Source: a virus. Taken from it: a stretch of 64,000 bases of DNA. Of this stretch, positions 1 to 64,000 are shown one piece after another; position 1 is the first letter of the stretch; each line of letters starts with the position of its first letter. A program made the translations under genes and the position numbers. The DNA is taken from the IMG/VR virus record IMGVR_UViG_3300025840_000013. The stretch is one strand, 5' to 3'. The notes under the pieces were generated by a model. That model searched no databases. It was not told the origin of the DNA and saw nothing but the letters and a program-made list of their open reading frames with translations.

Positions 1-68
1 GTTGGAGTATCATTCAGTATTTTTGTACGAATTGCACTTATCGATGTCGATAGATTTGCGTCTGCCAT
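1..68 (-). CDS. 5' end of a late (probably virion) gene running off the window (MADANLSTSISAIRTKILNDTP...)
   Basis: ATG at 68-66 on minus strand, open to window edge, downstream of a TATAAATA late promoter. Confidence 0.6.
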   Translation of the reverse strand, partial: MADANLSTSISAIRTKILNDTP

Positions 69-98
69 CCTAATTAACCTTTGTAATTATGTTTCTTC

Positions 99-106
99 TA
101 TTTATA
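99..106 (-). promoter_or_regulatory. T4-type late promoter TATAAATA
   Basis: TATTTATA on + strand, intergenic, upstream of the ATG at 68. Confidence 0.75.
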
Positions 107-112
107 TGTTTT

Positions 113-1891
113 TTAAACAGTACTTATACTGCCAGTTGCTGATACTTGGGCACTTAGATAAATCAATCCATTGTTAGGACAAACCGCATATGAATTAAAG
201 TTTCCTTGATCGCAAGTAACTTGTACTTGGAAATCATAAACTCCAAAAGTATCGGTATAATTAGGAATTCTTCCGAAAGTATCCATTCGGGCTTCAACTA
301 CAGTACTTCCATTTGCAAATTCATTTGGATCTGCTTGCGCCATCCATCCAAATGTAAGTTGTCCAGACCCAGTGTTTGGTACTGGATAGAAGTTATCAGA
401 CTGGTATGGCCCTTGTACACCTAAAACTGGAGTTGGGCCAAATGCATAATTATTTACATTCACATCACCACTCGCCGATTGCCTTTGCACACGATATTTT
501 GCCTGTACGGAAGTAATACCTGTTAATCCTGTATAGTTGATATATATGTCAACAGGTGTGGCCATTGCACCACTATCTCCCGATGCCTTTGTAACAATTA
601 TTCTTTCGTTTGTTGGATCGTGTCTAAATCCTATATAACACCATGCCTCAACGAACCCAATAGTATTATTAAATTGACGGTTAGTACCCCAATCAGAAAG
701 GTCAAATCTATTATCAAAACTAACTGGATCTGGAGGCGTCAATGAAGTATCATTAATAATGAATGTATCGGATGCGACTTGAGTGGGTATTGTGGGCTCT
801 GTGGATGTGCCGATGCGGATGACCGCATTCTCATCTCCTTCTGTTAACGAGTCAGCAGTAGGTACAACGGTAAATGAACCTGAGTTGTTTGTGATACTAA
901 AAGAACCAGATGATTGCATAAATTGTGTTGATGGACTTACGGCCCAATATAATGTTGTTCCGTTTGGAACATCAGTTGTGGTTACATTTATCGTACCAGA
1001 AGAACCTTCGTCAATAGAATCTGGCGCTGTTACTGTATATGTTGCTGGTGAAGTTGAGGTATCAATAATGGCGAATGTATCAGTTACTACAATTGTTCCT
1101 GTTGCACTTCCAGTTCTAATTTCAATTGTTCCTTGTTCAGTACCTTCAGTGGTTGTATCTTCAGTTGCAGAAATATCAAAACTTCCTGTATCGTTGTTAA
1201 TTGTAAATGAACCACTTGCAGGGCTAAGATCTTCTGAAGGACTTACAGTAAACCATAGAATTGTGTTATCTGGGACAAGTGTTGTATTGACTACAAATGT
1301 TCTGGTGTCTCCTTCATTGATAGAAGCAGGGCTTGAAATTGAGTAAGTGGGAACGTCTGGATCAAAAATTGAAACTGTATCTGCAGTCTCTGATAATGCT
1401 CTAGTTATAGTATTCGTACCATCAGTAAAGGTAACATTTCCACTTATGGTTGCAATTAATGTTTCGGTTCCTTCATTCAGCCCATCATCTTCGAATGTAA
1501 TACTGAAAAAAGCGGTGTTGGAATTGATGGTAATGGTACTTGGAACTGGATCACCTATTTGTACCGCCGCTGGGTAATCTGCACTTGAAGAGGTTCCCAC
1601 AAGAGAAAGATTAAATACTGTGCCGTCTGGCACATTAGATGTTGTTACTGTAAATGTTACAGTCCCCGTCACGGCCGCTTCTCCCTCTGATATACTTGTA
1701 GAGTCTGGAGAAAAACTATCTATACTTGGTTCTGGAGCAGGATCAGTTGGTGGTGGCGGAGGGGCCACTGGTGCTGGGCCTTCTATTATTGCCTTTCTTA
1801 ACCACGCAACTTTACTTGAGTTATATACCCAAGTTCTACTTCCTATAGTATGTTCATCATCATTAGAAGGTGTAGAAGGAAAGTTTGCCAT
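113..1891 (-). CDS. Virion/tail-fibre-associated protein with Ig/Calx-beta-like repeats
   Basis: N-terminal NFPSTPS...RTWVY motif typical of phage fibre proteins, Pro linker, three ~100 aa repeats (SIxEG...VTTxxVPDGT...DxxxEGxE), Thr/Ser rich. Confidence 0.6.
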   Translation of the reverse strand: MANFPSTPSNDDEHTIGSRTWVYNSSKVAWLRKAIIEGPAPVAPPPPPTDPAPEPSIDSFSPDSTSISEGEAAVTGTVTFTVTTSNVPDGTVFNLSLVGTSSSADYPAAVQIGDPVPSTITINSNTAFFSITFEDDGLNEGTETLIATISGNVTFTDGTNTITRALSETADTVSIFDPDVPTYSISSPASINEGDTRTFVVNTTLVPDNTILWFTVSPSEDLSPASGSFTINNDTGSFDISATEDTTTEGTEQGTIEIRTGSATGTIVVTDTFAIIDTSTSPATYTVTAPDSIDEGSSGTINVTTTDVPNGTTLYWAVSPSTQFMQSSGSFSITNNSGSFTVVPTADSLTEGDENAVIRIGTSTEPTIPTQVASDTFIINDTSLTPPDPVSFDNRFDLSDWGTNRQFNNTIGFVEAWCYIGFRHDPTNERIIVTKASGDSGAMATPVDIYINYTGLTGITSVQAKYRVQRQSASGDVNVNNYAFGPTPVLGVQGPYQSDNFYPVPNTGSGQLTFGWMAQADPNEFANGSTVVEARMDTFGRIPNYTDTFGVYDFQVQVTCDQGNFNSYAVCPNNGLIYLSAQVSATGSISTV

Positions 1892-1901
1892 TTAATTTTC
1901 C

Positions 1902-4391
1902 TTAATAAATATAATACCATGCAACAGGATCAGACGCACCAAACCCACTGATTGTAAATGAACCATTTGCATCTGCTGTTAGTGTTTGTGATCTGCCAGA
2001 AAAAGTGGGAGACCATGCAACAACTGTGCGTCCTGCAGCAGCTGCAACTGTCACTGTTGAGTTGTTTCCATTCGCAGGAGTAGTCGTAGAACCAATTCCT
2101 GTTATCCCCCCACTACTCAAAAGTCCAGATGCATCACTTAGTTGATTGATATCTGAAATATTTACTTGCGTCCATGCGTTTGAGTTGTTTCTTACATAGA
2201 ACTCACCACCACCAGTGTCCATCCAGAAATCTCCAGTAGAGGGGTCTGATGGTGCAGTTGTTCCAACTGTCGAGATAACTGCATCATCGGCGTCTAGTTT
2301 AAGTGCAAGTGCATCTACGATTGTATCGTAAACTGATGCGTCATCATTGATTGCAGCTGCAAGTTCGTTTAATGTATCTAGTGCTTCTGGTGCGCCATCC
2401 ACTAGTGCTGCAATTGCACTGGATACATGAGAATGTGTTGCGATTGGATCGTTGTTAATAGTTACAGAATCTGCACTTGGTACAAAAAATTCAACCTTAC
2501 TTCCTTCTGAACTTGCATTAATTAATAACTCTCCACCAAATTCACTGATACTCGCACCCTCATTAAAAATCAACTCGTTTTGTACAGTTAAATTATTAGA
2601 GATGGTTGCATCATTTGCAATAGTTAAATTGTTTGTTCCTATAATGTCACCATTCTCATCTACTCTAAAGATCGCATCATCTTTACTGAGAGATGTATCA
2701 GTATTATAGTTATTGAATAATGCAAAATAATTATTTGCTTCATTATTGTCAGTATCTAAAAACATACAAATGGATTGAACTGAACTAAATGCAAGATTGT
2801 TAGTTCTATCTGATGGAGTATCATAATCCATGAAAATTTTATTTGGATATGTTTCTGATAGTGCATGATTTAGAGTTACATTTCTCCAAACTTTTTGTAG
2901 ATTTTCTGTTTCGTAGTACTGAAGAATGTCATCTGTTTGAGCACCGAATGTGTCAAAATCTTCTAATTGATTTGATGTGATTTTCACGAAATTTGCTCCT
3001 ACTGTCATTTTTAGGGGCACTGCAACTGCAGTTACTCCATATGTTTCTTTTAAATGTAGAACTTCAGCGTTTGCTGCGTTCATATTTTCTGCGACTTTGA
3101 TAAAACTCCAATCGAGTTGGTTGCCTCCAAATGCAGTCTCTAATCTTCGCATCATTATATCAATTGGAAAGACAACGGCAACTTGCGCTTCAAAATTTTC
3201 TAATTCTTCTTTGGCAGTTGCCATGACATTGTAATAACGATAGTCAGAACTTTCTGCTATAGTAACATCTCTAGTTCTGGATATTGTAGTATCAGGATTA
3301 TCAATATCCATTCTATATACATTATAACCTTGATATTGAGAAACTAATTGTTTTCTTGTATATGTAGAATTCGAAGTAGTTGTGTGGGTAGTTGCACTTG
3401 GTGTGTTTTGACTAGTTATAATACTATTATTTTCAATTATTCCCCAACTTCCTACAGTACCATCAGTCAACCCCCCAAATGGCCTTGATGTAGTAATAAT
3501 AGTTTGATTGTTCCAATCATCAAAAATGCTGTATGTCATATTTGCAGGCCTAGAACCAATTCCCTGCATCCATTGTTGATGTTGTAGTTGGTCTGTTACG
3601 CCCGAAATTGCGGTTGGAGTTGTTGTATAATTCCATAAAGTATCTCCAACTATTCCGTCTATGATAACTCCTCTAAATTGATCACTTGAGTCTGTATAAT
3701 TGATTAATGATTTTATTTTTCTTCCGGCCAAAACTGAAGGTGAAATGATAGTATCTCCAACTGCTAGGCCTTCAGTTATCATATCATCAAATTCGGTTGG
3801 TGTCATCATTAAAACATAATCAGGAGACCATAAACTTACATTTCCATTTGAGTCATATGCCCATGAAGGTGCAGAATACCAAGTTCCAGCCCCACCAATA
3901 AAACTGCCAACACCAAATGAACTAAATTGAGTTGTAATTCCACCAAAAACATTTTGTAGTCCAGTAAAACCATTTGTAGTGGTTCCCTGTTCTGCACTTG
4001 CAGTCGCTTCTACCCATCCAGAACTTAATGTACCAGTTGCAGGACTACCCAGCAACACATTTTGAAAGTCTTCTCCAAACACAGTAACATTTTCTGTAAT
4101 AGTACTCGTTGTAAATTCATTATATGATGAAGAGTCGATTACATCTCCAGCCTCATAGGAGTTGCCATTTAATAAGGTTAGTGTTGGTGCCCTAGAACCG
4201 AAATCATAATTTCTCAATATTACAACACCATCTACTACTAAAGACCAAGTTCCTTTTAAAGAGCTTGCGTTAACTGTTAGTGATGGAACCAGTGTATTAA
4301 CTGCTCCATCAATATCCGAACTTTCTAAATGATGAATCCAGACTGTTTGGAAATTACTTGGATTTACATAATTTGTATAGTTTGTTGCCAT
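1902..4391 (-). CDS. Tail fibre-like structural protein
   Basis: AIAALVDGAPEALDTLNELAAAINDD motif common in tail fibres; TAPSDPSTGDFWMDT motif; late promoter upstream. Confidence 0.65.
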   Translation of the reverse strand: MATNYTNYVNPSNFQTVWIHHLESSDIDGAVNTLVPSLTVNASSLKGTWSLVVDGVVILRNYDFGSRAPTLTLLNGNSYEAGDVIDSSSYNEFTTSTITENVTVFGEDFQNVLLGSPATGTLSSGWVEATASAEQGTTTNGFTGLQNVFGGITTQFSSFGVGSFIGGAGTWYSAPSWAYDSNGNVSLWSPDYVLMMTPTEFDDMITEGLAVGDTIISPSVLAGRKIKSLINYTDSSDQFRGVIIDGIVGDTLWNYTTTPTAISGVTDQLQHQQWMQGIGSRPANMTYSIFDDWNNQTIITTSRPFGGLTDGTVGSWGIIENNSIITSQNTPSATTHTTTSNSTYTRKQLVSQYQGYNVYRMDIDNPDTTISRTRDVTIAESSDYRYYNVMATAKEELENFEAQVAVVFPIDIMMRRLETAFGGNQLDWSFIKVAENMNAANAEVLHLKETYGVTAVAVPLKMTVGANFVKITSNQLEDFDTFGAQTDDILQYYETENLQKVWRNVTLNHALSETYPNKIFMDYDTPSDRTNNLAFSSVQSICMFLDTDNNEANNYFALFNNYNTDTSLSKDDAIFRVDENGDIIGTNNLTIANDATISNNLTVQNELIFNEGASISEFGGELLINASSEGSKVEFFVPSADSVTINNDPIATHSHVSSAIAALVDGAPEALDTLNELAAAINDDASVYDTIVDALALKLDADDAVISTVGTTAPSDPSTGDFWMDTGGGEFYVRNNSNAWTQVNISDINQLSDASGLLSSGGITGIGSTTTPANGNNSTVTVAAAAGRTVVAWSPTFSGRSQTLTADANGSFTISGFGASDPVAWYYIY

Positions 4392-4419
4392 TTTGCGCCC
4401 AATGTTAAAATATTTCTAC

Positions 4420-4427
4420 TATTTATA
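4420..4427 (-). promoter_or_regulatory. T4-type late promoter TATAAATA for the fibre genes
   Basis: TATTTATA on + strand 29 nt upstream of the 4391 start. Confidence 0.75.
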
Positions 4428-4456
4428 TTGACAGAAATGATGAATGGTGTTAGTAT
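4428..4456 (+). promoter_or_regulatory. sigma70-type promoter (TTGACA-N17-TAGTAT)
   Basis: direct motif match upstream of the 4477 ORF. Confidence 0.65.
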
Positions 4457-4476
4457 AGTCAAAAATGGAGTTATCA

Positions 4477-4626
4477 ATGACATACGAACAATTAATGAAC
4501 AGACGTATAGAAAACGTGGCTAGAATAGTTGAAAAATTTGAAAATAATAAATCTAGTTGGGGATACCAATACTGGTCTCAAGTACTTGAGTATTTAATAA
4601 GGAATCTCCCAAAGACAATTCATTGA
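4477..4626 (+). CDS. Small hypothetical protein (49 aa, MTYEQLMNRR...), not in ORF track
   Basis: GGAG RBS, ATG, open frame to TGA. Confidence 0.6.
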   Translation: MTYEQLMNRRIENVARIVEKFENNKSSWGYQYWSQVLEYLIRNLPKTIH

Positions 4627-4634
4627 GGTAAAAA

Positions 4635-4904
4635 ATGAACAAACCTAGACTTACAGATCCAGAGATTGAAATGCTAGTAATTTTAATCGAAGAGTGTTCA
4701 GAGTTACAGAAAGTTGCTTCTAAAATGATTAGATTTGGAAGGGACTCTGAAAAAACAGAACAGCTGGCAGAAGAAATAGGCGACATTCAATGTATGATTG
4801 ACCTTCTGCACGAATTTGACTTAGTGTCTTTCAACGAGATTGATGAAAGAGCTCAAATAAAGAAAGAAAAACTTAGAGAATATTCAAATATCTTCTTGAC
4901 ATAG
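4635..4904 (+). CDS. MazG-like nucleotide pyrophosphohydrolase
   Basis: EECSELQ...LAEEIGD acidic helix motifs. Confidence 0.7.
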   Translation: MNKPRLTDPEIEMLVILIEECSELQKVASKMIRFGRDSEKTEQLAEEIGDIQCMIDLLHEFDLVSFNEIDERAQIKKEKLREYSNIFLT

Positions 4905-4951
4905 ACAAAAAAATGATATATTATGGTTATTGAAAATTTGGAGATTATTTT

Positions 4952-5149
4952 ATGGTTGAATTACCTTTATATTGGATTTTAGTATTCTTAATGTCTGGCC
5001 CCACTGGCGAAGTTACAATCTTCGATCAAGAACTATACGAAACCGAACAGAGATGCGAGGAAGCAAAATCTTTTATTGTTTCCAATCTTGGGGAGCCGAT
5101 GAACTATGAAGTACTATGTTTTAAAACTGATAGACCTTTTGGAGATTAA
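4952..5149 (+). CDS. Small hypothetical exported protein with two Cys
   Basis: hydrophobic N-terminus, RBS, sigma70 promoter at 4896-4924. Confidence 0.55.
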   Translation: MVELPLYWILVFLMSGPTGEVTIFDQELYETEQRCEEAKSFIVSNLGEPMNYEVLCFKTDRPFGD

Positions 5150-5151
5150 TA

Positions 5152-5787
5152 ATGGCAAATCATGTACACTGGAGCATTACATTCGATTCGATGAATGATG
5201 CAGCAAAAGAAAAATTAAAAGAAATTCTAGGGCGTGTTAGAACTGATACATCCCATCAATGGTTAGGAGATATTTTTGTAGACCCTACCAGTTCAATAAC
5301 ATATGAAGAGACAGAACAGTATACTTGGACTACTGAGCACATAGGGCCAAAGTGGAGTTATATCGAAGATATGGATGCAGATGAAGGGTACTTGAACGGA
5401 GAATCTGCATGGAGTGCGCCAGATGGTGCGTTAGACTATCTTTTAGAAGAATTGAGTGAACTCGACCCAGAAATGATTACTATCTTTACATATGAAGATG
5501 AGGCACCCAATTTTGCAGGGGCCTATGTATATGACGGAGATGAATTATATGATGGGTGGGAAGACGAATACGAAGAGATCGTTGACGCTGTGATTGCAGA
5601 ATACCCTAAAGAGTTGCATGGAAAATACAATTTTGATGACTTGGAATGGGAAGATGACGAATCTTCAGATTTTTTCCAAGATGTTATGTGGGAATCATTG
5701 AGTGATCGTCAATGGGAAGATGCCGCAAATTTTGTCGCAAGTCTGAAAGAATGGCGCAATGAACATGCAATTGGTGAAACCGCATGA
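5152..5787 (+). CDS. Acidic protein with YubB/DUF1281 ferredoxin-like fold
   Basis: HIGPKW...ESAWSAP...YEDE motifs. Confidence 0.5.
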   Translation: MANHVHWSITFDSMNDAAKEKLKEILGRVRTDTSHQWLGDIFVDPTSSITYEETEQYTWTTEHIGPKWSYIEDMDADEGYLNGESAWSAPDGALDYLLEELSELDPEMITIFTYEDEAPNFAGAYVYDGDELYDGWEDEYEEIVDAVIAEYPKELHGKYNFDDLEWEDDESSDFFQDVMWESLSDRQWEDAANFVASLKEWRNEHAIGETA

Positions 5788-6929
5788 GAATCGACAGTGA
5801 AGTAAAACTGGATTACAACAATGTCCTCATTCGCCCTAAAAGAAGTACACTAACTTCTAGAAAGGAAGTTGACCTTACACGAAGGTTTACATACAGAAAC
5901 TATTCTGCAGATTTCCCAGATAATGTAAGTGATGTGCATTACGAAGGTGTACCCATCATGGCTGCAAATATGGATGGGGTGGGTACTTTTGACATGGCAG
6001 ACAAACTCGCAGAGGGTGGCCTTTTTACATGTCTCGTCAAAACATATACAGTGAATGAACTTGTTTCTTATTTTGATAACGACATGCAAGAAAGAACTGA
6101 ATGTGTTGCCATGTCTATTGGAATAACAGATGCAGACGAAATGAAGTTTCGTAATGTTTATGAACAAGTCGGTACACTTTTAAAATATGTCTGTATTGAT
6201 GTTGCAAATGGATATACGGAAAGATTTGTAGAGTTTGTAAAACTGTTTCGTCAAAACTATCCAAGAATTGTAATTATTGCAGGAAATGTTGTTACTGCAG
6301 ATCAGACACAGGAGTTAATATTAAATGGAGCAGATATTGTTAAAGTGGGTATTGGCCCTGGCAGTGTATGTACTACTCGTATTAAAACTGGAGTCGGTTA
6401 TCCTCAACTCTCCGCTGTTATCGAATGTGCTGATGCCGCTCATGGCCTTGGCGGGCATATTATTGCTGATGGTGGGTGTACGACAGCTGGTGATGTTGTA
6501 AAGGCATTTGCTGCTGGTGCAGACTTTGTAATGCTTGGCGGTATGCTTGCTGGACATGTTGAGGGTGGTGGAGAGGTTATAAATAAGTATTACGAGACAA
6601 ACGAAGTTGTATATGAAGTAGGCAATCATTTAGATAATCGTACACGCAAAGTAGAAGTGAAAAAATTTGTGAAGTTTTATGGAATGAGTTCAGATGCAGC
6701 AAACATAAAACACTTTGGTGGACTGAAAGACTATCGTGCAAGTGAGGGTAGAGAGGTACTCGTTCCATACAGGGGTACTGTTGCGTCTACTGCTCAAGAT
6801 ATTCTTGGCGGAATGCGATCAGCATGTACTTATGTTGGTGCAGATAAGTTGAAAAGACTAAGTAAATGTACAACTTTTATTTTGTGTAATGATACACATA
6901 ATAGAGTATACGAGGCAAAAAATGTATGA
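5784..6929 (+). CDS. guaC: GMP reductase
   Basis: PIMAANMD, CIDVANGY, KVGIGPGSVCTTR, FYGMSS, YRASEG, RSACTYVGA motifs. Confidence 0.95.
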   Translation: MRIDSEVKLDYNNVLIRPKRSTLTSRKEVDLTRRFTYRNYSADFPDNVSDVHYEGVPIMAANMDGVGTFDMADKLAEGGLFTCLVKTYTVNELVSYFDNDMQERTECVAMSIGITDADEMKFRNVYEQVGTLLKYVCIDVANGYTERFVEFVKLFRQNYPRIVIIAGNVVTADQTQELILNGADIVKVGIGPGSVCTTRIKTGVGYPQLSAVIECADAAHGLGGHIIADGGCTTAGDVVKAFAAGADFVMLGGMLAGHVEGGGEVINKYYETNEVVYEVGNHLDNRTRKVEVKKFVKFYGMSSDAANIKHFGGLKDYRASEGREVLVPYRGTVASTAQDILGGMRSACTYVGADKLKRLSKCTTFILCNDTHNRVYEAKNV

Positions 6930-7689
6930 GTACACACTAACTGTGCATGACATGGCCAAGGCGGCAAGTTATGCATATTTAACAAAAAACGAAGCAGACC
7001 CTAAGTTTTATAAAATGGGATATCCGCATGTAAGATATTATGATAATTCAGGCGCCCAAGCATATGTAGTTTGGAACGAAGATAATGTTATTGTCGCATT
7101 TAGAGGAACAGAACCAGATCAATTCAATGATATCAAGGCAGACCTTAAAGCATGGCCGAAGAAATCACTTCTTGCAGGAAGAGTCCACTTGGGATTCGAA
7201 AAAGAAGTTTCTAAACTATGGAGTTTAGTACAACAACAGGTTTTAGATATAAGATTCAATCAAACACTTCAAAAGAATAGAAAGTTGTTTGTAACTGGAC
7301 ACTCATTAGGTGGTGCGATGGCCACCATTGTCGCCGGCAGATTACCATCGGTAACTTGTTTATGTACATTTGGTTCGCCAAGAGTTGGTAATCGTGAATA
7401 TTGCAAATCTAATATTTCAAGTCATATTAGAGTGGTAAATAATAATGATATAGTACCAAGTGTGCCGCCTGCAATCTTTACTTATAAACATCATGGCGAG
7501 TTGCATTATATTAATTTTTATGGTAATATTCGTAAAATGACACCATGGCAAAGATTTAAAGATCAGATGAGAGGACGATGGGCTGCACTAAAGAAAAGAC
7601 AATTTTTTGATGGTGCTTATGACCATGGTATGAAATATTATATGAGATATACGGAAGGGTTCAAAGAATCCATAGGAGACAAACAGTGA
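6922..7689 (+). CDS. Lipase class 3 (alpha/beta hydrolase)
   Basis: VAFRGTE, VHLGF, TGHSLGGAMA, TFGSPRVG, NNNDIVP, C-terminal DH; start placed at 6922 overlapping the guaC stop. Confidence 0.9.
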   Translation: MYEYTLTVHDMAKAASYAYLTKNEADPKFYKMGYPHVRYYDNSGAQAYVVWNEDNVIVAFRGTEPDQFNDIKADLKAWPKKSLLAGRVHLGFEKEVSKLWSLVQQQVLDIRFNQTLQKNRKLFVTGHSLGGAMATIVAGRLPSVTCLCTFGSPRVGNREYCKSNISSHIRVVNNNDIVPSVPPAIFTYKHHGELHYINFYGNIRKMTPWQRFKDQMRGRWAALKKRQFFDGAYDHGMKYYMRYTEGFKESIGDKQ

Positions 7690-7848
7690 CTGCAAAAATG
7701 ATTGCAGATATACAAAGATTGAGGGATCTTAACCGCAAAAAATTAGATGGTAAAACCCTTGTAAAGGCAATTCCAGATCACATTAGATCACATTTGTTAG
7801 GCGAAATATCTGGATATGACAAAGTACTAAAGATATTGGAGAATACAA

Positions 7849-8127
7849 ATGTGGGAAATGATAGAGAGGATGGCAACCGATAGGTTGTGGATTTATACAG
7901 GCATTGCAGGAAGTCTTTTTGGTGCTGCATTTTTAATGTGGTTCAAAGATACTCGTATGGGACTATGGGGATACGCCAAGTTCGATACTTTTATGGCGTA
8001 TCTTGCAGAGAGGTGGAACATTACTTGGTTGCAAGAACCACCAGATGCCTGGCGTAAAAGATATCCTAAAATGACTGGCAAGATTGACGAACTGGAAGAA
8101 AGACTTAAAAAATTAGAAAATAGGTGA
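7849..8127 (+). CDS. Single-TM hypothetical protein with C-terminal coiled coil
   Basis: RBS GGAG, one hydrophobic segment. Confidence 0.6.
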   Translation: MWEMIERMATDRLWIYTGIAGSLFGAAFLMWFKDTRMGLWGYAKFDTFMAYLAERWNITWLQEPPDAWRKRYPKMTGKIDELEERLKKLENR

Positions 8128-8528
8128 GTTCTATGAGTGATGTGGATGTTGCATCAGACATTAAAGAAAAGTTTGAAAAAAGTCAAATGTCCAAGGCGGG
8201 AAAAATCGCTATGGAACTTTCTCAAGAAAGAAAAAGACTTAGAGAAGAACTTGCCCAACTGCAAAGTGAAGTGGACGACCTTACTCCAACAACACCAGTC
8301 GGCACATTTGACTGGTATGTTAAATGGATGTCTACTATCTTTGCAGTTTTTGGTATTTTTTCTCTGAGTGCTGGTTTTGAAATGGTAGGACAAATCTTAT
8401 ATGTAGTTGCAAGTATAGGATGGGTTGTAGTAGGAATGCAATGGGGCGACAGGGCAATTATGATAGGCAGTTCTATATCTGGTACTTCTGTTGCTTTAAA
8501 TCTTGTTGAATTAATTACTAGGACATAA
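8124..8528 (+). CDS. Membrane protein (coiled coil plus ~3 TM)
   Basis: ORF track; hydrophobic C-terminal half. Confidence 0.6.
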   Translation: MSSMSDVDVASDIKEKFEKSQMSKAGKIAMELSQERKRLREELAQLQSEVDDLTPTTPVGTFDWYVKWMSTIFAVFGIFSLSAGFEMVGQILYVVASIGWVVVGMQWGDRAIMIGSSISGTSVALNLVELITRT

Positions 8529-8534
8529 ATTTTT

Positions 8535-9836
8535 ATGAAAGGATTGTATACTGTAGTACTTGCACTTTTTTTGAGTGCATGTAGTAGTGGGGAATCATAT
8601 CCCCTAGCCGGGACACCAGTTGCAGATTATTGGTGTCAAAACTACTCTAAGTTTCAAGAATACCACGATGGTAAGGGCGGAACTTATGTAGTAGAAGAAG
8701 AGTTATCAGAAGATTGTGGTTATGAGGAACCAGTTGTCGTTTTTAAAATGACTTTGCCAACTGGTGATAGATTCAACCCCGTTGTGGTTGAAGTTTCATA
8801 TGAACAGTTTGGTGAACCAGTAGAAGATATTATATTAGATTGGTGGTATGAAACTACAAAAGAAACAATAGGATGGGTTGAAACTCCCGATAAGTATACA
8901 CTTTTAATTTATGGTGATGGAAGAATTGGTGAAGGTACGATTATTTTAAATGATGAAGAATTCCTTTACACTATAGAAGATGAACCAAGATGTGCCCATG
9001 AAGGTCGTGTAGATTGTCTTGGATATGCGGTGTCGAGAAATTCACCAGAAGAAGGATTTATTTTTTATAGTGAAGATGATGAATCTATTGTTAATTTTGA
9101 ATTAACTATCTTTGAATACGAACCTCACACAGTTGATGATGACTTGGAGCCGGGGCTTATTTTAAATGTAGACCCGAATGACGACCCTTCTAGATTGTGG
9201 GCGAAGTGGAATACAAGAGTTGAAAAATTTAACAAATTGTATGAAGATTCTGGCGTCTTTGCTAGATTTGAACTCAAAGAAATTTGGATATCCCATTATC
9301 ATGGATTGCTTAGTTTAGAAGAGATTGCATCTGAAGTCGATGCAGACATTGTATTGGGTGCAGGAACCACATATCCAAATACTTGCGGTGTTGCATATCC
9401 CAACACTAGATTTTATGAGGGGTATCCTGTTGTTTCAATGGCAGCGTGTACATGGAAAACCGATTTACACGAAATCGGACATTCGATAGGACTTGCCCAC
9501 GGCCCAGAAAATCAAGGATTTCCAAACTCTGGTTATATATTTCCACAGTTTGGTCATGGGTGGAATGATGTGTGTGGAGAACATGATGATATAATGTCTT
9601 ATGGATATTGGGACAATTTTCATAGTAATTCGTTACTTACTTGTGGACAAATTCTTGGCGATGCATCTAGAAATATACCAGAAGATATTGCAGGGAATCG
9701 ACAAATTACGGATACTGCATATGCAATTAACAGAGTGAGATATGATGTATCTCTTATTAACGATGACAATAAATATAAGCCTGAAGCGGCTGCAAGAGTT
9801 ATAGAAAGATTGGATAGACCAATCATCATAGATTAG
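8535..9836 (+). CDS. Lipoprotein zinc metalloprotease (metzincin, reprolysin-like)
   Basis: lipobox LSAC, HEIGHSIGLAH zinc motif, DIMSY Met-turn. Confidence 0.8.
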   Translation: MKGLYTVVLALFLSACSSGESYPLAGTPVADYWCQNYSKFQEYHDGKGGTYVVEEELSEDCGYEEPVVVFKMTLPTGDRFNPVVVEVSYEQFGEPVEDIILDWWYETTKETIGWVETPDKYTLLIYGDGRIGEGTIILNDEEFLYTIEDEPRCAHEGRVDCLGYAVSRNSPEEGFIFYSEDDESIVNFELTIFEYEPHTVDDDLEPGLILNVDPNDDPSRLWAKWNTRVEKFNKLYEDSGVFARFELKEIWISHYHGLLSLEEIASEVDADIVLGAGTTYPNTCGVAYPNTRFYEGYPVVSMAACTWKTDLHEIGHSIGLAHGPENQGFPNSGYIFPQFGHGWNDVCGEHDDIMSYGYWDNFHSNSLLTCGQILGDASRNIPEDIAGNRQITDTAYAINRVRYDVSLINDDNKYKPEAAARVIERLDRPIIID

Positions 9837-9845
9837 GAGTTTAAA

Positions 9846-10010
9846 ATGGGCGGTGACTTACAATTGGCACTTGATGTGATATCAATACTTGCAGTGTTAG
9901 GTGTTTCTATAGGAATATTTCTTAGTATCGTATTTGGTTTTATTAAGTTTGGTTTCCAGTATTCTTTATGGATTGTTCTTGCATCTTTGGTAATATGGTA
10001 TATAACTTGA
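9846..10010 (+). CDS. Small 2-TM membrane protein (54 aa), not in ORF track
   Basis: AGGAG RBS, MGGDLQLALDVISILAVLG... Confidence 0.6.
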   Translation: MGGDLQLALDVISILAVLGVSIGIFLSIVFGFIKFGFQYSLWIVLASLVIWYIT

Positions 10011-10057
10011 TGCAAATCTGACAAAAGAAGATCTTCTTTTAGCTAAATGTTATAAAT

Positions 10058-10083
10058 GGCAGTATTAATTACTGCCTTTTTTT
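10058..10083 (+). terminator. Rho-independent terminator
   Basis: GGCAGTA-ttaat-TACTGCC followed by T7. Confidence 0.75.
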
Positions 10084-10103
10084 GGCCTAGAATGAATCAA
10101 AAT

Positions 10104-10111
10104 CATAAATA
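10104..10111 (+). promoter_or_regulatory. Probable late promoter variant CATAAATA heading the curli-like operon
   Basis: 7/8 match to TATAAATA directly after a terminator and before the 10131 RBS. Confidence 0.5.
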
Positions 10112-10130
10112 GGGGTGAGAGGATTCTTTT

Positions 10131-10418
10131 ATGGACTTTTTATCTTTAGTAGCCGATGTTGGATTTCCAATTGCCTCTGCTCTCGCAGGGGGATTTTTTG
10201 TTTTCTTGACATTAAAATTTATTCTTGCTGGTGTTTTAGATAATATCAAAACACAAAGGGGATTTGTACAATCTTTAGATAATAGAGTAAAGACCATGAA
10301 TAATGAACTCTTGCGAATTGATATACTAATGTGTAGATCATTCAACATTCCATTATTGCCTGCAGATCTTAATAGAATCGCAAGAGCTGATGGACAAACA
10401 GATGCGAGGAAAGATTAA
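10131..10418 (+). CDS. GFPI-motif single-TM coiled-coil protein (paralog 1)
   Basis: VGFPIA-TM-LDNRVKTMNNELLRI; similar to 10802. Confidence 0.7.
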   Translation: MDFLSLVADVGFPIASALAGGFFVFLTLKFILAGVLDNIKTQRGFVQSLDNRVKTMNNELLRIDILMCRSFNIPLLPADLNRIARADGQTDARKD

Positions 10419-10603
10419 TGCTTTGGAAAGACTTACTATTAATTAAATTTAAAGACGGATTTAGAATTACATCGGCAAAAGATCCAGATGATAAATTTTT
10501 TGTTCTTGATGATGTTGAGTTGCAGATTGGCGATTTATACCAAGTTGGGCCTAACGGTTATTTCGAAAAAATTGGAAGTGTTGCAGAGGATACTACGACA
10601 TGA
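10418..10603 (+). CDS. Small beta-rich hypothetical protein
   Basis: coupled TAATG start; IGDLYQVGPNGYF motif. Confidence 0.6.
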   Translation: MLWKDLLLIKFKDGFRITSAKDPDDKFFVLDDVELQIGDLYQVGPNGYFEKIGSVAEDTTT

Positions 10604-10800
10604 TTTGGTTGGAATATGTCATCGAGCAAGCTGGAAGGAACTTTAAAGTTCGTGGTGAATGGGAAGGTGAACTTATGGGAATAGATGCAGACGGAAGTGA
10701 GAAAGAACACTTTCTGTATAAGCCTGGAGACCTTTTTCGTGTGAACGAAAAGGGTTGGTTATGTCATATCTCTGGCGATGATGGTGTAAATAGAGAGTAA
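10600..10800 (+). CDS. Small beta-rich hypothetical protein (paralog of 10418)
   Basis: PGDLFRVNEKGWL motif; ATGA overlap. Confidence 0.6.
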   Translation: MIWLEYVIEQAGRNFKVRGEWEGELMGIDADGSEKEHFLYKPGDLFRVNEKGWLCHISGDDGVNRE

Positions 10801-10801
10801 A

Positions 10802-11095
10802 ATGGAACTAGAATTAGGAACATTAATAGGACAATATGGGTTTCCTATCATAGCTGCATTTGGACTAGGATATTTCATATACTATATCTGGCATTGGGTA
10901 ACAGAAGAGGTAGATCCTGTTATCGAAGAATCGCATATGACTCTGATAGCACTAATCGATAGGGTTAGAATGTTGGACAATGATTTAATAAGATTGAACA
11001 CAAAGTTAAATATGATTTTACAACAAAAGGGAGTTGTTGTCCCATCTGACGAAGAAGTAGAAGAAGTTATAAAAAAACGAAAAGAAAATTCCTAG
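10802..11095 (+). CDS. GFPI-motif single-TM coiled-coil protein (paralog 2)
   Basis: YGFPII-TM-LIDRVRMLDNDLIRL. Confidence 0.7.
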   Translation: MELELGTLIGQYGFPIIAAFGLGYFIYYIWHWVTEEVDPVIEESHMTLIALIDRVRMLDNDLIRLNTKLNMILQQKGVVVPSDEEVEEVIKKRKENS

Positions 11096-11105
11096 AGGAA
11101 AACTT

Positions 11106-11567
11106 ATGAAAAAAATACTGACAGTTATAGGTTTAATATTTGTGAGCAGTAATCTATATGCTTCTGAACTGACATGGGGGTTTAAGAATCCAGCGTTTCA
11201 CTATGGAAATGGTTATTCTACTCATGTTTTGAGTGTTGAACAACTACAACATAATAGAAAAGAGGATTTGAGAAAAGAGGCAGAGGCAGAGGCTGCAAGA
11301 ATTCAGAGAGAACTTGAAAATACAACTCTGGCAAAGTTTCTAAGAAATATCGAATCTAGAATTTACGCAACACTATCTAAACAGATGGTAGACGCAATGT
11401 TTGCTGATTGTGGGGATGCTTGTTCGAATACTGGAACAGCAACCATTGAAGGTTCTACTATAACTTGGGTAAAAGATACAGTTGCTGGTACTATAACACT
11501 AACTGTCATAGAAGAGGATGGAAGTGTCACTGAAATTACAATTCCAACAGGGGAGTTTGGTTTTTGA
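11106..11567 (+). CDS. csgF: Curli assembly protein CsgF-like
   Basis: signal peptide then ASELTWGFKNPAFHYGN (CsgF N-terminal FxNPxF), F...ESRIY..LS..., C-terminal DGSVTEITIP. Confidence 0.8.
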   Translation: MKKILTVIGLIFVSSNLYASELTWGFKNPAFHYGNGYSTHVLSVEQLQHNRKEDLRKEAEAEAARIQRELENTTLAKFLRNIESRIYATLSKQMVDAMFADCGDACSNTGTATIEGSTITWVKDTVAGTITLTVIEEDGSVTEITIPTGEFGF

Positions 11568-12382
11568 TAAAATTAGTACCATTAATAATTTCTCTTTTAT
11601 TTTTATCTGGATGTGCAACCCAAAAAAGTCTTGAAACTTTGTGGGATGTTAATACTTCTCCAGAACTGCAGGAGAGTCCTATTAAGGAACGTCTTGCGGC
11701 GGTTCCCCCAATTGATGGGCCAAAAATTACGATTGCTGTTTATCAGTTTTTAGATAAGACTGGACAAAGAAAATCTGCATCTAATATTGCAAGTTTAAGT
11801 TCTGCAGTAACTCAAGGATCAGAGGTTTGGGTTATAAAGGCACTTCAAGATGTAGGTAATGGTACATGGTTTGAAGTTGTAGAACGTGTTGGTATGGACA
11901 ATTTAATAAAAGAAAGACAATTGATTAGACAAACAAGAGATGTCTATGACAAAGATCGGCCAGGAGGCCCAGAACCACTAAGTCCTATGATTTTTGCAGG
12001 ACTTATCCTTGAGGGGGGAGTGGTTGGTTATGATTCAAATACGGCGACAGGCGGTGTCGGCGCTAGATACTTAGGAGTTGGCGCACAAACAGAATATAGA
12101 ATAGATACTGTTACTGTGGTTATGCGACTAGTAAGTGTTAGTACAGGTAAGGTGTTGATGAGTATCGCAACGGATAAAACCATTGCAAGTTATCGAAGTG
12201 GAGCAGATATATTTAAATTTTTAGATCTTGGTACAAAACTCGTAGAAACTGAAACCGGCTTTTCATCGAATGAACCTGTTAATTATGCTGTCAGAGCAGC
12301 AATAGAACAGGGCGTGATCGAGTTAGTTTATGGTGGAGTAAGAAAACAACTCTGGAAAATGGAATTAAATCAAGAGGACTAA
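11564..12382 (+). CDS. csgG: Curli secretion pore lipoprotein CsgG-like
   Basis: lipobox LSGC; AVYQFLDKTGQRK, SSAVTQG, WFEVVERVGMDNLIKERQLIR, GGVVGYDSN, GGVGARYLGVG, NEPVNYAVRAAIE. Confidence 0.92.
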   Translation: MIKLVPLIISLLFLSGCATQKSLETLWDVNTSPELQESPIKERLAAVPPIDGPKITIAVYQFLDKTGQRKSASNIASLSSAVTQGSEVWVIKALQDVGNGTWFEVVERVGMDNLIKERQLIRQTRDVYDKDRPGGPEPLSPMIFAGLILEGGVVGYDSNTATGGVGARYLGVGAQTEYRIDTVTVVMRLVSVSTGKVLMSIATDKTIASYRSGADIFKFLDLGTKLVETETGFSSNEPVNYAVRAAIEQGVIELVYGGVRKQLWKMELNQED

Positions 12383-12383
12383 T

Positions 12384-13118
12384 ATGTTTAAAAAAATACT
12401 AATAATTTTTGCACTTCTGTACACTATTCCAGTATACGCTAATGAAATCTACATTACACAATCTGGCGATGATCTGGACTTAGATATTGTACAAGATGGA
12501 CAAGACAATAAAATTGGTGATTCGACTACTGATATGATACTGCAAGGCGATACAATGACATTTGATATTACCCAAACGGGCAATTTCAATGAAATTGACG
12601 CTGTAATTAAAGGTAATACTTATACAGGAACATGGGTATTTACTGGAGATACAAATACAGTGGACTTGACTTGTGATACTACTTCGGGTGTAAACTGTGA
12701 AACTGTTACTTTAGATATTACGACAACTGGGGATAATAACCAATTTCAGATGTATATCGGCGAGAACAATGACGCAGAAAATTTAGTTGCAGATTTCACA
12801 ATTACTGGTGACGGTAATGTAATCGATTTAGTACAGGACGGAACAGAGGCAGATATCACTGTTACAGTTGATTCTTCTTCAAGTCTTGCATCTGGTACAA
12901 TCACACATGCAACTACAGGACTTTCTACAAGTGCGCCAGGAAACTACATTGATATAGATCAAACTGGAAATGGGGATATTAACGGACACAGTATTACATT
13001 AGACATTACTGGTGGTGGTGGAAATTTTAAAATTTCCCAATCAGGAATTTATGATAACTTAATTGACGCCACTTTTTCTGGTGATAACGCAGACGTTAAT
13101 ATAACACAACGAGACTGA
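12384..13118 (+). CDS. Secreted curlin-repeat-like protein 1
   Basis: signal peptide; ~22 aa repeats of xDIxQxGxxN type; acidic. Confidence 0.7.
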   Translation: MFKKILIIFALLYTIPVYANEIYITQSGDDLDLDIVQDGQDNKIGDSTTDMILQGDTMTFDITQTGNFNEIDAVIKGNTYTGTWVFTGDTNTVDLTCDTTSGVNCETVTLDITTTGDNNQFQMYIGENNDAENLVADFTITGDGNVIDLVQDGTEADITVTVDSSSSLASGTITHATTGLSTSAPGNYIDIDQTGNGDINGHSITLDITGGGGNFKISQSGIYDNLIDATFSGDNADVNITQRD

Positions 13119-14242
13119 TGTTTAGGTACATCTTCTTATTACTCTTAGTGTTATGTTTTCCACATAACCTATATGGTGCTGCAGGGACTATAACTGACCT
13201 GAGTGGAAGTGGAGTATTGGAAAGAGATACTGATGTTATTATTGGTGATTACGGCATAGGCGTTGAGTCTATGGATGTCGCAGTTACTGAAAGTGGTAAG
13301 ATGCGAATAGATTTCATTGATAATACTAGAGTAGATTTGACAGAACATACCAGACTATTAATAGATGAATTTGTTTATGACCCCAATAGTGGAACTGGTT
13401 CTCTTGGATTGAGGGCTACATTAGGCACTATTCGTTACGCAAGTGGTAAAATCGCCACAAACAGTAGACAAAGAGTTAACATCAGAACTCCAAGTGCAAA
13501 GATTAGTGTAAGGGGTACTGATTTTATTATGGTTGTTGATGAAATTGGCGGCAGTATGATTACATTACTGCCAAGTTGTGATATAGATGGTTATTGTGTC
13601 ACTGGTGAAATTTTGGTTGAAACTGATACAGGGTTTGTTATAATGACTCAGGCCTTTCAATCTACTATCGTAAAAAGTATGTGGTCGAAACCATTACCGC
13701 CAATTACACTAGATATATCTGAAGGCGATATTAATAATTTATTAATGTTAAGAAAAAAGTCACCTTATGAGGAAGAAGAACAAGAAATTATGAGGAAGGC
13801 CAGAAAAATGTTTGATTTTCTGGATATAGATTTTCTTGAATTTGATGATTTAGATCAAGATGCATTAACTGATGATATTAAAAATATATGGGTAACTGAA
13901 TTGCACGATTCTAATTATTATCTACAAGAACTATTACACGACATGTTAGATCAGTTAAATTTGGCACTTGCAGAAATATTTAGAGATGAATTAGATAAAC
14001 AGAACGAAGAATTTTTTGCACAAAGAGTTTATGGGTATGATGAAACGACAAGAATCACCATAGAAGATCTTAATCCTATGTGGAGAATTATAAGAGAAGA
14101 TGCTGGTGTTACTCAAAGACTAGATTTGAAACTGCATCAAGAAAACGGATACACAATAAACATGGAGCAAGGAGATGAAGCAGTATACGATTACCGCCTT
14201 GGTGTTGGTACTAACACTATCGATATCATCCAAAGCCAGTAG
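13118..14242 (+). CDS. Exported FecR-domain protein with acidic C-terminal extension
   Basis: signal peptide; D.AVT...MRIDFID.TRVDLTEHTRLLIDEFVYDP, IRTPSAKISVRGTDF FecR motifs. Confidence 0.8.
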   Translation: MFRYIFLLLLVLCFPHNLYGAAGTITDLSGSGVLERDTDVIIGDYGIGVESMDVAVTESGKMRIDFIDNTRVDLTEHTRLLIDEFVYDPNSGTGSLGLRATLGTIRYASGKIATNSRQRVNIRTPSAKISVRGTDFIMVVDEIGGSMITLLPSCDIDGYCVTGEILVETDTGFVIMTQAFQSTIVKSMWSKPLPPITLDISEGDINNLLMLRKKSPYEEEEQEIMRKARKMFDFLDIDFLEFDDLDQDALTDDIKNIWVTELHDSNYYLQELLHDMLDQLNLALAEIFRDELDKQNEEFFAQRVYGYDETTRITIEDLNPMWRIIREDAGVTQRLDLKLHQENGYTINMEQGDEAVYDYRLGVGTNTIDIIQSQ

Positions 14243-14858
14243 TAATGAAATTTACATTACTCAAAGTGGAGACAATCTTACTTTGGATATTCAACAGCGC
14301 AGTGAAAACAATTATATCAATCTAAGTTCTACAGGGCCAAATAATGACATTACTATACGGCAAGGTATCCACGATGATAACACATATGATGGTGACGAAA
14401 CTGGTGGGCATGAGGCATATTGGACTGTAACGGGCGATGGAAATACAGTTGCAAGTTATCAAACAGATACCAATAGAGGTGGTGGCGGTGGTGCAGCACA
14501 CCACTTAGCAAATATAGTAAATGGTGATAGTAATACAGTAGAACATATACAAATGGGTAAGGCTGGACATGATGGTTTTGTAGAGATACAGGGCGACAGC
14601 AACACAGTAGATCTGTATCAAAGAGGTAATGGTGGGCAAAAATGGGCAGACATCGTGCTAACAGGTGATGGTCACACAGTAGATGTTGAACAACTAGGCA
14701 GTCAAAGTGCAACAGCGGCAATAGATTTAACTAATTCTGGGGGCGCATATACCTTAAACTTGACTCAAAATGTAACTTCATCTCCAGGCTCTTATAGTGT
14801 TACAGGATATTGTACAAATTCGGCGGGATGCTCGGTAACTATAAACGGAAACAATTGA
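14175..14858 (+). CDS. Secreted curlin-repeat-like protein 2 (His/Gly rich)
   Basis: signal peptide; NEIYITQSGD start shared with 12384; GDxNTVxxxQ repeats; C-terminal CTNSAGC. Confidence 0.7.
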   Translation: MKQYTITALVLVLTLSISSKASSNEIYITQSGDNLTLDIQQRSENNYINLSSTGPNNDITIRQGIHDDNTYDGDETGGHEAYWTVTGDGNTVASYQTDTNRGGGGGAAHHLANIVNGDSNTVEHIQMGKAGHDGFVEIQGDSNTVDLYQRGNGGQKWADIVLTGDGHTVDVEQLGSQSATAAIDLTNSGGAYTLNLTQNVTSSPGSYSVTGYCTNSAGCSVTINGNN

Positions 14859-14870
14859 GGTTGTTTTTTT

Positions 14871-14878
14871 TATAAATA
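14871..14878 (+). promoter_or_regulatory. T4-type late promoter TATAAATA
   Basis: exact motif, intergenic. Confidence 0.7.
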
Positions 14879-14929
14879 TGTTTCGTGATTATATCAATCA
14901 CATGTATCATTTCATACTTGGAGGCTATA

Positions 14930-15100
14930 ATGACTACAGCAGTTGCGTTCGAGCGGGCTGCGAAGATCATTGATACAAAGTTTGAAGAAGTGAAACAGAA
15001 TGAACAAGTGTGTAAATTCTGCGAATTACTACAAATGATGAGTTTAATGACTTTGCCTTTCGCTATTCCTTACTTCATAATTTATTGGAGTTACAACTAA
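14930..15100 (+). CDS. Small protein with CxxC and C-terminal TM
   Basis: GGAGG RBS before ATG 14930. Confidence 0.6.
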   Translation: MTTAVAFERAAKIIDTKFEEVKQNEQVCKFCELLQMMSLMTLPFAIPYFIIYWSYN

Positions 15101-15105
15101 AAACA

Positions 15106-15128
15106 AGACCCGCTTAATGCGGGTTTTT
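15106..15128 (+). terminator. Rho-independent terminator
   Basis: GACCCGC-ttaat-GCGGGTT followed by Ts. Confidence 0.7.
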
Positions 15129-15131
15129 GTT

Positions 15132-15139
15132 TATAAATA
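15132..15139 (+). promoter_or_regulatory. T4-type late promoter TATAAATA upstream of the cyclase
   Basis: exact motif directly after a terminator. Confidence 0.7.
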
Positions 15140-15158
15140 GTTACGAAATGAGGTACTA

Positions 15159-15263
15159 ATGGAGACTTTAGCGGGATATTTATTTTTCGTAACTTTAATA
15201 ATTGTAAACACATCATTGCATGTGTTTATTTGGAAGTCATTGGATGGAGAATTACCAGAATGA
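15159..15263 (+). CDS. 34 aa single-TM peptide coupled to the cyclase, not in ORF track
   Basis: GAGG RBS; METLAGYLFFVTLIIVNTSLHVFIW...; ATGA overlap with cyclase start. Confidence 0.6.
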   Translation: METLAGYLFFVTLIIVNTSLHVFIWKSLDGELPE

Positions 15264-17302
15264 AAAAACTCTTACTGTCTCCCATATGGAGTATTATTAT
15301 ACTTCTTTTATGTACTTACGGATACTATACAAATCCAAATTTATTAGAAAGTTTAAGACTTAGATACTTCGATAGTCTTATAGTCAATCAACCAATCCAA
15401 GAAAATAATATCTACACAGTCAATATTGATGATGCAACTATCAATCAATATGGACAATGGCCATTTCCAAGAAACATATATGCAGATATAATTAAAGACC
15501 TGTACGACAGAGGTGCAGGATTAGTTGTGTTTAATGTACTCATGAGTGAAAATGATAGATTTGAACAGGACGAAGTTCTGTCAAGAACAATGATGGAAAA
15601 TCCAGTCATTCTGAGTATTATAGGATCTGAGGAGAATAAAAATGAACCGATCAACCCTGGCGCTGGAATTATTAATTCTGAGTTTATGCATCTCATTCCA
15701 AGTGTATCTGGCATCACATCTAATATTGAATTACTTGAAACTTATGCACTTGGTTCAGGGATAGTTGATACTTATCCAGAAATTGATGGTGTTACACGAA
15801 GAGCTCCACTAGTTTTTGAGTCTGGTGGTGTCTTATATCCTAGTTTGACGATGGAAGTATTGAGAGTACTTGCCGGCGACAAATCCTTCCAAATTAAGTT
15901 ATCACCATTAGGGGTAGATAAACTTAGAATACCACAATATGGGCCTATCCAAACAAATGAATTGGGAGAAGTTTGGATTGATTGGTCGCAGGGATACAGA
16001 AGTGCGAGTGTTGTAGATTTGCCAGATAGTTTTGACGGTGCGGTTGTATTTGTTGGAGTTAGTGCATCTGGAGTCACACAACCAATTTCTACTGCGAAAG
16101 GTGGAGTGTGGCCACACGAAATACAGGCAGCGATGTTAGGAACTGTTTTCAATGAGTCCAATATAGTAAGACATCCAGACGCAAAGGCGTGGGGTGAAAT
16201 TACTGCATTAGTGGCCGCAGGACTTCTTATTATATTATTATCAAAGTGGACATATATTGGTTTAGGGTTTTATGCTGTATCTGTAGTGGGGTTTGTTGGT
16301 GGGTCGATATATGCATTTAGAACAGAGAATCTACTTATCGATGGTGCTACTATTTCTGCAATTTTATTATTAGTTGGACTTAGTAGATATGTTGTAAAGT
16401 TTTTGGATGAGTTCTTACAGAAACAGGCTATCAAGAAACAATTTGAAGGTTATGCATCACCGGCAGTGGTTAAAATTTTACAAGAAAATCCAGACCTTGT
16501 AAAGAAAGGTACAAAAAGAGAGATTAGTATTTGTTTTTCTGATTTGAGAGGATTCACTCCATTAGGAGAATCTTTTGGTGATGATGTGCAGGGACTGACG
16601 GAAATAATGAACGGATACATGGATGCTATTACAGAACCAGTCTTAAAAAATAACGGAATGATAATTAAGTATATTGGTGATGCATCTATGCATATTCATA
16701 ACGCACCAGTTGATGATGAATCACATGCACATACATCTGTAAGAACAGGATTAGAAATGTTGAAGGCGGTTGAGAAATTTAATGATAGACTTGTTGCAGA
16801 TGGAAGACCACCAGTTGGTATGGGTGCTGGTATTAATACTGGTGTTGGTTATATTGGAGAGATGGGTTCGACTAAAAGATATAGTTATGATGTTCTTGGT
16901 GATTCGGTTTCTACTACTGCACGATTAGAGGGACAGTGTAAGGCATATGGTGTACTGTTGATCATCGGCCCAGAAACATATAGAAGAACTAAAGAAGATT
17001 TCTTTTATTTAAAATTGGACGACCTTGCGGTAAAAGGAAAAAGTATTGGTTTGCCGATCTACACAGTTTTAGATGGTGAAAATGCCGATTGGTCAAAGTA
17101 TAAATTAGTACATAGAAATATGTTAAAGTTTTATAGAAAAAAACAGTTCGACAAGGCCATAGAACTGTGCAAGTTATTGAAAGGACAATTTGATGGCAAA
17201 ATGGATGGATATTACGATATGTGGATGGAACGTTGTGATTTCATGTCAACGCAAGATCTCCCAGAAGATTGGGACGGAATTTTTAGAGCAACAACGAAGT
17301 GA
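15260..17302 (+). CDS. CHASE2-domain class III adenylate/guanylate cyclase (membrane bound)
   Basis: N-terminal TM; VNIDD...YGQWPFPR, DGVTRR, VFVG, HE.QA CHASE2 motifs; 3 TMs; FSDLRGFT, IKYIGDA, GINTG, YDVLGDSV..ARLEG cyclase motifs. Confidence 0.92.
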   Translation: MKKLLLSPIWSIIILLLCTYGYYTNPNLLESLRLRYFDSLIVNQPIQENNIYTVNIDDATINQYGQWPFPRNIYADIIKDLYDRGAGLVVFNVLMSENDRFEQDEVLSRTMMENPVILSIIGSEENKNEPINPGAGIINSEFMHLIPSVSGITSNIELLETYALGSGIVDTYPEIDGVTRRAPLVFESGGVLYPSLTMEVLRVLAGDKSFQIKLSPLGVDKLRIPQYGPIQTNELGEVWIDWSQGYRSASVVDLPDSFDGAVVFVGVSASGVTQPISTAKGGVWPHEIQAAMLGTVFNESNIVRHPDAKAWGEITALVAAGLLIILLSKWTYIGLGFYAVSVVGFVGGSIYAFRTENLLIDGATISAILLLVGLSRYVVKFLDEFLQKQAIKKQFEGYASPAVVKILQENPDLVKKGTKREISICFSDLRGFTPLGESFGDDVQGLTEIMNGYMDAITEPVLKNNGMIIKYIGDASMHIHNAPVDDESHAHTSVRTGLEMLKAVEKFNDRLVADGRPPVGMGAGINTGVGYIGEMGSTKRYSYDVLGDSVSTTARLEGQCKAYGVLLIIGPETYRRTKEDFFYLKLDDLAVKGKSIGLPIYTVLDGENADWSKYKLVHRNMLKFYRKKQFDKAIELCKLLKGQFDGKMDGYYDMWMERCDFMSTQDLPEDWDGIFRATTK

Positions 17303-17497
17303 ACCAGCCTATGGACTTCAAGAAAGAACAGAAGATATTAAACGAAAAGTTGCAGAACTTAGAAAAGGACTCACTGAAACAGACTATATTCATTCCTTAC
17401 GGCGGCAGCAATCTATTGAAGTGGAAAAGAGCAACGAAAAAAAGGACACCAGTAGTGAAATGGACTCGTTGCGAGAAAAACTAAGAAAGAAGAATAA

Positions 17498-17833
17498 ATG
17501 ACGAAAGTATTATCAATTACAGAAAGTGCAAAGACCCACTTACTAAATATCCTAATCAAAAACGATGAAACACATATAATGTTTGGAATGCAAGGTGGTG
17601 GATGTGCTGGATTTGAGTACTTTTGGAAACTTGGTAGTGAAGAACCCATAAAAGACTTAGATGAAATTATAGAATTATCAGATGGTAAAGTCTTTGTAGT
17701 AGATAGTCATAGTTTAATGTATATATTAGGTAGTACTATTGACTATCAAGAAAGTCTAGCAGGCAGTATGTTAGTAGTAGATAATCCACAAGCAAAGAGT
17801 TCTTGTGGATGTGGTGTTAGTGTAAATATTTAA
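17498..17833 (+). CDS. iscA: A-type Fe-S cluster carrier (IscA/HesB/ErpA family)
   Basis: GGGCAGFEY, GSTIDY, NPQAKSSCGCG. Confidence 0.9.
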   Translation: MTKVLSITESAKTHLLNILIKNDETHIMFGMQGGGCAGFEYFWKLGSEEPIKDLDEIIELSDGKVFVVDSHSLMYILGSTIDYQESLAGSMLVVDNPQAKSSCGCGVSVNI

Positions 17834-17854
17834 TATTTTTTTAAAAAAAATTAT

Positions 17855-17883
17855 AAGTCCCTGTTTTTCAAGGACTTTTTTTT
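17855..17883 (+). terminator. Terminator-like hairpin ending the accessory operon
   Basis: AAGTCCCTG-ttttt-CAAGGACTT followed by a T run. Confidence 0.5.
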
Positions 17884-17904
17884 GATCTTTTTTCTTCAAA
17901 AAGC

Positions 17905-17967
17905 TTGACATTTGGGTTCAAATACCTTATATTATATATGTAAGGTTGATAAAGGAATGATGATGTA
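17905..17967 (+). promoter_or_regulatory. Early promoter/leader cassette copy 1 (TTGACA-N17-TATATT...AAAGGAATGATGATG)
   Basis: motif and near identity to the 18364 and 19261 copies. Confidence 0.8.
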
Positions 17968-18358
17968 TTGCGTAATTCTAGAAGAAGAAGAAGTAAACAG
18001 AATTCCATATGGTGGGTGCCATGGCCCAAAACCAAAATACAAAAAATATGGAACATATCACTCAAGTGAGGGTTCTAGTTGGTATATTGCACAGGTTGAA
18101 AATAATGCACCAGCAATGAGTGAAAAATTGTGGAAAATTCGTGAACAACTATCTATCGCCGAAAAAAGACTTTTTGATACAATCATCTCTATGGAAGAAT
18201 TTCCAGAATATGAACCACCTATGCGTAAGCATGGCATCAATGATAAGAACATGGTTGTAGAGTTGTGTGAAATAATGAGGCAAGATACACCATCATCAAT
18301 GTCTTCTTGGTTGTCAGTTCTTAGAAAAAAGATTGATAAAAGTGATTTAGTTGCATAA
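17957..18358 (+). CDS. Early hypothetical protein
   Basis: ORF track frame; start at ATG run after AAGGA. Confidence 0.6.
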   Translation: MMMYCVILEEEEVNRIPYGGCHGPKPKYKKYGTYHSSEGSSWYIAQVENNAPAMSEKLWKIREQLSIAEKRLFDTIISMEEFPEYEPPMRKHGINDKNMVVELCEIMRQDTPSSMSSWLSVLRKKIDKSDLVA

Positions 18359-18363
18359 AGTGC

Positions 18364-18426
18364 TTGACATTTCATTGCGAATCACTTATATTATATATGT
18401 AAGATTAATAAAGGAATGATGATGTA
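18364..18426 (+). promoter_or_regulatory. Early promoter/leader cassette copy 2
   Basis: TTGACA-N17-TATATT; downstream CTTATATTATATATGTAAG...AAAGGAATGATGATGTA nearly identical to copy 1. Confidence 0.8.
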
Positions 18427-18559
18427 CAAAGTGATATACAAAATCTACGGAAAGTACTCCCATGTCTATTCATTTGAATCGTATGAACAGGCAAAAAAGT
18501 TCTTTCACAAGATCCGCAAATCTCCCAAAGTAACATATGCAGAATTGGATGTATCATAA
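18416..18559 (+). CDS. Small basic early protein (47 aa), not in ORF track
   Basis: RBS, open frame ...MYKVIYKIYGK...AELDVS*. Confidence 0.55.
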   Translation: MMMYKVIYKIYGKYSHVYSFESYEQAKKFFHKIRKSPKVTYAELDVS

Positions 18560-18735
18560 TGAATGTGATGTTCGAAGAGTTGGAAATTGGTGCCCCTATC
18601 ATTACTGATTATGGGTACTGGACAGTGAATGGTGAAGTAACATCTCTTCATACCGATGCGGATGGTGACGAATTAGTTACTGTCATGTATGAAGATGGTG
18701 CAGTTAAAGTTTATCGTAAAGAGGAAATACAATAA
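18559..18735 (+). CDS. Small acidic early protein (58 aa), not in ORF track
   Basis: TAATG coupling at both ends. Confidence 0.6.
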   Translation: MNVMFEELEIGAPIITDYGYWTVNGEVTSLHTDADGDELVTVMYEDGAVKVYRKEEIQ

Positions 18736-19061
18736 TGCAAGTTGCAGTAATACATACCGCCTTTGAAGATGCGCCACAAACAGTAGCGTTTGTAGAAGTT
18801 GGTAAACGAACAGGTACAGAAGCGCTTGAGTATGCGTATCGTTGGACTAACAATGTAATGGGTTCTTGGAGTATCAAAGAACAGTTTCTTGGAGGAGAAA
18901 AAAATGGAGATTACAATGATGATGTTACTGTCATGGCTCCTCTACATTGGAGTGAACGACACCAGACTCACATGGGATTGCGTTCAACCAGTGTTGGTGA
19001 CCAGATGTTGATGGGTACTACAAAGTACCGTGTTGCTCCAGTTGGATTTGAGGAAATCTAA
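18735..19061 (+). CDS. Phage hypothetical protein (GLRSTSVGD motif)
   Basis: ORF track; coupled start. Confidence 0.6.
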   Translation: MQVAVIHTAFEDAPQTVAFVEVGKRTGTEALEYAYRWTNNVMGSWSIKEQFLGGEKNGDYNDDVTVMAPLHWSERHQTHMGLRSTSVGDQMLMGTTKYRVAPVGFEEI

Positions 19062-19260
19062 CTGTGGAAATTTTAGAGACAATTTTCTCTATTTTCTTAG
19101 TGATTGTCATGGGATTCTTTGCATACATGAGTGCTCATGTTGTTGAAGAGAAAAAAAGAGGGAAAAGAATCCCTCTTCCATGGGAAAAAGATTTTCGAAA
19201 AAAAGATCAAAAAAAATCATAAGTCATTGATTTTAAACGATTCTTTTTTGAAGAAAAAGC

Positions 19261-19324
19261 TTGACATTTGGTTCGAAAACCCTTATATTATACATGTAAG
19301 GTTGATAAAAAAGGATTCGTTATG
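19261..19324 (+). promoter_or_regulatory. Early promoter/leader cassette copy 3
   Basis: TTGACA-N17-TATATT; CTTATATTATACATGTAAGGTTGATAAA. Confidence 0.8.
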
Positions 19325-19519
19325 ACAGTTACTCCAGAACTCAAATCTTTCATGGAAGCAGTTTGGACTGCTTCAACAATCTCAGGAAACACGGTTGTTG
19401 ACCGCCGTGTTAAATTCGGTTCACACCCCGATATTCAATTTACTGTTGAACTCCCTAATGGGGAGATCGATTTCGTATCTGCTTTCGACATGTTCGAAAA
19501 TAATGTGGAGTTTGTATAA
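19322..19519 (+). CDS. Early hypothetical protein
   Basis: AAGGA RBS, ATG 19322. Confidence 0.6.
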   Translation: MTVTPELKSFMEAVWTASTISGNTVVDRRVKFGSHPDIQFTVELPNGEIDFVSAFDMFENNVEFV

Positions 19520-19827
19520 TGTTAAGTCAATTACCTTTTGAACGTCAAATGCAATATTGGGATGGTGTAAAGGATGCAAATGACTTCACTGCTCGTTGGA
19601 GTATTTACGACCATATCAATAGTTGTAATGAAAAGATGCCTCTCAGAGCCAAGACTCGTTATGTTCTTTATGAAGGACTGGAAGTTAAGGTTGAAGGAAA
19701 TACTTGGTTAGATTTATATCGTGCTGCCAATGAGGCAGTTGAAAAATCTGGTGATACCCATCATATCTTCATTGAAAATTTTGATATGACAGATGATGGA
19801 AATTTAGAACTTTTTTGTGGGAGTTAA
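19519..19827 (+). CDS. Early hypothetical protein
   Basis: coupled ORF; GDTHHIFIE motif. Confidence 0.6.
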   Translation: MLSQLPFERQMQYWDGVKDANDFTARWSIYDHINSCNEKMPLRAKTRYVLYEGLEVKVEGNTWLDLYRAANEAVEKSGDTHHIFIENFDMTDDGNLELFCGS

Positions 19828-19830
19828 TAC

Positions 19831-20040
19831 ATGACTTTTGGTATGTTTGAAGAAGTTGAGGTTTTAGAAAATGCAATCATTGCATTTAAAGAAGGTGCAA
19901 GTGACGAAAAACGCATGGCACTTACTACTCTGGAAAACCTTCTTAATCAAAAATTGGTAGAGGTAGAAGCATATGATGCTTGGGTTGAAGAACAGTCCCT
20001 GATCTATCTTGATGGTATCGGAGAAGGAATGGTGCGATGA
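19831..20040 (+). CDS. Early hypothetical protein
   Basis: RBS and ORF. Confidence 0.55.
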   Translation: MTFGMFEEVEVLENAIIAFKEGASDEKRMALTTLENLLNQKLVEVEAYDAWVEEQSLIYLDGIGEGMVR

Positions 20041-20255
20041 GTATTATCGAAAAAACACTAGAAGAAATGGTATACGATGATATCCAAGAATGGATTACTA
20101 AGAAGTATAGCCATTTTAATAAAGATCTTTTCGAAGATTACGTCATTGAATATTGGGAAGATTATTTTTCGTCAAATAGTGAAAAAATGCTTGACAACTT
20201 CGACCCAATTCGTTATGATAATAATGAAGACCCGATTGATTACTAGGAGAAAGTT

Positions 20256-20795
20256 ATGACAGAACTTCAACAATACATCGAAACCGAAAATGCCAAGTGG
20301 GTTGCAGAGTGTCAGGCCGATGGTGCAGAGTGGTATACTACCACTGTTACCGATCCTGCACATTGGGCGGAGATGGGCGTGTTTACTGTTGAAGATTATA
20401 AGAGGCATCAAGTAGTTGGTTATATCTCAGATGCACATAAAGATGCATATGGTTTCCGGCCTCGTGGCTACGACTGGGACGCCATGACTATGGATGAACT
20501 TAATCAGTGGGCTGATGAGTTATCCGAAGAGGTTGCTCGTGAAGTTGAGCGTGATGAGGCTCGTAAGTCTAAGGCTTTGGCCGAGTTTAAATCTCTAGTG
20601 CAGAATACAATTGAGATGGGTGCTGGTGATGAAGAAACTGCACTTCGTTGGTTAACTCAAAGTGAAGAGTTTTATCATTCGCAAGATGTGGAACATTGGG
20701 TATACAACCAAGGTATTCTGTTTACAGACTATGGTCGTGAACTGGTAAACCGTCTTCTCGATGTGGTTTCATATAAGGAATATGATGCCGCATAA
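20256..20795 (+). CDS. Phage hypothetical protein (ISDAHKDAYGFRPR motif)
   Basis: AGGAG RBS; promoter TTGACA(20191)-N17-TATGAT upstream. Confidence 0.7.
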   Translation: MTELQQYIETENAKWVAECQADGAEWYTTTVTDPAHWAEMGVFTVEDYKRHQVVGYISDAHKDAYGFRPRGYDWDAMTMDELNQWADELSEEVAREVERDEARKSKALAEFKSLVQNTIEMGAGDEETALRWLTQSEEFYHSQDVEHWVYNQGILFTDYGRELVNRLLDVVSYKEYDAA

Positions 20796-20833
20796 ATATT
20801 AGATGGGTATTCCCCCTATAGAGAGGTATCAAG

Positions 20834-21205
20834 ATGTTCAAAAGAGCAGTATTAGCGTTACCCCTGCTCTTTATGACAGCAGGGATTGCAAACGGACAAG
20901 AGATTCAACCAACACCGAGGCCAACACCAACACCATTAGTAACCATGCATGGTTGTGATACTGAATCAAATTATCTATTCGAATTGGTTCAAAACAAATA
21001 TGGAGAACTCCCACTAGGTAGTTCAATATCAACTATAAGACTATTAAATGGACAGTGGATTAAAGTTGAGACTTTTTGGTTAATGAATCCAGAGAAAGGT
21101 TCATATAGTGTTATTGCGGTATTTCCAAATGGATATGGTTGTCTCATACTAAATGGTAATAATTTTGTGCCATATAAAAATGTAAAGAAGGGAGACCCTA
21201 GTTAA
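20834..21205 (+). CDS. Exported hypothetical protein
   Basis: signal peptide, Pro-Thr linker, two Cys. Confidence 0.65.
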   Translation: MFKRAVLALPLLFMTAGIANGQEIQPTPRPTPTPLVTMHGCDTESNYLFELVQNKYGELPLGSSISTIRLLNGQWIKVETFWLMNPEKGSYSVIAVFPNGYGCLILNGNNFVPYKNVKKGDPS

Positions 21206-21438
21206 TGGTTGACAATATCCGGCGAGAATCTTATTGGGATTATATGGGCCGCCGTCTTAGAGAAGAACGGGCGAAAGAAGAAGAGTTGAAGTCAGTACAA
21301 TTAGAAGAAGACGATGAAGGAAACCTTGTACTGCCCCTACCTACTGAATTACTAAATCAGATGGGTTGGGATATTGGTGATGATTTAATATGGGAAGAGG
21401 CACATCATGGCGCTTACACAATTCGGAAGAAAAATTAA
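21205..21438 (+). CDS. AbrB/MazE-like swapped-hairpin DNA-binding protein
   Basis: GNLVLPLPTELLNQMGWDIGDDLIW. Confidence 0.65.
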   Translation: MVDNIRRESYWDYMGRRLREERAKEEELKSVQLEEDDEGNLVLPLPTELLNQMGWDIGDDLIWEEAHHGAYTIRKKN

Positions 21439-21973
21439 AAATACTGCAACTATTGCATTAAATGGACTTATAGTTGTTAGTATGCTCTCAGTCGCATCCG
21501 CAGCGACACACATGGACGAAAAAACAGAGATGACTGTTGATGATATTGCATCCATTCAGTGTCTTGCACTTAATATATATTGGGAAACACGGGCAGTTTC
21601 ACTCGCTGATGCAATGGCTGTCAGTGATGTTGTCCAAAACAGAGTAAATCATAAACATTTTCCAGACACAATTTGTGATGTTATTTATCAAGGTGAAAAA
21701 AAACCATCTTGGAAAAATCCTGATAAAATGGTAATGGTTCGAAATCGTTGTCAGTTCTCTTGGTATTGTGATGGAAAATCTGATGTTCCAAGTGATATCA
21801 CTGCATGGGATCGCTCTAGAAAATTTGCAAGAGATTTTTATCTTGGTTCATATCGTGGATTGACTGAGGGTGCGACTCACTATCACGCTACCTATGTGAA
21901 ACCATATTGGTCAACTAAAAAAGATCGTATTGGACGTATTGGTTCTCATATATTTTATCGGGCAAAATGGTAA
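21407..21973 (+). CDS. Cell wall hydrolase (SleB / Hydrolase_2)
   Basis: CLALNIYWETR, VVQNRV, FPDTICDVIYQ, CQFSWYCDGK, GATHYHA, IGSHIFY. Confidence 0.9.
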   Translation: MALTQFGRKIKNTATIALNGLIVVSMLSVASAATHMDEKTEMTVDDIASIQCLALNIYWETRAVSLADAMAVSDVVQNRVNHKHFPDTICDVIYQGEKKPSWKNPDKMVMVRNRCQFSWYCDGKSDVPSDITAWDRSRKFARDFYLGSYRGLTEGATHYHATYVKPYWSTKKDRIGRIGSHIFYRAKW

Positions 21974-22260
21974 TAAATATGAATGAGGAGACTATTATGG
22001 AATTTAGAGTCGATAACATACCAAAAAAATATCATGGTATAATGGACGAATTGTGGAGTTGTACATCACAACCTGAATTACAAATATATTTGACTTCATG
22101 TTCGCCGGAAAAAAGACAAATTGCGGAAACTCTAATGGAGTTAGTTAGGATAGAAATATTAGATAACCATTTTGAAAAAAATAGAGATCGGTTAATAGAT
22201 CCCAATGAATTTAATGATATGATGAATCGGATTACGAGTAAGAATAAGAATTAAAGACAA

Positions 22261-22290
22261 AGGGATGTAAATTTCTACATCCCTTTTTTT
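22261..22290 (+). terminator. Rho-independent terminator
   Basis: AGGGATGTA-aatttc-TACATCCCT followed by T6. Confidence 0.8.
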
Positions 22291-22324
22291 ATGCACAATG
22301 TGCAGTTTATACAGGGAGAAAAAA

Positions 22325-22549
22325 ATGAAAACACGAAAAATATCTACCTATTACGCTGATAATCAAAAAGGATATGCAGAAGTGCATATCGATTTTGTAC
22401 AAAATATCAATCTTATCAAATATTTTGACAATGAAGGATTGTTATTTTTCACAGAAGATTTTCCGCAAAAATCTATAAACTATGTAGAGGATGCTGCAGA
22501 AAATTGGGCACTTGGAATTAAAAAACTTGGAGAAGAATTAAATGTATAA
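22325..22549 (+). CDS. Phage hypothetical protein (YVEDAAENWALG)
   Basis: GGAG RBS; ORF track frame. Confidence 0.6.
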   Translation: MKTRKISTYYADNQKGYAEVHIDFVQNINLIKYFDNEGLLFFTEDFPQKSINYVEDAAENWALGIKKLGEELNV

Positions 22550-22898
22550 ACTAAAAGATAGAGTTGGTGTTGCAAGAAGGGCAAAAAAACATGGATTGCA
22601 TAACACTAAACGCAGAAAACATCGGCTTGCGTTAAAAGTTGCTGAAAACAACCAAAAATTGCAAGAAAGGCGGATTAGAAAAATGATCGCTCATGCAATG
22701 AGAACTCAGGGAATGCAAATGGCACCGCAACCATCCGCTAAAATTAATATGGTGGAAACTGACGGTTCTGAGACACAAATTGAAAAGGAAGTATTTGTCA
22801 ATCCAGAAAACCTTGACGAAACTATAGTGGAAGATGCTGAAGTTGTCGTTGATGAGGATGAACAAGAACCAGAAAAGTATCCAGAAAACGGTATGTAA
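22542..22898 (+). CDS. Hypothetical protein, basic N-half and acidic C-half
   Basis: ORF track, RBS. Confidence 0.6.
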   Translation: MYKLKDRVGVARRAKKHGLHNTKRRKHRLALKVAENNQKLQERRIRKMIAHAMRTQGMQMAPQPSAKINMVETDGSETQIEKEVFVNPENLDETIVEDAEVVVDEDEQEPEKYPENGM

Positions 22899-23524
22899 TG
22901 AAACAACAATCTGTAAAGGATCTGTTAAACATCTATGAAGGTTTTCAGTTCTTAGAAAATACTCCAGTTTTTGTTGGTAAACTTCCAACTGCGATACACC
23001 AAGAATTACTGGAGTGGAGTGAACATTGTAGAAAGTTTAAAGATCATGAGTTAAGTATATTATTAGAACATGTTAATGCTGGACTAAACAGCTATCAAAT
23101 TAGTGTTCCTAAACATTTACAGGAGTCTTCTTTTACACAGGCATATTTGATTACACTTGGAAAGTTGTATATTGCAAAAACATTTCCACCATTGCTAAAA
23201 AAGAGTATGGAAGAAAGGTTAGAAATTTTACGCCATAGAGTTTCTTTTTATGGAACTCAAGATCATTATGATTGGGGTGTTTGGATTAATTATGCAAATA
23301 CTGGTGACATAAATCCGATGCATACTCATGTTGGACAACTATCTGGTGTTCTATATGTAAAAAATACTGAAGCTTCACCAACAAATTTTAATAATGAGGT
23401 TCAGTATAACGGTAAAGATGGTTATGTTGCAATCTTCCCCGCTGATTATGAACATGGGGTTGCAGAACATACTGGTGATGAAAGAATAACAATGTCGTTT
23501 AATTTAAGGGCCATGTTACAATAA
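22898..23524 (+). CDS. Putative 2OG-Fe(II) oxygenase
   Basis: WIN...NPMHTH..LSGVLYV...IFPA...HGV...RITMSFN. Confidence 0.75.
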   Translation: MKQQSVKDLLNIYEGFQFLENTPVFVGKLPTAIHQELLEWSEHCRKFKDHELSILLEHVNAGLNSYQISVPKHLQESSFTQAYLITLGKLYIAKTFPPLLKKSMEERLEILRHRVSFYGTQDHYDWGVWINYANTGDINPMHTHVGQLSGVLYVKNTEASPTNFNNEVQYNGKDGYVAIFPADYEHGVAEHTGDERITMSFNLRAMLQ

Positions 23525-24036
23525 TGTTATCAACAACTCAAATAGACGATATGGTAGAACTGTTATCCACTCTAGATAATCGAACAAAGATATATCTAGG
23601 GTGTGACAGTGTTCGTTTTCTTACTAAAAAAGGAAAGAAAAAGGCCAGATACGCTGCAGTGTGTATTGTCCATATGAATGGAAACAGTGGCTGTCGGATA
23701 TTCTCTAATATATCATATGAAGATGATTATGATTTAAAGAAAGACAGACCTAAAATGAGAATGTTAAACGAAGTGAGAAAGGTATGTGAATTATATACAC
23801 AAGTGATACCTTTTATCGATGAGTTTGATATTGAAATACATTTGGACATTAACACAAATCCGCAATATGGTTCTAATTGTGCTGCATCAGAGGCAGCTGG
23901 TTATGTTCTTGGTATGACTGGTATTGAACCAAAGTTAAAACCAAATAGTTGGGCTGCATCTTTTGGTGCAGATGGTGTAGTAAATGGTAAAAGTAGAACA
24001 GACACACCAGAATGGGCATACGAAAGAATTTTATAA
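23524..24036 (+). CDS. RNase H-like YkuK (DUF458) family protein
   Basis: IYLGCDS, RMLNEV, EIHLDIN, GSN, KPNSWAASFGAD. Confidence 0.8.
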   Translation: MLSTTQIDDMVELLSTLDNRTKIYLGCDSVRFLTKKGKKKARYAAVCIVHMNGNSGCRIFSNISYEDDYDLKKDRPKMRMLNEVRKVCELYTQVIPFIDEFDIEIHLDINTNPQYGSNCAASEAAGYVLGMTGIEPKLKPNSWAASFGADGVVNGKSRTDTPEWAYERIL

Positions 24037-24100
24037 AAACATATTGACATTACATAATGTTTAGTGTAGTATAAACGTAATATTTGAATTGGAGACTTAA

Positions 24101-24541
24101 GTGTTCGGTAGGAAAAGAATTATCTATGACAGAGATGGCATTACACCATATATGCATCGCTGGCATTTGTTGTTTAGAGATAAAGTAGATAATTTTTCAA
24201 AGGGAAGAAAAGTTCCTTTTAACGCTTATCTACACAAAATAGTTTTATCCGATGAACCAGTTTTTCATGACCATCCATGGGATTATTTTACCATCATCCT
24301 AAAAGGTGGTTATTGGGAACACACTCCAGAAGGTAAGTTTTGGAGAGGGCCTGGACACATGAGATTTTCAAAGGCAGGAAGTCTGCACTATTTGGAAATT
24401 CCTCAAGGTGGCTCGGCATGGACACTGTTCTTTCGATTTAGTAAGAAGAAAGAATGGGGATTTATCAAAGATGGTGAATGGGTTCACTATCAAACTTATC
24501 TAAAAGAGAGAATGCAAACCCAATCAAGATTAAATACTTAA
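24101..24541 (+). CDS. Cupin-like protein
   Basis: YLHKI..SDE..FHDHPW...ILKGGYWEH...LH. Confidence 0.7.
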   Translation: MFGRKRIIYDRDGITPYMHRWHLLFRDKVDNFSKGRKVPFNAYLHKIVLSDEPVFHDHPWDYFTIILKGGYWEHTPEGKFWRGPGHMRFSKAGSLHYLEIPQGGSAWTLFFRFSKKKEWGFIKDGEWVHYQTYLKERMQTQSRLNT

Positions 24542-24552
24542 AGGAAACTAAA

Positions 24553-24828
24553 ATGAGTTATGAAAAAAATCAAATTATCACTGTAGTGACACCTGTTGGT
24601 GAGTTTATTGGACGATTAGTTGAAGATGATGCCACTGGTATTACTCTTAGTAATCCCAGAATGATTGTGTTTGGTGAAAATCAAAACATGGGGTTCGCAC
24701 ATGGTATTGCTGCAACTGGTATTTCAGACCCTAAAGAAATGAAAATTCGTCATGCCGTATTCATTACAGAAGCGAATGAAGATGTCCAAAAGGCGTGGAC
24801 AGAACAGACTAGTGGATTGGTTATATAA
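24553..24828 (+). CDS. Small Sm/SH3-like beta-barrel hypothetical protein
   Basis: GEFIGRL...LSNPR...QTSGLVI pattern. Confidence 0.55.
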   Translation: MSYEKNQIITVVTPVGEFIGRLVEDDATGITLSNPRMIVFGENQNMGFAHGIAATGISDPKEMKIRHAVFITEANEDVQKAWTEQTSGLVI

Positions 24829-25264
24829 TGTCGAATGAGGAAGCAGAATTAGAATATAAAAAATTTCTACTGATGTTTCCTCATCATCCAAGTCCTGTAC
24901 ATTATCCAAAAAGTTTTGCATACTATGTAAAACTGTACAAATTTCTAAAAGGTAAAGAAAATGTCAAATGATAATAGATATGTTGTTATGATTAATCCTT
25001 CTGATAGAGAGGATACTTGGATGTATATAACCGAAGATACTGGCAGATGTGACTTTAACATGGTGCCTGTAGTATTTGACTCATATGATGATGCTGAATC
25101 GTATGTTGTCAGTCTTGGACTTGCTGGTGGAACAGTAAAGTCTAAAATAATTCAGTATATTAATGAATAAACTTCTTGACAAAGAGGAATTATTTGTGAT
25201 ATACTGTCTATAGTTAACATGTGAAGTGTTAACATTTCGTAAACTTAAATGGAGAATGTAAAAT

Positions 25265-25537
25265 ATGACTAATGCAAATGTTGTGACAAAACAAGATCGA
25301 GTCCTTGAGGCTCTTCGTAGTAATGATAAAGGTTTGACTGCTGCTCAGATTGAAAACCAATTCAAGGTTGGAAATGCTCGTGCAACAGTATCTAGCCTTC
25401 GTATGAAGGGTTTTGCAATTTTTGCAAACCAGCACACTGATACTAAGGGACGCACTAAGACTTTCTATCGTCTTGGTACTCCGCCTCGTTCAGTTGTTGC
25501 TGCTGGTTATAGGGCATTGGCTGCACAAGCTGCATAA
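25265..25537 (+). CDS. Winged-helix DNA-binding protein
   Basis: KQDRVLEALR...LTAAQIE..F.VGNARATVSSLRMKGF; own sigma70 promoter at 25176-25205. Confidence 0.7.
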   Translation: MTNANVVTKQDRVLEALRSNDKGLTAAQIENQFKVGNARATVSSLRMKGFAIFANQHTDTKGRTKTFYRLGTPPRSVVAAGYRALAAQAA

Positions 25538-25550
25538 TAATAAAAAACTA

Positions 25551-25569
25551 GGGGGGTGCAATGCCCCCC
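25551..25569. terminator. G/C hairpin with GCAA loop (terminator-like; T run only on minus strand)
   Basis: GGGGGG-TGCAATG-CCCCCC; near copy at 46687. Confidence 0.5.
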
Positions 25570-25668
25570 ACACTTTGAGTCGATAAACTTGGTAACGACC
25601 TAAAAAAATATCCAAGTATTTGGACAGTCTATCGAATATCGAAGACGCTTATTAAAAAGGAGAATGCG

Positions 25669-27189
25669 ATGTCAAAGCTACAATTCGCAAAAAAAACTAG
25701 ATTTTTTCTGGAAACTATTACTGTTGGTGATTTACACAAACTTGCATCACCAATAAAAGATGAAGCTGGAGACAACACTTCATATGCAGTATTATCAACT
25801 GCTGCAGGATTACTTCAACGAAAACTACAAACAGATGCATGGGACAACCATCGTAGGCAGTCCTATCTCAACACTGTAATTCAAGGATTGGAATTCTTGG
25901 ACAAAATTATCGTTGTGCCTGCGAACCTTCTATTGCAAGGATTAATCAACGATCACGACCGCACTATCGAAAAAGAACGAAAAACTGCTCTTGCACAGGA
26001 GATTGAAGAAATTCGAAAAGATGTTGCCGGTGGTGTTGAAAACTATATCATTGACGGACAAAACCGAATTTTAAATGCGATTGTTCCGTTTATCAACAAC
26101 GAATTTCCTCTTGGTGCTACAGATATTCCAATTGTAGATGAGAATGGAAAAATTGTGGAGTTTGCACAAGGAAAACTTTATCAAGATTTGCATGAATCTC
26201 TTCAAGATGCATTTATGAATATCGAATTGTTGTACATGGTTGCAGAAGAGGGAGATATTCAAGAACTCGTAAATGCATTGATTGCGAAAAATGAAGGATA
26301 CCCATGGACAGAATGGCAAAAAATGATTACACGTTTCTGGTTCTCAACGTATCGCCGTCAATTAACATCAATTCTTGAAGACAAAGTTGCAATTACTGCA
26401 TTACAAAGTCTTTCTGGGAAAACATATAGTGAAGAACTTGCAGGACACGAATTGTTCTTGTCAGAAGTGTTTTACTGGATTGCGAAAGGTACACAACCAT
26501 CTTCTTCAAAAATCGGTGCTCATGAACTCATGTTTTCTGGTATGGAGAATGTGACAAAATCCCAAGTAGATCAAGTAAGACGTTATCTTCGTGAATTTGC
26601 AATGGGAATGAAAACCATGACTTCTGCAAAACAGTATAACAATGTAATGGTACGAAACTACATCTATTTCCGTTATCAACTAGACAATCGAGTGTATGCG
26701 GATATTACGACCCCCCTATGGAAAATAAAAGATGTAGAAGGTTTTGTGAAAGAGTATGATGCCGCACAAAAATCAATGAGAGAAGATCCTGATGGACGCA
26801 TTACTCATGATTTAAATGGGGTAAGACTACCAACACCCACAAAAGTACCGAATGGTTTCTTCTGGGCATGTTCTGAAATCAAAGATGAGTTTATTCGTTG
26901 TCGAGTAGAATTGCTCTGCAAAAAATTCATCGAAAATGAGGAACATTTGAAAAGTGACAACATCGTTATTGATGCAGCTCTTTCAATGCCAATGCCACAG
27001 AAAGAAGTCGTATGGGAAACGAACAATCGAAAAGACTCAAAAGGAAATCGTATTTCTGTTCGTGACCTAAACAACTTGGATAGAGGACACATAGTCTCTA
27101 AACATAATGGGGGATCTAACTCTACTGAGAATCTTGTTCTTCAAGACTCTGGGGAGAATAGATCAATGGGTTCTGTCAATTTGACCTGA
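25669..27189 (+). CDS. DUF262 (GmrS/ParB-like) plus C-terminal HNH nuclease (GmrSD-like)
   Basis: LQR...W, YIIDGQNR, N.G.PW motifs; DRGHIVSKHNGGSNSTENL...N HNH. Confidence 0.7.
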   Translation: MSKLQFAKKTRFFLETITVGDLHKLASPIKDEAGDNTSYAVLSTAAGLLQRKLQTDAWDNHRRQSYLNTVIQGLEFLDKIIVVPANLLLQGLINDHDRTIEKERKTALAQEIEEIRKDVAGGVENYIIDGQNRILNAIVPFINNEFPLGATDIPIVDENGKIVEFAQGKLYQDLHESLQDAFMNIELLYMVAEEGDIQELVNALIAKNEGYPWTEWQKMITRFWFSTYRRQLTSILEDKVAITALQSLSGKTYSEELAGHELFLSEVFYWIAKGTQPSSSKIGAHELMFSGMENVTKSQVDQVRRYLREFAMGMKTMTSAKQYNNVMVRNYIYFRYQLDNRVYADITTPLWKIKDVEGFVKEYDAAQKSMREDPDGRITHDLNGVRLPTPTKVPNGFFWACSEIKDEFIRCRVELLCKKFIENEEHLKSDNIVIDAALSMPMPQKEVVWETNNRKDSKGNRISVRDLNNLDRGHIVSKHNGGSNSTENLVLQDSGENRSMGSVNLT

Positions 27190-27252
27190 CCGCCTGTGAC
27201 CGCCCTGCGGTTACGCCCGTAAAATTTTATTCCTTAAACTACGAGAAAGTGC

Positions 27253-27281
27253 TTGACATTGTGAAGTACTTTCTCTATAAT
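27253..27281 (+). promoter_or_regulatory. Consensus sigma70 promoter TTGACA-N17-TATAAT
   Basis: perfect match. Confidence 0.85.
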
Positions 27282-27471
27282 AAGAGAGTAGTAACAAAGA
27301 AAGATCGAAAAATGCAAGGAATGATTTCAGAACTCCAAGGATATATCGCTGCGTGTGAAAGTAACATTCAGACATACAAAGAAATGGGTGATGAACGTGC
27401 GGTGGATGCTGCACAAGGAATGATTGAGAAGTTTGAAATCTACCTTCAACAGTTAGAGAGTGCAATGAAAC

Positions 27472-27852
27472 ATGAATATATTTGATTTAGAACAAGATAT
27501 AATGAGTTGTTGGAATGTATGCGATGATATTGATGTCGTTACATCCAACTTCGTAGATTCCCCTGAGTGGGAAGGAATGGATTCAAAGGTACAGGATGCA
27601 CTAATGAATCGTTACTTTGGTATTAAAGAATTGTATGATGTGAAGTTTCAGAAGTTATGGACAACTTTCGAAGCAGTCTGCAAAGAACACCATGAGTTAC
27701 GGAAACGTGCAGAGGATGCAGAGATTGATTGGAATCATGCCCCTAGTAAACTCAATTCAGTTTCTGATGGAAGTTTGCCGTATGGATATCCTTCTTTTCA
27801 AGTTGATGCTGCAGACTTTCCAGAAGATGAAAAAATAAAGTATGATGAGTAG
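27472..27852 (+). CDS. Phage hypothetical protein (FDLEQDIMSCW)
   Basis: ORF track. Confidence 0.6.
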   Translation: MNIFDLEQDIMSCWNVCDDIDVVTSNFVDSPEWEGMDSKVQDALMNRYFGIKELYDVKFQKLWTTFEAVCKEHHELRKRAEDAEIDWNHAPSKLNSVSDGSLPYGYPSFQVDAADFPEDEKIKYDE

Positions 27853-28272
27853 ATGCAAGTCGTAGATGTTTTTGGTGAATCGATAGAGATTGCATGTAGG
27901 AAATGTAGTGAATGTCGAGAAAGTAAACCTCTCAATGAATTTGCTATGGATACGACATATGTTCGTAGCAAGTGCAAAGAGTGTAGAAAGAAATCAGAAG
28001 GTCAATTAAAGATCTTGAAGAAGTTGCATCCAAAACCAGATATAAGAACATATCGTTGTCCTGCCTGTCATGATAGTGTAGACGATATGAGAGAAAAGGG
28101 TTATGTGAAGTGGAGACAAGATTTCGTCTTGCATCATTGTCATAAGACAGGAAAGTTTATTGCTTGGGTTTGTCATATATGCAATACTGGTATGAGTAAT
28201 CTAAGAGATGATCCTAATATCATGAGAAATGCTGCTGCATTATATTCGACAAAGAGAGAACTAAATGATTGA
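27853..28272 (+). CDS. Endonuclease VII-like HNH/zinc-finger nuclease
   Basis: CxxC pairs; LHHCHKTGKFIAWVCHICNTG..NLRDD. Confidence 0.75.
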   Translation: MQVVDVFGESIEIACRKCSECRESKPLNEFAMDTTYVRSKCKECRKKSEGQLKILKKLHPKPDIRTYRCPACHDSVDDMREKGYVKWRQDFVLHHCHKTGKFIAWVCHICNTGMSNLRDDPNIMRNAAALYSTKRELND

Positions 28273-28319
28273 TATAATATTTACACTTCCTACTTTTTTT
28301 ATGTTATCAAGGAGTTCTA

Positions 28320-28736
28320 ATGGACATTAAACATGCAAATGTATTTAACATTGACAAAGTAGAATCACATTATTCAAAAAAGGACGGTGTTCCTGTACAG
28401 TATGTGTGTACCACTGATCTGAGTGCAAGTGATGTGCCGGTAGATATTTACTATAGGTCTACTCCACATCCTGAGTTCGGTAATCGTTACTTTGGATTAT
28501 ACAACGATAGAATGAACGATAGAATGATGATTTGTAATGCTGATATTGTAGAAGACTTTGAGTTTGGTATGATAAAAGACTCAGACAATCATTGGTACTA
28601 TTCGTGCAGTCATCATGACTGTATTTTCATTGATGGTAAAATGATTGATGGTGGTAGACAGTACATTCGAAGCACAGGACTAGATGGTGTGTTTAAAATT
28701 GTAGATGGTAAATTTATAGAGGTATCGAATGAGTAA
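28320..28736 (+). CDS. Phage hypothetical protein (IDGGRQYIR)
   Basis: AGGAG RBS, ORF. Confidence 0.6.
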   Translation: MDIKHANVFNIDKVESHYSKKDGVPVQYVCTTDLSASDVPVDIYYRSTPHPEFGNRYFGLYNDRMNDRMMICNADIVEDFEFGMIKDSDNHWYYSCSHHDCIFIDGKMIDGGRQYIRSTGLDGVFKIVDGKFIEVSNE

Positions 28737-28905
28737 AGGAAGTAAACAACGTCCACGTTCTGTAAATCAAAAAACATTTGATGATAATTGGGACAAAATC
28801 TTTAATTCTAAAAAGTCAAGGAAAGATTCATTAGATGTCTATAACGATGCCCGATTGAGTACAGTGACTGAGAAACCAGTAGATTCTAAGGAAGAGACTA
28901 AGTGA
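28729..28905 (+). CDS. Small phage protein (MSKGSKQRP...DDNWDKIF), not in ORF track
   Basis: GAGG RBS, open frame. Confidence 0.55.
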   Translation: MSKGSKQRPRSVNQKTFDDNWDKIFNSKKSRKDSLDVYNDARLSTVTEKPVDSKEETK

Positions 28906-29144
28906 AATTTCTAAAAGAGATTACAGAGTGGGAATATCCTAATCATATCTATGCTTTTGAGAATGGACAATGTGTAGGATATATTAAACAAGGTACAAAA
29001 GAATTACTGAGATTTAATAAACCCTCTAAGCAGTTTAGTAAATCACGAAGAAAGTTCGTAGAAGTTACAATTTAACACAACTATAATCAAACTAAAATAA
29101 GAGTAATTTCGTAGTATGCTCTATATTTCACAAGGAGAAATGCT

Positions 29145-29345
29145 ATGAAAAAACTATACCTATTTTTACCACTCATAATGGTATCATGTACAACCTCATC
29201 AGAATCTAATAGAGAATTACCAGAGTTTGACTGGATGCCGAGTTCATTACAATGGGAACATAATATAAGAAATTGTAGGAGTCAGCCACAGTGCAATCCT
29301 GCAGATTTATTTAATCGAACTGGATATATTAACACAATAGGATAA
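29145..29345 (+). CDS. Small lipoprotein
   Basis: AGGAG RBS; lipobox-like MVSC. Confidence 0.55.
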   Translation: MKKLYLFLPLIMVSCTTSSESNRELPEFDWMPSSLQWEHNIRNCRSQPQCNPADLFNRTGYINTIG

Positions 29346-29887
29346 GGAGATGTATCGAATCATTACAAAGACAGAATTACTGAGTTTTCTGATAGTCGTT
29401 TTTAGTCTTTCATGGACATATATGCAGTTAATCTGAAAGAGTTATAAATAGAATTCAGAGGGAAAAAGCCATGGAAAAATTGTCAACGTTTTTAGAATAC
29501 TGCAGTAGAGAAGAATGTTTAGCATTTGGAATCCTTTTAGGACTGGTATCACACTGTTTGATTATGAATTGCCTTCCAAGAATCTTCGGATTATACTAGA
29601 AAAGTACTTCCAAAATCCCACGGTTTCCCACAAAGACCCACAAAAAACCATTGAATCTGTTGCAGAAACCATAGAAATATGAAGGCTACAAAGATTTACC
29701 CCCTTGGTCTAAATCTGCAGAGCAAATTTCTGCTCGCTGCTGAGGGTTTCGAAACAAATCATAGAGAAAATCGATGATATCTGTAAGAATTATCGAAAAA
29801 ATTCATGAAAAAAACTTCAGAAAATGCTTGACATAGTACTCTGGCTATGCGAAAATATGCATATTGTTTGGTTAGAGAATTCTCTGT

Positions 29888-30283
29888 ATGGCACTGATTG
29901 TATTAGGACGTATTAAAGACTCTGAAAAAGTATACCAATATGTAAAAGATCTAGAAAAAGATCTAGGTATTTCCCGATATTATTCCCGCCTTATTCAAAT
30001 CCGTTTTCGAAAAGATTTAGATGATTGTCTTGGACTCTGTTGGGGTACTGAGAAAGTTGTCTATATCGACATCTGGAAGTCTGGGGATATGAACCAGATG
30101 ATGCAGACACTCGCCCATGAAATGGTACATGCGAAACAATTTATCAAAAAGGAATTAGTTGACGGATATATGTACAAAGGCCGCAATTATTCTGCCTGTG
30201 ACTACGAGACACAGCCTTGGGAGATATCTGCATATGCTCAAGAAGAAAAGTTATTTCGAAAGAACTGGAAAAAAAGTTCTTAA
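29888..30283 (+). CDS. HExxH metallopeptidase-like protein (paralog A)
   Basis: TLAHEMVHAKQ...QPWEISAY. Confidence 0.7.
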   Translation: MALIVLGRIKDSEKVYQYVKDLEKDLGISRYYSRLIQIRFRKDLDDCLGLCWGTEKVVYIDIWKSGDMNQMMQTLAHEMVHAKQFIKKELVDGYMYKGRNYSACDYETQPWEISAYAQEEKLFRKNWKKSS

Positions 30284-30350
30284 AACTCTCTTTTCTTATT
30301 CCAAAACAATCTAAAAAAAGTTTAAAAAACTTCATATAAATCCCCTTACA

Positions 30351-30432
30351 AATCAATGACTTACGACTCCAAAAAAACCCTTTACAAATCAAGTACTTGG
30401 CGCTTTACATTTGCCCTCATACATGCGATAAT
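30351..30432 (+). promoter_or_regulatory. Early promoter (TTTACA-N17-GATAAT, TG extension) with two upstream WATCAANNNNTTR sites
   Basis: AATCAATGACTTA 30351-63, AATCAAGTACTTG 30387-99; -35 at 30404, -10 at 30427. Confidence 0.65.
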
Positions 30433-30445
30433 ATGTTTTTAATGA

Positions 30446-31012
30446 ATGGGAAAAGTGAGAGATTTGGAACGCATTGACATGAAGAAGAAATTTGCATTAG
30501 GATACTTTGATACTAAAGCAAATGATGATACTTGGGTTCGTTTAGGTTCTTTCTCCAAGCTACAAGTTTGGGTTGATAACTCGATGCAACATCCTGAAGG
30601 CTATCTTGAGGTTATAGTGGTAGATACCAGCGTGGTTCATGGAAGAAGTCCTCAACGAGTTAAAATCGTCCTTGAGATCAACCTATCAACAGAATGCTTC
30701 AAAGATGCTTTCCATATCAACATGACTCGGCTTGATCATCGTTATGGTGGTCGTGGTATTGCTGCTAAAGCTTACCGTTATATCATTAAGAAAATGGGAA
30801 TTACTTTACAAGCTGGCACGGCTCAGTCGAAAGGCGGCCGAAAGATTTGGTTTGATCTTGCTCAATCTAATGATCTTGAAGTATATACTAGGTCAAAACG
30901 TGGTATGCCTTTTGTCGTTGGTATTGACGAAGAGAAACGTGAAATATGGCATCCTACTAAAGAAATATACGATGGAATGAAGGAGATGTTTGTCTTCGCA
31001 CGAGCTGCATAG
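30446..31012 (+). CDS. GNAT-like acetyltransferase-fold protein
   Basis: LDHRYGGRGIAAKAY (motif A-like), QSKGGRKIW. Confidence 0.55.
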   Translation: MGKVRDLERIDMKKKFALGYFDTKANDDTWVRLGSFSKLQVWVDNSMQHPEGYLEVIVVDTSVVHGRSPQRVKIVLEINLSTECFKDAFHINMTRLDHRYGGRGIAAKAYRYIIKKMGITLQAGTAQSKGGRKIWFDLAQSNDLEVYTRSKRGMPFVVGIDEEKREIWHPTKEIYDGMKEMFVFARAA

Positions 31013-31429
31013 ATGAAAAACGGGAATATAATGTATTCCAGTATTTCGCTTGTTTTATTCCAAAAAGTACTCTATAATATGTTTTTAAAATGAAGAAAAG
31101 AGAGAAAAAATGACTGACCATATTACTGACTTTGAAACCTACTCTGAGTATGTTGCTGATCGTGCGGCCAAAAGACATGGGGTTGTTTCTGAGTTTTTGT
31201 TTGACGCATTGAAGAATGCAGAAATATGGGATGTAGTGACAGAAGTGACTAATCCTGAGATTAAGCTTGACCCTAGTAAACCCGCTTACATTGTGAGGAT
31301 TGTATAAAAAAACTTAAAAAAAACTTAAAATAATTTAAAAAAGTGCTTGACTTCTTCTTGACAAGCTGTTATATTAACTATGCTGATGATGATTCAGATA
31401 AATTTAAATGTTCTTAGAAAGGTAAATGT

Positions 31430-31753
31430 ATGACTCATGAAATATGGATAGATGCTGAAGCTATGAAAGGTGTTCCTGATAGTTTCTCTGATGTTTTCTC
31501 TGAGAGAATTGATGAGATCTTAGGGCCAATGAATGTAAAGTCTTGTCCTTGTGATACTTGTCCTCTAGCTGCCACATGTATGGTAAATGAGACTGAGTGT
31601 TCAGCCTTTCGTAACTGGTGTTCAACTGGAGACTATTGGGATACTGATGGTTGGGATATGAAAACCGTTGTAGACAAGAAGACAAAAAAGAAGTCTTCTG
31701 AGAAATACTGGAGAGTTTCTGATGTTGGACGCTTAGTGAGAACTATGGGTTAA
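31430..31753 (+). CDS. Cys-rich hypothetical protein
   Basis: CPCDTCPLAATC...EC; promoter TTGACT(31347)-N17-TATATT. Confidence 0.6.
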   Translation: MTHEIWIDAEAMKGVPDSFSDVFSERIDEILGPMNVKSCPCDTCPLAATCMVNETECSAFRNWCSTGDYWDTDGWDMKTVVDKKTKKKSSEKYWRVSDVGRLVRTMG

Positions 31754-31767
31754 TAGGAGAGTTAGAT

Positions 31768-32007
31768 ATGAATACTGTCTTTGATATGCAGAGACAATCC
31801 ATTCTGTCAGAAGCCTTTGATGAATTGACAAATGGTATGGAGAATTGGAAAGATCCTATAGAGAATGTTAGAATATTCTCAAAGGATTTCGACATCATGA
31901 ATGAAGCCTGTATTCATTTTACAGGTAGTGAATTGAGAATAATGAGTAGTGAAGATGAGTATGTGACTGTGAGTGCTGATGGCTATTACTTGACCATTGG
32001 TGCATGA
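31768..32007 (+). CDS. Phage hypothetical protein (NWKDPI...ADGYY)
   Basis: AGGAG RBS. Confidence 0.6.
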   Translation: MNTVFDMQRQSILSEAFDELTNGMENWKDPIENVRIFSKDFDIMNEACIHFTGSELRIMSSEDEYVTVSADGYYLTIGA

Positions 32008-32067
32008 TATTTTACCTAAGTAGTATTAGGAACTGACTGAAATATCTCCTTAGATAATGGTAACTTG

Positions 32068-32106
32068 CCCTTAGAGAGTCTGCAAGGATTCTCTAAGGGT
32101 TTTTTT
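32068..32106 (+). terminator. Rho-independent terminator
   Basis: CCCTTAGAGAGTCT-GCAA-GGATTCTCTAAGGG followed by T7. Confidence 0.8.
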
Positions 32107-32646
32107 ATTTGTCATCTTTCGAAAATACTTAGAGTGTAACTTTAAATTTATGGGACTCCTAGAAAATCTTGCGGGAATGATATAGTCACCCGACACGCCT
32201 CTAAAAAGTCTGCAAGTTTTCTAAAAGGTGTTTTTCAAAAATTTTTTTTGAGGGCAAAATATCTAAATACCTTTATGGAGAAAAAAGAAGCATATCGCCT
32301 GTTCTGGTTAGTCAAGGGGCATCTTAACGCCCCTCATAATACTATCATGGATTCTGCAGATGGATATTTTAAGAGAGTCTGGTATGATTATGCAGGAGAA
32401 GACATGGAGATATGGTTAGAGGGATTTGAAGATGCTTGGAGAAAGGTACAAGATTAATGTGGACATTAGTGTTTATAATCTTAATGGAAAACGAAGTAGT
32501 CGCAACAAACGTAGGGACATACAATACAATGTATGAATGTTTTGCAAACAGAGAACAACTCGCAATTACAGCTGGTGGAGAAAAAGGATACTATCCTTTA
32601 GACATGCAGGGTATCTGTATTCAGAGAGAAGGAAAAGAATAATTCG

Positions 32647-32949
32647 ATGTCTGAACTCACAGCGTTCCTAATACTTTTTGTTCCCATAGTTTGGTGGGTT
32701 TGGTGGATGAATAAAGATAAACCTAAAGTTAAACTGGATTTTGGCCCAGAAAAACCTGATAAAATGATTAGTTGGGATGGAGCCTTTTACATACTCTGGA
32801 ATTGGAAAAGTTATCTTGCAAAAACTGTATGGTTAGGCGCAATTCCATTTCTTTGGTATTCGGAGGGTTTTGGTTCAGCATTTGTATGGTCATTCTTTGG
32901 AGGTCTTTTAATAGTTCTTGGAAAATTTTGGGAGTTGTTTGAGAGATGA
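32647..32949 (+). CDS. Trp-rich membrane protein
   Basis: three hydrophobic segments. Confidence 0.55.
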   Translation: MSELTAFLILFVPIVWWVWWMNKDKPKVKLDFGPEKPDKMISWDGAFYILWNWKSYLAKTVWLGAIPFLWYSEGFGSAFVWSFFGGLLIVLGKFWELFER

Positions 32950-33542
32950 GAATTGTTTACATTCACGGTGCAACTGCAACTGAAAGAACCTTTGCGTTTA
33001 TTCAAAAGAACATTAATGCAAAGAATCCAATATACCTTAACTACAATTCCAAGGATGCAACTGCAAAAGAGAACCTAGACTTTCTAAAGGAAACGTTGAG
33101 AGAACAAATGCGTCCTAATGACAAGTTATTTTATATTATGCATTCTCTAGGAGGCATCTACGGAATTTATTTACAGGAAGAATTTGCATACAACTCTTCG
33201 TTTGCGGTTTCGCTTGCAACTCCTTTCAATGGTTCAGAAGTTGCAAACTGGGGAAGATGGATCGCACCACAATATCAATTGTTTGCAGATATCGTTCCTA
33301 ACAGTCGATTTATCACAGAGTCACGAAAGATTAAGATTGTAATTCCATGGAAACAGGTGATTACAACAACTGGAGATGTTCCTTTAATAGCAGGAAAGAA
33401 TGATGGCGTAGTCACAATGGAATCAATGATGAGTCGAGATGATGTTGACTATTATGCAATTGACCGTAATCACTATGAGATTGTTCAGTCTAAAAGAACT
33501 GTCAGTTTGATTTCGGATTGTTTAAAGGGAATTCGAAAGTGA
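32946..33542 (+). CDS. Alpha/beta hydrolase (esterase/lipase-like)
   Basis: YIHG, MHSLGG, LATPFNGS, NDGVV, NH catalytic pattern. Confidence 0.85.
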   Translation: MRIVYIHGATATERTFAFIQKNINAKNPIYLNYNSKDATAKENLDFLKETLREQMRPNDKLFYIMHSLGGIYGIYLQEEFAYNSSFAVSLATPFNGSEVANWGRWIAPQYQLFADIVPNSRFITESRKIKIVIPWKQVITTTGDVPLIAGKNDGVVTMESMMSRDDVDYYAIDRNHYEIVQSKRTVSLISDCLKGIRK

Positions 33543-33713
33543 TGGTGGAAGTTTCATCTCAAATTTCTCAATTTTTTCTTTGAGTTCTTTCTCTTGTTTC
33601 TTTGCGAGATAGAGTGCCATTTCTAGTGAATTGATTTTATCATGAGCACTATTCAAAGATTCTTCTAAGACTCGCATTCTTTCCAGTGTTCTATTTGGGG
33701 TTCCTTCAGACAT
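33522..33713 (-). CDS. Small coiled-coil protein, lone antisense gene in the early region
   Basis: AGGAG RBS on minus strand, heptad pattern. Confidence 0.55.
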   Translation of the reverse strand: MSEGTPNRTLERMRVLEESLNSAHDKINSLEMALYLAKKQEKELKEKIEKFEMKLPPSLSNSL

Positions 33714-33810
33714 TTTCTATTGACTCCTGAGTTATTCTATAGTAATATGTATAAATAGAAACGAGTCAAAAAATTGGTCAAATCGGTCTGGTCAAAGTCT
33801 TTAATATAAT

Positions 33811-34080
33811 ATGAAAGGAAATGTGAAAATGGGATGGTGGAATAAACTAGCTCAAGAACAACAGAGTGAATGTAAGTATGATGAACGTCATGGAGGCCCT
33901 TACGATAGAGGAAGTGCGGATAGTTATTATCGAAGAGGGTTTCAGCCTCATTACTTTGTAGGAGCTACTTATCAATCGAATGCTGTAACGATTGAGAATA
34001 TGACGCCCGAAGAAATCATGGCCTACAAAGCAGGATATGACGATAACGAAGAAGACGGAAACTTCAAAGATTGGGGTTAA
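33811..34080 (+). CDS. Phage hypothetical protein (HGGPYDRGSADSYY)
   Basis: ORF track. Confidence 0.6.
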   Translation: MKGNVKMGWWNKLAQEQQSECKYDERHGGPYDRGSADSYYRRGFQPHYFVGATYQSNAVTIENMTPEEIMAYKAGYDDNEEDGNFKDWG

Positions 34081-34085
34081 AGTGC

Positions 34086-34114
34086 TTGACAAACTTCTAA
34101 TTAGATCGTATAAT
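34086..34114 (+). promoter_or_regulatory. Consensus sigma70 promoter TTGACA-N17-TATAAT
   Basis: perfect match. Confidence 0.85.
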
Positions 34115-34146
34115 GTATGTAACAGTTAGGCAAAAGGACACAGTAC

Positions 34147-34425
34147 ATGGCATATTACACCTACACCAAAGATCCAATAGGTTGCTTCGTAGAGAAGGAA
34201 GTGGGTAATTACTTTGAATATTCACTCAACGATGATCCGTTCAACTTCTGCGAAGACTTTCCGCACAAGGTTTGGGTAGGTGGCAAAGACGTATGCGGTA
34301 TGACTGGTTATCGTTATGCAATAGTCAAGAAGACTGTAGCCTACATCTGCGTAGACGAAGATGAATACGGACTGCCTGTGCTGGAAAAATGGCAACTCAA
34401 AAAGAATACAGAGTATGCAATATAG
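34147..34425 (+). CDS. Early hypothetical protein
   Basis: AAGGA RBS. Confidence 0.6.
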   Translation: MAYYTYTKDPIGCFVEKEVGNYFEYSLNDDPFNFCEDFPHKVWVGGKDVCGMTGYRYAIVKKTVAYICVDEDEYGLPVLEKWQLKKNTEYAI

Positions 34426-35773
34426 TGAAATAACGAAAGGATTAAATTATGATTCGCTTTATGATTGGAATGTTGTTAGTTTTTGGTTCTGTTGGTGGAC
34501 TTGAACAGGATACTGCGACCTTTACGGAAGCAATTCTCGGTTCACTTCTTGGATTGACTCTAATGTTTTGGGCACTTCCCAAACTTAATGCTCTTGCGGA
34601 TGAAGAATACTAGATTATATCGAAATCTTAAAGGAGACAAAAAATGTCAATAGAAGCTTGGTTGTTAATCACTGCATTCATTTTTACTGTGTTTGGTTTC
34701 ATTTGGGGCCGTGGAAACAAAGAAGAAAGTGATGTTGCAGCAATCGAAAACACTTTAGATCAACTCATCGACAAAGGATACTTGCGTTTTCGTAAAGACG
34801 ATGAGGACAATATAGAACTCTTGAAATGGAATCATTTTGGAGATTAGTGTTTAGGAAAGGAACTAAATATGGATATAGTATATGGAGTCCAAATCGAAAT
34901 CGATGAGGGCGAATATGAATATGTTAGAGAAGGGAATGGTTGGAAGTCAGACTCTCCCTTTCTAACATTTAACACTAAAGAAGATGCTCTTATTGAAGCT
35001 AAAAAGTGGAATACTGGAGTCGTTGTAAATTTATCGAAACTTTCATCATGGAAAAGTTAGAAAAAAGTTTATTTCATAATAAAAGAACTATTGTGAAATA
35101 TAGAGAAGCATTTCAACAAGGCGCACTAGCATGCCGTGAAGGCCTTGGATTTGAAAATTGCCCTTGGGTGGATGATGATTTTCGAAAACAGGCATGGAGA
35201 GATGGTTGGGAATCTGCAATGACTTGGGTTCTGGAGAAGGCATATTCTTAAAAAATAATAAATAAAATGGAGAATATTATGCATGAAGTACAACTAGATT
35301 TGTTTAGTGACCCACCTCTACCTTATAGACGGAATGAAAATAAAGAACGTGTAGAACATCTTGAATGGATACTGACACAGATTGGTTTAAAGGTAAAGGC
35401 ATATCAAGAAACTAAAGAAGATTTTGTTTTAGAAGGAATTCCTTCCTTCATAAATGATTACTTTAGTAAATATAATTAAAAAGGATAATATATGTACCTA
35501 GAATGGTGGATGATAATCACCATCGGGTTATTCTTTGTAATTGCAATCAGCAGAACTTGGAAAAAGGCACACTATGAAGGTTTCTGTATGGGCGCAACTG
35601 TCTTATTAAACACAGTGGAAAAAGTAATTCCAGAAGATTCAGTCGAGTTTCATAAAATAGTTAAAGAATTGACAAAAAAACCTGATAAAAAAATAAAAAA
35701 TATTTAAATTAGAGCTTGACATTTGTATGTAGAGTACTTATATTAATAGTATAGGGAACAGTTAGAGGTTGTT

Positions 35774-36226
35774 ATGGTAGATTTTGAAGAACTCTATGTC
35801 AAAGGTTCCACTAAAAATAAAAGAAAACTGGCAGAGTTAGCGGTAACTTTTGCTAAAAGTATTTTATTTCCTCGCCACAGAAACGTTGTTGTCGAAGTTG
35901 AACTCATTCCAGACTTAAATGGTAAAGAAGGTATCTGGGGCGATTGTATTGACGATGAGGATCGTTGGTATATTGTCCGTGTTGATTCCAAATTATCTGC
36001 AAAAGACTTTGTTGAAACAATTTTACATGAGATGGTTCATGTAAAACAGTATGTTCGTAAAGAATTAGTACAACATTCAGTCAAGCATCAGTTGTGGAAG
36101 GGTGGCCAAATCCCCTCAGAAACTAAATATGAAGAACGTCCATGGGAAATTGAAGCGTTTTCATTAGAAAAAGACTTATCTGAATCATTTATCACTACTC
36201 ACGGATGGAAATTCTTAGGAGTTTAA
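35774..36226 (+). CDS. HExxH metallopeptidase-like protein (paralog B)
   Basis: TILHEMVHVKQ...RPWEIEAF; promoter TTGACA(35716)-N17-TATATT. Confidence 0.7.
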   Translation: MVDFEELYVKGSTKNKRKLAELAVTFAKSILFPRHRNVVVEVELIPDLNGKEGIWGDCIDDEDRWYIVRVDSKLSAKDFVETILHEMVHVKQYVRKELVQHSVKHQLWKGGQIPSETKYEERPWEIEAFSLEKDLSESFITTHGWKFLGV

Positions 36227-36852
36227 CCGAATGCATTTGGCTGAACAACAATGCCAGCAGGAAGAAGTGTTTGAAGAGATTGTAATTCAGGCCGTACAGG
36301 AGTCTGAAAGTTTGGAACAGGTAAAAAATGAGTGTTTGAAATCAAAAAAACTCGTTGAGCACTGGAGTCAAGAAGAAATTGATGAATTTATCGCAGACCT
36401 TTGGAGTGAATACTGGACAAAATACCTAACAGACTACTAAAAAATGTAAAATATTCTTGACTTTATCATAATATTACTGTATTATGTAAAGTATAGTGAA
36501 CAAAAGAGGTGAAAGACATGTCGAAGATGGGTAATTATGTTGTTGGTTTGATGGAAGATGGACTTTGGGAAGAGCCAGATTATCCAGAACCCGACATCGA
36601 AGCGTATTATGAAGAATATTATACAGAAAAACTTAGTGCCTTCAAATCTGCACTAAAACAGGCTATGATGATTTACGATTGTAGCTGGATTCCCGCCCTC
36701 AGAACCATGTACCAAGTCGAAAAAAAGGATGTAGAACCGTTTGATATTCAATCGGATGCATATTGTTATAGAAAATTAGAGAGTTATCTCTACGAATGGG
36801 AATTGGGCAAGGAAAAAATTGACGAAATATGTAAAAAATTCTTCTTTAGGGC

Positions 36853-36892
36853 TTGACATTCGCCCTAAAAAGTATTATATTATATATGTAAG
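36853..36892 (+). promoter_or_regulatory. Early promoter cassette copy 4 (TTGACA-N17-TATATT ATATATGTAAG)
   Basis: shares TTATATTATATATGTAAG with the 17905 and 18364 copies. Confidence 0.8.
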
Positions 36893-36922
36893 ATGATGAA
36901 ATAACTGATGAGGTTCTAAATT

Positions 36923-37351
36923 ATGGCATATGTTTCCCAAGAAATGAAAAAATCACTCGCTCCTGCGATCAAATCTGTACTTAAGAAGTACGGATTCAAG
37001 GGAACGATTGGTGTTCACAATCATTCTTCTTTGGTAGTAAACATTAAGAGTGGTGTTCTTGATCTAATTGGTATCGCCAATGCAAAAAACAAAGAGATAT
37101 CAGAACGCAGGAACATGCCCTACTACGCCAACGAAGGTTACTTCCAAGCAAATCCCTACCACCCAGATCAGTACGGCGAAGCTTCTCAATTCTTTGAGGA
37201 GTTGGTTGCCGCTATGAAAGGTGCTTTCTCTAAAGATGGCCCTAAGTGGTATGACAATAGTGATGCGATGATTGATTATTTCGATACTGCGTATTACTTG
37301 GACATCAATGTAGGTAAGTGGGACAAACCTTACGAATTCACAGGAGTGTAA
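36923..37351 (+). CDS. Phage hypothetical protein (MAYVSQE...DYFDTAYY..INVGKWDKPY)
   Basis: GAGG RBS, ORF. Confidence 0.65.
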   Translation: MAYVSQEMKKSLAPAIKSVLKKYGFKGTIGVHNHSSLVVNIKSGVLDLIGIANAKNKEISERRNMPYYANEGYFQANPYHPDQYGEASQFFEELVAAMKGAFSKDGPKWYDNSDAMIDYFDTAYYLDINVGKWDKPYEFTGV

Positions 37352-37354
37352 TTC

Positions 37355-37603
37355 ATGGCTGTTCGTTCAAAAAAATACAATGAAAAAATTCATATCGATT
37401 TGGACGGGCCCCAAGGGAACGCATTTGTTCTTTTTGGAATCGCTGAAAAACTTGCCTCTATATGTGGTGTAGATTCGGAGTCCATCATACAAGATATGAA
37501 ATCTGGAGATTATCTCAATCTCCTTAAAGTGTTTGAAGAGAATTTTGGACACATCGTAGTTTTGGAAACTAGTAATCAGGAGTACTTAGATGTTTTTTGT
37601 TGA
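37355..37603 (+). CDS. Phage hypothetical protein (IDLDGPQGNAF)
   Basis: ORF track. Confidence 0.6.
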   Translation: MAVRSKKYNEKIHIDLDGPQGNAFVLFGIAEKLASICGVDSESIIQDMKSGDYLNLLKVFEENFGHIVVLETSNQEYLDVFC

Positions 37604-39182
37604 AGTGAAAGAAAGATTCAGTGAAGAAAAATTCCGTTGGGAAGCTCTAACGGAAGAACAGGCATTAGATGTTGTTGCAAAACTTAAGTCTGATGGTAAA
37701 TATTGGTCACTTGAAATTGGAGAAATGTAGAATGTTACTTTACATTTTTGGTTTTTTCGACTAAGTATTATAGTTAAGGAGTTCTAAATGTCGAAAATAC
37801 AAGAAAAAATAAAAACTCTTATGGATACTGTACAAGAGAGTTTAGAAAGTCAGCGACATATTGAGTCGCCAGAAGAGTTTATGATTGAACTGGATAAAGT
37901 TGGACTTTACTTCAGTCACATGAATGATGAAGATCGTGATTACTATCAAGCGGCACAAATCGCTTTTGAAGAACAAAGGAAGTGGACTATTTAAAATGAA
38001 ACTTGCAAATTTTGAAATGATTGAAAAGGATTACATGCCTGGCGGTTTTCAGTCATTATTATCCTTTGGTGAGCATCATCAATTGAGTGTTATTAGTGGT
38101 GAAGGTGCATATGGTTCGAAAAATGCTCCCTATGAGATCGCCGTATTCATCAATGGAGAATTTGCAAATTTGCCTGGCATTATTGAAGATGATATTAAGG
38201 GATACTTGACAGAAGATGAAGTTGATACGATCATAAAAAAACTTCATACTATTACAAAAGAAATCCCTGTTCAAGCCAATTTGATGGAGAGTTACAATGT
38301 CACAAATATCTGAAGTAAAAAATAATATAGGTAAACTTTATTCTGTTGGGTTAGATTATGATTCTGCCAAGAAACAGTTTTTTGAGTCTGCGTATGAAAA
38401 GTTTTCTAAAGAAAAGTTGGAAACAATTTTTGATGAAGAGTGGAATAGATACGAACACATGTATTTTGCCAATTTAAATTTCTTCAAGAAAGGAATTTAG
38501 ATGGACTTGGATGAGTATGAGGAAGATATTAGATTAAATGCAGTAAGTTATAGTATTATAGCATTTAAACCTCAAACCTCAACAAAACAAGTCGGGGAAA
38601 CAAAAACTTTTGAAGATGCCATAAAAATGGCATATGAAATTCATAAAGAAAATAGTTTCCGCAGTGTATTGATTTATGCAGTTAATGAGACTGGACGATT
38701 TGTTTTAAATGCCTTCGTTAGAAGTGATGATATGAAACTCAAAATAATTGGGAGTAGAAAATGAGTAATCAGCGAAGAGGAAACTGGAAACCAGCTGCAA
38801 TGAATGATAGTAGTAGAATAGATGCAATGTCTTTGACTACTTTCTGTAAACATGCAAAAGTTATTTTAGAGGAACGTGGAGAAGAAGATGCTGCATTCTA
38901 CTTTGGACAAGTAGAAGATTGGTTGCGTGATGGGGGAAGAATTCAAACTGGACACAATGATGTTGCCAGAATTCTTGGTGTGTAATGAAATATTTTCCAA
39001 CTGATGTTTCGGATGTTCGTATTGACGATGATGAGGCAAAAATGTTCGGCATCTCTGATAGAGAACTTATTAAACATCTTTTTAAAAAGGTTGTTCTATT
39101 AGAAGAAACAGTTTATGAACTTGAGCATCAACTTAGAATTCATGAAGAATGGATAAAGTTAAGGGAAAAAAATTAAAATATA

Positions 39183-39211
39183 TTGACAATATGTTTCATA
39201 TATGGTACATT
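39183..39211 (+). promoter_or_regulatory. sigma70 promoter for the tRNA cluster (TTGACA-N17-TACATT)
   Basis: motif 36 nt upstream of tRNA-Arg. Confidence 0.65.
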
Positions 39212-39246
39212 AATACTTGTATGACTATTTTATGAAACATAGAAAT

Positions 39247-39323
39247 CTGCCCTTAGCTCAGCTGGATAGAGCAACAGCCTTCTAAGCTGTGGGTCGTAGG
39301 TTCGAATCCTACAGGGCAGGCCA
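39247..39323 (+). tRNA. tRNA-Arg(UCU)
   Basis: cloverleaf, anticodon loop CT-TCT-AA, GTTCGAATCC, encoded CCA. Confidence 0.95.
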
Positions 39324-39569
39324 ATTAATATCGGGCGAGTCGGACGCTCGATTTTGTCGAGTGAGTAAAAACACGGTTAAGCCTGAAAACGACACTAAAT
39401 AGAAGACTCAGGTGGGAAGTTGGAAATCCCTCACAAGAAACCAACATGATTAAACAGGGGCGGACAGTAGGAAGAGGCGACTAATGTATAAGAAAATAAA
39501 GCGGCCTGCAACCCCTCAAACTGCTAAGGTTACGAACACCTACTGTCCTTTTTATTCGGAGTTACTATA

Positions 39570-39773
39570 ATGCAAGTATCACCAGTATCGCCAGTAAGAA
39601 TTGTGAGTGAGTATGTTAGACAACTGAATGTCGGTGATAAAATTCATAACATTGTAGTAACACATAAAGATTTTGGAGGCTCTGTTAGAGTTGAAGAAGT
39701 TTATAGAACATACGATAAAACTGGAAAGATAAGAACAGTCGAACCAGTTAGTAAAGTTGATGTTGAAGTTTAG
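39570..39773 (+). CDS. Small hypothetical protein between tRNAs
   Basis: GGAG RBS; stop codon abuts tRNA-Gly. Confidence 0.55.
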   Translation: MQVSPVSPVRIVSEYVRQLNVGDKIHNIVVTHKDFGGSVRVEEVYRTYDKTGKIRTVEPVSKVDVEV

Positions 39774-39847
39774 GCGGATGTCGTATAATGGTATTACCTT
39801 AGCCTTCCAAGCTAATGACAGGGGTTCGATTCCCCTCATCCGCTCCA
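39774..39847 (+). tRNA. tRNA-Gly(UCC)
   Basis: GCGGATG/CATCCGC acceptor stem, CT-TCC-AA loop, CCA. Confidence 0.95.
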
Positions 39848-39855
39848 AAAATAAA

Positions 39856-40026
39856 AATCCAAGGTGACGGCCTGTGGATTGTGGTGACTGAATAATCCCT
39901 TGCAAATGGGGATAAGGTAATGTCGAAGGAACTTAGCGGTTCGTCTTAGCGGATGCAGACAGGTATGAGTCAAGTTAGACAGGAAGTTTGCCAGTGACTC
40001 GTTGCAGGATCCTAACCCTGCCCACA
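39856..40026 (+). ncRNA. Putative multi-stem structured RNA (unassigned)
   Basis: several nested helices, tandem CTTAGCGG hairpins, no credible ORF. Confidence 0.45.
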
Positions 40027-40029
40027 CTA

Positions 40030-40127
40030 ATAAATTTCTAAGTACACATGAGAGTAGATGCACCTACTTTCCTGTGCATAGGACAAGGGTTTGAAAGACT
40101 GCAAGTCATGTGTATTTAAAAATTTAT
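40030..40127 (+). ncRNA. Putative structured RNA with complementary hairpin loops (unassigned)
   Basis: ~20 bp closing helix; loops ATGCAC and GTGCAT; GAAA tetraloop. Confidence 0.5.
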
Positions 40128-40204
40128 CGGGGTATAGCGCAGTCTGGTAGCGCATCTGCTTTGGGAGCAGAGGGTCGTTGGTTCGAATCCAGCTACCCCG
40201 ACCA
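40128..40204 (+). tRNA. tRNA-Pro(UGG)
   Basis: cloverleaf, TT-TGG-GA loop, CCA. Confidence 0.95.
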
Positions 40205-40216
40205 ATTTAGGAATAT

Positions 40217-40292
40217 TCCCAGATAGCTCAGTTGGTAGAGCAAATGACTGTTAATCATTGGGTCGGGGGTTCGAGCCCCTCTCTGGGAGCCA
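40217..40292 (+). tRNA. tRNA-Asn(GUU)
   Basis: cloverleaf, CT-GTT-AA loop, CCA. Confidence 0.95.
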
Positions 40293-40312
40293 AATAAAGA
40301 GTAGGATACTAG

Positions 40313-40855
40313 TTGAGTAATTTTAGATTTATTGAAAAGAACCTAGATGTAAGTAAGATACTACAACAAGTTCTTGATAATCCAAAAGATTGGAATTATG
40401 TTAATAACTTAAAGACAGATGGAAAAGATGTCGGCGGTGATGTAGACCCATATGGATTCTTGCCTCTAGTTATGGCAGTTGTAAAGCCAGGAGAAAGTCC
40501 AAAGAATACAGAAAAAACTCAGAAGACTGAGCTTTATGATAAATATGATGAAGTTTCGAAGTGGTTAAGAAGTCAAGGAATAACACAATTATCAAGAGCT
40601 GCATTTTTTAAGTTGGGTGTTGATGAGTGGGTTGGTAAACATATAGATGAAGGATCTTACTATTTAACTAGAGATAGGTATCATCTTTCTCTACAAGGTA
40701 GTTATGATTATGAAGTTGATGGAGAATGGCATACTATTGAGCCGGGCACTTTCTTCTGGTTTGATAATAAAAAATACCATCAGGCGCATAATGTAGGTGA
40801 TGTTGAAAGAATAACTTTTGTATTTGATGTTCCAAAGTCAGAAAACAATCCATAG
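40313..40855 (+). CDS. Aspartyl/asparaginyl beta-hydroxylase-like 2OG oxygenase
   Basis: KHIDEG...RYHLSL...FWFDNKKYHQA.N...RITFVFD. Confidence 0.8.
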   Translation: MSNFRFIEKNLDVSKILQQVLDNPKDWNYVNNLKTDGKDVGGDVDPYGFLPLVMAVVKPGESPKNTEKTQKTELYDKYDEVSKWLRSQGITQLSRAAFFKLGVDEWVGKHIDEGSYYLTRDRYHLSLQGSYDYEVDGEWHTIEPGTFFWFDNKKYHQAHNVGDVERITFVFDVPKSENNP

Positions 40856-40867
40856 TAAGGATACGAG

Positions 40868-41149
40868 ATGTATAAACCTCTACCAGAAGAAGTAACAATA
40901 AAAAAATCAGGTATACACGGACTTGGCCTTTGGTGCATAAAACCGATCAAAGAAGGAACTGAGATCGGAATGTCGCATTTTTATTGGGGAGAAAATTTGC
41001 AAAGAACTCCATTAGGTGCTTTTTATAATCACTCTGACGAACCTAATATAGTAAAGATTAAAAAAGATAGTAGATTCTTTATTGTTGCCATTAGAGATAT
41101 TTGGCCAGGCGAAGAGATTACATGTCAGTATACTTTTTATCAGATGTAA
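40868..41149 (+). CDS. Minimal SET-domain protein
   Basis: SGIHGLGLW, FYNHSDEPN, RDIWPGEEITCQY. Confidence 0.85.
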   Translation: MYKPLPEEVTIKKSGIHGLGLWCIKPIKEGTEIGMSHFYWGENLQRTPLGAFYNHSDEPNIVKIKKDSRFFIVAIRDIWPGEEITCQYTFYQM

Positions 41150-41347
41150 AGGATGTATATATATTATGAGAATGGAAACTGCGAAGAAAAATTTTGATAT
41201 TGATGTTGCAGGGAATATACTTTTAAATAGTAGTCAGTCTCCCAAGGATTTGCAAATTCAAAGTGGAGATACATATGCTGCAATGATTGTTGATGGAAAG
41301 CCCATTCTAATTAAGTTGGAGTTAACTTTAAAAGAATAGGAATAGTT

Positions 41348-41545
41348 ATGTCACTTGGATTTAGAGACAAATACCAAAACATAATTAAGAATTTAGTTCA
41401 GAATGCCGACCAGTGCAGTCAACAGTGGGTTCTTACTGGAGAACCAGAATGGCATGCTGCATATATGATGTATGTTGGAAAGGTTTGTGAATTAAAGGAC
41501 TGGATTAAAGAAAGAGAAAGTGAAATAGAGAATACGCCGCTGTAG
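41348..41545 (+). CDS. Small hypothetical protein whose stop lies inside tRNA-Thr
   Basis: AGGA RBS, ORF. Confidence 0.55.
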   Translation: MSLGFRDKYQNIIKNLVQNADQCSQQWVLTGEPEWHAAYMMYVGKVCELKDWIKERESEIENTPL

Positions 41546-41611
41546 CTCAGCTGGTAGAGCAACTGATTTGTAATCAGTAGGTCGGGAGTTCGAATCTCTC
41601 TAGCGGCACCA
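41536..41611 (+). tRNA. tRNA-Thr(UGU)
   Basis: cloverleaf, TT-TGT-AA loop, CCA. Confidence 0.95.
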
Positions 41612-41623
41612 TATAGGTGTTGG

Positions 41624-41893
41624 ATGGAAAACAAAGAAAGAAAAATAATTCTTCTAACAGATATAATAGAACAAAAGGTTCGAAAAGAAAAAGAGCTTGA
41701 ATATTATCAACGAGAGTTGGAAAAATTAAATAATAAAATGTTTTTCATTCGCAAAGAAATCGACTTAACAAATCTTATAATAGATTTAATAGGGCGAGAA
41801 AAAATCATGGATATGCGTGAAGTTATTGATGACAAGAGTGTAGAAAAATTGATTGGTAATGATAGTGGCGAAGAAGACGGAAGCGAAACCTAA
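41624..41893 (+). CDS. Coiled-coil hypothetical protein
   Basis: ORF track. Confidence 0.6.
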   Translation: MENKERKIILLTDIIEQKVRKEKELEYYQRELEKLNNKMFFIRKEIDLTNLIIDLIGREKIMDMREVIDDKSVEKLIGNDSGEEDGSET

Positions 41894-42524
41894 ACGGAAA
41901 AGAAGAACAAAGGCAGAAATGGAAGCCGCCCGAGAGGCCGAGTCTCAATCCTCAAAACCAAAACAAAAGAGGAAGCGCAGACCCAAAGCAGAGATAGAGG
42001 CCGCTCGGGCAGCATCATTACCACCAGAACCCAAGTGGTATGAGATTGGGTATAAGGGCCCAAAACCGCCCCCACCAAAACCAAAAAAGAAACCTCGTTC
42101 ATATTCCCCACCCCCACCAAGACAAAAGTTCGATACTAGTTTAATCGACAAACAAATAAAATTCCCTGGCGGCGCCAAGTACGCAATTACTAAGGAAACA
42201 AAACATGGTAGACATGTATTGTCTTGGGGAATGGGTGATTGGAGTATATTATATAATGCAAGATATAATAATACTGAAAAACATTGGCAATTTTATCTTG
42301 ACTTATACAAAAGAACGTGCGATAATGGTAAAAATGAAAAAACAAAAAAGGTGAAAAATAATGGTACAGCAAATGCAACAACAAAGTCCAGTGTCAAATC
42401 TGGACGCACCAACACTAAAGGCAATCCTACAAGAAAAAGCACAACGAGTGGTGTTCGAAAAGGCAGACGGAACTCTAAGAGTAATGCATTGCACGACAAA
42501 CCCGAAGATCGTGCCGTGGCCTGA
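41853..42524 (+). CDS. Very basic, Pro-rich putative nucleic-acid-binding protein
   Basis: duplicated KPK(x)RKRRxKAExEAAR motif; start uncertain (GTG 41865 possible). Confidence 0.55.
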   Translation: MVMIVAKKTEAKPKRKRRTKAEMEAAREAESQSSKPKQKRKRRPKAEIEAARAASLPPEPKWYEIGYKGPKPPPPKPKKKPRSYSPPPPRQKFDTSLIDKQIKFPGGAKYAITKETKHGRHVLSWGMGDWSILYNARYNNTEKHWQFYLDLYKRTCDNGKNEKTKKVKNNGTANATTKSSVKSGRTNTKGNPTRKSTTSGVRKGRRNSKSNALHDKPEDRAVA

Positions 42525-42657
42525 TAATCCAGTAGAAGCAGAAGGCTCAGTTCAAAAAGAAAAAGATCCAAACCTTATTGTTGTTTGGGATTTAGAAAAA
42601 GATGGATGGAGATCATTTCGATTTGAAAGACTCAGAGAATATGGAGATTTAGAATAA
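42361..42657 (+). CDS. WYL_2/Sm-like SH3 beta-barrel protein
   Basis: VFEKADGTLRVMHCT...VWDLEKDGWRSFRFE. Confidence 0.75.
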   Translation: MVQQMQQQSPVSNLDAPTLKAILQEKAQRVVFEKADGTLRVMHCTTNPKIVPWPDNPVEAEGSVQKEKDPNLIVVWDLEKDGWRSFRFERLREYGDLE

Positions 42658-42929
42658 TGGGTGGTAAGTCAAAGGGAAAAAATTACACCTCTAAGGGCGA
42701 ACGGCGAAGTGTATCACGGCAGAATAGAACCAAAAACCCAAAGGGTACTCTTGTACACGCAATTCGTCAAAGAGAGGCATGGCAACAAGGTAAGAATGTA
42801 GTTCTTACAATTCCAAATCCAAATACTTCAGAAACCAATAAACCTTTCATAAAGGTTAAGGCGAGTGAGGTATGGGGAGATTTTAGAAATCAAAGAAAAT
42901 TTATGATGAAAGGAGCACCGGCTGTATGA
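42657..42929 (+). CDS. Basic phage hypothetical protein
   Basis: YTSKGERRSV...NPNTSETNKPFIKV. Confidence 0.6.
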   Translation: MGGKSKGKNYTSKGERRSVSRQNRTKNPKGTLVHAIRQREAWQQGKNVVLTIPNPNTSETNKPFIKVKASEVWGDFRNQRKFMMKGAPAV

Positions 42930-43513
42930 TAGAAGGATTTAAGCCACCTTGTGTGGTATTCAGAACTAGGGTCAGAGATGAATCAATCGAAGGCCCAAAC
43001 CCATATCGTTGGGAAGATGTAACAAGTGATGATCTGTTCAAAGGTAAGAGGGTAGTTTTATTCAGTTTGCCTGGCGCATTTACACCTACTTGTTCTACAT
43101 ATCAATTGCCTGGCTTTGAAAGTAATTATTCAAAGATTAAAGAATATGGTATTGACGAAGTATACTGCATTTCGGTTAACGATGCATTTGTTATGAATGC
43201 ATGGGCCAAGGCACAAGATATTCAAAATGTAAAAGTTATTCCAGATGGTTCTGGAAACTTTACTCGATTTATGGGAATGTTAATTGGCAAAAACCATTTA
43301 GGGTTTGGTATGCGTAGTTGGAGATATATGTGTGTTATTAATGACGGTGTTATTGAACATTGGTGGCAAGAGCCAGGCATTAATAACGATGGAAGTGATG
43401 ATGATCCATATGTACAAACAACTCCAGAAAATATGTTGAGTTATCTAGATCAAAAAAATATGTGGAATGAAGTTAAAAAACGAACCAGTATCGGCGATTA
43501 CACGGTTGTATAA
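42926..43513 (+). CDS. Peroxiredoxin (Prx5/Redoxin type)
   Basis: FSLPGAFTPTCS, SVNDAFVMNAW, GFGMRSWRY. Confidence 0.92.
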   Translation: MIEGFKPPCVVFRTRVRDESIEGPNPYRWEDVTSDDLFKGKRVVLFSLPGAFTPTCSTYQLPGFESNYSKIKEYGIDEVYCISVNDAFVMNAWAKAQDIQNVKVIPDGSGNFTRFMGMLIGKNHLGFGMRSWRYMCVINDGVIEHWWQEPGINNDGSDDDPYVQTTPENMLSYLDQKNMWNEVKKRTSIGDYTVV

Positions 43514-44310
43514 TGTATGATATAAGACCCCTTCACAAGAATAATGCTTCTGTATTTGTTGCAGAACGCCATTATTCTGCAGTTATGCCTCGACTAACTA
43601 AACATTATCTAGGATTTCACTTAGATGATAAGTTAGTTGGGGTTTTAACTTTAGGATGGGGAACCAATCCGATGGGAACAATTAAAAAAATGTTTCCAGA
43701 TTTGACAACTTCTGATTACTTTGAAATTGGAAAGATGTGCATGGATGATTCTATGCCTAGAAACTCCGAATCCCAAATGTTGTCCCAAACAGTAAAGTGG
43801 ATGCGTGAAAATACAAATGCAAAATATCTGTACACTTGGGCAGATGGAATAGTTGGAAAGCCAGGATATGTTTACCAGTCTGCAAACTTTCTTTATGGTG
43901 GTTTTATATGGTCTGATGTATATGTCTCTGAAACAGGCGAGAAGGTACATTTTAGGACTATACAGAGGAAGATGAAGAAAGAGATGGGTAGACATGATAC
44001 GAAGTATGGCCCTCGACCAAATGACGCCAAAATGGGTGATATGGGGTTTTCAAGAGTTTGGGGTAAACAGTTCAGATATATCTATCCATTGACTAAGACA
44101 GATAGAAAATATATGAATAGAAATTCTACATGTTGTTGGACAAATCAATATCCAAAGGATGAAGATTTGCAATGGAAAATTAAAAGGCCCGGCGAAACAG
44201 AATACGAATGGTGTGATGATATGCCGTTCATTCATAGTAATGATATAAAACATAATAAGAGTAATATTGCAAGATATAAGGCAGATATTACGATTGATAG
44301 TTTTTTTTAA
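43513..44310 (+). CDS. Mom-like DNA adenine modification enzyme (GNAT fold)
   Basis: HYS, EIGKMC...PRNSES, TWAD...G.VYQSANF.YGG pattern of the Mom family. Confidence 0.7.
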   Translation: MYDIRPLHKNNASVFVAERHYSAVMPRLTKHYLGFHLDDKLVGVLTLGWGTNPMGTIKKMFPDLTTSDYFEIGKMCMDDSMPRNSESQMLSQTVKWMRENTNAKYLYTWADGIVGKPGYVYQSANFLYGGFIWSDVYVSETGEKVHFRTIQRKMKKEMGRHDTKYGPRPNDAKMGDMGFSRVWGKQFRYIYPLTKTDRKYMNRNSTCCWTNQYPKDEDLQWKIKRPGETEYEWCDDMPFIHSNDIKHNKSNIARYKADITIDSFF

Positions 44311-44460
44311 TAACCTATATAATTGTGGAGTATATAATGAAAAAGAGAAATATAAATCAATTAAGGATTAGATTGCGTGGCGCAAGGTCAAGGACTAGAC
44401 AATATTGGCAACGACAGGCGTATATAAACAGACAGAGAAGAAATTCTCAGGAGATTAATA

Positions 44461-45009
44461 ATGATAGATTACAGTACAAATTACACGCTTAGTAGTGTAC
44501 ATACCGATGCTGGCAATGATGAGGTTATTACTCATTCATTCGATGCGACAAATGCAACACTTGGTGAAGTGTTGGAGAAAATCGAAATCTTTTTGATTGC
44601 AGTAGGATTTGATTGGATTAAGAAAGGTGAAATTCAGCATGTGAAAGGTGTGACTGATGAAGACTATGACTCTACTGTAGGAGCAGAATTGTTTGATGAA
44701 TATTCTGTAAGTGCAGAAGAAATGTATAATAGACTTAACGGTTTAGATAATACTGCAAAAATTGTTGAATTTCCTAAGAAAGAAAAAGAAGAAAATATAA
44801 CATTGACTACTGGTTCTAATGATTATGTTTTTTCTGGGGAGTATGATATGGGTTCTATCACATTTGATGGAATGGATATTACTGATGGTATGAATATTAC
44901 CTTAGATACTTCCGATATTTCTTTTACTCAAGATTATAACGTATCTTTAACTCCAGATGACGTTACATTTAAATTTACTAACTTCGAAAACGAAAAAGAA
45001 AAGGATTAA
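44461..45009 (+). CDS. Acidic hypothetical protein
   Basis: AGGAG RBS. Confidence 0.6.
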   Translation: MIDYSTNYTLSSVHTDAGNDEVITHSFDATNATLGEVLEKIEIFLIAVGFDWIKKGEIQHVKGVTDEDYDSTVGAELFDEYSVSAEEMYNRLNGLDNTAKIVEFPKKEKEENITLTTGSNDYVFSGEYDMGSITFDGMDITDGMNITLDTSDISFTQDYNVSLTPDDVTFKFTNFENEKEKD

Positions 45010-45011
45010 AA

Positions 45012-45467
45012 ATGGCTTTTAAATTATCGAATAGATCACTTTCTAAATTAGAAGGTGTTCATGATGACATGGTTAGAGTTGTCAGCCGTGCCATCGAATT
45101 GACTGAGGTCGATTTTGGAGTGATTCAAGGTTTAAGAACGCTCGAAGAACAAGAGGCTTTAGTTGCAAAGGGCGCAAGTCAAACAATGAAGAGTAAACAT
45201 CTTGATGGACTTGCAGTAGACTTAATGGCCTATGTTGGAGGCCGTGGCGTCTGGGAACTCAATGTGTATGATGAGGTTGCTGATGCAATGAAGGCAGCTG
45301 CAATAGAAGAGGGTGTGGCAATCCGCTGGGGTGCAGCCTGGCACATTGATGACATTAGGGAGTGGGATGGTTCCATGGAAGATGCCATGAACGCCTATGT
45401 TGATTTAAGACGCTCTCAAGGAAGACGCCCATTTATTGACGCACCACACTTTGAGCTGATGGTATGA
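45012..45467 (+). CDS. Endolysin, peptidase M15 (L-Ala-D-Glu peptidase type)
   Basis: LSNRSLSKLEGVH, GLRT...Q, SKHLDGLAVDL, IRWG, DAPHFEL. Confidence 0.9.
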   Translation: MAFKLSNRSLSKLEGVHDDMVRVVSRAIELTEVDFGVIQGLRTLEEQEALVAKGASQTMKSKHLDGLAVDLMAYVGGRGVWELNVYDEVADAMKAAAIEEGVAIRWGAAWHIDDIREWDGSMEDAMNAYVDLRRSQGRRPFIDAPHFELMV

Positions 45468-45640
45468 AAATAAGTTGGGGTTACTTTATAAGTATCCCCA
45501 TGTCTTCTTACTTTATCCTTCTATTCCTCTTGGGTTTATTTGGAAAAAGTTTAATGATATTTACACCAGAAAAAAATATAGTAATGTATGAGTTTTTTGG
45601 TGTTGTATTAATACATTATATTTTTTATATTATTTTTTGC

Positions 45641-45671
45641 TTGACAAAAAGAAAAGAATAGTGTATAAATA
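45641..45671 (+). promoter_or_regulatory. Composite promoter: TTGACA-N17-TATAAA overlapping late TATAAATA
   Basis: TTGACA 45641-46; TATAAATA 45664-71. Confidence 0.75.
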
Positions 45672-45673
45672 CA

Positions 45674-45981
45674 GTTGTAATTGTTGATACGATTCAACAT
45701 ACATACTGGACTTGGGGGCAGTACCCAACGCCTCCACCATAAGCACATCCGTAAGGCGCAGTAAGGTTCCCAACGGATTACCGTAGAAGACTACGCAGGG
45801 TGTGTTTATGATGGGGGCGAACTAGGATCGACAGGTGTGTAGAGATGAGAGTAGATTACCGTGTTGACCTACGATATTCGGTCGAACAAAACTAAACGCA
45901 AACGATAACTTTGCACCTGAGTTTGCTCTAGCAGCATGATCAGCGGGGTATGGGTTCCACCTTGTTACCAAACGGGCCCGC
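45674..45981 (+). ncRNA. ssrA: Circularly permuted (two-piece) tmRNA, alphaproteobacterial type; tag ANDNFAPEFALAA
   Basis: acceptor piece ends GGGGCAGTACCC..CGCCTCCACCA (45739); coding piece starts GGGGGCG (45813) giving G3.U70; tag ORF 45898-45939; outer ends approximate. Confidence 0.9.
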
Positions 45982-46005
45982 AGTCATAGTAAAAGGATTT
46001 AATAA

Positions 46006-46353
46006 ATGACAAAGTTTTTATTCGGGGCCGCTTCGGCGGTTTTTTTATGCACATCTGCAATGGCAGAAGGAATTAGAGGCCATGTAGATGGCGAAGTTGA
46101 ATATAGTTTGGAAAATGAAAAATTTACATCTGAATTAGGATACACAATGGCACTTCCACAAGGATTGGTGCTACGCCCATGGGCAGATTTTTCATATGAT
46201 CGTAACTTAGCATCTGATACAATTAATTTTGACGGTGTTAATTTAGGAGTTTCATATGCAGTATCTCCTGCACTTTCTCTTTACAGTGATATTAGTGCAG
46301 ATCATGATTTTGAATATGAAGATACATCAGTTGGATTTCGCTTTACATTCTGA
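46006..46353 (+). CDS. Small outer-membrane beta-strand protein
   Basis: signal peptide, alternating beta strands, C-terminal VGFRFTF. Confidence 0.65.
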   Translation: MTKFLFGAASAVFLCTSAMAEGIRGHVDGEVEYSLENEKFTSELGYTMALPQGLVLRPWADFSYDRNLASDTINFDGVNLGVSYAVSPALSLYSDISADHDFEYEDTSVGFRFTF

Positions 46354-46429
46354 TTTTCATACTATATAATAAAGGTGGCAACTTCCTATAAAGTTGCTAA
46401 TTACACACATCACACAGAAAAGGAGAAAT

Positions 46430-46681
46430 ATGATGAGTAATAAAAATCCATTTGAAATTAGACTAGAAGTTTTAAAAATGGCAAAAGATATGTCTGAACA
46501 AAGTTACCATATGGCAATGGATACATATTGGCAAACTTTGAATGCGACTGCAGAGACATGGAATAAAAGTGTTGAGGAATTGGTTCAACATACACAACAC
46601 TTGAAACCAGAAATGCCTGCCCCTCAAGACATCATGAAAAAGGCTCAAGAGTTGTATACTTTTATTTCAACTAAAGAGTAA
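46430..46681 (+). CDS. Phage hypothetical protein (NPFEIRLEVLKMAKD)
   Basis: AAGGAG RBS; promoter TTTACA(46342)-N17-TATAAT. Confidence 0.65.
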   Translation: MMSNKNPFEIRLEVLKMAKDMSEQSYHMAMDTYWQTLNATAETWNKSVEELVQHTQHLKPEMPAPQDIMKKAQELYTFISTKE

Positions 46682-46686
46682 AATTG

Positions 46687-46713
46687 ATAGGGGGTGCAAC
46701 GCCCCCTATTTTT
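46687..46713 (+). terminator. Rho-independent terminator
   Basis: ATAGGGGGT-GCAA-CGCCCCCTAT followed by Ts. Confidence 0.8.
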
Positions 46714-47001
46714 AAAAATGCGTGAAACGCAATATTGTAGAGATGGTTAGAGATATATAATGATAGAGGTAATTTATAGTGAAAGAACAGATTTATTCAG
46801 TTCACTTACAGGATGAAATGCCTCGAATTGGTTCTGGAAGAAGGACTGTTGTGGTTAAAGTAGGACGAAAATGGGTTTATGTCAGAAATAACACAAATGA
46901 TCCTTTATTGATTAGAAAATGTAAAATTAAACTTAACCAATGGAATACTATTGTGAAAAATAAATTCACGCAAAAACACATTATGGAGAAGTAATAATAT
47001 T

Positions 47002-47271
47002 ATGCCGAGATATGATTTTAAATGTACAGATTGTGATCATGAATTTGAAGTTTGGTGTCGTATTGCTGAAAGAGAAGAACATTTAAATGGCTCTTGTCCA
47101 AGCTGTCAAATCACAGGAAAAATCCAACAATTTCTTACTGGTGCTCCAAATATTGGAGATCCTGTTCGCATGGGCAGACAAAAAGTTCCACAATCATTTA
47201 AGGAGAATGTTTTAGATAGAGTGGCCAAAGTGCCTGGTGCAGTAAAAACAGAGTCTAAATTTAATATGTAA
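47002..47271 (+). CDS. FmdB-family zinc-ribbon protein
   Basis: MPRYDFKCTDCDHEFE...CPSC. Confidence 0.8.
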   Translation: MPRYDFKCTDCDHEFEVWCRIAEREEHLNGSCPSCQITGKIQQFLTGAPNIGDPVRMGRQKVPQSFKENVLDRVAKVPGAVKTESKFNM

Positions 47272-47311
47272 TTTTTCACCGTGGATTCCAACTTTCAAAG
47301 GAGTCTCATTA

Positions 47312-48028
47312 GTGAGTAGAAAAGCTAGAAAGACAAAATCAAACAGTAATAGTAGATTAATAGGGATAGATACACGAACACATCTTAAAAAAATTACACC
47401 AATAACGCCAGCACAAGAAGAAGTGTTTGATGCCTTTTATGAAGACCATTTGTTTCTTCATGGAGTTGCAGGGACAGGAAAGACATACATCTCTTTGTAC
47501 CTTGCACTAGATGAATTAATGAATAAATCTTCTAGTTATAGAGATATACAAATTATCAGAAGTGTTGTTCCGACAAGGGATATGGGGTTTCTGCCCGGCT
47601 CGGAAAAACAAAAACTTCAATCATACGAAACCCCATATAGAACCATAGTAAACGAATTATTTGAATGCGGCAGTGCATACGAAAGTTTACGAAAAACTTC
47701 CCTCATAAATTTTAACTCGACATCTTATATAAGAGGCATGACCTTTTATGATAGTATTATTATTGTAGATGAATGCCAGAACATGAATTTTCATGAACTG
47801 GATTCTGTCATAACTAGAATAGGAGACAACTGTAAAATAATTTTCTGTGGAGACTTTAGACAGTCAGACTTTAAATGGAAAGATGAAAAAGATGGAATAC
47901 TTGACTTTATGAAAATCATAAAAAGTATGGATCGTTTTTCTTTCATTGAGTTTATGCAACAAGATATTGTCAGAAGTCCTTTGGTAAAGTCCTATATAAT
48001 TAATAAATTAGAATTGGGTTTTGCCTAA
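47312..48028 (+). CDS. phoH: PhoH-like ATPase
   Basis: GVAGTGKT, RSVVPTRDMGFLPG, YIRGMTF, VDECQN, CGDFRQSD, DIVRS. Confidence 0.92.
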   Translation: MSRKARKTKSNSNSRLIGIDTRTHLKKITPITPAQEEVFDAFYEDHLFLHGVAGTGKTYISLYLALDELMNKSSSYRDIQIIRSVVPTRDMGFLPGSEKQKLQSYETPYRTIVNELFECGSAYESLRKTSLINFNSTSYIRGMTFYDSIIIVDECQNMNFHELDSVITRIGDNCKIIFCGDFRQSDFKWKDEKDGILDFMKIIKSMDRFSFIEFMQQDIVRSPLVKSYIINKLELGFA

Positions 48029-48041
48029 AAGGAGGCCTCAA

Positions 48042-48383
48042 ATGGAAAACATAATCGAAGCTAAAGATATTTTTTCTGCTAAAGTAAAATCTAAAAGTAA
48101 CAACTTAGAGGATATAAAGTCATTTATTAATTTAGGTGGTATGGATGAAGATTATGATGTATCTATTGGGACTACAAATGAACTCCTTGATGAATTTGTT
48201 TACATTATGACAGAGGAGTATGGTTTTGACTTAAGTAATAAGGCCCTTGTTGATGATTTGAGTTTTATGGGAATTGTATTGCAGGCCATTATGGACAGAC
48301 ATTATGGAATTGAAAATGCTCTAATACAGAATATTGACGAAGCGATAGAAGAACTTAAAACAAGACAAGAAGAAATATCGTAA
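48042..48383 (+). CDS. Acidic hypothetical protein
   Basis: AGGAGG RBS before ATG 48042. Confidence 0.6.
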   Translation: MENIIEAKDIFSAKVKSKSNNLEDIKSFINLGGMDEDYDVSIGTTNELLDEFVYIMTEEYGFDLSNKALVDDLSFMGIVLQAIMDRHYGIENALIQNIDEAIEELKTRQEEIS

Positions 48384-48390
48384 AAACTGC

Positions 48391-48419
48391 TTGACATGTC
48401 GAAGGATATTTGATATAAT
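48391..48419 (+). promoter_or_regulatory. Consensus sigma70 promoter TTGACA-N17-TATAAT with TG extension
   Basis: perfect match. Confidence 0.85.
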
Positions 48420-48441
48420 GTAGTCAACTTTGGAGTAATTT

Positions 48442-49110
48442 ATGTTTAATCATGTTCAATTGGATTTGCCTGAATTTTCACTGAGAAGTGAAACCCTTAA
48501 GTCTGGTACTAGATATTACTATGACGAAGATGGCAACAAATATCCTTCGATAACAACTGTCATATCACATTTTTCTAAGAAGTCCATAATGGAGTGGAGA
48601 AACCGTGTAGGCGAAAAAGAAGCTAATAGAATCACTACTCAGGCCGCAAGAAGAGGAACTTCTGTGCATCAGTTGTGTGAAGATTATATAAATAACATAG
48701 AAATAGATTATAGTAAACTCATGCCGAATGATACAGAGATGTTTCTAACATTGAAAGAAACTCTTGATACTAGATTAGATGATGTATATGTTCAAGAGTG
48801 GCCAATGTATTCTGGACATCTAGGAATTGCGGGAAAATGTGATTGTATTGCATATTTTGATGGTAAACTTTCTATTATTGATTTTAAAACATCAAGAAAG
48901 TCAATGCATCCAAATAAACTGGAGAACTACTTCAGACAAGCATCTGGTTATGCTGTTATGTTTGAAGAGAGGACAAAAATTCCTATAAATAATCTAGTAA
49001 TCATTGCGGCCATTGATGACCAAAAAGATGCGGAAGTTTATACTTCTAAACGTGATAGTCATATCAATGGATTGATAGAAATGATAACAGAATATAAAGC
49101 ACAATTGTAG
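48442..49110 (+). CDS. PD-(D/E)XK exonuclease (Cas4-like phage exonuclease)
   Basis: YPSITTV, RGTSVH, AGKCDCIA, IIDFKTS, QASGYA. Confidence 0.85.
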   Translation: MFNHVQLDLPEFSLRSETLKSGTRYYYDEDGNKYPSITTVISHFSKKSIMEWRNRVGEKEANRITTQAARRGTSVHQLCEDYINNIEIDYSKLMPNDTEMFLTLKETLDTRLDDVYVQEWPMYSGHLGIAGKCDCIAYFDGKLSIIDFKTSRKSMHPNKLENYFRQASGYAVMFEERTKIPINNLVIIAAIDDQKDAEVYTSKRDSHINGLIEMITEYKAQL

Positions 49111-49122
49111 GAAATAAAAAAC

Positions 49123-49914
49123 ATGGTTCAATATCTAAAAAGTAGTGCAAGAAGATATGTAGGAGTCCCAGACTATTTGGGAGTGATGTATGATTACAAC
49201 ACAAGAACAAGGGCGGGACATTTGTTTGTCGGCGGTTTTAAAAGAAAGCCTGGCATTCGATCTAGTGATATTGTACTATTTGATGGAAACATTCTTTTGC
49301 CTGCTACTAACAATTACAGAGAAAAAATCTTTCGAGTAAACCCCGCTACTACTATCAAATTTGAATATGAAAAAACAAATACTTTAGATCGAGTTCAATG
49401 TGGTATCATTCCACTTGATGAACCAGAGATTGGTGAAAGTATTAGTAACGCAAACAATTCTACCCACATTTATCAAAACAATACAGCACAAGAACAATCT
49501 ATAAAAATATATTCTAATTATAAAGCATCAGTAGATTCTAAGTTGAGATTCAGAATTACAGAAGTAATCTCTGATAATACTCCTGTTCGTAGTACGGAAC
49601 TTTATACTAAAGGAGATTTATGTCCAGGCGCTCCACTTGGATGGCAAAGAATTTTAAGATGGGATATAGATAAGATTCCAACCGTAGGATTTTCTTTGTC
49701 TGTGGGTAAGGAACTTGGCGAGAATGAGTTTATTTTCAGAGACTTTATAAATTCACAAAACAGTTATTTTAAAGTTCTGCCCAATTATTTTTCAAAGCAG
49801 GGGTCTAAGGTAGACTGCAGGGCGGATATTACTTTCGAAACGGAAGATGTAAGTGCTATGAATTTAGACCCAGTGGCACAAGTTGAAATCACAAGTATTA
49901 TAGGGAGAATGTAA
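49123..49914 (+). CDS. Hypothetical protein
   Basis: 263 aa ORF with RBS. Confidence 0.6.
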   Translation: MVQYLKSSARRYVGVPDYLGVMYDYNTRTRAGHLFVGGFKRKPGIRSSDIVLFDGNILLPATNNYREKIFRVNPATTIKFEYEKTNTLDRVQCGIIPLDEPEIGESISNANNSTHIYQNNTAQEQSIKIYSNYKASVDSKLRFRITEVISDNTPVRSTELYTKGDLCPGAPLGWQRILRWDIDKIPTVGFSLSVGKELGENEFIFRDFINSQNSYFKVLPNYFSKQGSKVDCRADITFETEDVSAMNLDPVAQVEITSIIGRM

Positions 49915-49915
49915 T

Positions 49916-50077
49916 ATGGTAAATTGGATCAAAGCTAGATTAACAGAAAGAACATCATGGGATGGTGGCGCACTTATTGCGATGGGTGTTGTTGCACTAC
50001 TCTTTGATGGTTTAATTACATGGGCTGCATATGCAGCGATTGTTTATGGTCTTTGGACTATCTGGAAATCAGAATAA
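49916..50077 (+). CDS. Small 2-TM protein (53 aa, possible holin), not in ORF track
   Basis: GGAG RBS; MVNWIKARLTERTSWDGG... Confidence 0.55.
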   Translation: MVNWIKARLTERTSWDGGALIAMGVVALLFDGLITWAAYAAIVYGLWTIWKSE

Positions 50078-50145
50078 ACTATTGACAAAACGTGTGTTAT
50101 AGCGTATTATACGCTGTAACACATATCTAAGGAGAATTTATTATA

Positions 50146-50370
50146 ATGTTGAAACTTAAGAGTTCAAAAGAATTTAGTGATGAGATAGAAAAACAAGTTT
50201 CTAAATTAAACAGTACATATATTGATACAATCACATACTATTGCGAGAAGAATAATTTAGAAATAGAAAATGTAGTTTCTCTTTTGAGTCCTTTCATAAA
50301 AGAAAAAATCAAGTACGAGGCTGAAGGACTGAACATGGTTCAGAAGTCTACGGAAAAATTGCCTCTATGA
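50146..50370 (+). CDS. 33: Late transcription coactivator gp33
   Basis: FSDEIE...YIDTI..YCE.NNLEIE...IKEKIKYEA; position before gene 59. Confidence 0.85.
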   Translation: MLKLKSSKEFSDEIEKQVSKLNSTYIDTITYYCEKNNLEIENVVSLLSPFIKEKIKYEAEGLNMVQKSTEKLPL

Positions 50371-51062
50371 TTACTATGTCTGGTAAGAAGATAGATGACT
50401 TTGAGGCGTTTAAAATTTACCTTGCAATGAAAAGTCATTTTAATAGTGAGTATGATTTTATAAAGTATAAAGGAAAAGTTTCTCCGAAGAAAGAGACATA
50501 TTATGGTAGGAGAGATAGAAGAACTTTTGAAGAACTTTCAAGAAGGTTTGATAAAAAAAGTTTAGAAGAGTTTCTGCTCGCATTATTCTTGAATGTGACA
50601 GAAAATGGTAATCTTGCAATTTCTCGTAATGAGTTTATGTGGACAGGAAATCTTTTAGATAAAGAATCTTACGATACATATAAAAATTGGAAGAAAAGAA
50701 TTCAAAGTATAAAGTATACTTTTACTAATGATTGTCATGTATTGTTTACAAGGGCGTCTGAGGAAAATATAGAGTTTAATTCCATATTTAAATCTATTGA
50801 CAATGACTACCCATTTATTGTATTCTTAGAAAAACGTGGAGAACTTTCATTAGAAACGTTAATTATCTTTGAAAAGATTTTTGCTTTCATAGATAAGGTC
50901 AAAATAAACGATACAACTTATTGGCCTATATACACTAAGAAAGTAAAAGACTATATGTCTTTCTTAGACATAGATGTTAATTATTATGTTAATGTTCTTA
51001 GGGACATATTGATTGATGATTATTATGAAGATTATGGTCAATTAATTAAAAAAACTAGTTGA
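50367..51062 (+). CDS. 59: Helicase loader gp59
   Basis: YLAMKSHF...YDFIKYKGK, RRDRRTF, SLETLII; between 33 and 32. Confidence 0.85.
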   Translation: MITMSGKKIDDFEAFKIYLAMKSHFNSEYDFIKYKGKVSPKKETYYGRRDRRTFEELSRRFDKKSLEEFLLALFLNVTENGNLAISRNEFMWTGNLLDKESYDTYKNWKKRIQSIKYTFTNDCHVLFTRASEENIEFNSIFKSIDNDYPFIVFLEKRGELSLETLIIFEKIFAFIDKVKINDTTYWPIYTKKVKDYMSFLDIDVNYYVNVLRDILIDDYYEDYGQLIKKTS

Positions 51063-51130
51063 CAACCTTTGGATAATATAGTATATTAGTAAAAATACAA
51101 AACGCATATAACGTATAAAGGAGAAAAATT

Positions 51131-52039
51131 ATGTCTTTTGCAAACCTTAAAAAAGGTCGCTCTAACTTTGCTCGCCTTGCGGAAGAGTTGGAAAAAACCC
51201 AATCCCCACAACAAACCACATCAAATATCGATGATCGATTTTGGAAACCAACTATTGGTAAGGATGGTAACAGTTATGCTGTAATTCGTTTCCTTCCCCC
51301 TGCAGATGGTGAAGATATTCCTTGGGTTCGTGTGTTTAATCATGGTTTTAAAGGCCCAGGCGGTTGGTTGATTGATAACTGTCTTACTACAATCAACAAA
51401 CAGTGTCCTGTTTGTGAGTCTAATACTGAACTATGGAATACTGGTTCACAAGACAATCAAAACCTTGCCCGTGATCGTAAACGTAAACTTAAGTTCCTTT
51501 CGAACATTTATGTTGTAAAAGATCCTGCAAACCCAGATAATGAAGGAAAAGTTTTTCTTTACTCATACGGTAAGAAAATCTTTGACAAGTTGAACGAGGC
51601 AATGAATCCTCATTTCGAAGATGAAGCTCGTTACAACCCATTTGATTTTTGGGATGGTGCAAACTTCAAACTGAAGTATCGTACTGTTGACGGTTATGGT
51701 AACTATGACAAGTCTGAATTCGATTCACAGGCAGCGCTTGCAGATGATGATTCGGAATTGGAAACAATCTATAACCAACTATATTCATTGCAAGAGTTTG
51801 TAAGTGAAGAGAAGTTCAAGTCTTATGAACAACTCAAGGAACGCCTTGATCGTGTTCTTGGACTTCAACAGTCTGCAGTTTCAGTAGAAACAGATTTTGT
51901 TTCTGATGATTCTTCATACTACGCTGAACCTACTCAGACTAAATCTGCGCCTGCGCCAGAACCAAAGTCTGTGTCTTATAATGAAGATGAGGAAGATGAT
52001 TCAATCTCTTACTTTGAACGTCTTGCGGATGAAAGTTAG
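51131..52039 (+). CDS. 32: Single-stranded DNA-binding protein gp32
   Basis: DDRFWKP, AVIRFLP, CLTT...CPVCE, GKKIFDK, PFDFWDGANFKLK, acidic tail; promoter TTGACA(51059)-N17-TATATT. Confidence 0.95.
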   Translation: MSFANLKKGRSNFARLAEELEKTQSPQQTTSNIDDRFWKPTIGKDGNSYAVIRFLPPADGEDIPWVRVFNHGFKGPGGWLIDNCLTTINKQCPVCESNTELWNTGSQDNQNLARDRKRKLKFLSNIYVVKDPANPDNEGKVFLYSYGKKIFDKLNEAMNPHFEDEARYNPFDFWDGANFKLKYRTVDGYGNYDKSEFDSQAALADDDSELETIYNQLYSLQEFVSEEKFKSYEQLKERLDRVLGLQQSAVSVETDFVSDDSSYYAEPTQTKSAPAPEPKSVSYNEDEEDDSISYFERLADES

Positions 52040-52158
52040 ACAGTTGGTGGCACTGAAGTGTTAGTGTAAGACACGACACAGAGTCCATACAGGTAATAGA
52101 AGGTATACAACACACTCGACCGCCATCTATTATCGCATATAAAGAACTGAGTGTGGGG

Positions 52159-52190
52159 AAAGGGCAGGGAGAAATCCTTGCCCTTTTTTT
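52159..52190 (+). terminator. Rho-independent terminator
   Basis: AAAGGGCAGGGA-GAAA-TCCTTGCCCTTT followed by Ts. Confidence 0.85.
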
Positions 52191-52316
52191 GTCTTAGGTA
52201 TGTTCACATTGCATATCGAAATTGCGAAAATTATATGACAATTTTCTGCACTTGCGAAATAAATATTAATGTCAGAATCACTGACATTTCACACATATCA
52301 TACACAGGAGAATAAA

Positions 52317-52418
52317 ATGAGTGTCGAAGAAATTATTAAGAGTTTGAGTGTTCTTACAGTATCACTTACTATTGTGGCTGCAGTTATGTTTATGTCTATC
52401 TTTCCGTATGTTAATTAA
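52317..52418 (+). CDS. 33 aa single-TM peptide, not in ORF track
   Basis: AGGAG RBS. Confidence 0.5.
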   Translation: MSVEEIIKSLSVLTVSLTIVAAVMFMSIFPYVN

Positions 52419-52429
52419 CGGAGAATTAG

Positions 52430-52645
52430 ATGACACAATTAGTATTAACAGCATCAGAATGGTTAAACATTACCCCATTTGTAGATTTTATTCGTGATTT
52501 ACAAAAAAGAATGAAATTGAGAAAACTTCAAAAAGAAACTATAAAAGAATTAAGTTCACTATCCGATAAAGATTTAAGTGATATTGGTATTGCAAGATCA
52601 CAGATAAAATCTATTGCAATGGAATTGGATTTAAAAGATGTTTAA
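52430..52645 (+). CDS. DUF1127 (YjiS-like) protein
   Basis: TIKELSSLSDKDLSDIGIARSQI. Confidence 0.85.
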   Translation: MTQLVLTASEWLNITPFVDFIRDLQKRMKLRKLQKETIKELSSLSDKDLSDIGIARSQIKSIAMELDLKDV

Positions 52646-52751
52646 AAGAATTTTAGAAACTTTTGAACGTATTGGAAGAGCAAGAGCCGCACACGTTCTT
52701 GTACAGCAGGGTTTATACGAAGAAGCAAAAAGAGTTATGTGTAGGGACTGA
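52638..52751 (+). CDS. 37 aa protein (IGRARAAHVL..QG.YEEAK), not in ORF track
   Basis: overlaps DUF1127 stop; open frame. Confidence 0.5.
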   Translation: MFKRILETFERIGRARAAHVLVQQGLYEEAKRVMCRD

Positions 52752-52758
52752 AAGGTTC

Positions 52759-55302
52759 CTACCATGCACCTACTAGTGATAATCTAGCATCTCTTACAGC
52801 ACCATCAGTATGTCTTACTTCTGGTTTTTGTTTAGGCATAATTGTCGAATTATTAGTTACATTATTCACAGTGTTTTGTTGTGGTGCATTAATAATATTT
52901 GCGGCCTGTTTCGCATCTGCTGTAGATTTATCCATAGCAGCATTGTCCATCATATTAGACGCTTCTAATTTTTTGTTAGGAACATCACTTGAGAATGATT
53001 GTTGTGCAGAAACACCAGAATCAAAATCCATCATTTCTTGTGCAGATGGATTCGCAAATGCATTTTCTTCTTTTGGAGTGATATTCAATTTGTCCAATTC
53101 AGCTTGTAGTTTTTCTATTTCTGCTGTATCTTCTTCTCTACCTTTAGAATCTCTACCCCAATAAACATTTTCACCACCTTCACTTCTGGTAATTCTGTCT
53201 TTTGCCTCTGCAATTTTTGACTGAAGTTCTGCTTTTTGATCTTCTGGAGAAATCTCTGGTGCGATTGCACCTTCTTCACCATCAAATGCACCCATATCCT
53301 TCGCCATGAGTCCAGCATCAATCGCTGTTGACGCAGCAGTACCAAGGCCTGGTATTATACTAGTAAGTCCAGAAAGTACCTCTAGGCCTGCACCAGAGAA
53401 GTCTCCACCAAATGCTCTTTGAGCACCAAATCCCAATCCTGCAATTAAACCAACGCCAGGGATTTTTTTCAATAAAGATTTCCCAAGTCCCTTACCAGCT
53501 GTTGCGGCGCCCTTTGTGGCGACACTGGCGGCGCCCTTTCCAGTTACTTTAGATGCAAGTCCACTTATTTTCGCACCAACTCCTTTTGCTGGTGCTGTTA
53601 TTTTATCCATTACTGATGGCATTTTTGGGGGTACTGAAATACTTGGCGTTTTTGGAAGTTTGTCGGGTATTGCACTACCAACACCTTTTATTCTATCAGG
53701 CATCGAAGTCATTGTATTTTTTACATTACTCGCAACATTACTTGCAGCGCTTGCTGTTTTCACCGCTCCAGTTGCAGCAAGTCCTGCTACTGCCCCGCCG
53801 CCAAGTTTCAGTGCATTTAATCCAATGTTTTTAATTCCCCCCAATGCACCTCTTGCGACATTCAGTCCACCACCGACTAGACTTCTTGCTCTTCCTGTAA
53901 TTCCAGATCCTGCATTCCTTATTAGATTGCCAAGTCTACCAAATCTACCACCGCTTGCTCTATTTGCTACTGAACCAACTCTTCCTAGACCACCTCTTAC
54001 TGCTCCACCAGCTCTTGAGAATGCACCTCTAATACCGCCTCTTCCTCTAACGTTACCTCGACCTCTTCTACCTCTTCGTCCATCTCCAACGCCGTCTAAT
54101 AGGCCGCCTCCGATTCCACCTAACAATCCGTCTAAAAATCCACCCCCATCACCAGAGATTTCATCTAAGTTTCCAGTGTTTTCTGCAATCTGTTCGAGAA
54201 GTTTAATTTGTTTTTTCTCTAATTCTTGTTCTATTTTTCTTTCTCTATTAGCTTCTCTTTGATTTTCTAAATCTAATGGAGATGGATTGTCAGAAGTATC
54301 CTGCAAGAATTTTAGAAGATTTACTACTTCTTCTAGATATGGACTGTTTTCGCCAAGTTGCTCTTTTACTTCATCCAACTTAGTTGCTGTGATTTGAGAA
54401 ACTTCACTTGGAGTAGATGTTTCATCGGTAGATAAACTTTGAGTATTTTCGGACGGAGATGGTACTGTAATATTTTCTCTATCGTCTGATACTGAGGTTT
54501 CTGGTTGTGGAACAGATACTGGAGATTCTGACATATCAAGTCCATAACTTTTTCTAATGGACTCAATTTCATCTTCTCTTGCCTTGTTTGCGTCTTCTGC
54601 TTCTTTTGCTGTTTTTGCCTGACGAATGATAGCATTTTTCTGTTCGTCAATAACTTCTTGTTCAGTAATACCTCTTGCAAGTGCTTGTGCTGCTACTTCT
54701 TCCGATGTTATATTTGCTCTTGAGATTGCTTCTTCATTTGATATTTGTGTTCTTAAAACAGAAAATTCTTCTTCTTCAATTTTTTTCTGTTCTACAATTC
54801 TTCTTTGTCTCTCTTCTTCCTCTGCCTTATTTGCCTTACTTGTTTCTCTGAATTGTTTAATTCTGTCACCAACAAATGATGCACCAAATGCTAATAGTGG
54901 ACTACCACTCAATGCACCTGTAATAACTCCACCAATTCCACTAATTGAACTTTCTACTGTCTTTGTTGCAAGATCACCAATAGATTTTTTAAATGTAGTG
55001 TTTTGTTTTATACTTTCTTGAGATGCTCTTAATATCTCTTGAAGTGCTTTCTTTTCTTGGTCAGTAACACCCTCTAGTTGTGCCAAATCGGCATCAAGAA
55101 GGTCTATCTTCTTTTTGGTTTCTTTAAATTCTTTTACAGATATACCTTCTTGTTGTCCAAGAATATCAGCAACTTCTGCAAGGGCCTGTCTAGCTGCGGC
55201 TGACTGCAACTGGTCGGTTGCAGTGCTAAATGAAGCAGACAATTCCTCTTGGTTTTGTCTGATAAGTTTTTCTGTTACCGCTTTTAGATCAGGACTTGCC
55301 AT
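52759..55302 (-). CDS. Tape-measure / baseplate hub protein (gp29-like)
   Basis: long helical, Gly/Ala-rich protein with KKIPGVGLIAG segment and NTVNNVTNNST tail; downstream of 26/51. Confidence 0.6.
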   Translation of the reverse strand: MASPDLKAVTEKLIRQNQEELSASFSTATDQLQSAAARQALAEVADILGQQEGISVKEFKETKKKIDLLDADLAQLEGVTDQEKKALQEILRASQESIKQNTTFKKSIGDLATKTVESSISGIGGVITGALSGSPLLAFGASFVGDRIKQFRETSKANKAEEEERQRRIVEQKKIEEEEFSVLRTQISNEEAISRANITSEEVAAQALARGITEQEVIDEQKNAIIRQAKTAKEAEDANKAREDEIESIRKSYGLDMSESPVSVPQPETSVSDDRENITVPSPSENTQSLSTDETSTPSEVSQITATKLDEVKEQLGENSPYLEEVVNLLKFLQDTSDNPSPLDLENQREANRERKIEQELEKKQIKLLEQIAENTGNLDEISGDGGGFLDGLLGGIGGGLLDGVGDGRRGRRGRGNVRGRGGIRGAFSRAGGAVRGGLGRVGSVANRASGGRFGRLGNLIRNAGSGITGRARSLVGGGLNVARGALGGIKNIGLNALKLGGGAVAGLAATGAVKTASAASNVASNVKNTMTSMPDRIKGVGSAIPDKLPKTPSISVPPKMPSVMDKITAPAKGVGAKISGLASKVTGKGAASVATKGAATAGKGLGKSLLKKIPGVGLIAGLGFGAQRAFGGDFSGAGLEVLSGLTSIIPGLGTAASTAIDAGLMAKDMGAFDGEEGAIAPEISPEDQKAELQSKIAEAKDRITRSEGGENVYWGRDSKGREEDTAEIEKLQAELDKLNITPKEENAFANPSAQEMMDFDSGVSAQQSFSSDVPNKKLEASNMMDNAAMDKSTADAKQAANIINAPQQNTVNNVTNNSTIMPKQKPEVRHTDGAVRDARLSLVGAW

Positions 55303-55305
55303 TTA

Positions 55306-55635
55306 TTACTTCTTCTTATCTGAATATGCGTTGCCCGCAAAGAATGCGGCCACAATTGCAGCGACAGAAACGAAGTATGTTGCCGCCATGTCACCCAGAA
55401 TCTTTGATGCTTGATCCAATCCTGCAACTACTGCAATCACTACTGCGAAGGGATAGAGTAACATACCGAATAAAGAGAACCAGGCCATTTGACGCATTGC
55501 ATCTCTGCGAGCGTCAGCATCTTCTAGTTCTTTTCTTTTAAACTCAAGATACATCTTTTCTTCTTCTTTTGAAACCTTTCCATCTCCATTAGTATCGGCG
55601 GGGTGATGTCCAGATGCTTTAATTTCTTCTTCCAT
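55306..55635 (-). CDS. 2-TM protein with EF-hand-like loop (DTNGDGKVSKEE)
   Basis: motif plus two hydrophobic helices. Confidence 0.6.
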   Translation of the reverse strand: MEEEIKASGHHPADTNGDGKVSKEEEKMYLEFKRKELEDADARRDAMRQMAWFSLFGMLLYPFAVVIAVVAGLDQASKILGDMAATYFVSVAAIVAAFFAGNAYSDKKK

Positions 55636-55636
55636 A

Positions 55637-55831
55637 TTAACTCCTCATTGCGTCTTTTCTACGCTTTTCTTCTTCTTTAATATAGTTTATCAAAAGATTT
55701 AAATATATCTCTCTTTCCCACGGTATCATATCTTCTAATTCACTCAAACTATATTTATGGTGCTGCATCAACGCAAAATTATTTCGATACATCGATGCAA
55801 GGGACTCATGATTTAAACTTAGGAAAAAAAA
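55637..55831 (-). CDS. 51: Baseplate hub assembly chaperone gp51 (start unclear; possibly reached by frameshift from gp26)
   Basis: NFALMQHHKYSLSELEDMIPWEREIY. Confidence 0.8.
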   Translation of the reverse strand, partial: FFFLSLNHESLASMYRNNFALMQHHKYSLSELEDMIPWEREIYLNLLINYIKEEEKRRKDAMRS

Positions 55832-56541
55832 TCGGTAATTCCTTTTACTTTCATCGATTTTTTCCATCCACATTTTCTACAAACAATATTTACATCACAC
55901 GCCGTTTCTGGCATTGTATTGAAAAAATTGTTAATAGATTCAAACTGTTGTTGTGTTAAATTCTCAACAAAAGTTTTTAATTCACTTTCTGAATAATCAG
56001 ACGCATTATATACTTCACTTCCATCAACGATCATGTCAATACAAGTAGCTACAACATCAATTACATCATCTACACTATCTGCAGTTAATACAGAATTTAA
56101 GATATTAAAATCTGGATATTTCATAATGATTTTAATATCTGATGTTAGATTCAATTCATTGGTGTGTCCTTCTTGATTTTCAATCTCCGCCTTTTCTAAG
56201 TCTAATGTGAAAGGAATTTGACAGCCCCCCTGCCCTACTCCTTCTTCTTTACAATCTTCCCGATTGTAACTCAAACCAATTACGTTTCCGATAGACTTAC
56301 TTCTAAGTTTGATGAAAATGTGTTCAATATCAAATGTAGAAAGTTTATCAACATCTACATCTGATACTAAACAGTTTCCAATAATTTGTTTTATCGCATC
56401 AATTTTTTCTTGTAGTTCTTCTCCTTCTTGTGCCATCAGAAGAATTTTTTCTTCTTTGACTAAAAATGGACGAAACTTTACACTTTCATTTGTTGATGGT
56501 ATAGTCAAATCATATGTTGGTGCATTAATTGTAGGTAACAT
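55819..56541 (-). CDS. 26: Baseplate hub subunit/chaperone gp26
   Basis: LPTINAPTYDLTIPS, FRPFLVKEEKILL, FDIEHIFIKLRSKSIG, MKYP, FFNTMP, CxxC, GITDFF. Confidence 0.9.
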   Translation of the reverse strand: MLPTINAPTYDLTIPSTNESVKFRPFLVKEEKILLMAQEGEELQEKIDAIKQIIGNCLVSDVDVDKLSTFDIEHIFIKLRSKSIGNVIGLSYNREDCKEEGVGQGGCQIPFTLDLEKAEIENQEGHTNELNLTSDIKIIMKYPDFNILNSVLTADSVDDVIDVVATCIDMIVDGSEVYNASDYSESELKTFVENLTQQQFESINNFFNTMPETACDVNIVCRKCGWKKSMKVKGITDFFS

Positions 56542-56571
56542 ATTTTATCCTCTTCAAGTATAATTTAATTA

Positions 56572-57162
56572 TTATGGGCCGGTTACAGTAAGCTCTGGGC
56601 CGGTTACAGTAAGCTGTACACGTTTATTCGCCTCCTCTTTACTATATTCAGAACGATATTTTCTGTAGAACATCGTAATCTGACATTGCGCCGGTTCTTC
56701 GTTTGCATATGCATATTCAACTGGGCCTATAGATAATGGATATAGATTCTCAAATGTTACAGTGTGTGTTCTCTCATCGTTTTTATTATATGTAATGAGC
56801 TCTGCCTGTGGTGCCACATAGTCGTTATAATATGAAATTTTATGTGTAGTAAAATCTATAACTTGGTGAAACCAATCTTCAAACCAATCTCTTTCTTTTA
56901 AGTTATCGCTCAAATATATACTAAATGTCAATTGATCGTATGTAGTTGTGTATGGTGCCATTCTTATAGGGCCATAAATTTTTGTTTCCGTTGTTGAAAT
57001 GGTTTTCCCTGGCAAAGAAATTGATGGAACACGAAATTTTAATAAATTGTCTGGATTTGTTAGAAACGACTTCGGCGGTGGTTTAATTCTAAGTTCATAA
57101 CGATTTGCCTGAGTAAGGCCAGATTTTGAAATGTTTGCAATAAAATCTTCTATTGATGCCAT
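56572..57162 (-). CDS. Tail-tube-fold baseplate protein (gp54/gp19-like)
   Basis: NRYEL, SLPGKTIST, YDQLTFSIY, FEDW, YPLSIGPVEY. Confidence 0.7.
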   Translation of the reverse strand: MASIEDFIANISKSGLTQANRYELRIKPPPKSFLTNPDNLLKFRVPSISLPGKTISTTETKIYGPIRMAPYTTTYDQLTFSIYLSDNLKERDWFEDWFHQVIDFTTHKISYYNDYVAPQAELITYNKNDERTHTVTFENLYPLSIGPVEYAYANEEPAQCQITMFYRKYRSEYSKEEANKRVQLTVTGPELTVTGP

Positions 57163-57738
57163 TTATGATCTCCTAGCAGAATCTGACCAAACTTTCGAAG
57201 CAGCGGCCTTTTTGAATTTTTGTACTGGTAAAAACAATGCGATGTCCCATTCATTTGCCTCAATTTTTACAAACTTTGATCTAACATGAGTAAACAAGTA
57301 TTTTTTGAGACAAGGTTTTATGACATTATATTTAGACAGACCTTTTAGAACATTATAAGATAATCTGAGTCTTGTTGTTGAATCATATCTTTTGTTCGAT
57401 GCAATTTCAGATAATGCATTCATTACAACGATTCTATTTCTTGGCGAAACATAGTGCAAGTTAATTCCAACAAACCCCCCAGATATTCTTTCTACCATAA
57501 AGATAAGTGGAAATTCATCGTAATATGGCAACTTCTTTGCATACTTAGGGTCATATTGATAACAATACATACTACCAATATTAGGTGTTGCTGCAGAACG
57601 ATCCCCATCGCCCAATAGGGATGCCCTTGTGATTCTCGTTTCTCTTGCCTTTTTTCTAAACCACTCCCTTGCTTTATCAGTATTTGGTCTAATGTTTCGA
57701 GCAGCGAGTCTATTTAATAGTGGTGTAAAGTCTGTCAT
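57163..57738 (-). CDS. 2: DNA end protector gp2
   Basis: YDPKYAKKLPYYDEFPL, GINLHY, PCLKKYLFTHVRS, LPVQKF. Confidence 0.9.
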   Translation of the reverse strand: MTDFTPLLNRLAARNIRPNTDKAREWFRKKARETRITRASLLGDGDRSAATPNIGSMYCYQYDPKYAKKLPYYDEFPLIFMVERISGGFVGINLHYVSPRNRIVVMNALSEIASNKRYDSTTRLRLSYNVLKGLSKYNVIKPCLKKYLFTHVRSKFVKIEANEWDIALFLPVQKFKKAAASKVWSDSARRS

Positions 57739-57758
57739 TCGTTTATGCCGTTTTTTAC

Positions 57759-57766
57759 TATTTATA
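57759..57766 (-). promoter_or_regulatory. T4-type late promoter TATAAATA
   Basis: TATTTATA on + strand between genes 4 and 2. Confidence 0.75.
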
Positions 57767-57771
57767 TCGTT

Positions 57772-58215
57772 TTATTGAGCGAGTTGATCTTCTGTTAAAA
57801 TTTTAAATTCCCACTTCCTATCTTCGCAAAATTCTTTCGCATATTTCCACTTGGCCTCGTTAATACTCCATGTTTTCATTTCACTCAAATATCTTGGTGT
57901 AATCTTGGTTCGCTTTCTTGGGGGTTTGGTTTCTTTTTTTGGTTTTACTTCGATAACAATGGTTCTTGATTTATTTTCTTCTTGGATTCTTATTACAAAA
58001 TCTGGATAATATTTGTGTTGTTTTCTGTCCACTGGTGAAATGTAAGGTATTACTAATTCTTCGCTCGACCAGAAAGTGATTGCTTCGTTGTTGTCGCAAT
58101 ACACCATAAACCTTCTTTCCCATGAAGAACGATATATAATGTTATTCACATTTCCTGCATATTTTTCTGGATTTACTGGTTTGTATTTTCCTCTATAAGT
58201 AAATCTTTTTCTCAC
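57772..58215 (-). CDS. 4: Head completion nuclease gp4
   Basis: YKPVNPEKY, YRSSWE, WSSEE, YYPDF, IEVKP, NEAKW. Confidence 0.92.
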   Translation of the reverse strand: MRKRFTYRGKYKPVNPEKYAGNVNNIIYRSSWERRFMVYCDNNEAITFWSSEELVIPYISPVDRKQHKYYPDFVIRIQEENKSRTIVIEVKPKKETKPPRKRTKITPRYLSEMKTWSINEAKWKYAKEFCEDRKWEFKILTEDQLAQ

Positions 58216-58229
58216 TTCATAAAAACCTT

Positions 58230-58237
58230 TATAAATA
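58230..58237 (+). promoter_or_regulatory. T4-type late promoter TATAAATA for the baseplate operon
   Basis: exact motif upstream of 58267. Confidence 0.75.
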
Positions 58238-58266
58238 GTACTAAAATATTTAGGAGCAAGTATTTA

Positions 58267-59112
58267 ATGGCCGCATCAGACTCACCATCCACTTTGACGC
58301 AACAGAGACAACAGGTTGCAGCAGGCGGGGAAACTTATATATATCCAATGTCATTGCATGAACATGAAGAAGTTGTGGAGATGAAAGATTTTGTTAGATT
58401 TACTGCATATAAAGGCGAGCAGCCTGGCTACACAACCATGCAGACAAGAGGAACTGCAGTTGATCTTGAGAAAATAGGGAGTGTTACTCTTCATCTTCCA
58501 GAAAATATTGAAAATTCAACAAAATCCCAATTTGAAGGTGCAGACAGTGGCGCCTTGGGGTTGATGGGTAAAACTGGTGCAGTAGCAGGCGAAGATAATG
58601 GATTCTTAGACAAAGTACTCAATCTTGGTGGGGAACTTTCATTATCGGCAACGCAATTTGCAGGAGGCCTTGCATTTGGTGGAGATGGTAATTTGCAGTC
58701 TCAAGTTATTGGTGGTAGAGTTTCTGGTGCGAATAAACATATGTTATTCAGAGGAATTGATTTTAGGGCATTCAATTATCAATATAGTATTCTTCCAAGG
58801 TCAGCAAAAGAATCTATTGAAATTAATAACATGATAAAATTTTTAAGAAAGAATATGCTTCCAGAAATGACAGGCCTAAATTTTTTCCAAGTTCCCAATA
58901 CATTTACTGTTGAATACTACTTGGGTGGTAGACCTGCCGAGTTTCTTCACAAAATCAAACCATGTGTATTAACTGACTGTACTGTTAAATATGGTGGCAA
59001 CGGTGCGTTTGCAACTTTCAATGAAACAGATGCTCCTGCAGTTATTGAGCTATCTCTGACTTTCCAAGAGATTCAGTTGGTTACTTCTTCAGACGCAGCG
59101 GAGGGTTACTAA
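58267..59112 (+). CDS. 48: Baseplate tail-tube cap gp48
   Basis: LFRGIDFRAFNYQY..LPRSAKES, PCVLT...VKY, LSLTFQE. Confidence 0.75.
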   Translation: MAASDSPSTLTQQRQQVAAGGETYIYPMSLHEHEEVVEMKDFVRFTAYKGEQPGYTTMQTRGTAVDLEKIGSVTLHLPENIENSTKSQFEGADSGALGLMGKTGAVAGEDNGFLDKVLNLGGELSLSATQFAGGLAFGGDGNLQSQVIGGRVSGANKHMLFRGIDFRAFNYQYSILPRSAKESIEINNMIKFLRKNMLPEMTGLNFFQVPNTFTVEYYLGGRPAEFLHKIKPCVLTDCTVKYGGNGAFATFNETDAPAVIELSLTFQEIQLVTSSDAAEGY

Positions 59113-59780
59113 TGTTTAGTTATCTAGAAAAAAAGAAATATGATTTGATGTTGAATGGAAAACCAAAAAATGTAACTAATATTTTTCAAAATGCATATAT
59201 CCTAGAAAAATATAGAGAAGATCCTCTTTCGCATTATGAGTATACTGTCAGGGATGAAGACACGCCAGAAACAATTGCACATTTATACTATGGAAGTCAT
59301 ACTTATGGTTGGGTTATTTTGTGGATGAACGATATTTCAAATGTTTACGATGATTGGCCAATGACAAGTAGAACACTACAAACTCATATCGAAACTGTTT
59401 ATGGGGCTCCCGCTTATGCAGGGTCAAATTTTTATCCAAGAATATTTAAAACTGGTGATTATATTTATGACACATTAGAACAAAAAGTTTTTGTCAGAAG
59501 AAATGACAGATGGGAAATTGTACTCAATGATTATTCTGCAAGCAATTTAAATGGATTGTCTATTTCAAGGAATATTCCTATTCATTATACTCATGATGTA
59601 TTGGGACATAAAATATCTCCAGACACATATAATCTTCTTACTCCACAGGATAAGAAAAAATATACAATCTATAGTGCATACGATTATGAACATGATAAGA
59701 ATGAAAAGAATAGAGTGATTAAATTAATGAGAGCAAATTTATTAAATGATTTTCTTTTGAGATTTGAAGAGGTTCTTTAA
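59112..59780 (+). CDS. 53: Baseplate wedge gp53 (LysM-like)
   Basis: YTVRDEDTPETIAHLYYG...WVILWMN...DWP, YDYE..KNE..RVIK. Confidence 0.85.
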   Translation: MFSYLEKKKYDLMLNGKPKNVTNIFQNAYILEKYREDPLSHYEYTVRDEDTPETIAHLYYGSHTYGWVILWMNDISNVYDDWPMTSRTLQTHIETVYGAPAYAGSNFYPRIFKTGDYIYDTLEQKVFVRRNDRWEIVLNDYSASNLNGLSISRNIPIHYTHDVLGHKISPDTYNLLTPQDKKKYTIYSAYDYEHDKNEKNRVIKLMRANLLNDFLLRFEEVL

Positions 59781-61060
59781 TGTCAGATACATTTAAGTTA
59801 GGTGATTACAATATTCGTAAATTCACTATTCGTTCACATAACGGATTTGAATTAGACCTTAAAAGATATTTTACATCAATTCGCATTTTTGAAGATATAC
59901 TATCGTCTAGTATTACGGCGACAGTTAGTTTTATGGATGTAGAAGATATGTTAACTTTTATGCCAATTGTTGGACAAGAAGAAGTTTCTTTAGATTTTGA
60001 AGTTCCAGAGTGGAAAAATATTAAGTTGGATTTCCTTGTTCATAAAATATCTGAACTAACAGATGATGAGGGAACTCAGACTTATAATTTAGAATTAATT
60101 TCAAAAGATTTTGCAAAAAATTTTGAAGAAAAAGTGTCGGAATATTTTCAAGGAAGTTCTACAGATATTGCACAAACCATTTTTTCAAGACTTGGTAGTT
60201 CAAAGAGTCTTTCTGTAGAATCAAGTAGTGACCAGTACAGTGGTGATAATGGATTGGTAATTCCAAATTATACTCCAATGAAAAGTATTTCATTTTTATG
60301 TAATAAAGCATTCAGTGAGACATATAAAAGTTCTTCGTATATGTTTTTTGAAACAACAAAAGAATATGTTATGAAACCGTTAGAAATGCTAACACAGGCA
60401 GAACCAAAGAATAAATTCATCGTTGGTGCATACAAAAGTGCTGGGGCAAAAGAACTTGATGATATTTCAACAAATGTTGAAAATAAGAAAGTAATTAGTT
60501 TTAATTTTGATTCAAACTTCGATGTGCTTGGAAATATTACAAAGGGGTTTTATAATTCAGAAGTTTATGCTGTGGATTTACTAACACGACAGGTTAATAA
60601 TTATACACACTCATATTGGGAAAATTATGGAGACTACAAGTACTTGGACAGTAATACTTTTCAAGATACTACTGGACAAGGAATGCAATATAAACCAAAA
60701 AACTTATATGTTGTTCCAGAAAGAGACTTGCAGGGTGGGAATCCTACATTCAATCAGGAAAAACTCTTTCTTCCAAGATTGTTTTATATGCAGTTGATGA
60801 AAAACATAAAAGTAACTATTACTGTTTTTGGAGATACTGATGTTTGTGCTGGAGATATCTTAGAACTTGAAATGCCAATATATCAAAGAGATAACACAGG
60901 AACAAACAAATATTATAGTGGAAAGTATTTAGTGTTTGCAATTAGACATAGAATTGAGGGTGGAAGATATCAAACTGACATTGAGTTGGTTAGAGATAGT
61001 ATCGGACTTCCGTTACCAGCGGAACAGCCAACGCCTCCATCAGGTGGGAGTATACAATAA
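59780..61060 (+). CDS. Baseplate hub protein (gp27-like)
   Basis: IFEDI, PIVGQE, YMFFET, GDTDVCAGD, YSGKYLV..IRH; position before gp5. Confidence 0.65.
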   Translation: MSDTFKLGDYNIRKFTIRSHNGFELDLKRYFTSIRIFEDILSSSITATVSFMDVEDMLTFMPIVGQEEVSLDFEVPEWKNIKLDFLVHKISELTDDEGTQTYNLELISKDFAKNFEEKVSEYFQGSSTDIAQTIFSRLGSSKSLSVESSSDQYSGDNGLVIPNYTPMKSISFLCNKAFSETYKSSSYMFFETTKEYVMKPLEMLTQAEPKNKFIVGAYKSAGAKELDDISTNVENKKVISFNFDSNFDVLGNITKGFYNSEVYAVDLLTRQVNNYTHSYWENYGDYKYLDSNTFQDTTGQGMQYKPKNLYVVPERDLQGGNPTFNQEKLFLPRLFYMQLMKNIKVTITVFGDTDVCAGDILELEMPIYQRDNTGTNKYYSGKYLVFAIRHRIEGGRYQTDIELVRDSIGLPLPAEQPTPPSGGSIQ

Positions 61061-63360
61061 TGGATATGAATATGTTTTCGGGTAGAGAGGGAATGGTTTG
61101 GTGGCAGGGTGTTATCGAAGACGTAAAAGACCCAGAAGCTCTTGGCCGAGTAAAAGTTAGAATTATTGGATGGCATACTGCAGACAAGGCACTTCTTCCT
61201 ACAGAAAAACTTCCATGGGCATCTCCAATCATGCCTATTACCAGTTCATCTACTGGTGGTATCGGACAATCTCCAACGGGCGCAATGCCGGGTGCTTGGG
61301 TTATGGGATTTTTTAGAGATGGAGAACAAGGTCAAGATCCTATAATTTTTGGAACAGTTTATGGACGCCCAACAGAGGGTTCCGAAACAAATGCAGATGG
61401 AACATATCCTTCAGAAAGTGGGTCAGTATTCGGTGGTTCTACTAAAAATGAATCTGATGTTAATAGACTTGCAAGGGGTGTAAGTGATAGTACATCTAAT
61501 ACAAATGGTGGAGATGAAAATACATCTTCTTCTGGAAATGCGACTGAATGTGGAAAAGAAGTTAACCAAGATGGTGTTTCAAGTGATAAAGAAAATAGAA
61601 AAAGACTTAGTAAGATTACTACAAAGTCTGGAAAGAGTGCTTGGGTTGCTACAGTATTTAAAGATCAGTTCCAAGGATTTGTGAATGAACTTGAGAGTAC
61701 AGGGTATGTTATTAAAAGTATTGGTGGATATGCATATCGAAAAAATGTAAACAATCCAAGTAGATTTAGTTATCATGCTAGTGGTGCCGCAATTGATATT
61801 AATCCCGCCGAGAATCCTAATGGGAATACTTTGATAACAGATATGCCAGACGGCGTATCTTCTATTGCAAAGAAATATGGTTTAGGTTGGGGCGGCGATT
61901 GGAATAGTGTTAAGGACGCAATGCATTTTAGTGCTGCATCTGGAGAAAGAGGTTCTACTCCTTTAAAACGAAACGGTATTGTTCCTGACCCATCATCAGG
62001 CAGTCAAACCGAAAGTTCTTCTGGTGGTGGTACTGATAAGCCAGGAGAGAGTCAAGAATGTGATACCGTAACAACCAGTGAATCGGGTGCAACTTCTAGT
62101 AGGTCTGCAGATACAGCGGCGCAACAACAAAGTCAGGCACCATCTGCAAGTGCAACACAATGGTCTGCTGGAAAATCTTATAATGAAGGTGATTTGGTGA
62201 AATCGCCGCCACTAGAAGAGGGAGAAGAGTCTGGCGGGCCTCCATACACAATGCGTTCTGGAACTTTGGCGGCCGCCGAAGCACTTGGAATCAGTGCGAT
62301 TGATCTTGCAACAGTGATGTCATACGAAACTGGCGGCACACTCGATCCTCAGAAAAGAGGGCCTACCACTAAATGGGGTCAACACAGAGGACTTATTCAA
62401 TTCGGAGAGCCGCAGGCAAAGCAATACGGTGTAGACTTCAGTACTCCACAAACAGCAATAGACACTCAACTTGGCCCAAGCGGTGCTGTGGTTAAGTATT
62501 TACGAGATAAGGGTGTCAGGCCTGGCATGGGTAGACTAGAAGTTTATTCTGCAATCAATGCTGGTGGTATCGGAGAAAAGTATTATAGTCGCTCAGATAC
62601 CGCAGCTGGCGGGGCAGCAGGGACTGTAAGAGACAAAGTAAACAATCAGATGGAAGGACATGAAAGAAACGCCAAGCGTCTTCTAGCGGGTTCTAATGAC
62701 AGTACATTTGTCCAACAAAAAACATTTATTGCTAAAAATTCTGGAACTTCTGATGCAGAAGGTGATGGCCCAACTTCATCAAGTTTAAAAGATGGTGACA
62801 TTCTTTGGGAAGTATATGAAGATCCATTACCAGTGATTGATGATGCAGTGGAAGAAGGTAGTGTGGTAGATGTGGATCAGTCTCCATCAACATTTAATGC
62901 AAACTCTGGCAACTCTTCATATGGACAGGACACATATAATCCACGTTCTATTGTCGAAATGAAAAAGGAAAGTACTGAAAGTACAGAACTATTTGATGAA
63001 CCACCAACTCCATACGCTGCAGAGTATCCACACAACAAAGTGTTATCTACTGAGTCTGGACACCATCAAGAGTTTGATGACACGCCCGGCGCAGAAAGAA
63101 TACATACATATCATAGGTCTGGAACATTTGAAGAAATACATCCAGATGGTTCTGTGGTCACAAAAGTTGTTAAGGATAATTATGAAATTATCTTTGGTAA
63201 TAATAATATTTACGTTAAGGGAACGATTAACGTTGTTGTAGATGCAGATGTAAATATTAGAGTGGGTGGCAATGTCGATGCGAAAGTCGGTGGAACAATT
63301 GATACCGAATCTGGTGGGAATACCACAATAAAAGCACCAAACATTCATTTAAATCCATAA
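61060..63360 (+). CDS. 5: Baseplate hub/needle gp5 with M15 peptidase and lysozyme-like domains
   Basis: WWQGVIED..DP..LGRVKVR OB fold; SYHASGAAIDIN...DAMHF; SYETGGT...GLIQF; YPHNKV..TESGH..EFDDTPG.ERI and beta-helix. Confidence 0.9.
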   Translation: MDMNMFSGREGMVWWQGVIEDVKDPEALGRVKVRIIGWHTADKALLPTEKLPWASPIMPITSSSTGGIGQSPTGAMPGAWVMGFFRDGEQGQDPIIFGTVYGRPTEGSETNADGTYPSESGSVFGGSTKNESDVNRLARGVSDSTSNTNGGDENTSSSGNATECGKEVNQDGVSSDKENRKRLSKITTKSGKSAWVATVFKDQFQGFVNELESTGYVIKSIGGYAYRKNVNNPSRFSYHASGAAIDINPAENPNGNTLITDMPDGVSSIAKKYGLGWGGDWNSVKDAMHFSAASGERGSTPLKRNGIVPDPSSGSQTESSSGGGTDKPGESQECDTVTTSESGATSSRSADTAAQQQSQAPSASATQWSAGKSYNEGDLVKSPPLEEGEESGGPPYTMRSGTLAAAEALGISAIDLATVMSYETGGTLDPQKRGPTTKWGQHRGLIQFGEPQAKQYGVDFSTPQTAIDTQLGPSGAVVKYLRDKGVRPGMGRLEVYSAINAGGIGEKYYSRSDTAAGGAAGTVRDKVNNQMEGHERNAKRLLAGSNDSTFVQQKTFIAKNSGTSDAEGDGPTSSSLKDGDILWEVYEDPLPVIDDAVEEGSVVDVDQSPSTFNANSGNSSYGQDTYNPRSIVEMKKESTESTELFDEPPTPYAAEYPHNKVLSTESGHHQEFDDTPGAERIHTYHRSGTFEEIHPDGSVVTKVVKDNYEIIFGNNNIYVKGTINVVVDADVNIRVGGNVDAKVGGTIDTESGGNTTIKAPNIHLNP

Positions 63361-63369
63361 GAGGAAGTC

Positions 63370-63885
63370 ATGTCAAATTTAAGTAGTGCAGAAGAAAGAC
63401 TTGGGATATTACCATCTAAGAGAGATCAATATATTGATTTTGATCTAACGTTTAGACGAAATCCAGTCAGTGGAGATGTTTTAATCAAAAAAGATATTGG
63501 TTCAATAAATCAAAGTATTAAAAATATTTTATTGACTAATAAACTCGAAAAACCATTTAAACCAAGGTTCGGTGGAAATATTTACAACACTTTATTTGAT
63601 TTAATGACGAATTGGGATTATAAGGGTTCGCCGCATGACATAAATATGCAAGAAGAGATAAAACTTGCGTTAAAAATACATGAACCAAGGATAGTAGTTT
63701 CTGATGTTAATTTTTTCTCTAGAGAAAGAGTTATGTCATCGTTGAAAGGAATAAAGACAGAAGACGAAAGAATGAGACAGGCACAGTTAGTAGATAATAA
63801 TACCTTAGAAGTTAGTATAGTATACAATGTCCCTGCATCCGAAGAAGATATAACATTTCAATTTAGTATAAAAAGAGTACGATAA
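63370..63885 (+). CDS. 25: Baseplate wedge gp25
   Basis: DFDLTF..NPVSGD, SIKNILLT...EKPF.P.FG, HEPRI. Confidence 0.9.
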   Translation: MSNLSSAEERLGILPSKRDQYIDFDLTFRRNPVSGDVLIKKDIGSINQSIKNILLTNKLEKPFKPRFGGNIYNTLFDLMTNWDYKGSPHDINMQEEIKLALKIHEPRIVVSDVNFFSRERVMSSLKGIKTEDERMRQAQLVDNNTLEVSIVYNVPASEEDITFQFSIKRVR

Positions 63886-64000
63886 ATGGCCAAAAATATA
63901 AACATATCAGATTTAAGTTTTGATGGAATAAAAGACAATATCAAAAAATACATGGAGAATGATAAAGTTTTCAAAGATTATAACTTTGAAGGCTCTGCAT
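63886..64000 (+). CDS. 6: Baseplate wedge gp6 (5' part, truncated by window)
   Basis: ISDLSFDGIKDNIKKY...FKDYNFEGS. Confidence 0.8.
   Translation, partial: MAKNINISDLSFDGIKDNIKKYMENDKVFKDYNFEGSA

Follow-up and report, generated by a model that had tools for sequence, protein, structure and literature searches.

A viral curli-type cassette with a FecR-domain protein and a CHASE2 cyclase in an uncultured marine T4-like phage

The virus record IMGVR_UViG_3300025840_000013, of which a stretch of 64,000 nucleotides was analysed as a whole (the window), carries csgF, csgG, a curlin gene, fecR, a second curlin gene and a cyclase gene at 10104-17302. With moderate confidence, this cassette is read as a chimera of two bacterial modules, a curli set and a FecR/CHASE2 sensor pair, under late-type promoters, providing a late pore and curlin export with FecR tuning the cyclase. 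Judged by its sequence, the phage is an uncultured marine T4-like phage; the window encodes a T4-type baseplate hub, tail proteins and a gp32-type SSB. The nearest CsgG homologues in cultured phages are those of HTVC008M and Melnitz (45-49% identity), and identity to IMG/VR contigs reaches 100%. The six-gene order is common to the window, HTVC008M and Melnitz.

The cassette, including FecR and cyclase, is of an already published type (viral type VIII secretion/curli, pelagimyophage/Melnitz). The initial annotation had stated that no account covers the FecR and cyclase parts, which is contradicted by Wittmers et al. 2022, mSystems (PMC9599517), where csgF-csgG-csgA/B-FecR-csgA/B-AC is described in podo- and myo-pelagiphages and its functions are discussed. 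The earliest mention of the pelagiphage T8SS (curli) region is that of Zaragoza-Solas et al. 2020 (PMC7029224), and the cassette is annotated in HTVC008M (KC465899) and Melnitz (MZ577097, PMC9004378). CHASE2 has 0 occurrences in the published accounts of the pelagiphage curli cassette.

Gene content and late-type promoters

The features of the cassette are as follows.

10058..10076, +, terminator-like hairpin, GC-rich stem then T run; closes the preceding unit, 28 nt before CATAAATA
10104..10111, +, CATAAATA, late-promoter-like motif of the NATAAATA type, 27 nt upstream of the first gene
10131..10418, +, paralogue A of phrog_18771, single-pass membrane protein, 95 aa; N-terminal TM segment, predicted helical tail
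10418..10603, +, small soluble acidic protein, 61 aa, optional cassette member; no family match
10600..10800, +, small soluble acidic protein, 66 aa, optional cassette member; no family match
10802..11095, +, paralogue B of phrog_18771 (E 7e-29), single-pass membrane protein, 97 aa
11106..11567, +, CsgF homologue with signal peptide; Pfam PF10614 over the whole profile (E 8.5e-13), phrog_35372
11564..12382, +, CsgG homologue, lipoprotein with lipobox L-S-G-C; Pfam PF03783 (E 7e-49)
12384..13118, +, curlin-repeat protein 1, 244 aa, exported beta-solenoid (predicted); Curlin_rpt 24.9 bits (cut-off 20.7)
13118..14242, +, exported FecR-domain protein, 374 aa, signal peptide; Pfam PF04773 (E 2.9e-8)
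14175..14858, +, curlin-repeat protein 2, 227 aa; Curlin_rpt E 1.2e-10, AAGGAG ribosome-binding site
14871..14878, +, TATAAATA before the 56-aa gene
14930..15100, +, 56-aa protein with C-terminal TM segment; GGAGG ribosome-binding site, own TATAAATA at 14871
15105..15127, +, terminator-like hairpin, 9 bp with 5 GC pairs, T run
15132..15139, +, TATAAATA, late-promoter-like motif at the head of the unit formed by sORF and cyclase gene
15159..15263, +, hydrophobic sORF of 34 codons; GAGGT ribosome-binding site, one TM-like segment, no family match
15260..17302, +, class III adenylate cyclase of the CHASE2 receptor type, 680 aa; CHASE2 E 5.8e-35, Guanylate_cyc E 8.9e-17, phrog_35576 E 2e-173

All genes named by the initial annotation, from csgF to the CHASE2 cyclase, are intact by Pfam matches, lipobox and signal peptides, and the matches for CsgF, CsgG and both curlins exceed the curated cut-offs. 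The proposed tight coupling from csgF to curlin 2 was also found, as neighbouring genes overlap or abut. CATAAATA does head the run at 10104, but csgF is not its first gene, since four small genes precede it. Likewise, the small gene (most likely 14930-15100) and the terminator proposed before the cyclase are present, and the 34-codon sORF has to be added. In profile searches, none of the ORFs of the run matched the CsgE, CsgC or CsgD families, in line with the earlier reading.

Late expression of the run and of the cyclase unit had been proposed and agrees with the late-type promoters. Motif counts within the window give weak evidence (TATAAATA 12 with 6.8 expected, CATAAATA 5 with 6.0 expected), but the positional evidence across relatives is strong. 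There, CATAAATA or TATAAATA occupies the same site, at a distance of about 27 nt (13-40 nt) from the ATG of the first gene. ATAAATA occurs within 60 nt upstream of 35/50 distinct copies of the first small gene, 24/68 of csgF and 12/45 of the cyclase gene, at a background rate of 0.9% per 60-nt window, and upstream of 0/67 csgG and 0/59 FecR copies. NATAAATA motifs were found at unit starts only in these relatives. The tail and baseplate genes of the window are also preceded by TATAAATA.

Late-type promoters would also suit virion or baseplate-associated components, and the cassette adjoins baseplate and tail genes in HTVC008M and Melnitz. However, five of the proteins carry a Sec signal peptide or lipobox, the cyclase is a polytopic membrane protein and all domains belong to envelope families; that these are virion rather than cell-envelope proteins is considered extremely improbable.

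Of 33 full loci, 32 contain paralogue A along with the cassette; its gene either precedes csgF or is located downstream, then on the opposite strand. The two phrog_18771 paralogues are obligate cassette companions. The 61-aa and 66-aa acidic proteins have homologues within the cassette at many loci, and in Melnitz these directly follow the cyclase. The 'HK, sometimes two' of PMC9599517 probably correspond to the two small genes ahead of csgF, judging by position and number. They are called histidine kinases there; in the window they encode single-pass proteins of 95-97 aa that have no kinase domain.

Curli genes and their conservation in related viruses

The survey of gene neighbourhoods covered 42 loci of related viruses in which the sequence continues for at least 6 kb past csgG and CsgG is at least 51% identical. 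FecR, curlin 1 and the cyclase were each present in 42/42 loci and curlin 2 in 39/42, so that the anticipated co-occurrence of FecR and cyclase with csgFG in related phages was borne out. Both were kept in spite of gaps between -54 and +4570 nt and four strand inversions. As these phages are related (CsgG at least 51% identical), shared ancestry accounts for part of this linkage.

CsgG aligns over its full length to E. coli CsgG (E 1.8e-49), and the mature N-terminus of CsgF bears an F-K-N-P-A-F motif. The AF2 model of curlin 1 is all-beta (pLDDT 83) with Pontibacter CsgA (8c50_A, Z 17.1, 22% identity) as top structural match, tied with SufD-type beta-helices; curlin 1 is thus predicted to fold as a CsgA-like beta-solenoid. 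Curlins 1 and 2 have the mature N-terminus N-E-I-Y-I-T-Q-S-G-D in common. Relatives of curlin 2 match Curlin_rpt with up to E 7.6e-23, and curlin 2 of HTVC008M and of one further relative (L142) has an N-terminal PA14 domain, which would be an adhesin-type head.

The constriction residues Tyr/Asn/Phe of E. coli CsgG align, in our reading, to Ala/Ser/Leu in the phage CsgG. Together with the absence of CsgE, this would suit a CsgG-CsgF pore that forms no fibres and has taken on another task, serving lysis timing or molecule passage as a gated channel, secretin or pinholin. Such a function was proposed in PMC9004378, whose authors saw infected Melnitz cells without clumping. The companion membrane proteins point the same way by weak language-model leads to holin-like clusters; for paralogue B, leads exist only to YvrJ or BhlA/UviB clusters (0.85-0.87, below trust level), the holin lead scoring only 0.85. 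On the other hand, csgA/B were taken as missing in that proposal, whereas two curlin-repeat genes with signal peptides are kept in nearly all of the surveyed loci (counts above), and curlin 1 models as a CsgA-like solenoid. Holin action would also be at odds with the position of the pore, as the inner membrane cannot be depolarised through a pore in the outer one. A pore without fibres is therefore considered unlikely.

The FecR-domain protein and the CHASE2 cyclase

In the AF2 model, the FecR-domain protein consists of a signal peptide, a beta-sandwich (about 23-200), an acidic low-confidence linker and an all-beta C-terminal domain (305-372). The signal peptide is its single hydrophobic segment. 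The model resembles the C-terminal signalling domain of PupR (6ovk, Z 15.3, residues 50-211) and a 'cell surface anchoring domain' (5ix9, Z 10.3, residues 19-113).

The Pfam family name and the likeness to the periplasmic domain of the anti-sigma regulator PupR could indicate a ferric-citrate-type regulator in a cassette that imports or responds to iron or siderophores, as read in PMC9599517. However, the protein has a cleavable signal peptide only, with neither a cytoplasmic anti-sigma domain nor a TM segment, no gene of the run matches the ECF sigma or TonB-dependent transducer families, and the bacterial kin adjoin CHASE2 receptors instead of FecI or FecA. An iron function is already disfavoured and very unlikely.

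That FecR-domain genes sit beside CHASE2 receptors in bacteria, as the initial annotation had stated, is correct (PMC5192318, PMC9239204, PMC5498481). Among 76 bacterial FecR loci, about 20, belonging to several phyla, encode a CHASE2 protein next to FecR. Fifteen such loci contained CHASE2 (14), Guanylate_cyc (14), FecR (14), TPR_19 (6), cNMP_binding (3) and HTH_Crp_2 (2), and CsgG in none. SAR11 single-cell genomes have CHASE2-PP2C, DUF2860 and FecR in one row (an operon in one of them). Conversely, neither FecR nor CHASE2 was present within about 9 kb in seven alphaproteobacterial csgF-csgG loci. Bacterial FecR/CHASE2 loci lacking csgG and csgFG loci lacking FecR/CHASE2 argue for a chimeric phage cassette.

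The cyclase comprises a TM segment, a periplasmic CHASE2 domain, three TM-like segments, a cytoplasmic catalytic domain and a C-terminal extension of roughly 75 aa, and matches solved cyclases such as CyaB (3r5g, E 1.7e-21). Its start is most likely 15260 rather than 15230, because the PHROG match begins there. Across 46 distinct phage cyclases, the two metal-binding Asp residues do not vary, and neither do the Lys and the Arg, while the transition-state Asn is replaced by Ser in the window and in 39/46 relatives, by which cyclase activity could be reduced or altered. Conservation of the catalytic residues apart from this change supports the expectation of an active enzyme. The median identity of phage relatives to the window cyclase is 74% in the catalytic domain and 36% in CHASE2. 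A cNMP-binding domain (PF00027) was absent from HTVC008M, Melnitz, the nearest virus record and a 1.1-Mb SAR11 genome, which is perhaps not that of the window phage's host, and the same SAR11 genome had no class III cyclase. The output side of the proposed signal is thus without a known receiver in those genomes, as they have no canonical cNMP-binding protein.

On the preferred reading of two joined modules, the first would be a minimal curli set, made up of CsgF, the lipoprotein CsgG and two exported beta-solenoid proteins with curlin repeats, and the second a widespread bacterial envelope-sensor pair, in which a periplasmic FecR-domain protein accompanies a CHASE2 transmembrane receptor whose output domain is a class III adenylate cyclase. 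At a late stage of infection, the cell would insert CsgG-CsgF pores and export curlins to its surface. The FecR-domain protein would stay periplasmic as partner of the CHASE2 domain and set cyclase activity by the envelope-side state, either the secretion/fibre state or an external cue, and the cytoplasmic domain would then make cAMP (Lys/Asp specificity pair). A physical relay from pore through FecR to cyclase is what we infer.

FecR might instead serve secretion, as a periplasmic gate, cap or chaperone for CsgG and curlins that replaces CsgE/CsgC, the cyclase being a separate auxiliary in the same late operon. As fecR is flanked by the two curlin genes, with translational coupling to both (overlaps of 1 nt with curlin 1 and 68 nt with curlin 2), a secretion role fits at least as well as sensing. 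The absence of CsgE and the resemblance to the anchoring domain agree with this, as does the C-terminal region (acidic linker and beta domain), which was matched in phage loci only and in no bacterial FecR genes. Moreover, FecR is never away from the curlins, whereas inserts often set the cyclase gene apart and it can even be inverted. Against it stand the recurrence of FecR as partner of CHASE2 receptors in bacteria, the csgFG loci that lack FecR, retention of the cyclase in every surveyed locus, and a profile comparison in which the FecR protein had no homology to the curlins. We consider this role for FecR rather unlikely, and prefer that of a sensor partner.

The separate cyclase unit, seen earlier as a design feature, was not upheld. 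The stop of the sORF overlaps the cyclase ATG (ATGA), coupling it to the cyclase start. Only L092 and L093, the two nearest relatives, have homologues of the 56-aa protein, and they also share DNA upstream of the cyclase including the sORF region. The cyclase abuts curlin 2 in relatives with 98% and 93% CsgG identity, in HTVC008M and in Melnitz, which argues for a recent insertion in this lineage. By sequence comparison, the roughly 400-bp stretch before the cyclase is this insert, and the 56-aa gene is not a conserved cassette member.

Comparison with known systems

The window differs from the published pelagiphage cassette in that its cyclase is split off by the recent insert, which comprises the 56-aa gene and the 34-codon sORF with a terminator and a late promoter between them. 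Canonical Enterobacteria curli (csgBAC-csgDEFG) share with it the CsgG lipoprotein pore, the N-P-x-F motif at the CsgF N-terminus and exported Q/N-rich repeat subunits of beta-solenoid fold. In contrast, the phage cassette lacks CsgE, CsgC and CsgD, is a single operon under phage late promoters, and has altered CsgG constriction residues by our alignment reading. Its subunits differ as well, with 227-244 aa, an N-terminus shared between the two and paired cysteines.

The phage FecR protein has the periplasmic beta-sandwich fold of FecR/PupR anti-sigma regulators (6ovk, Z 15.3). It differs from them in having no anti-sigma domain, TM helix, STN domain, or ECF sigma or TonB-dependent transducer partner.

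Bacterial FecR/CHASE2 cassettes likewise place an exported FecR-domain protein beside a CHASE2 receptor, with a class III cyclase as commonest output. Examples are RR/LysM-FecR/CHASE2-HK/DUF4136 in Burkholderia (PMC5192318) and a CHASE2-AC/PDE/FecR/TPR cluster in Campylobacterota (PMC9239204). Instead of curli genes they contain TPR, Crp-like or phosphodiesterase genes, none of which occurs in the phage cassette, and the phage FecR has a phage-specific C-terminal region. In S. meliloti, CyaD1 acts with SMc02177 and NsrA, and CHASE2 cyclases are reported to be constitutive without CHASE2 (PMC5498481, PMC13001267). Signalling there proceeds via the outer-membrane barrel protein NsrA, a precedent for an outer-membrane protein feeding a CHASE2 cyclase.

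Gene content and layout of the phage cassette

All genes named in the initial annotation were recovered by ORF calling and Pfam searches, and the tight coupling that it described from csgF to the second curlin gene was found as well, with neighbouring genes abutting or overlapping.

Main genes of the cassette in the window
11106-11567, plus strand: CsgF, PF10614, E 8.5e-13, profile positions 2-132
11564-12382, plus strand: CsgG, PF03783, E 7e-49, lipobox L-S-G-C
12384-13118, plus strand: curlin-repeat protein 1, Curlin_rpt, 24.9 bits with a cut-off of 20.7
13118-14242, plus strand: FecR-domain protein, PF04773, E 2.9e-8
14175-14858, plus strand: curlin-repeat protein 2, Curlin_rpt, E 1.2e-10
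From about 15260, plus strand: CHASE2 class III cyclase, PF05226, E 5.8e-35 (residues 26-334 of the long ORF), and PF00211, E 8.9e-17

The gene of curlin 2 starts 68 nt within the FecR gene, with an AAGGAG site ahead of it. The run had been listed from csgF onwards; its named genes stand, but the same unit begins with four small genes (10131-11095) that lie ahead of csgF. Two of these encode the phrog_18771 paralogues A (10131-10418) and B (10802-11095), which are single-pass membrane proteins. A histidine-kinase identity of the small upstream genes was rejected, as no Pfam match was obtained at E up to 10 except for a 10-residue YvrJ fragment. The absence of recognisable csgE, csgC and csgD genes agreed with the searches, in which no ORF of the run matched these families; for CsgE and CsgC/CsgH, the small ORFs were checked even at E up to 10.

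The small gene and the terminator placed before the cyclase unit are both present. The most plausible reading of the gene is 14930-15100 (56 aa), with its own TATAAATA at 14871, and the terminator-like hairpin lies at 15105-15127; a further one was found at 10058-10076. The 56-aa gene was rejected as a cassette member, its homologues being limited to the closest relatives. The block of approx. 400 bp between curlin 2 and the cyclase is recent, being common to the window and its two nearest contigs (L092 and L093) only; in relatives whose CsgG is 98% and 93% identical, the cyclase gene immediately follows curlin 2. For the cyclase itself, 15260 is the probable start, as the PHROG match begins there. 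An unannotated, hydrophobic sORF of 34 codons (15159-15263) with its own ribosome-binding site, common to the same two contigs, overlaps this start by ATGA and is thus predicted to be translationally coupled to the cyclase.

The window has a GC content of 36%, and its genes include those for T4-type tail, baseplate-hub and gp32-type SSB proteins. Among cultured phages, the nearest relatives of its CsgG were found in Pelagibacter phage HTVC008M (49% identity) and in Methylophilales phage Melnitz (45%). Together, these features assign the window to the pelagimyophage/Melnitz group, as part of an uncultured marine T4-like myophage. A DNA search of the phage collection returned no near-identical DNA. 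The window also encodes five tRNAs in a cluster with sizeable spacers between the genes (39247-41611; Arg-tct, Gly-tcc, Pro-tgg, Asn-gtt and Thr-tgt) and a permuted, two-piece tmRNA (45646-46030, ARAGORN) with the tag ANDNFAPEFALAA. At the syntenic position, the Melnitz annotation includes an ssrA, which is discussed in PMC9004378. Just 5' of the cassette, a 433-aa lipoprotein (8535-9836; lipobox L-S-A-C) contains the reprolysin-like zinc-protease motif H-E-I-G-H-S-I-G-L-A-H (Pfam Reprolysin_3, E 8.8e-5). It was rejected as a cassette member because its homologues were found in the two closest viral contigs only. On the other side, 3' of the cyclase, a 111-aa ORF (17498-17833) with a C-G-C-G end resembles HesB/IscA-type iron-sulfur carriers by eye and has homologues in a few related contigs.

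The cassette is a known one, of which the window holds a real, intact member. HTVC008M and Melnitz carry the identical six genes in identical order, and these are so annotated in GenBank. Zaragoza-Solas et al. 2020 (PMC7029224) and Buchholz et al. 2022 (PMC9004378) treated csgF and csgG alone and stated that csgA/B were missing. Wittmers et al. 2022 (PMC9599517) reported csgF, csgG, csgA/B, FecR, a second csgA/B and adenylate cyclase in podo- and myo-pelagiphages, noted that FecR, AC and 'HK' are absent from bacterial curli operons and proposed aggregation, superinfection defence or import as functions. The initial annotation knew of no functional account that included FecR and the cyclase; this has to be corrected, as PMC9599517 describes both and proposes functions. 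The cassette was estimated there at approx. 0.1% of assembled viral proteins. No clumping was seen by the Melnitz authors (PMC9004378), and CHASE2 is not mentioned in PMC7029224, PMC9004378 or PMC9599517.

Linkage across related phages and late-type promoter motifs

A CsgG-alignment scan of IMG/VR returned at least 588 loci; the analysis below covers the best 80. The order csgF-csgG-curlin-FecR-(curlin)-adenylate cyclase was common to the window, HTVC008M, Melnitz and these 80 of at least 588 loci. The survey of phage csgG neighbourhoods suggested in the initial annotation bore out the expected association: among the 42 loci with at least 6 kb downstream of csgG (from the best 80 of at least 588), FecR and the CHASE2 cyclase were each present in 42, as was curlin 1, while a second curlin was present in 39. 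FecR and CHASE2 genes, separated in the window by curlin 2 and the insert only, were directly linked in 42/42 informative loci. The layout varied within the best 80 of at least 588 loci: the gap between the cyclase and the last curlin or FecR gene ranged from a 54-nt overlap to 4570 nt, and in four loci the cyclase was encoded on the opposite strand. The phrog_18771 membrane protein pair was found in 32 of 33 full loci of the same best 80 of at least 588, lying 5' of csgF in 12 and downstream on the other strand in 20. As the set was kept through rearrangement, this argues for selection on the whole gene set. The surveyed phages are related (CsgG at least 51% identical), so common descent explains part of the linkage. 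Seemingly bacterial homologues with approx. 60% identity (MAGs of Hellea, Rhodobacteraceae, Pirellulales and Flavobacteriaceae) were rejected as origin; their contigs (L003-L005 and L008-L010) carry the full cassette and phage-like neighbours (S21, heme oxygenase, PebS-type, many small ORFs) and are misbinned phage contigs.

Both promoter motifs from which late expression had been deduced are present, at 10104 and 15132. In the whole window, TATAAATA occurs 12 times (6.8 expected) and CATAAATA five times (6.0 expected). The window-wide count of CATAAATA was rejected as promoter evidence since it is not above chance and position alone counts. TATAAATA lies 20-40 nt before a tail-fibre-like gene ending at 4391 and likewise before the gene starting at 57738 (minus strand) and the gene at 58267. 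Among the best 80 of at least 588 loci, ATAAATA was found no more than 60 nt ahead of the first small gene in 35 of its 50 distinct copies, ahead of csgF in 24 of 68 and ahead of the cyclase gene in 12 of 45, but ahead of none of 67 csgG and none of 59 FecR copies (background rate 0.9%). This distribution suggests that ATAAATA marks unit starts. With the motif counts being weak, position is the better evidence for late expression. Metatranscriptome reads for cassette genes are reported in PMC9599517.

Predicted properties of the pore, fibre, FecR and cyclase proteins

CsgG of the window aligned end to end with CsgG of E. coli (E 1.8e-49). The residues that we take to be the constriction Tyr, Asn and Phe of the E. 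coli protein align to Ala, Ser and Leu in the window. The mature N-terminus of CsgF shows the motif F-K-N-P-A-F, which presumably resembles the E. coli CsgF peptide lining the CsgG channel, and the two proteins would assemble into a pore. Both curlin-type proteins have signal peptides and may be its export substrates. They have a common mature start, N-E-I-Y-I-T-Q-S-G-D, which is conserved across phages in both paralogues. Curlin 1 was modelled as a regular all-beta solenoid (pLDDT 83). Foldseek gave no match to the PDB at E 0.001 or better. In a wide structural search, the top match was Pontibacter CsgA (8c50_A, Z 17.1, 187 residues, 22% identity, rmsd 8.8), which ties with SufD-type and generic beta-helices. 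Relatives of curlin 2 range from 113 to 503 aa and reach E 7.6e-23 for Curlin_rpt. The second curlin carries an N-terminal PA14 domain in HTVC008M (10585-11910, E 2.7e-6) and in a further locus (L142, 12887-14179, E 3.5e-7), which fits a surface-exposed, adhesive product.

The only hydrophobic segment of the FecR protein is its signal peptide, immediately after which the beta-sandwich begins. Its model (pLDDT 68) consists of a beta-sandwich (23-200, pLDDT approx. 80-88), a low-confidence, acidic and partly helical stretch (200-300) and an all-beta domain (305-372). The structural match for residues 50-211 is PupR, an anti-sigma regulator, in its periplasmic signalling domain (6ovk, Z 15.3, rmsd 2.8, 134 residues aligned), and that for residues 19-113 a 'cell surface anchoring domain' (5ix9, Z 10.3). 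For the C-terminal half, which was barely covered in structure searches, neither a trustworthy PDB sequence match nor a language-model match was obtained. Homology of the last strand (N-T-I-D-I-I-Q) to the curlin repeats was rejected, since hhalign aligned signal peptides only (17% probability); it is apparently a short-motif resemblance only. The position of the FecR gene between the curlin genes would also suit a role in secretion, with FecR as substitute for CsgE, which is the closest alternative to a signalling function. CsgE is described as not essential for curli in literature cited in PMC7029224.

The predicted topology of the cyclase comprises a transmembrane segment, a periplasmic CHASE2 domain, three transmembrane-like segments and a cytoplasmic catalytic domain (transmembrane-like at 3-22 and 308-382). 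D428, D474, K470, D544 and R555 are present in the window, and 46 distinct phage cyclases share without exception the two metal-binding Asp, the substrate Lys and the Arg. The specificity partner in the window is Asp (adenylate type). The transition-state Asn position is occupied by Ser (Ser551) in 39 of the 46, including the window and Melnitz, and covaries with Asp544; Ser/Thr together with the canonical Asn was found in seven, including HTVC008M. Median identity to the window is 74% for the catalytic domain versus 36% for CHASE2. The much stronger conservation of the catalytic domain fits a functional enzyme, probably producing cAMP, with a fast-evolving sensor.

FecR/CHASE2 pairs in bacteria and the possible role of the phage cassette

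A FecR-alignment scan of species-representative genomes gave 79 loci, of which three were misbinned phage contigs with the full cassette and 76 were bacterial. A CHASE2 protein was encoded within a few kb of FecR in approx. 20 of the 76, in Alphaproteobacteria, Planctomycetia, Myxococcota, Deltaproteobacteria, Spirochaetales, Elusimicrobia and Pelagibacteraceae.

Recurrent Pfam families in 15 bacterial FecR/CHASE2 neighbourhoods (90 ORFs)
CHASE2: 14 ORFs
Guanylate_cyc: 14 ORFs
FecR: 14 ORFs
TPR_19: 6 ORFs
cNMP_binding: 3 ORFs
HTH_Crp_2: 2 ORFs
SpoIIE: 2 ORFs

This tally agrees with published FecR/CHASE2 clusters. We know of no bacterial FecR/CHASE2 pair with demonstrated physical or functional interaction. 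In S. meliloti, the FecR-domain gene SMc02177 presumably lies beside cyaD1, judging by locus tags. The cAMP regulon under the control of CHASE2 cyclases has SMc02177 among its targets, and these cyclases are constitutive without CHASE2 (PMC5498481); work cited in PMC13001267 describes them as sensing a plant protein via the outer-membrane barrel NsrA. In Campylobacterota, a CHASE2-AC occurs with a phosphodiesterase, a FecR-domain protein and a TPR protein (PMC9239204), and in Burkholderia a LysM/FecR protein adjoins a CHASE2 histidine kinase (PMC5192318).

Phage-protein queries detected no CsgG, CsgF or curlin in the approx. 20 bacterial FecR/CHASE2 loci. Conversely, neither FecR nor CHASE2 nor a cyclase was found within approx. 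9 kb of the seven loci with a curli-type csgG plus csgF in 401 sampled alphaproteobacterial genomes. In the data searched, the phage cassette is of chimeric origin, a graft of a FecR/CHASE2 module and a curli module.

Seven Pelagibacteraceae single-cell genomes contain a small FecR-domain gene approx. 1.3 kb from a CHASE2 gene. In AG-898-A03 (L049, 6449-11419), the operon directly follows an FtsW/RodA gene and encodes a CHASE2-SpoIIE (PP2C) receptor, a DUF2860 protein with signal peptide and beta-rich body, a 190-aa exported FecR-domain protein and a 344-aa protein; no published description of this CHASE2/DUF2860/FecR operon was found. Similar CHASE2 and FecR pairs occur in six SAR11 single-cell genomes other than AG-898-A03 (L056, L059, L062, L063, L065 and L083). 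The FecR proteins of the window and L049 are 36% identical over 89 residues and the CHASE2 regions 23%. The operon suggests that SAR11 already uses FecR/CHASE2 sensor logic with a different output.

The mechanism put forward in the initial annotation, a late-expressed trans-envelope signalling system, is reasonable and has bacterial precedent, and it is not new in outline. In such a system, FecR would act on CHASE2, with cAMP as the output. In its most explicit form, the state of the CsgG/CsgF pore or curlin fibre would be relayed via periplasmic FecR to the CHASE2 cyclase in response to cell contact, a superinfecting phage or a secretion jam. cAMP would rise in a host without its own cAMP system, and the signal would stay private to the phage, which would use an unrecognised receptor of its own to tune late events, lysis timing for example. 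We regard this complete relay as unlikely. The search for a cNMP-binding domain (PF00027) was negative for HTVC008M, Melnitz, the nearest virus record and a 1.1-Mb SAR11 genome, and this lack of a receiver is the main weakness of any signalling model; the SAR11 genome also contained no class III cyclase.

Hosts of such phages (SAR11 and OM43 relatives) are among the most abundant ocean bacteria, and a late-switched fibre-plus-sensor system could alter cell aggregation, superinfection or lysis timing and hence carbon flow. Three points are added to the published accounts. FecR and the cyclase are not stray regulators but a conserved bacterial FecR/CHASE2 pair grafted on a curli set, a separate CHASE2/FecR operon is present in SAR11 itself, and the expected cAMP receiver was not found in the phage and host genomes searched for PF00027. 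Through these points, 'function unclear' becomes a matter of specific tests.

The phage FecR protein shares the periplasmic FecR domain with FecR-type anti-sigma factors but lacks their cytoplasmic anti-sigma domain and transmembrane helix and is therefore no member of this regulator family. No gene of the run matched an ECF sigma factor or a TonB-dependent transducer family. An iron reading and a pore-only reading both fit the observations less well. Bacterial FecR/CHASE2 cassettes often bring a Crp-like gene, whereas the phage cassette has none. Compared with curli (type VIII) secretion, the CsgE gate and the CsgC/CsgH chaperone were not found in the phage run, while the CsgG lipoprotein, CsgF with its N-terminal motif and exported curlin-repeat proteins, predicted to be beta-solenoids, are common to both.
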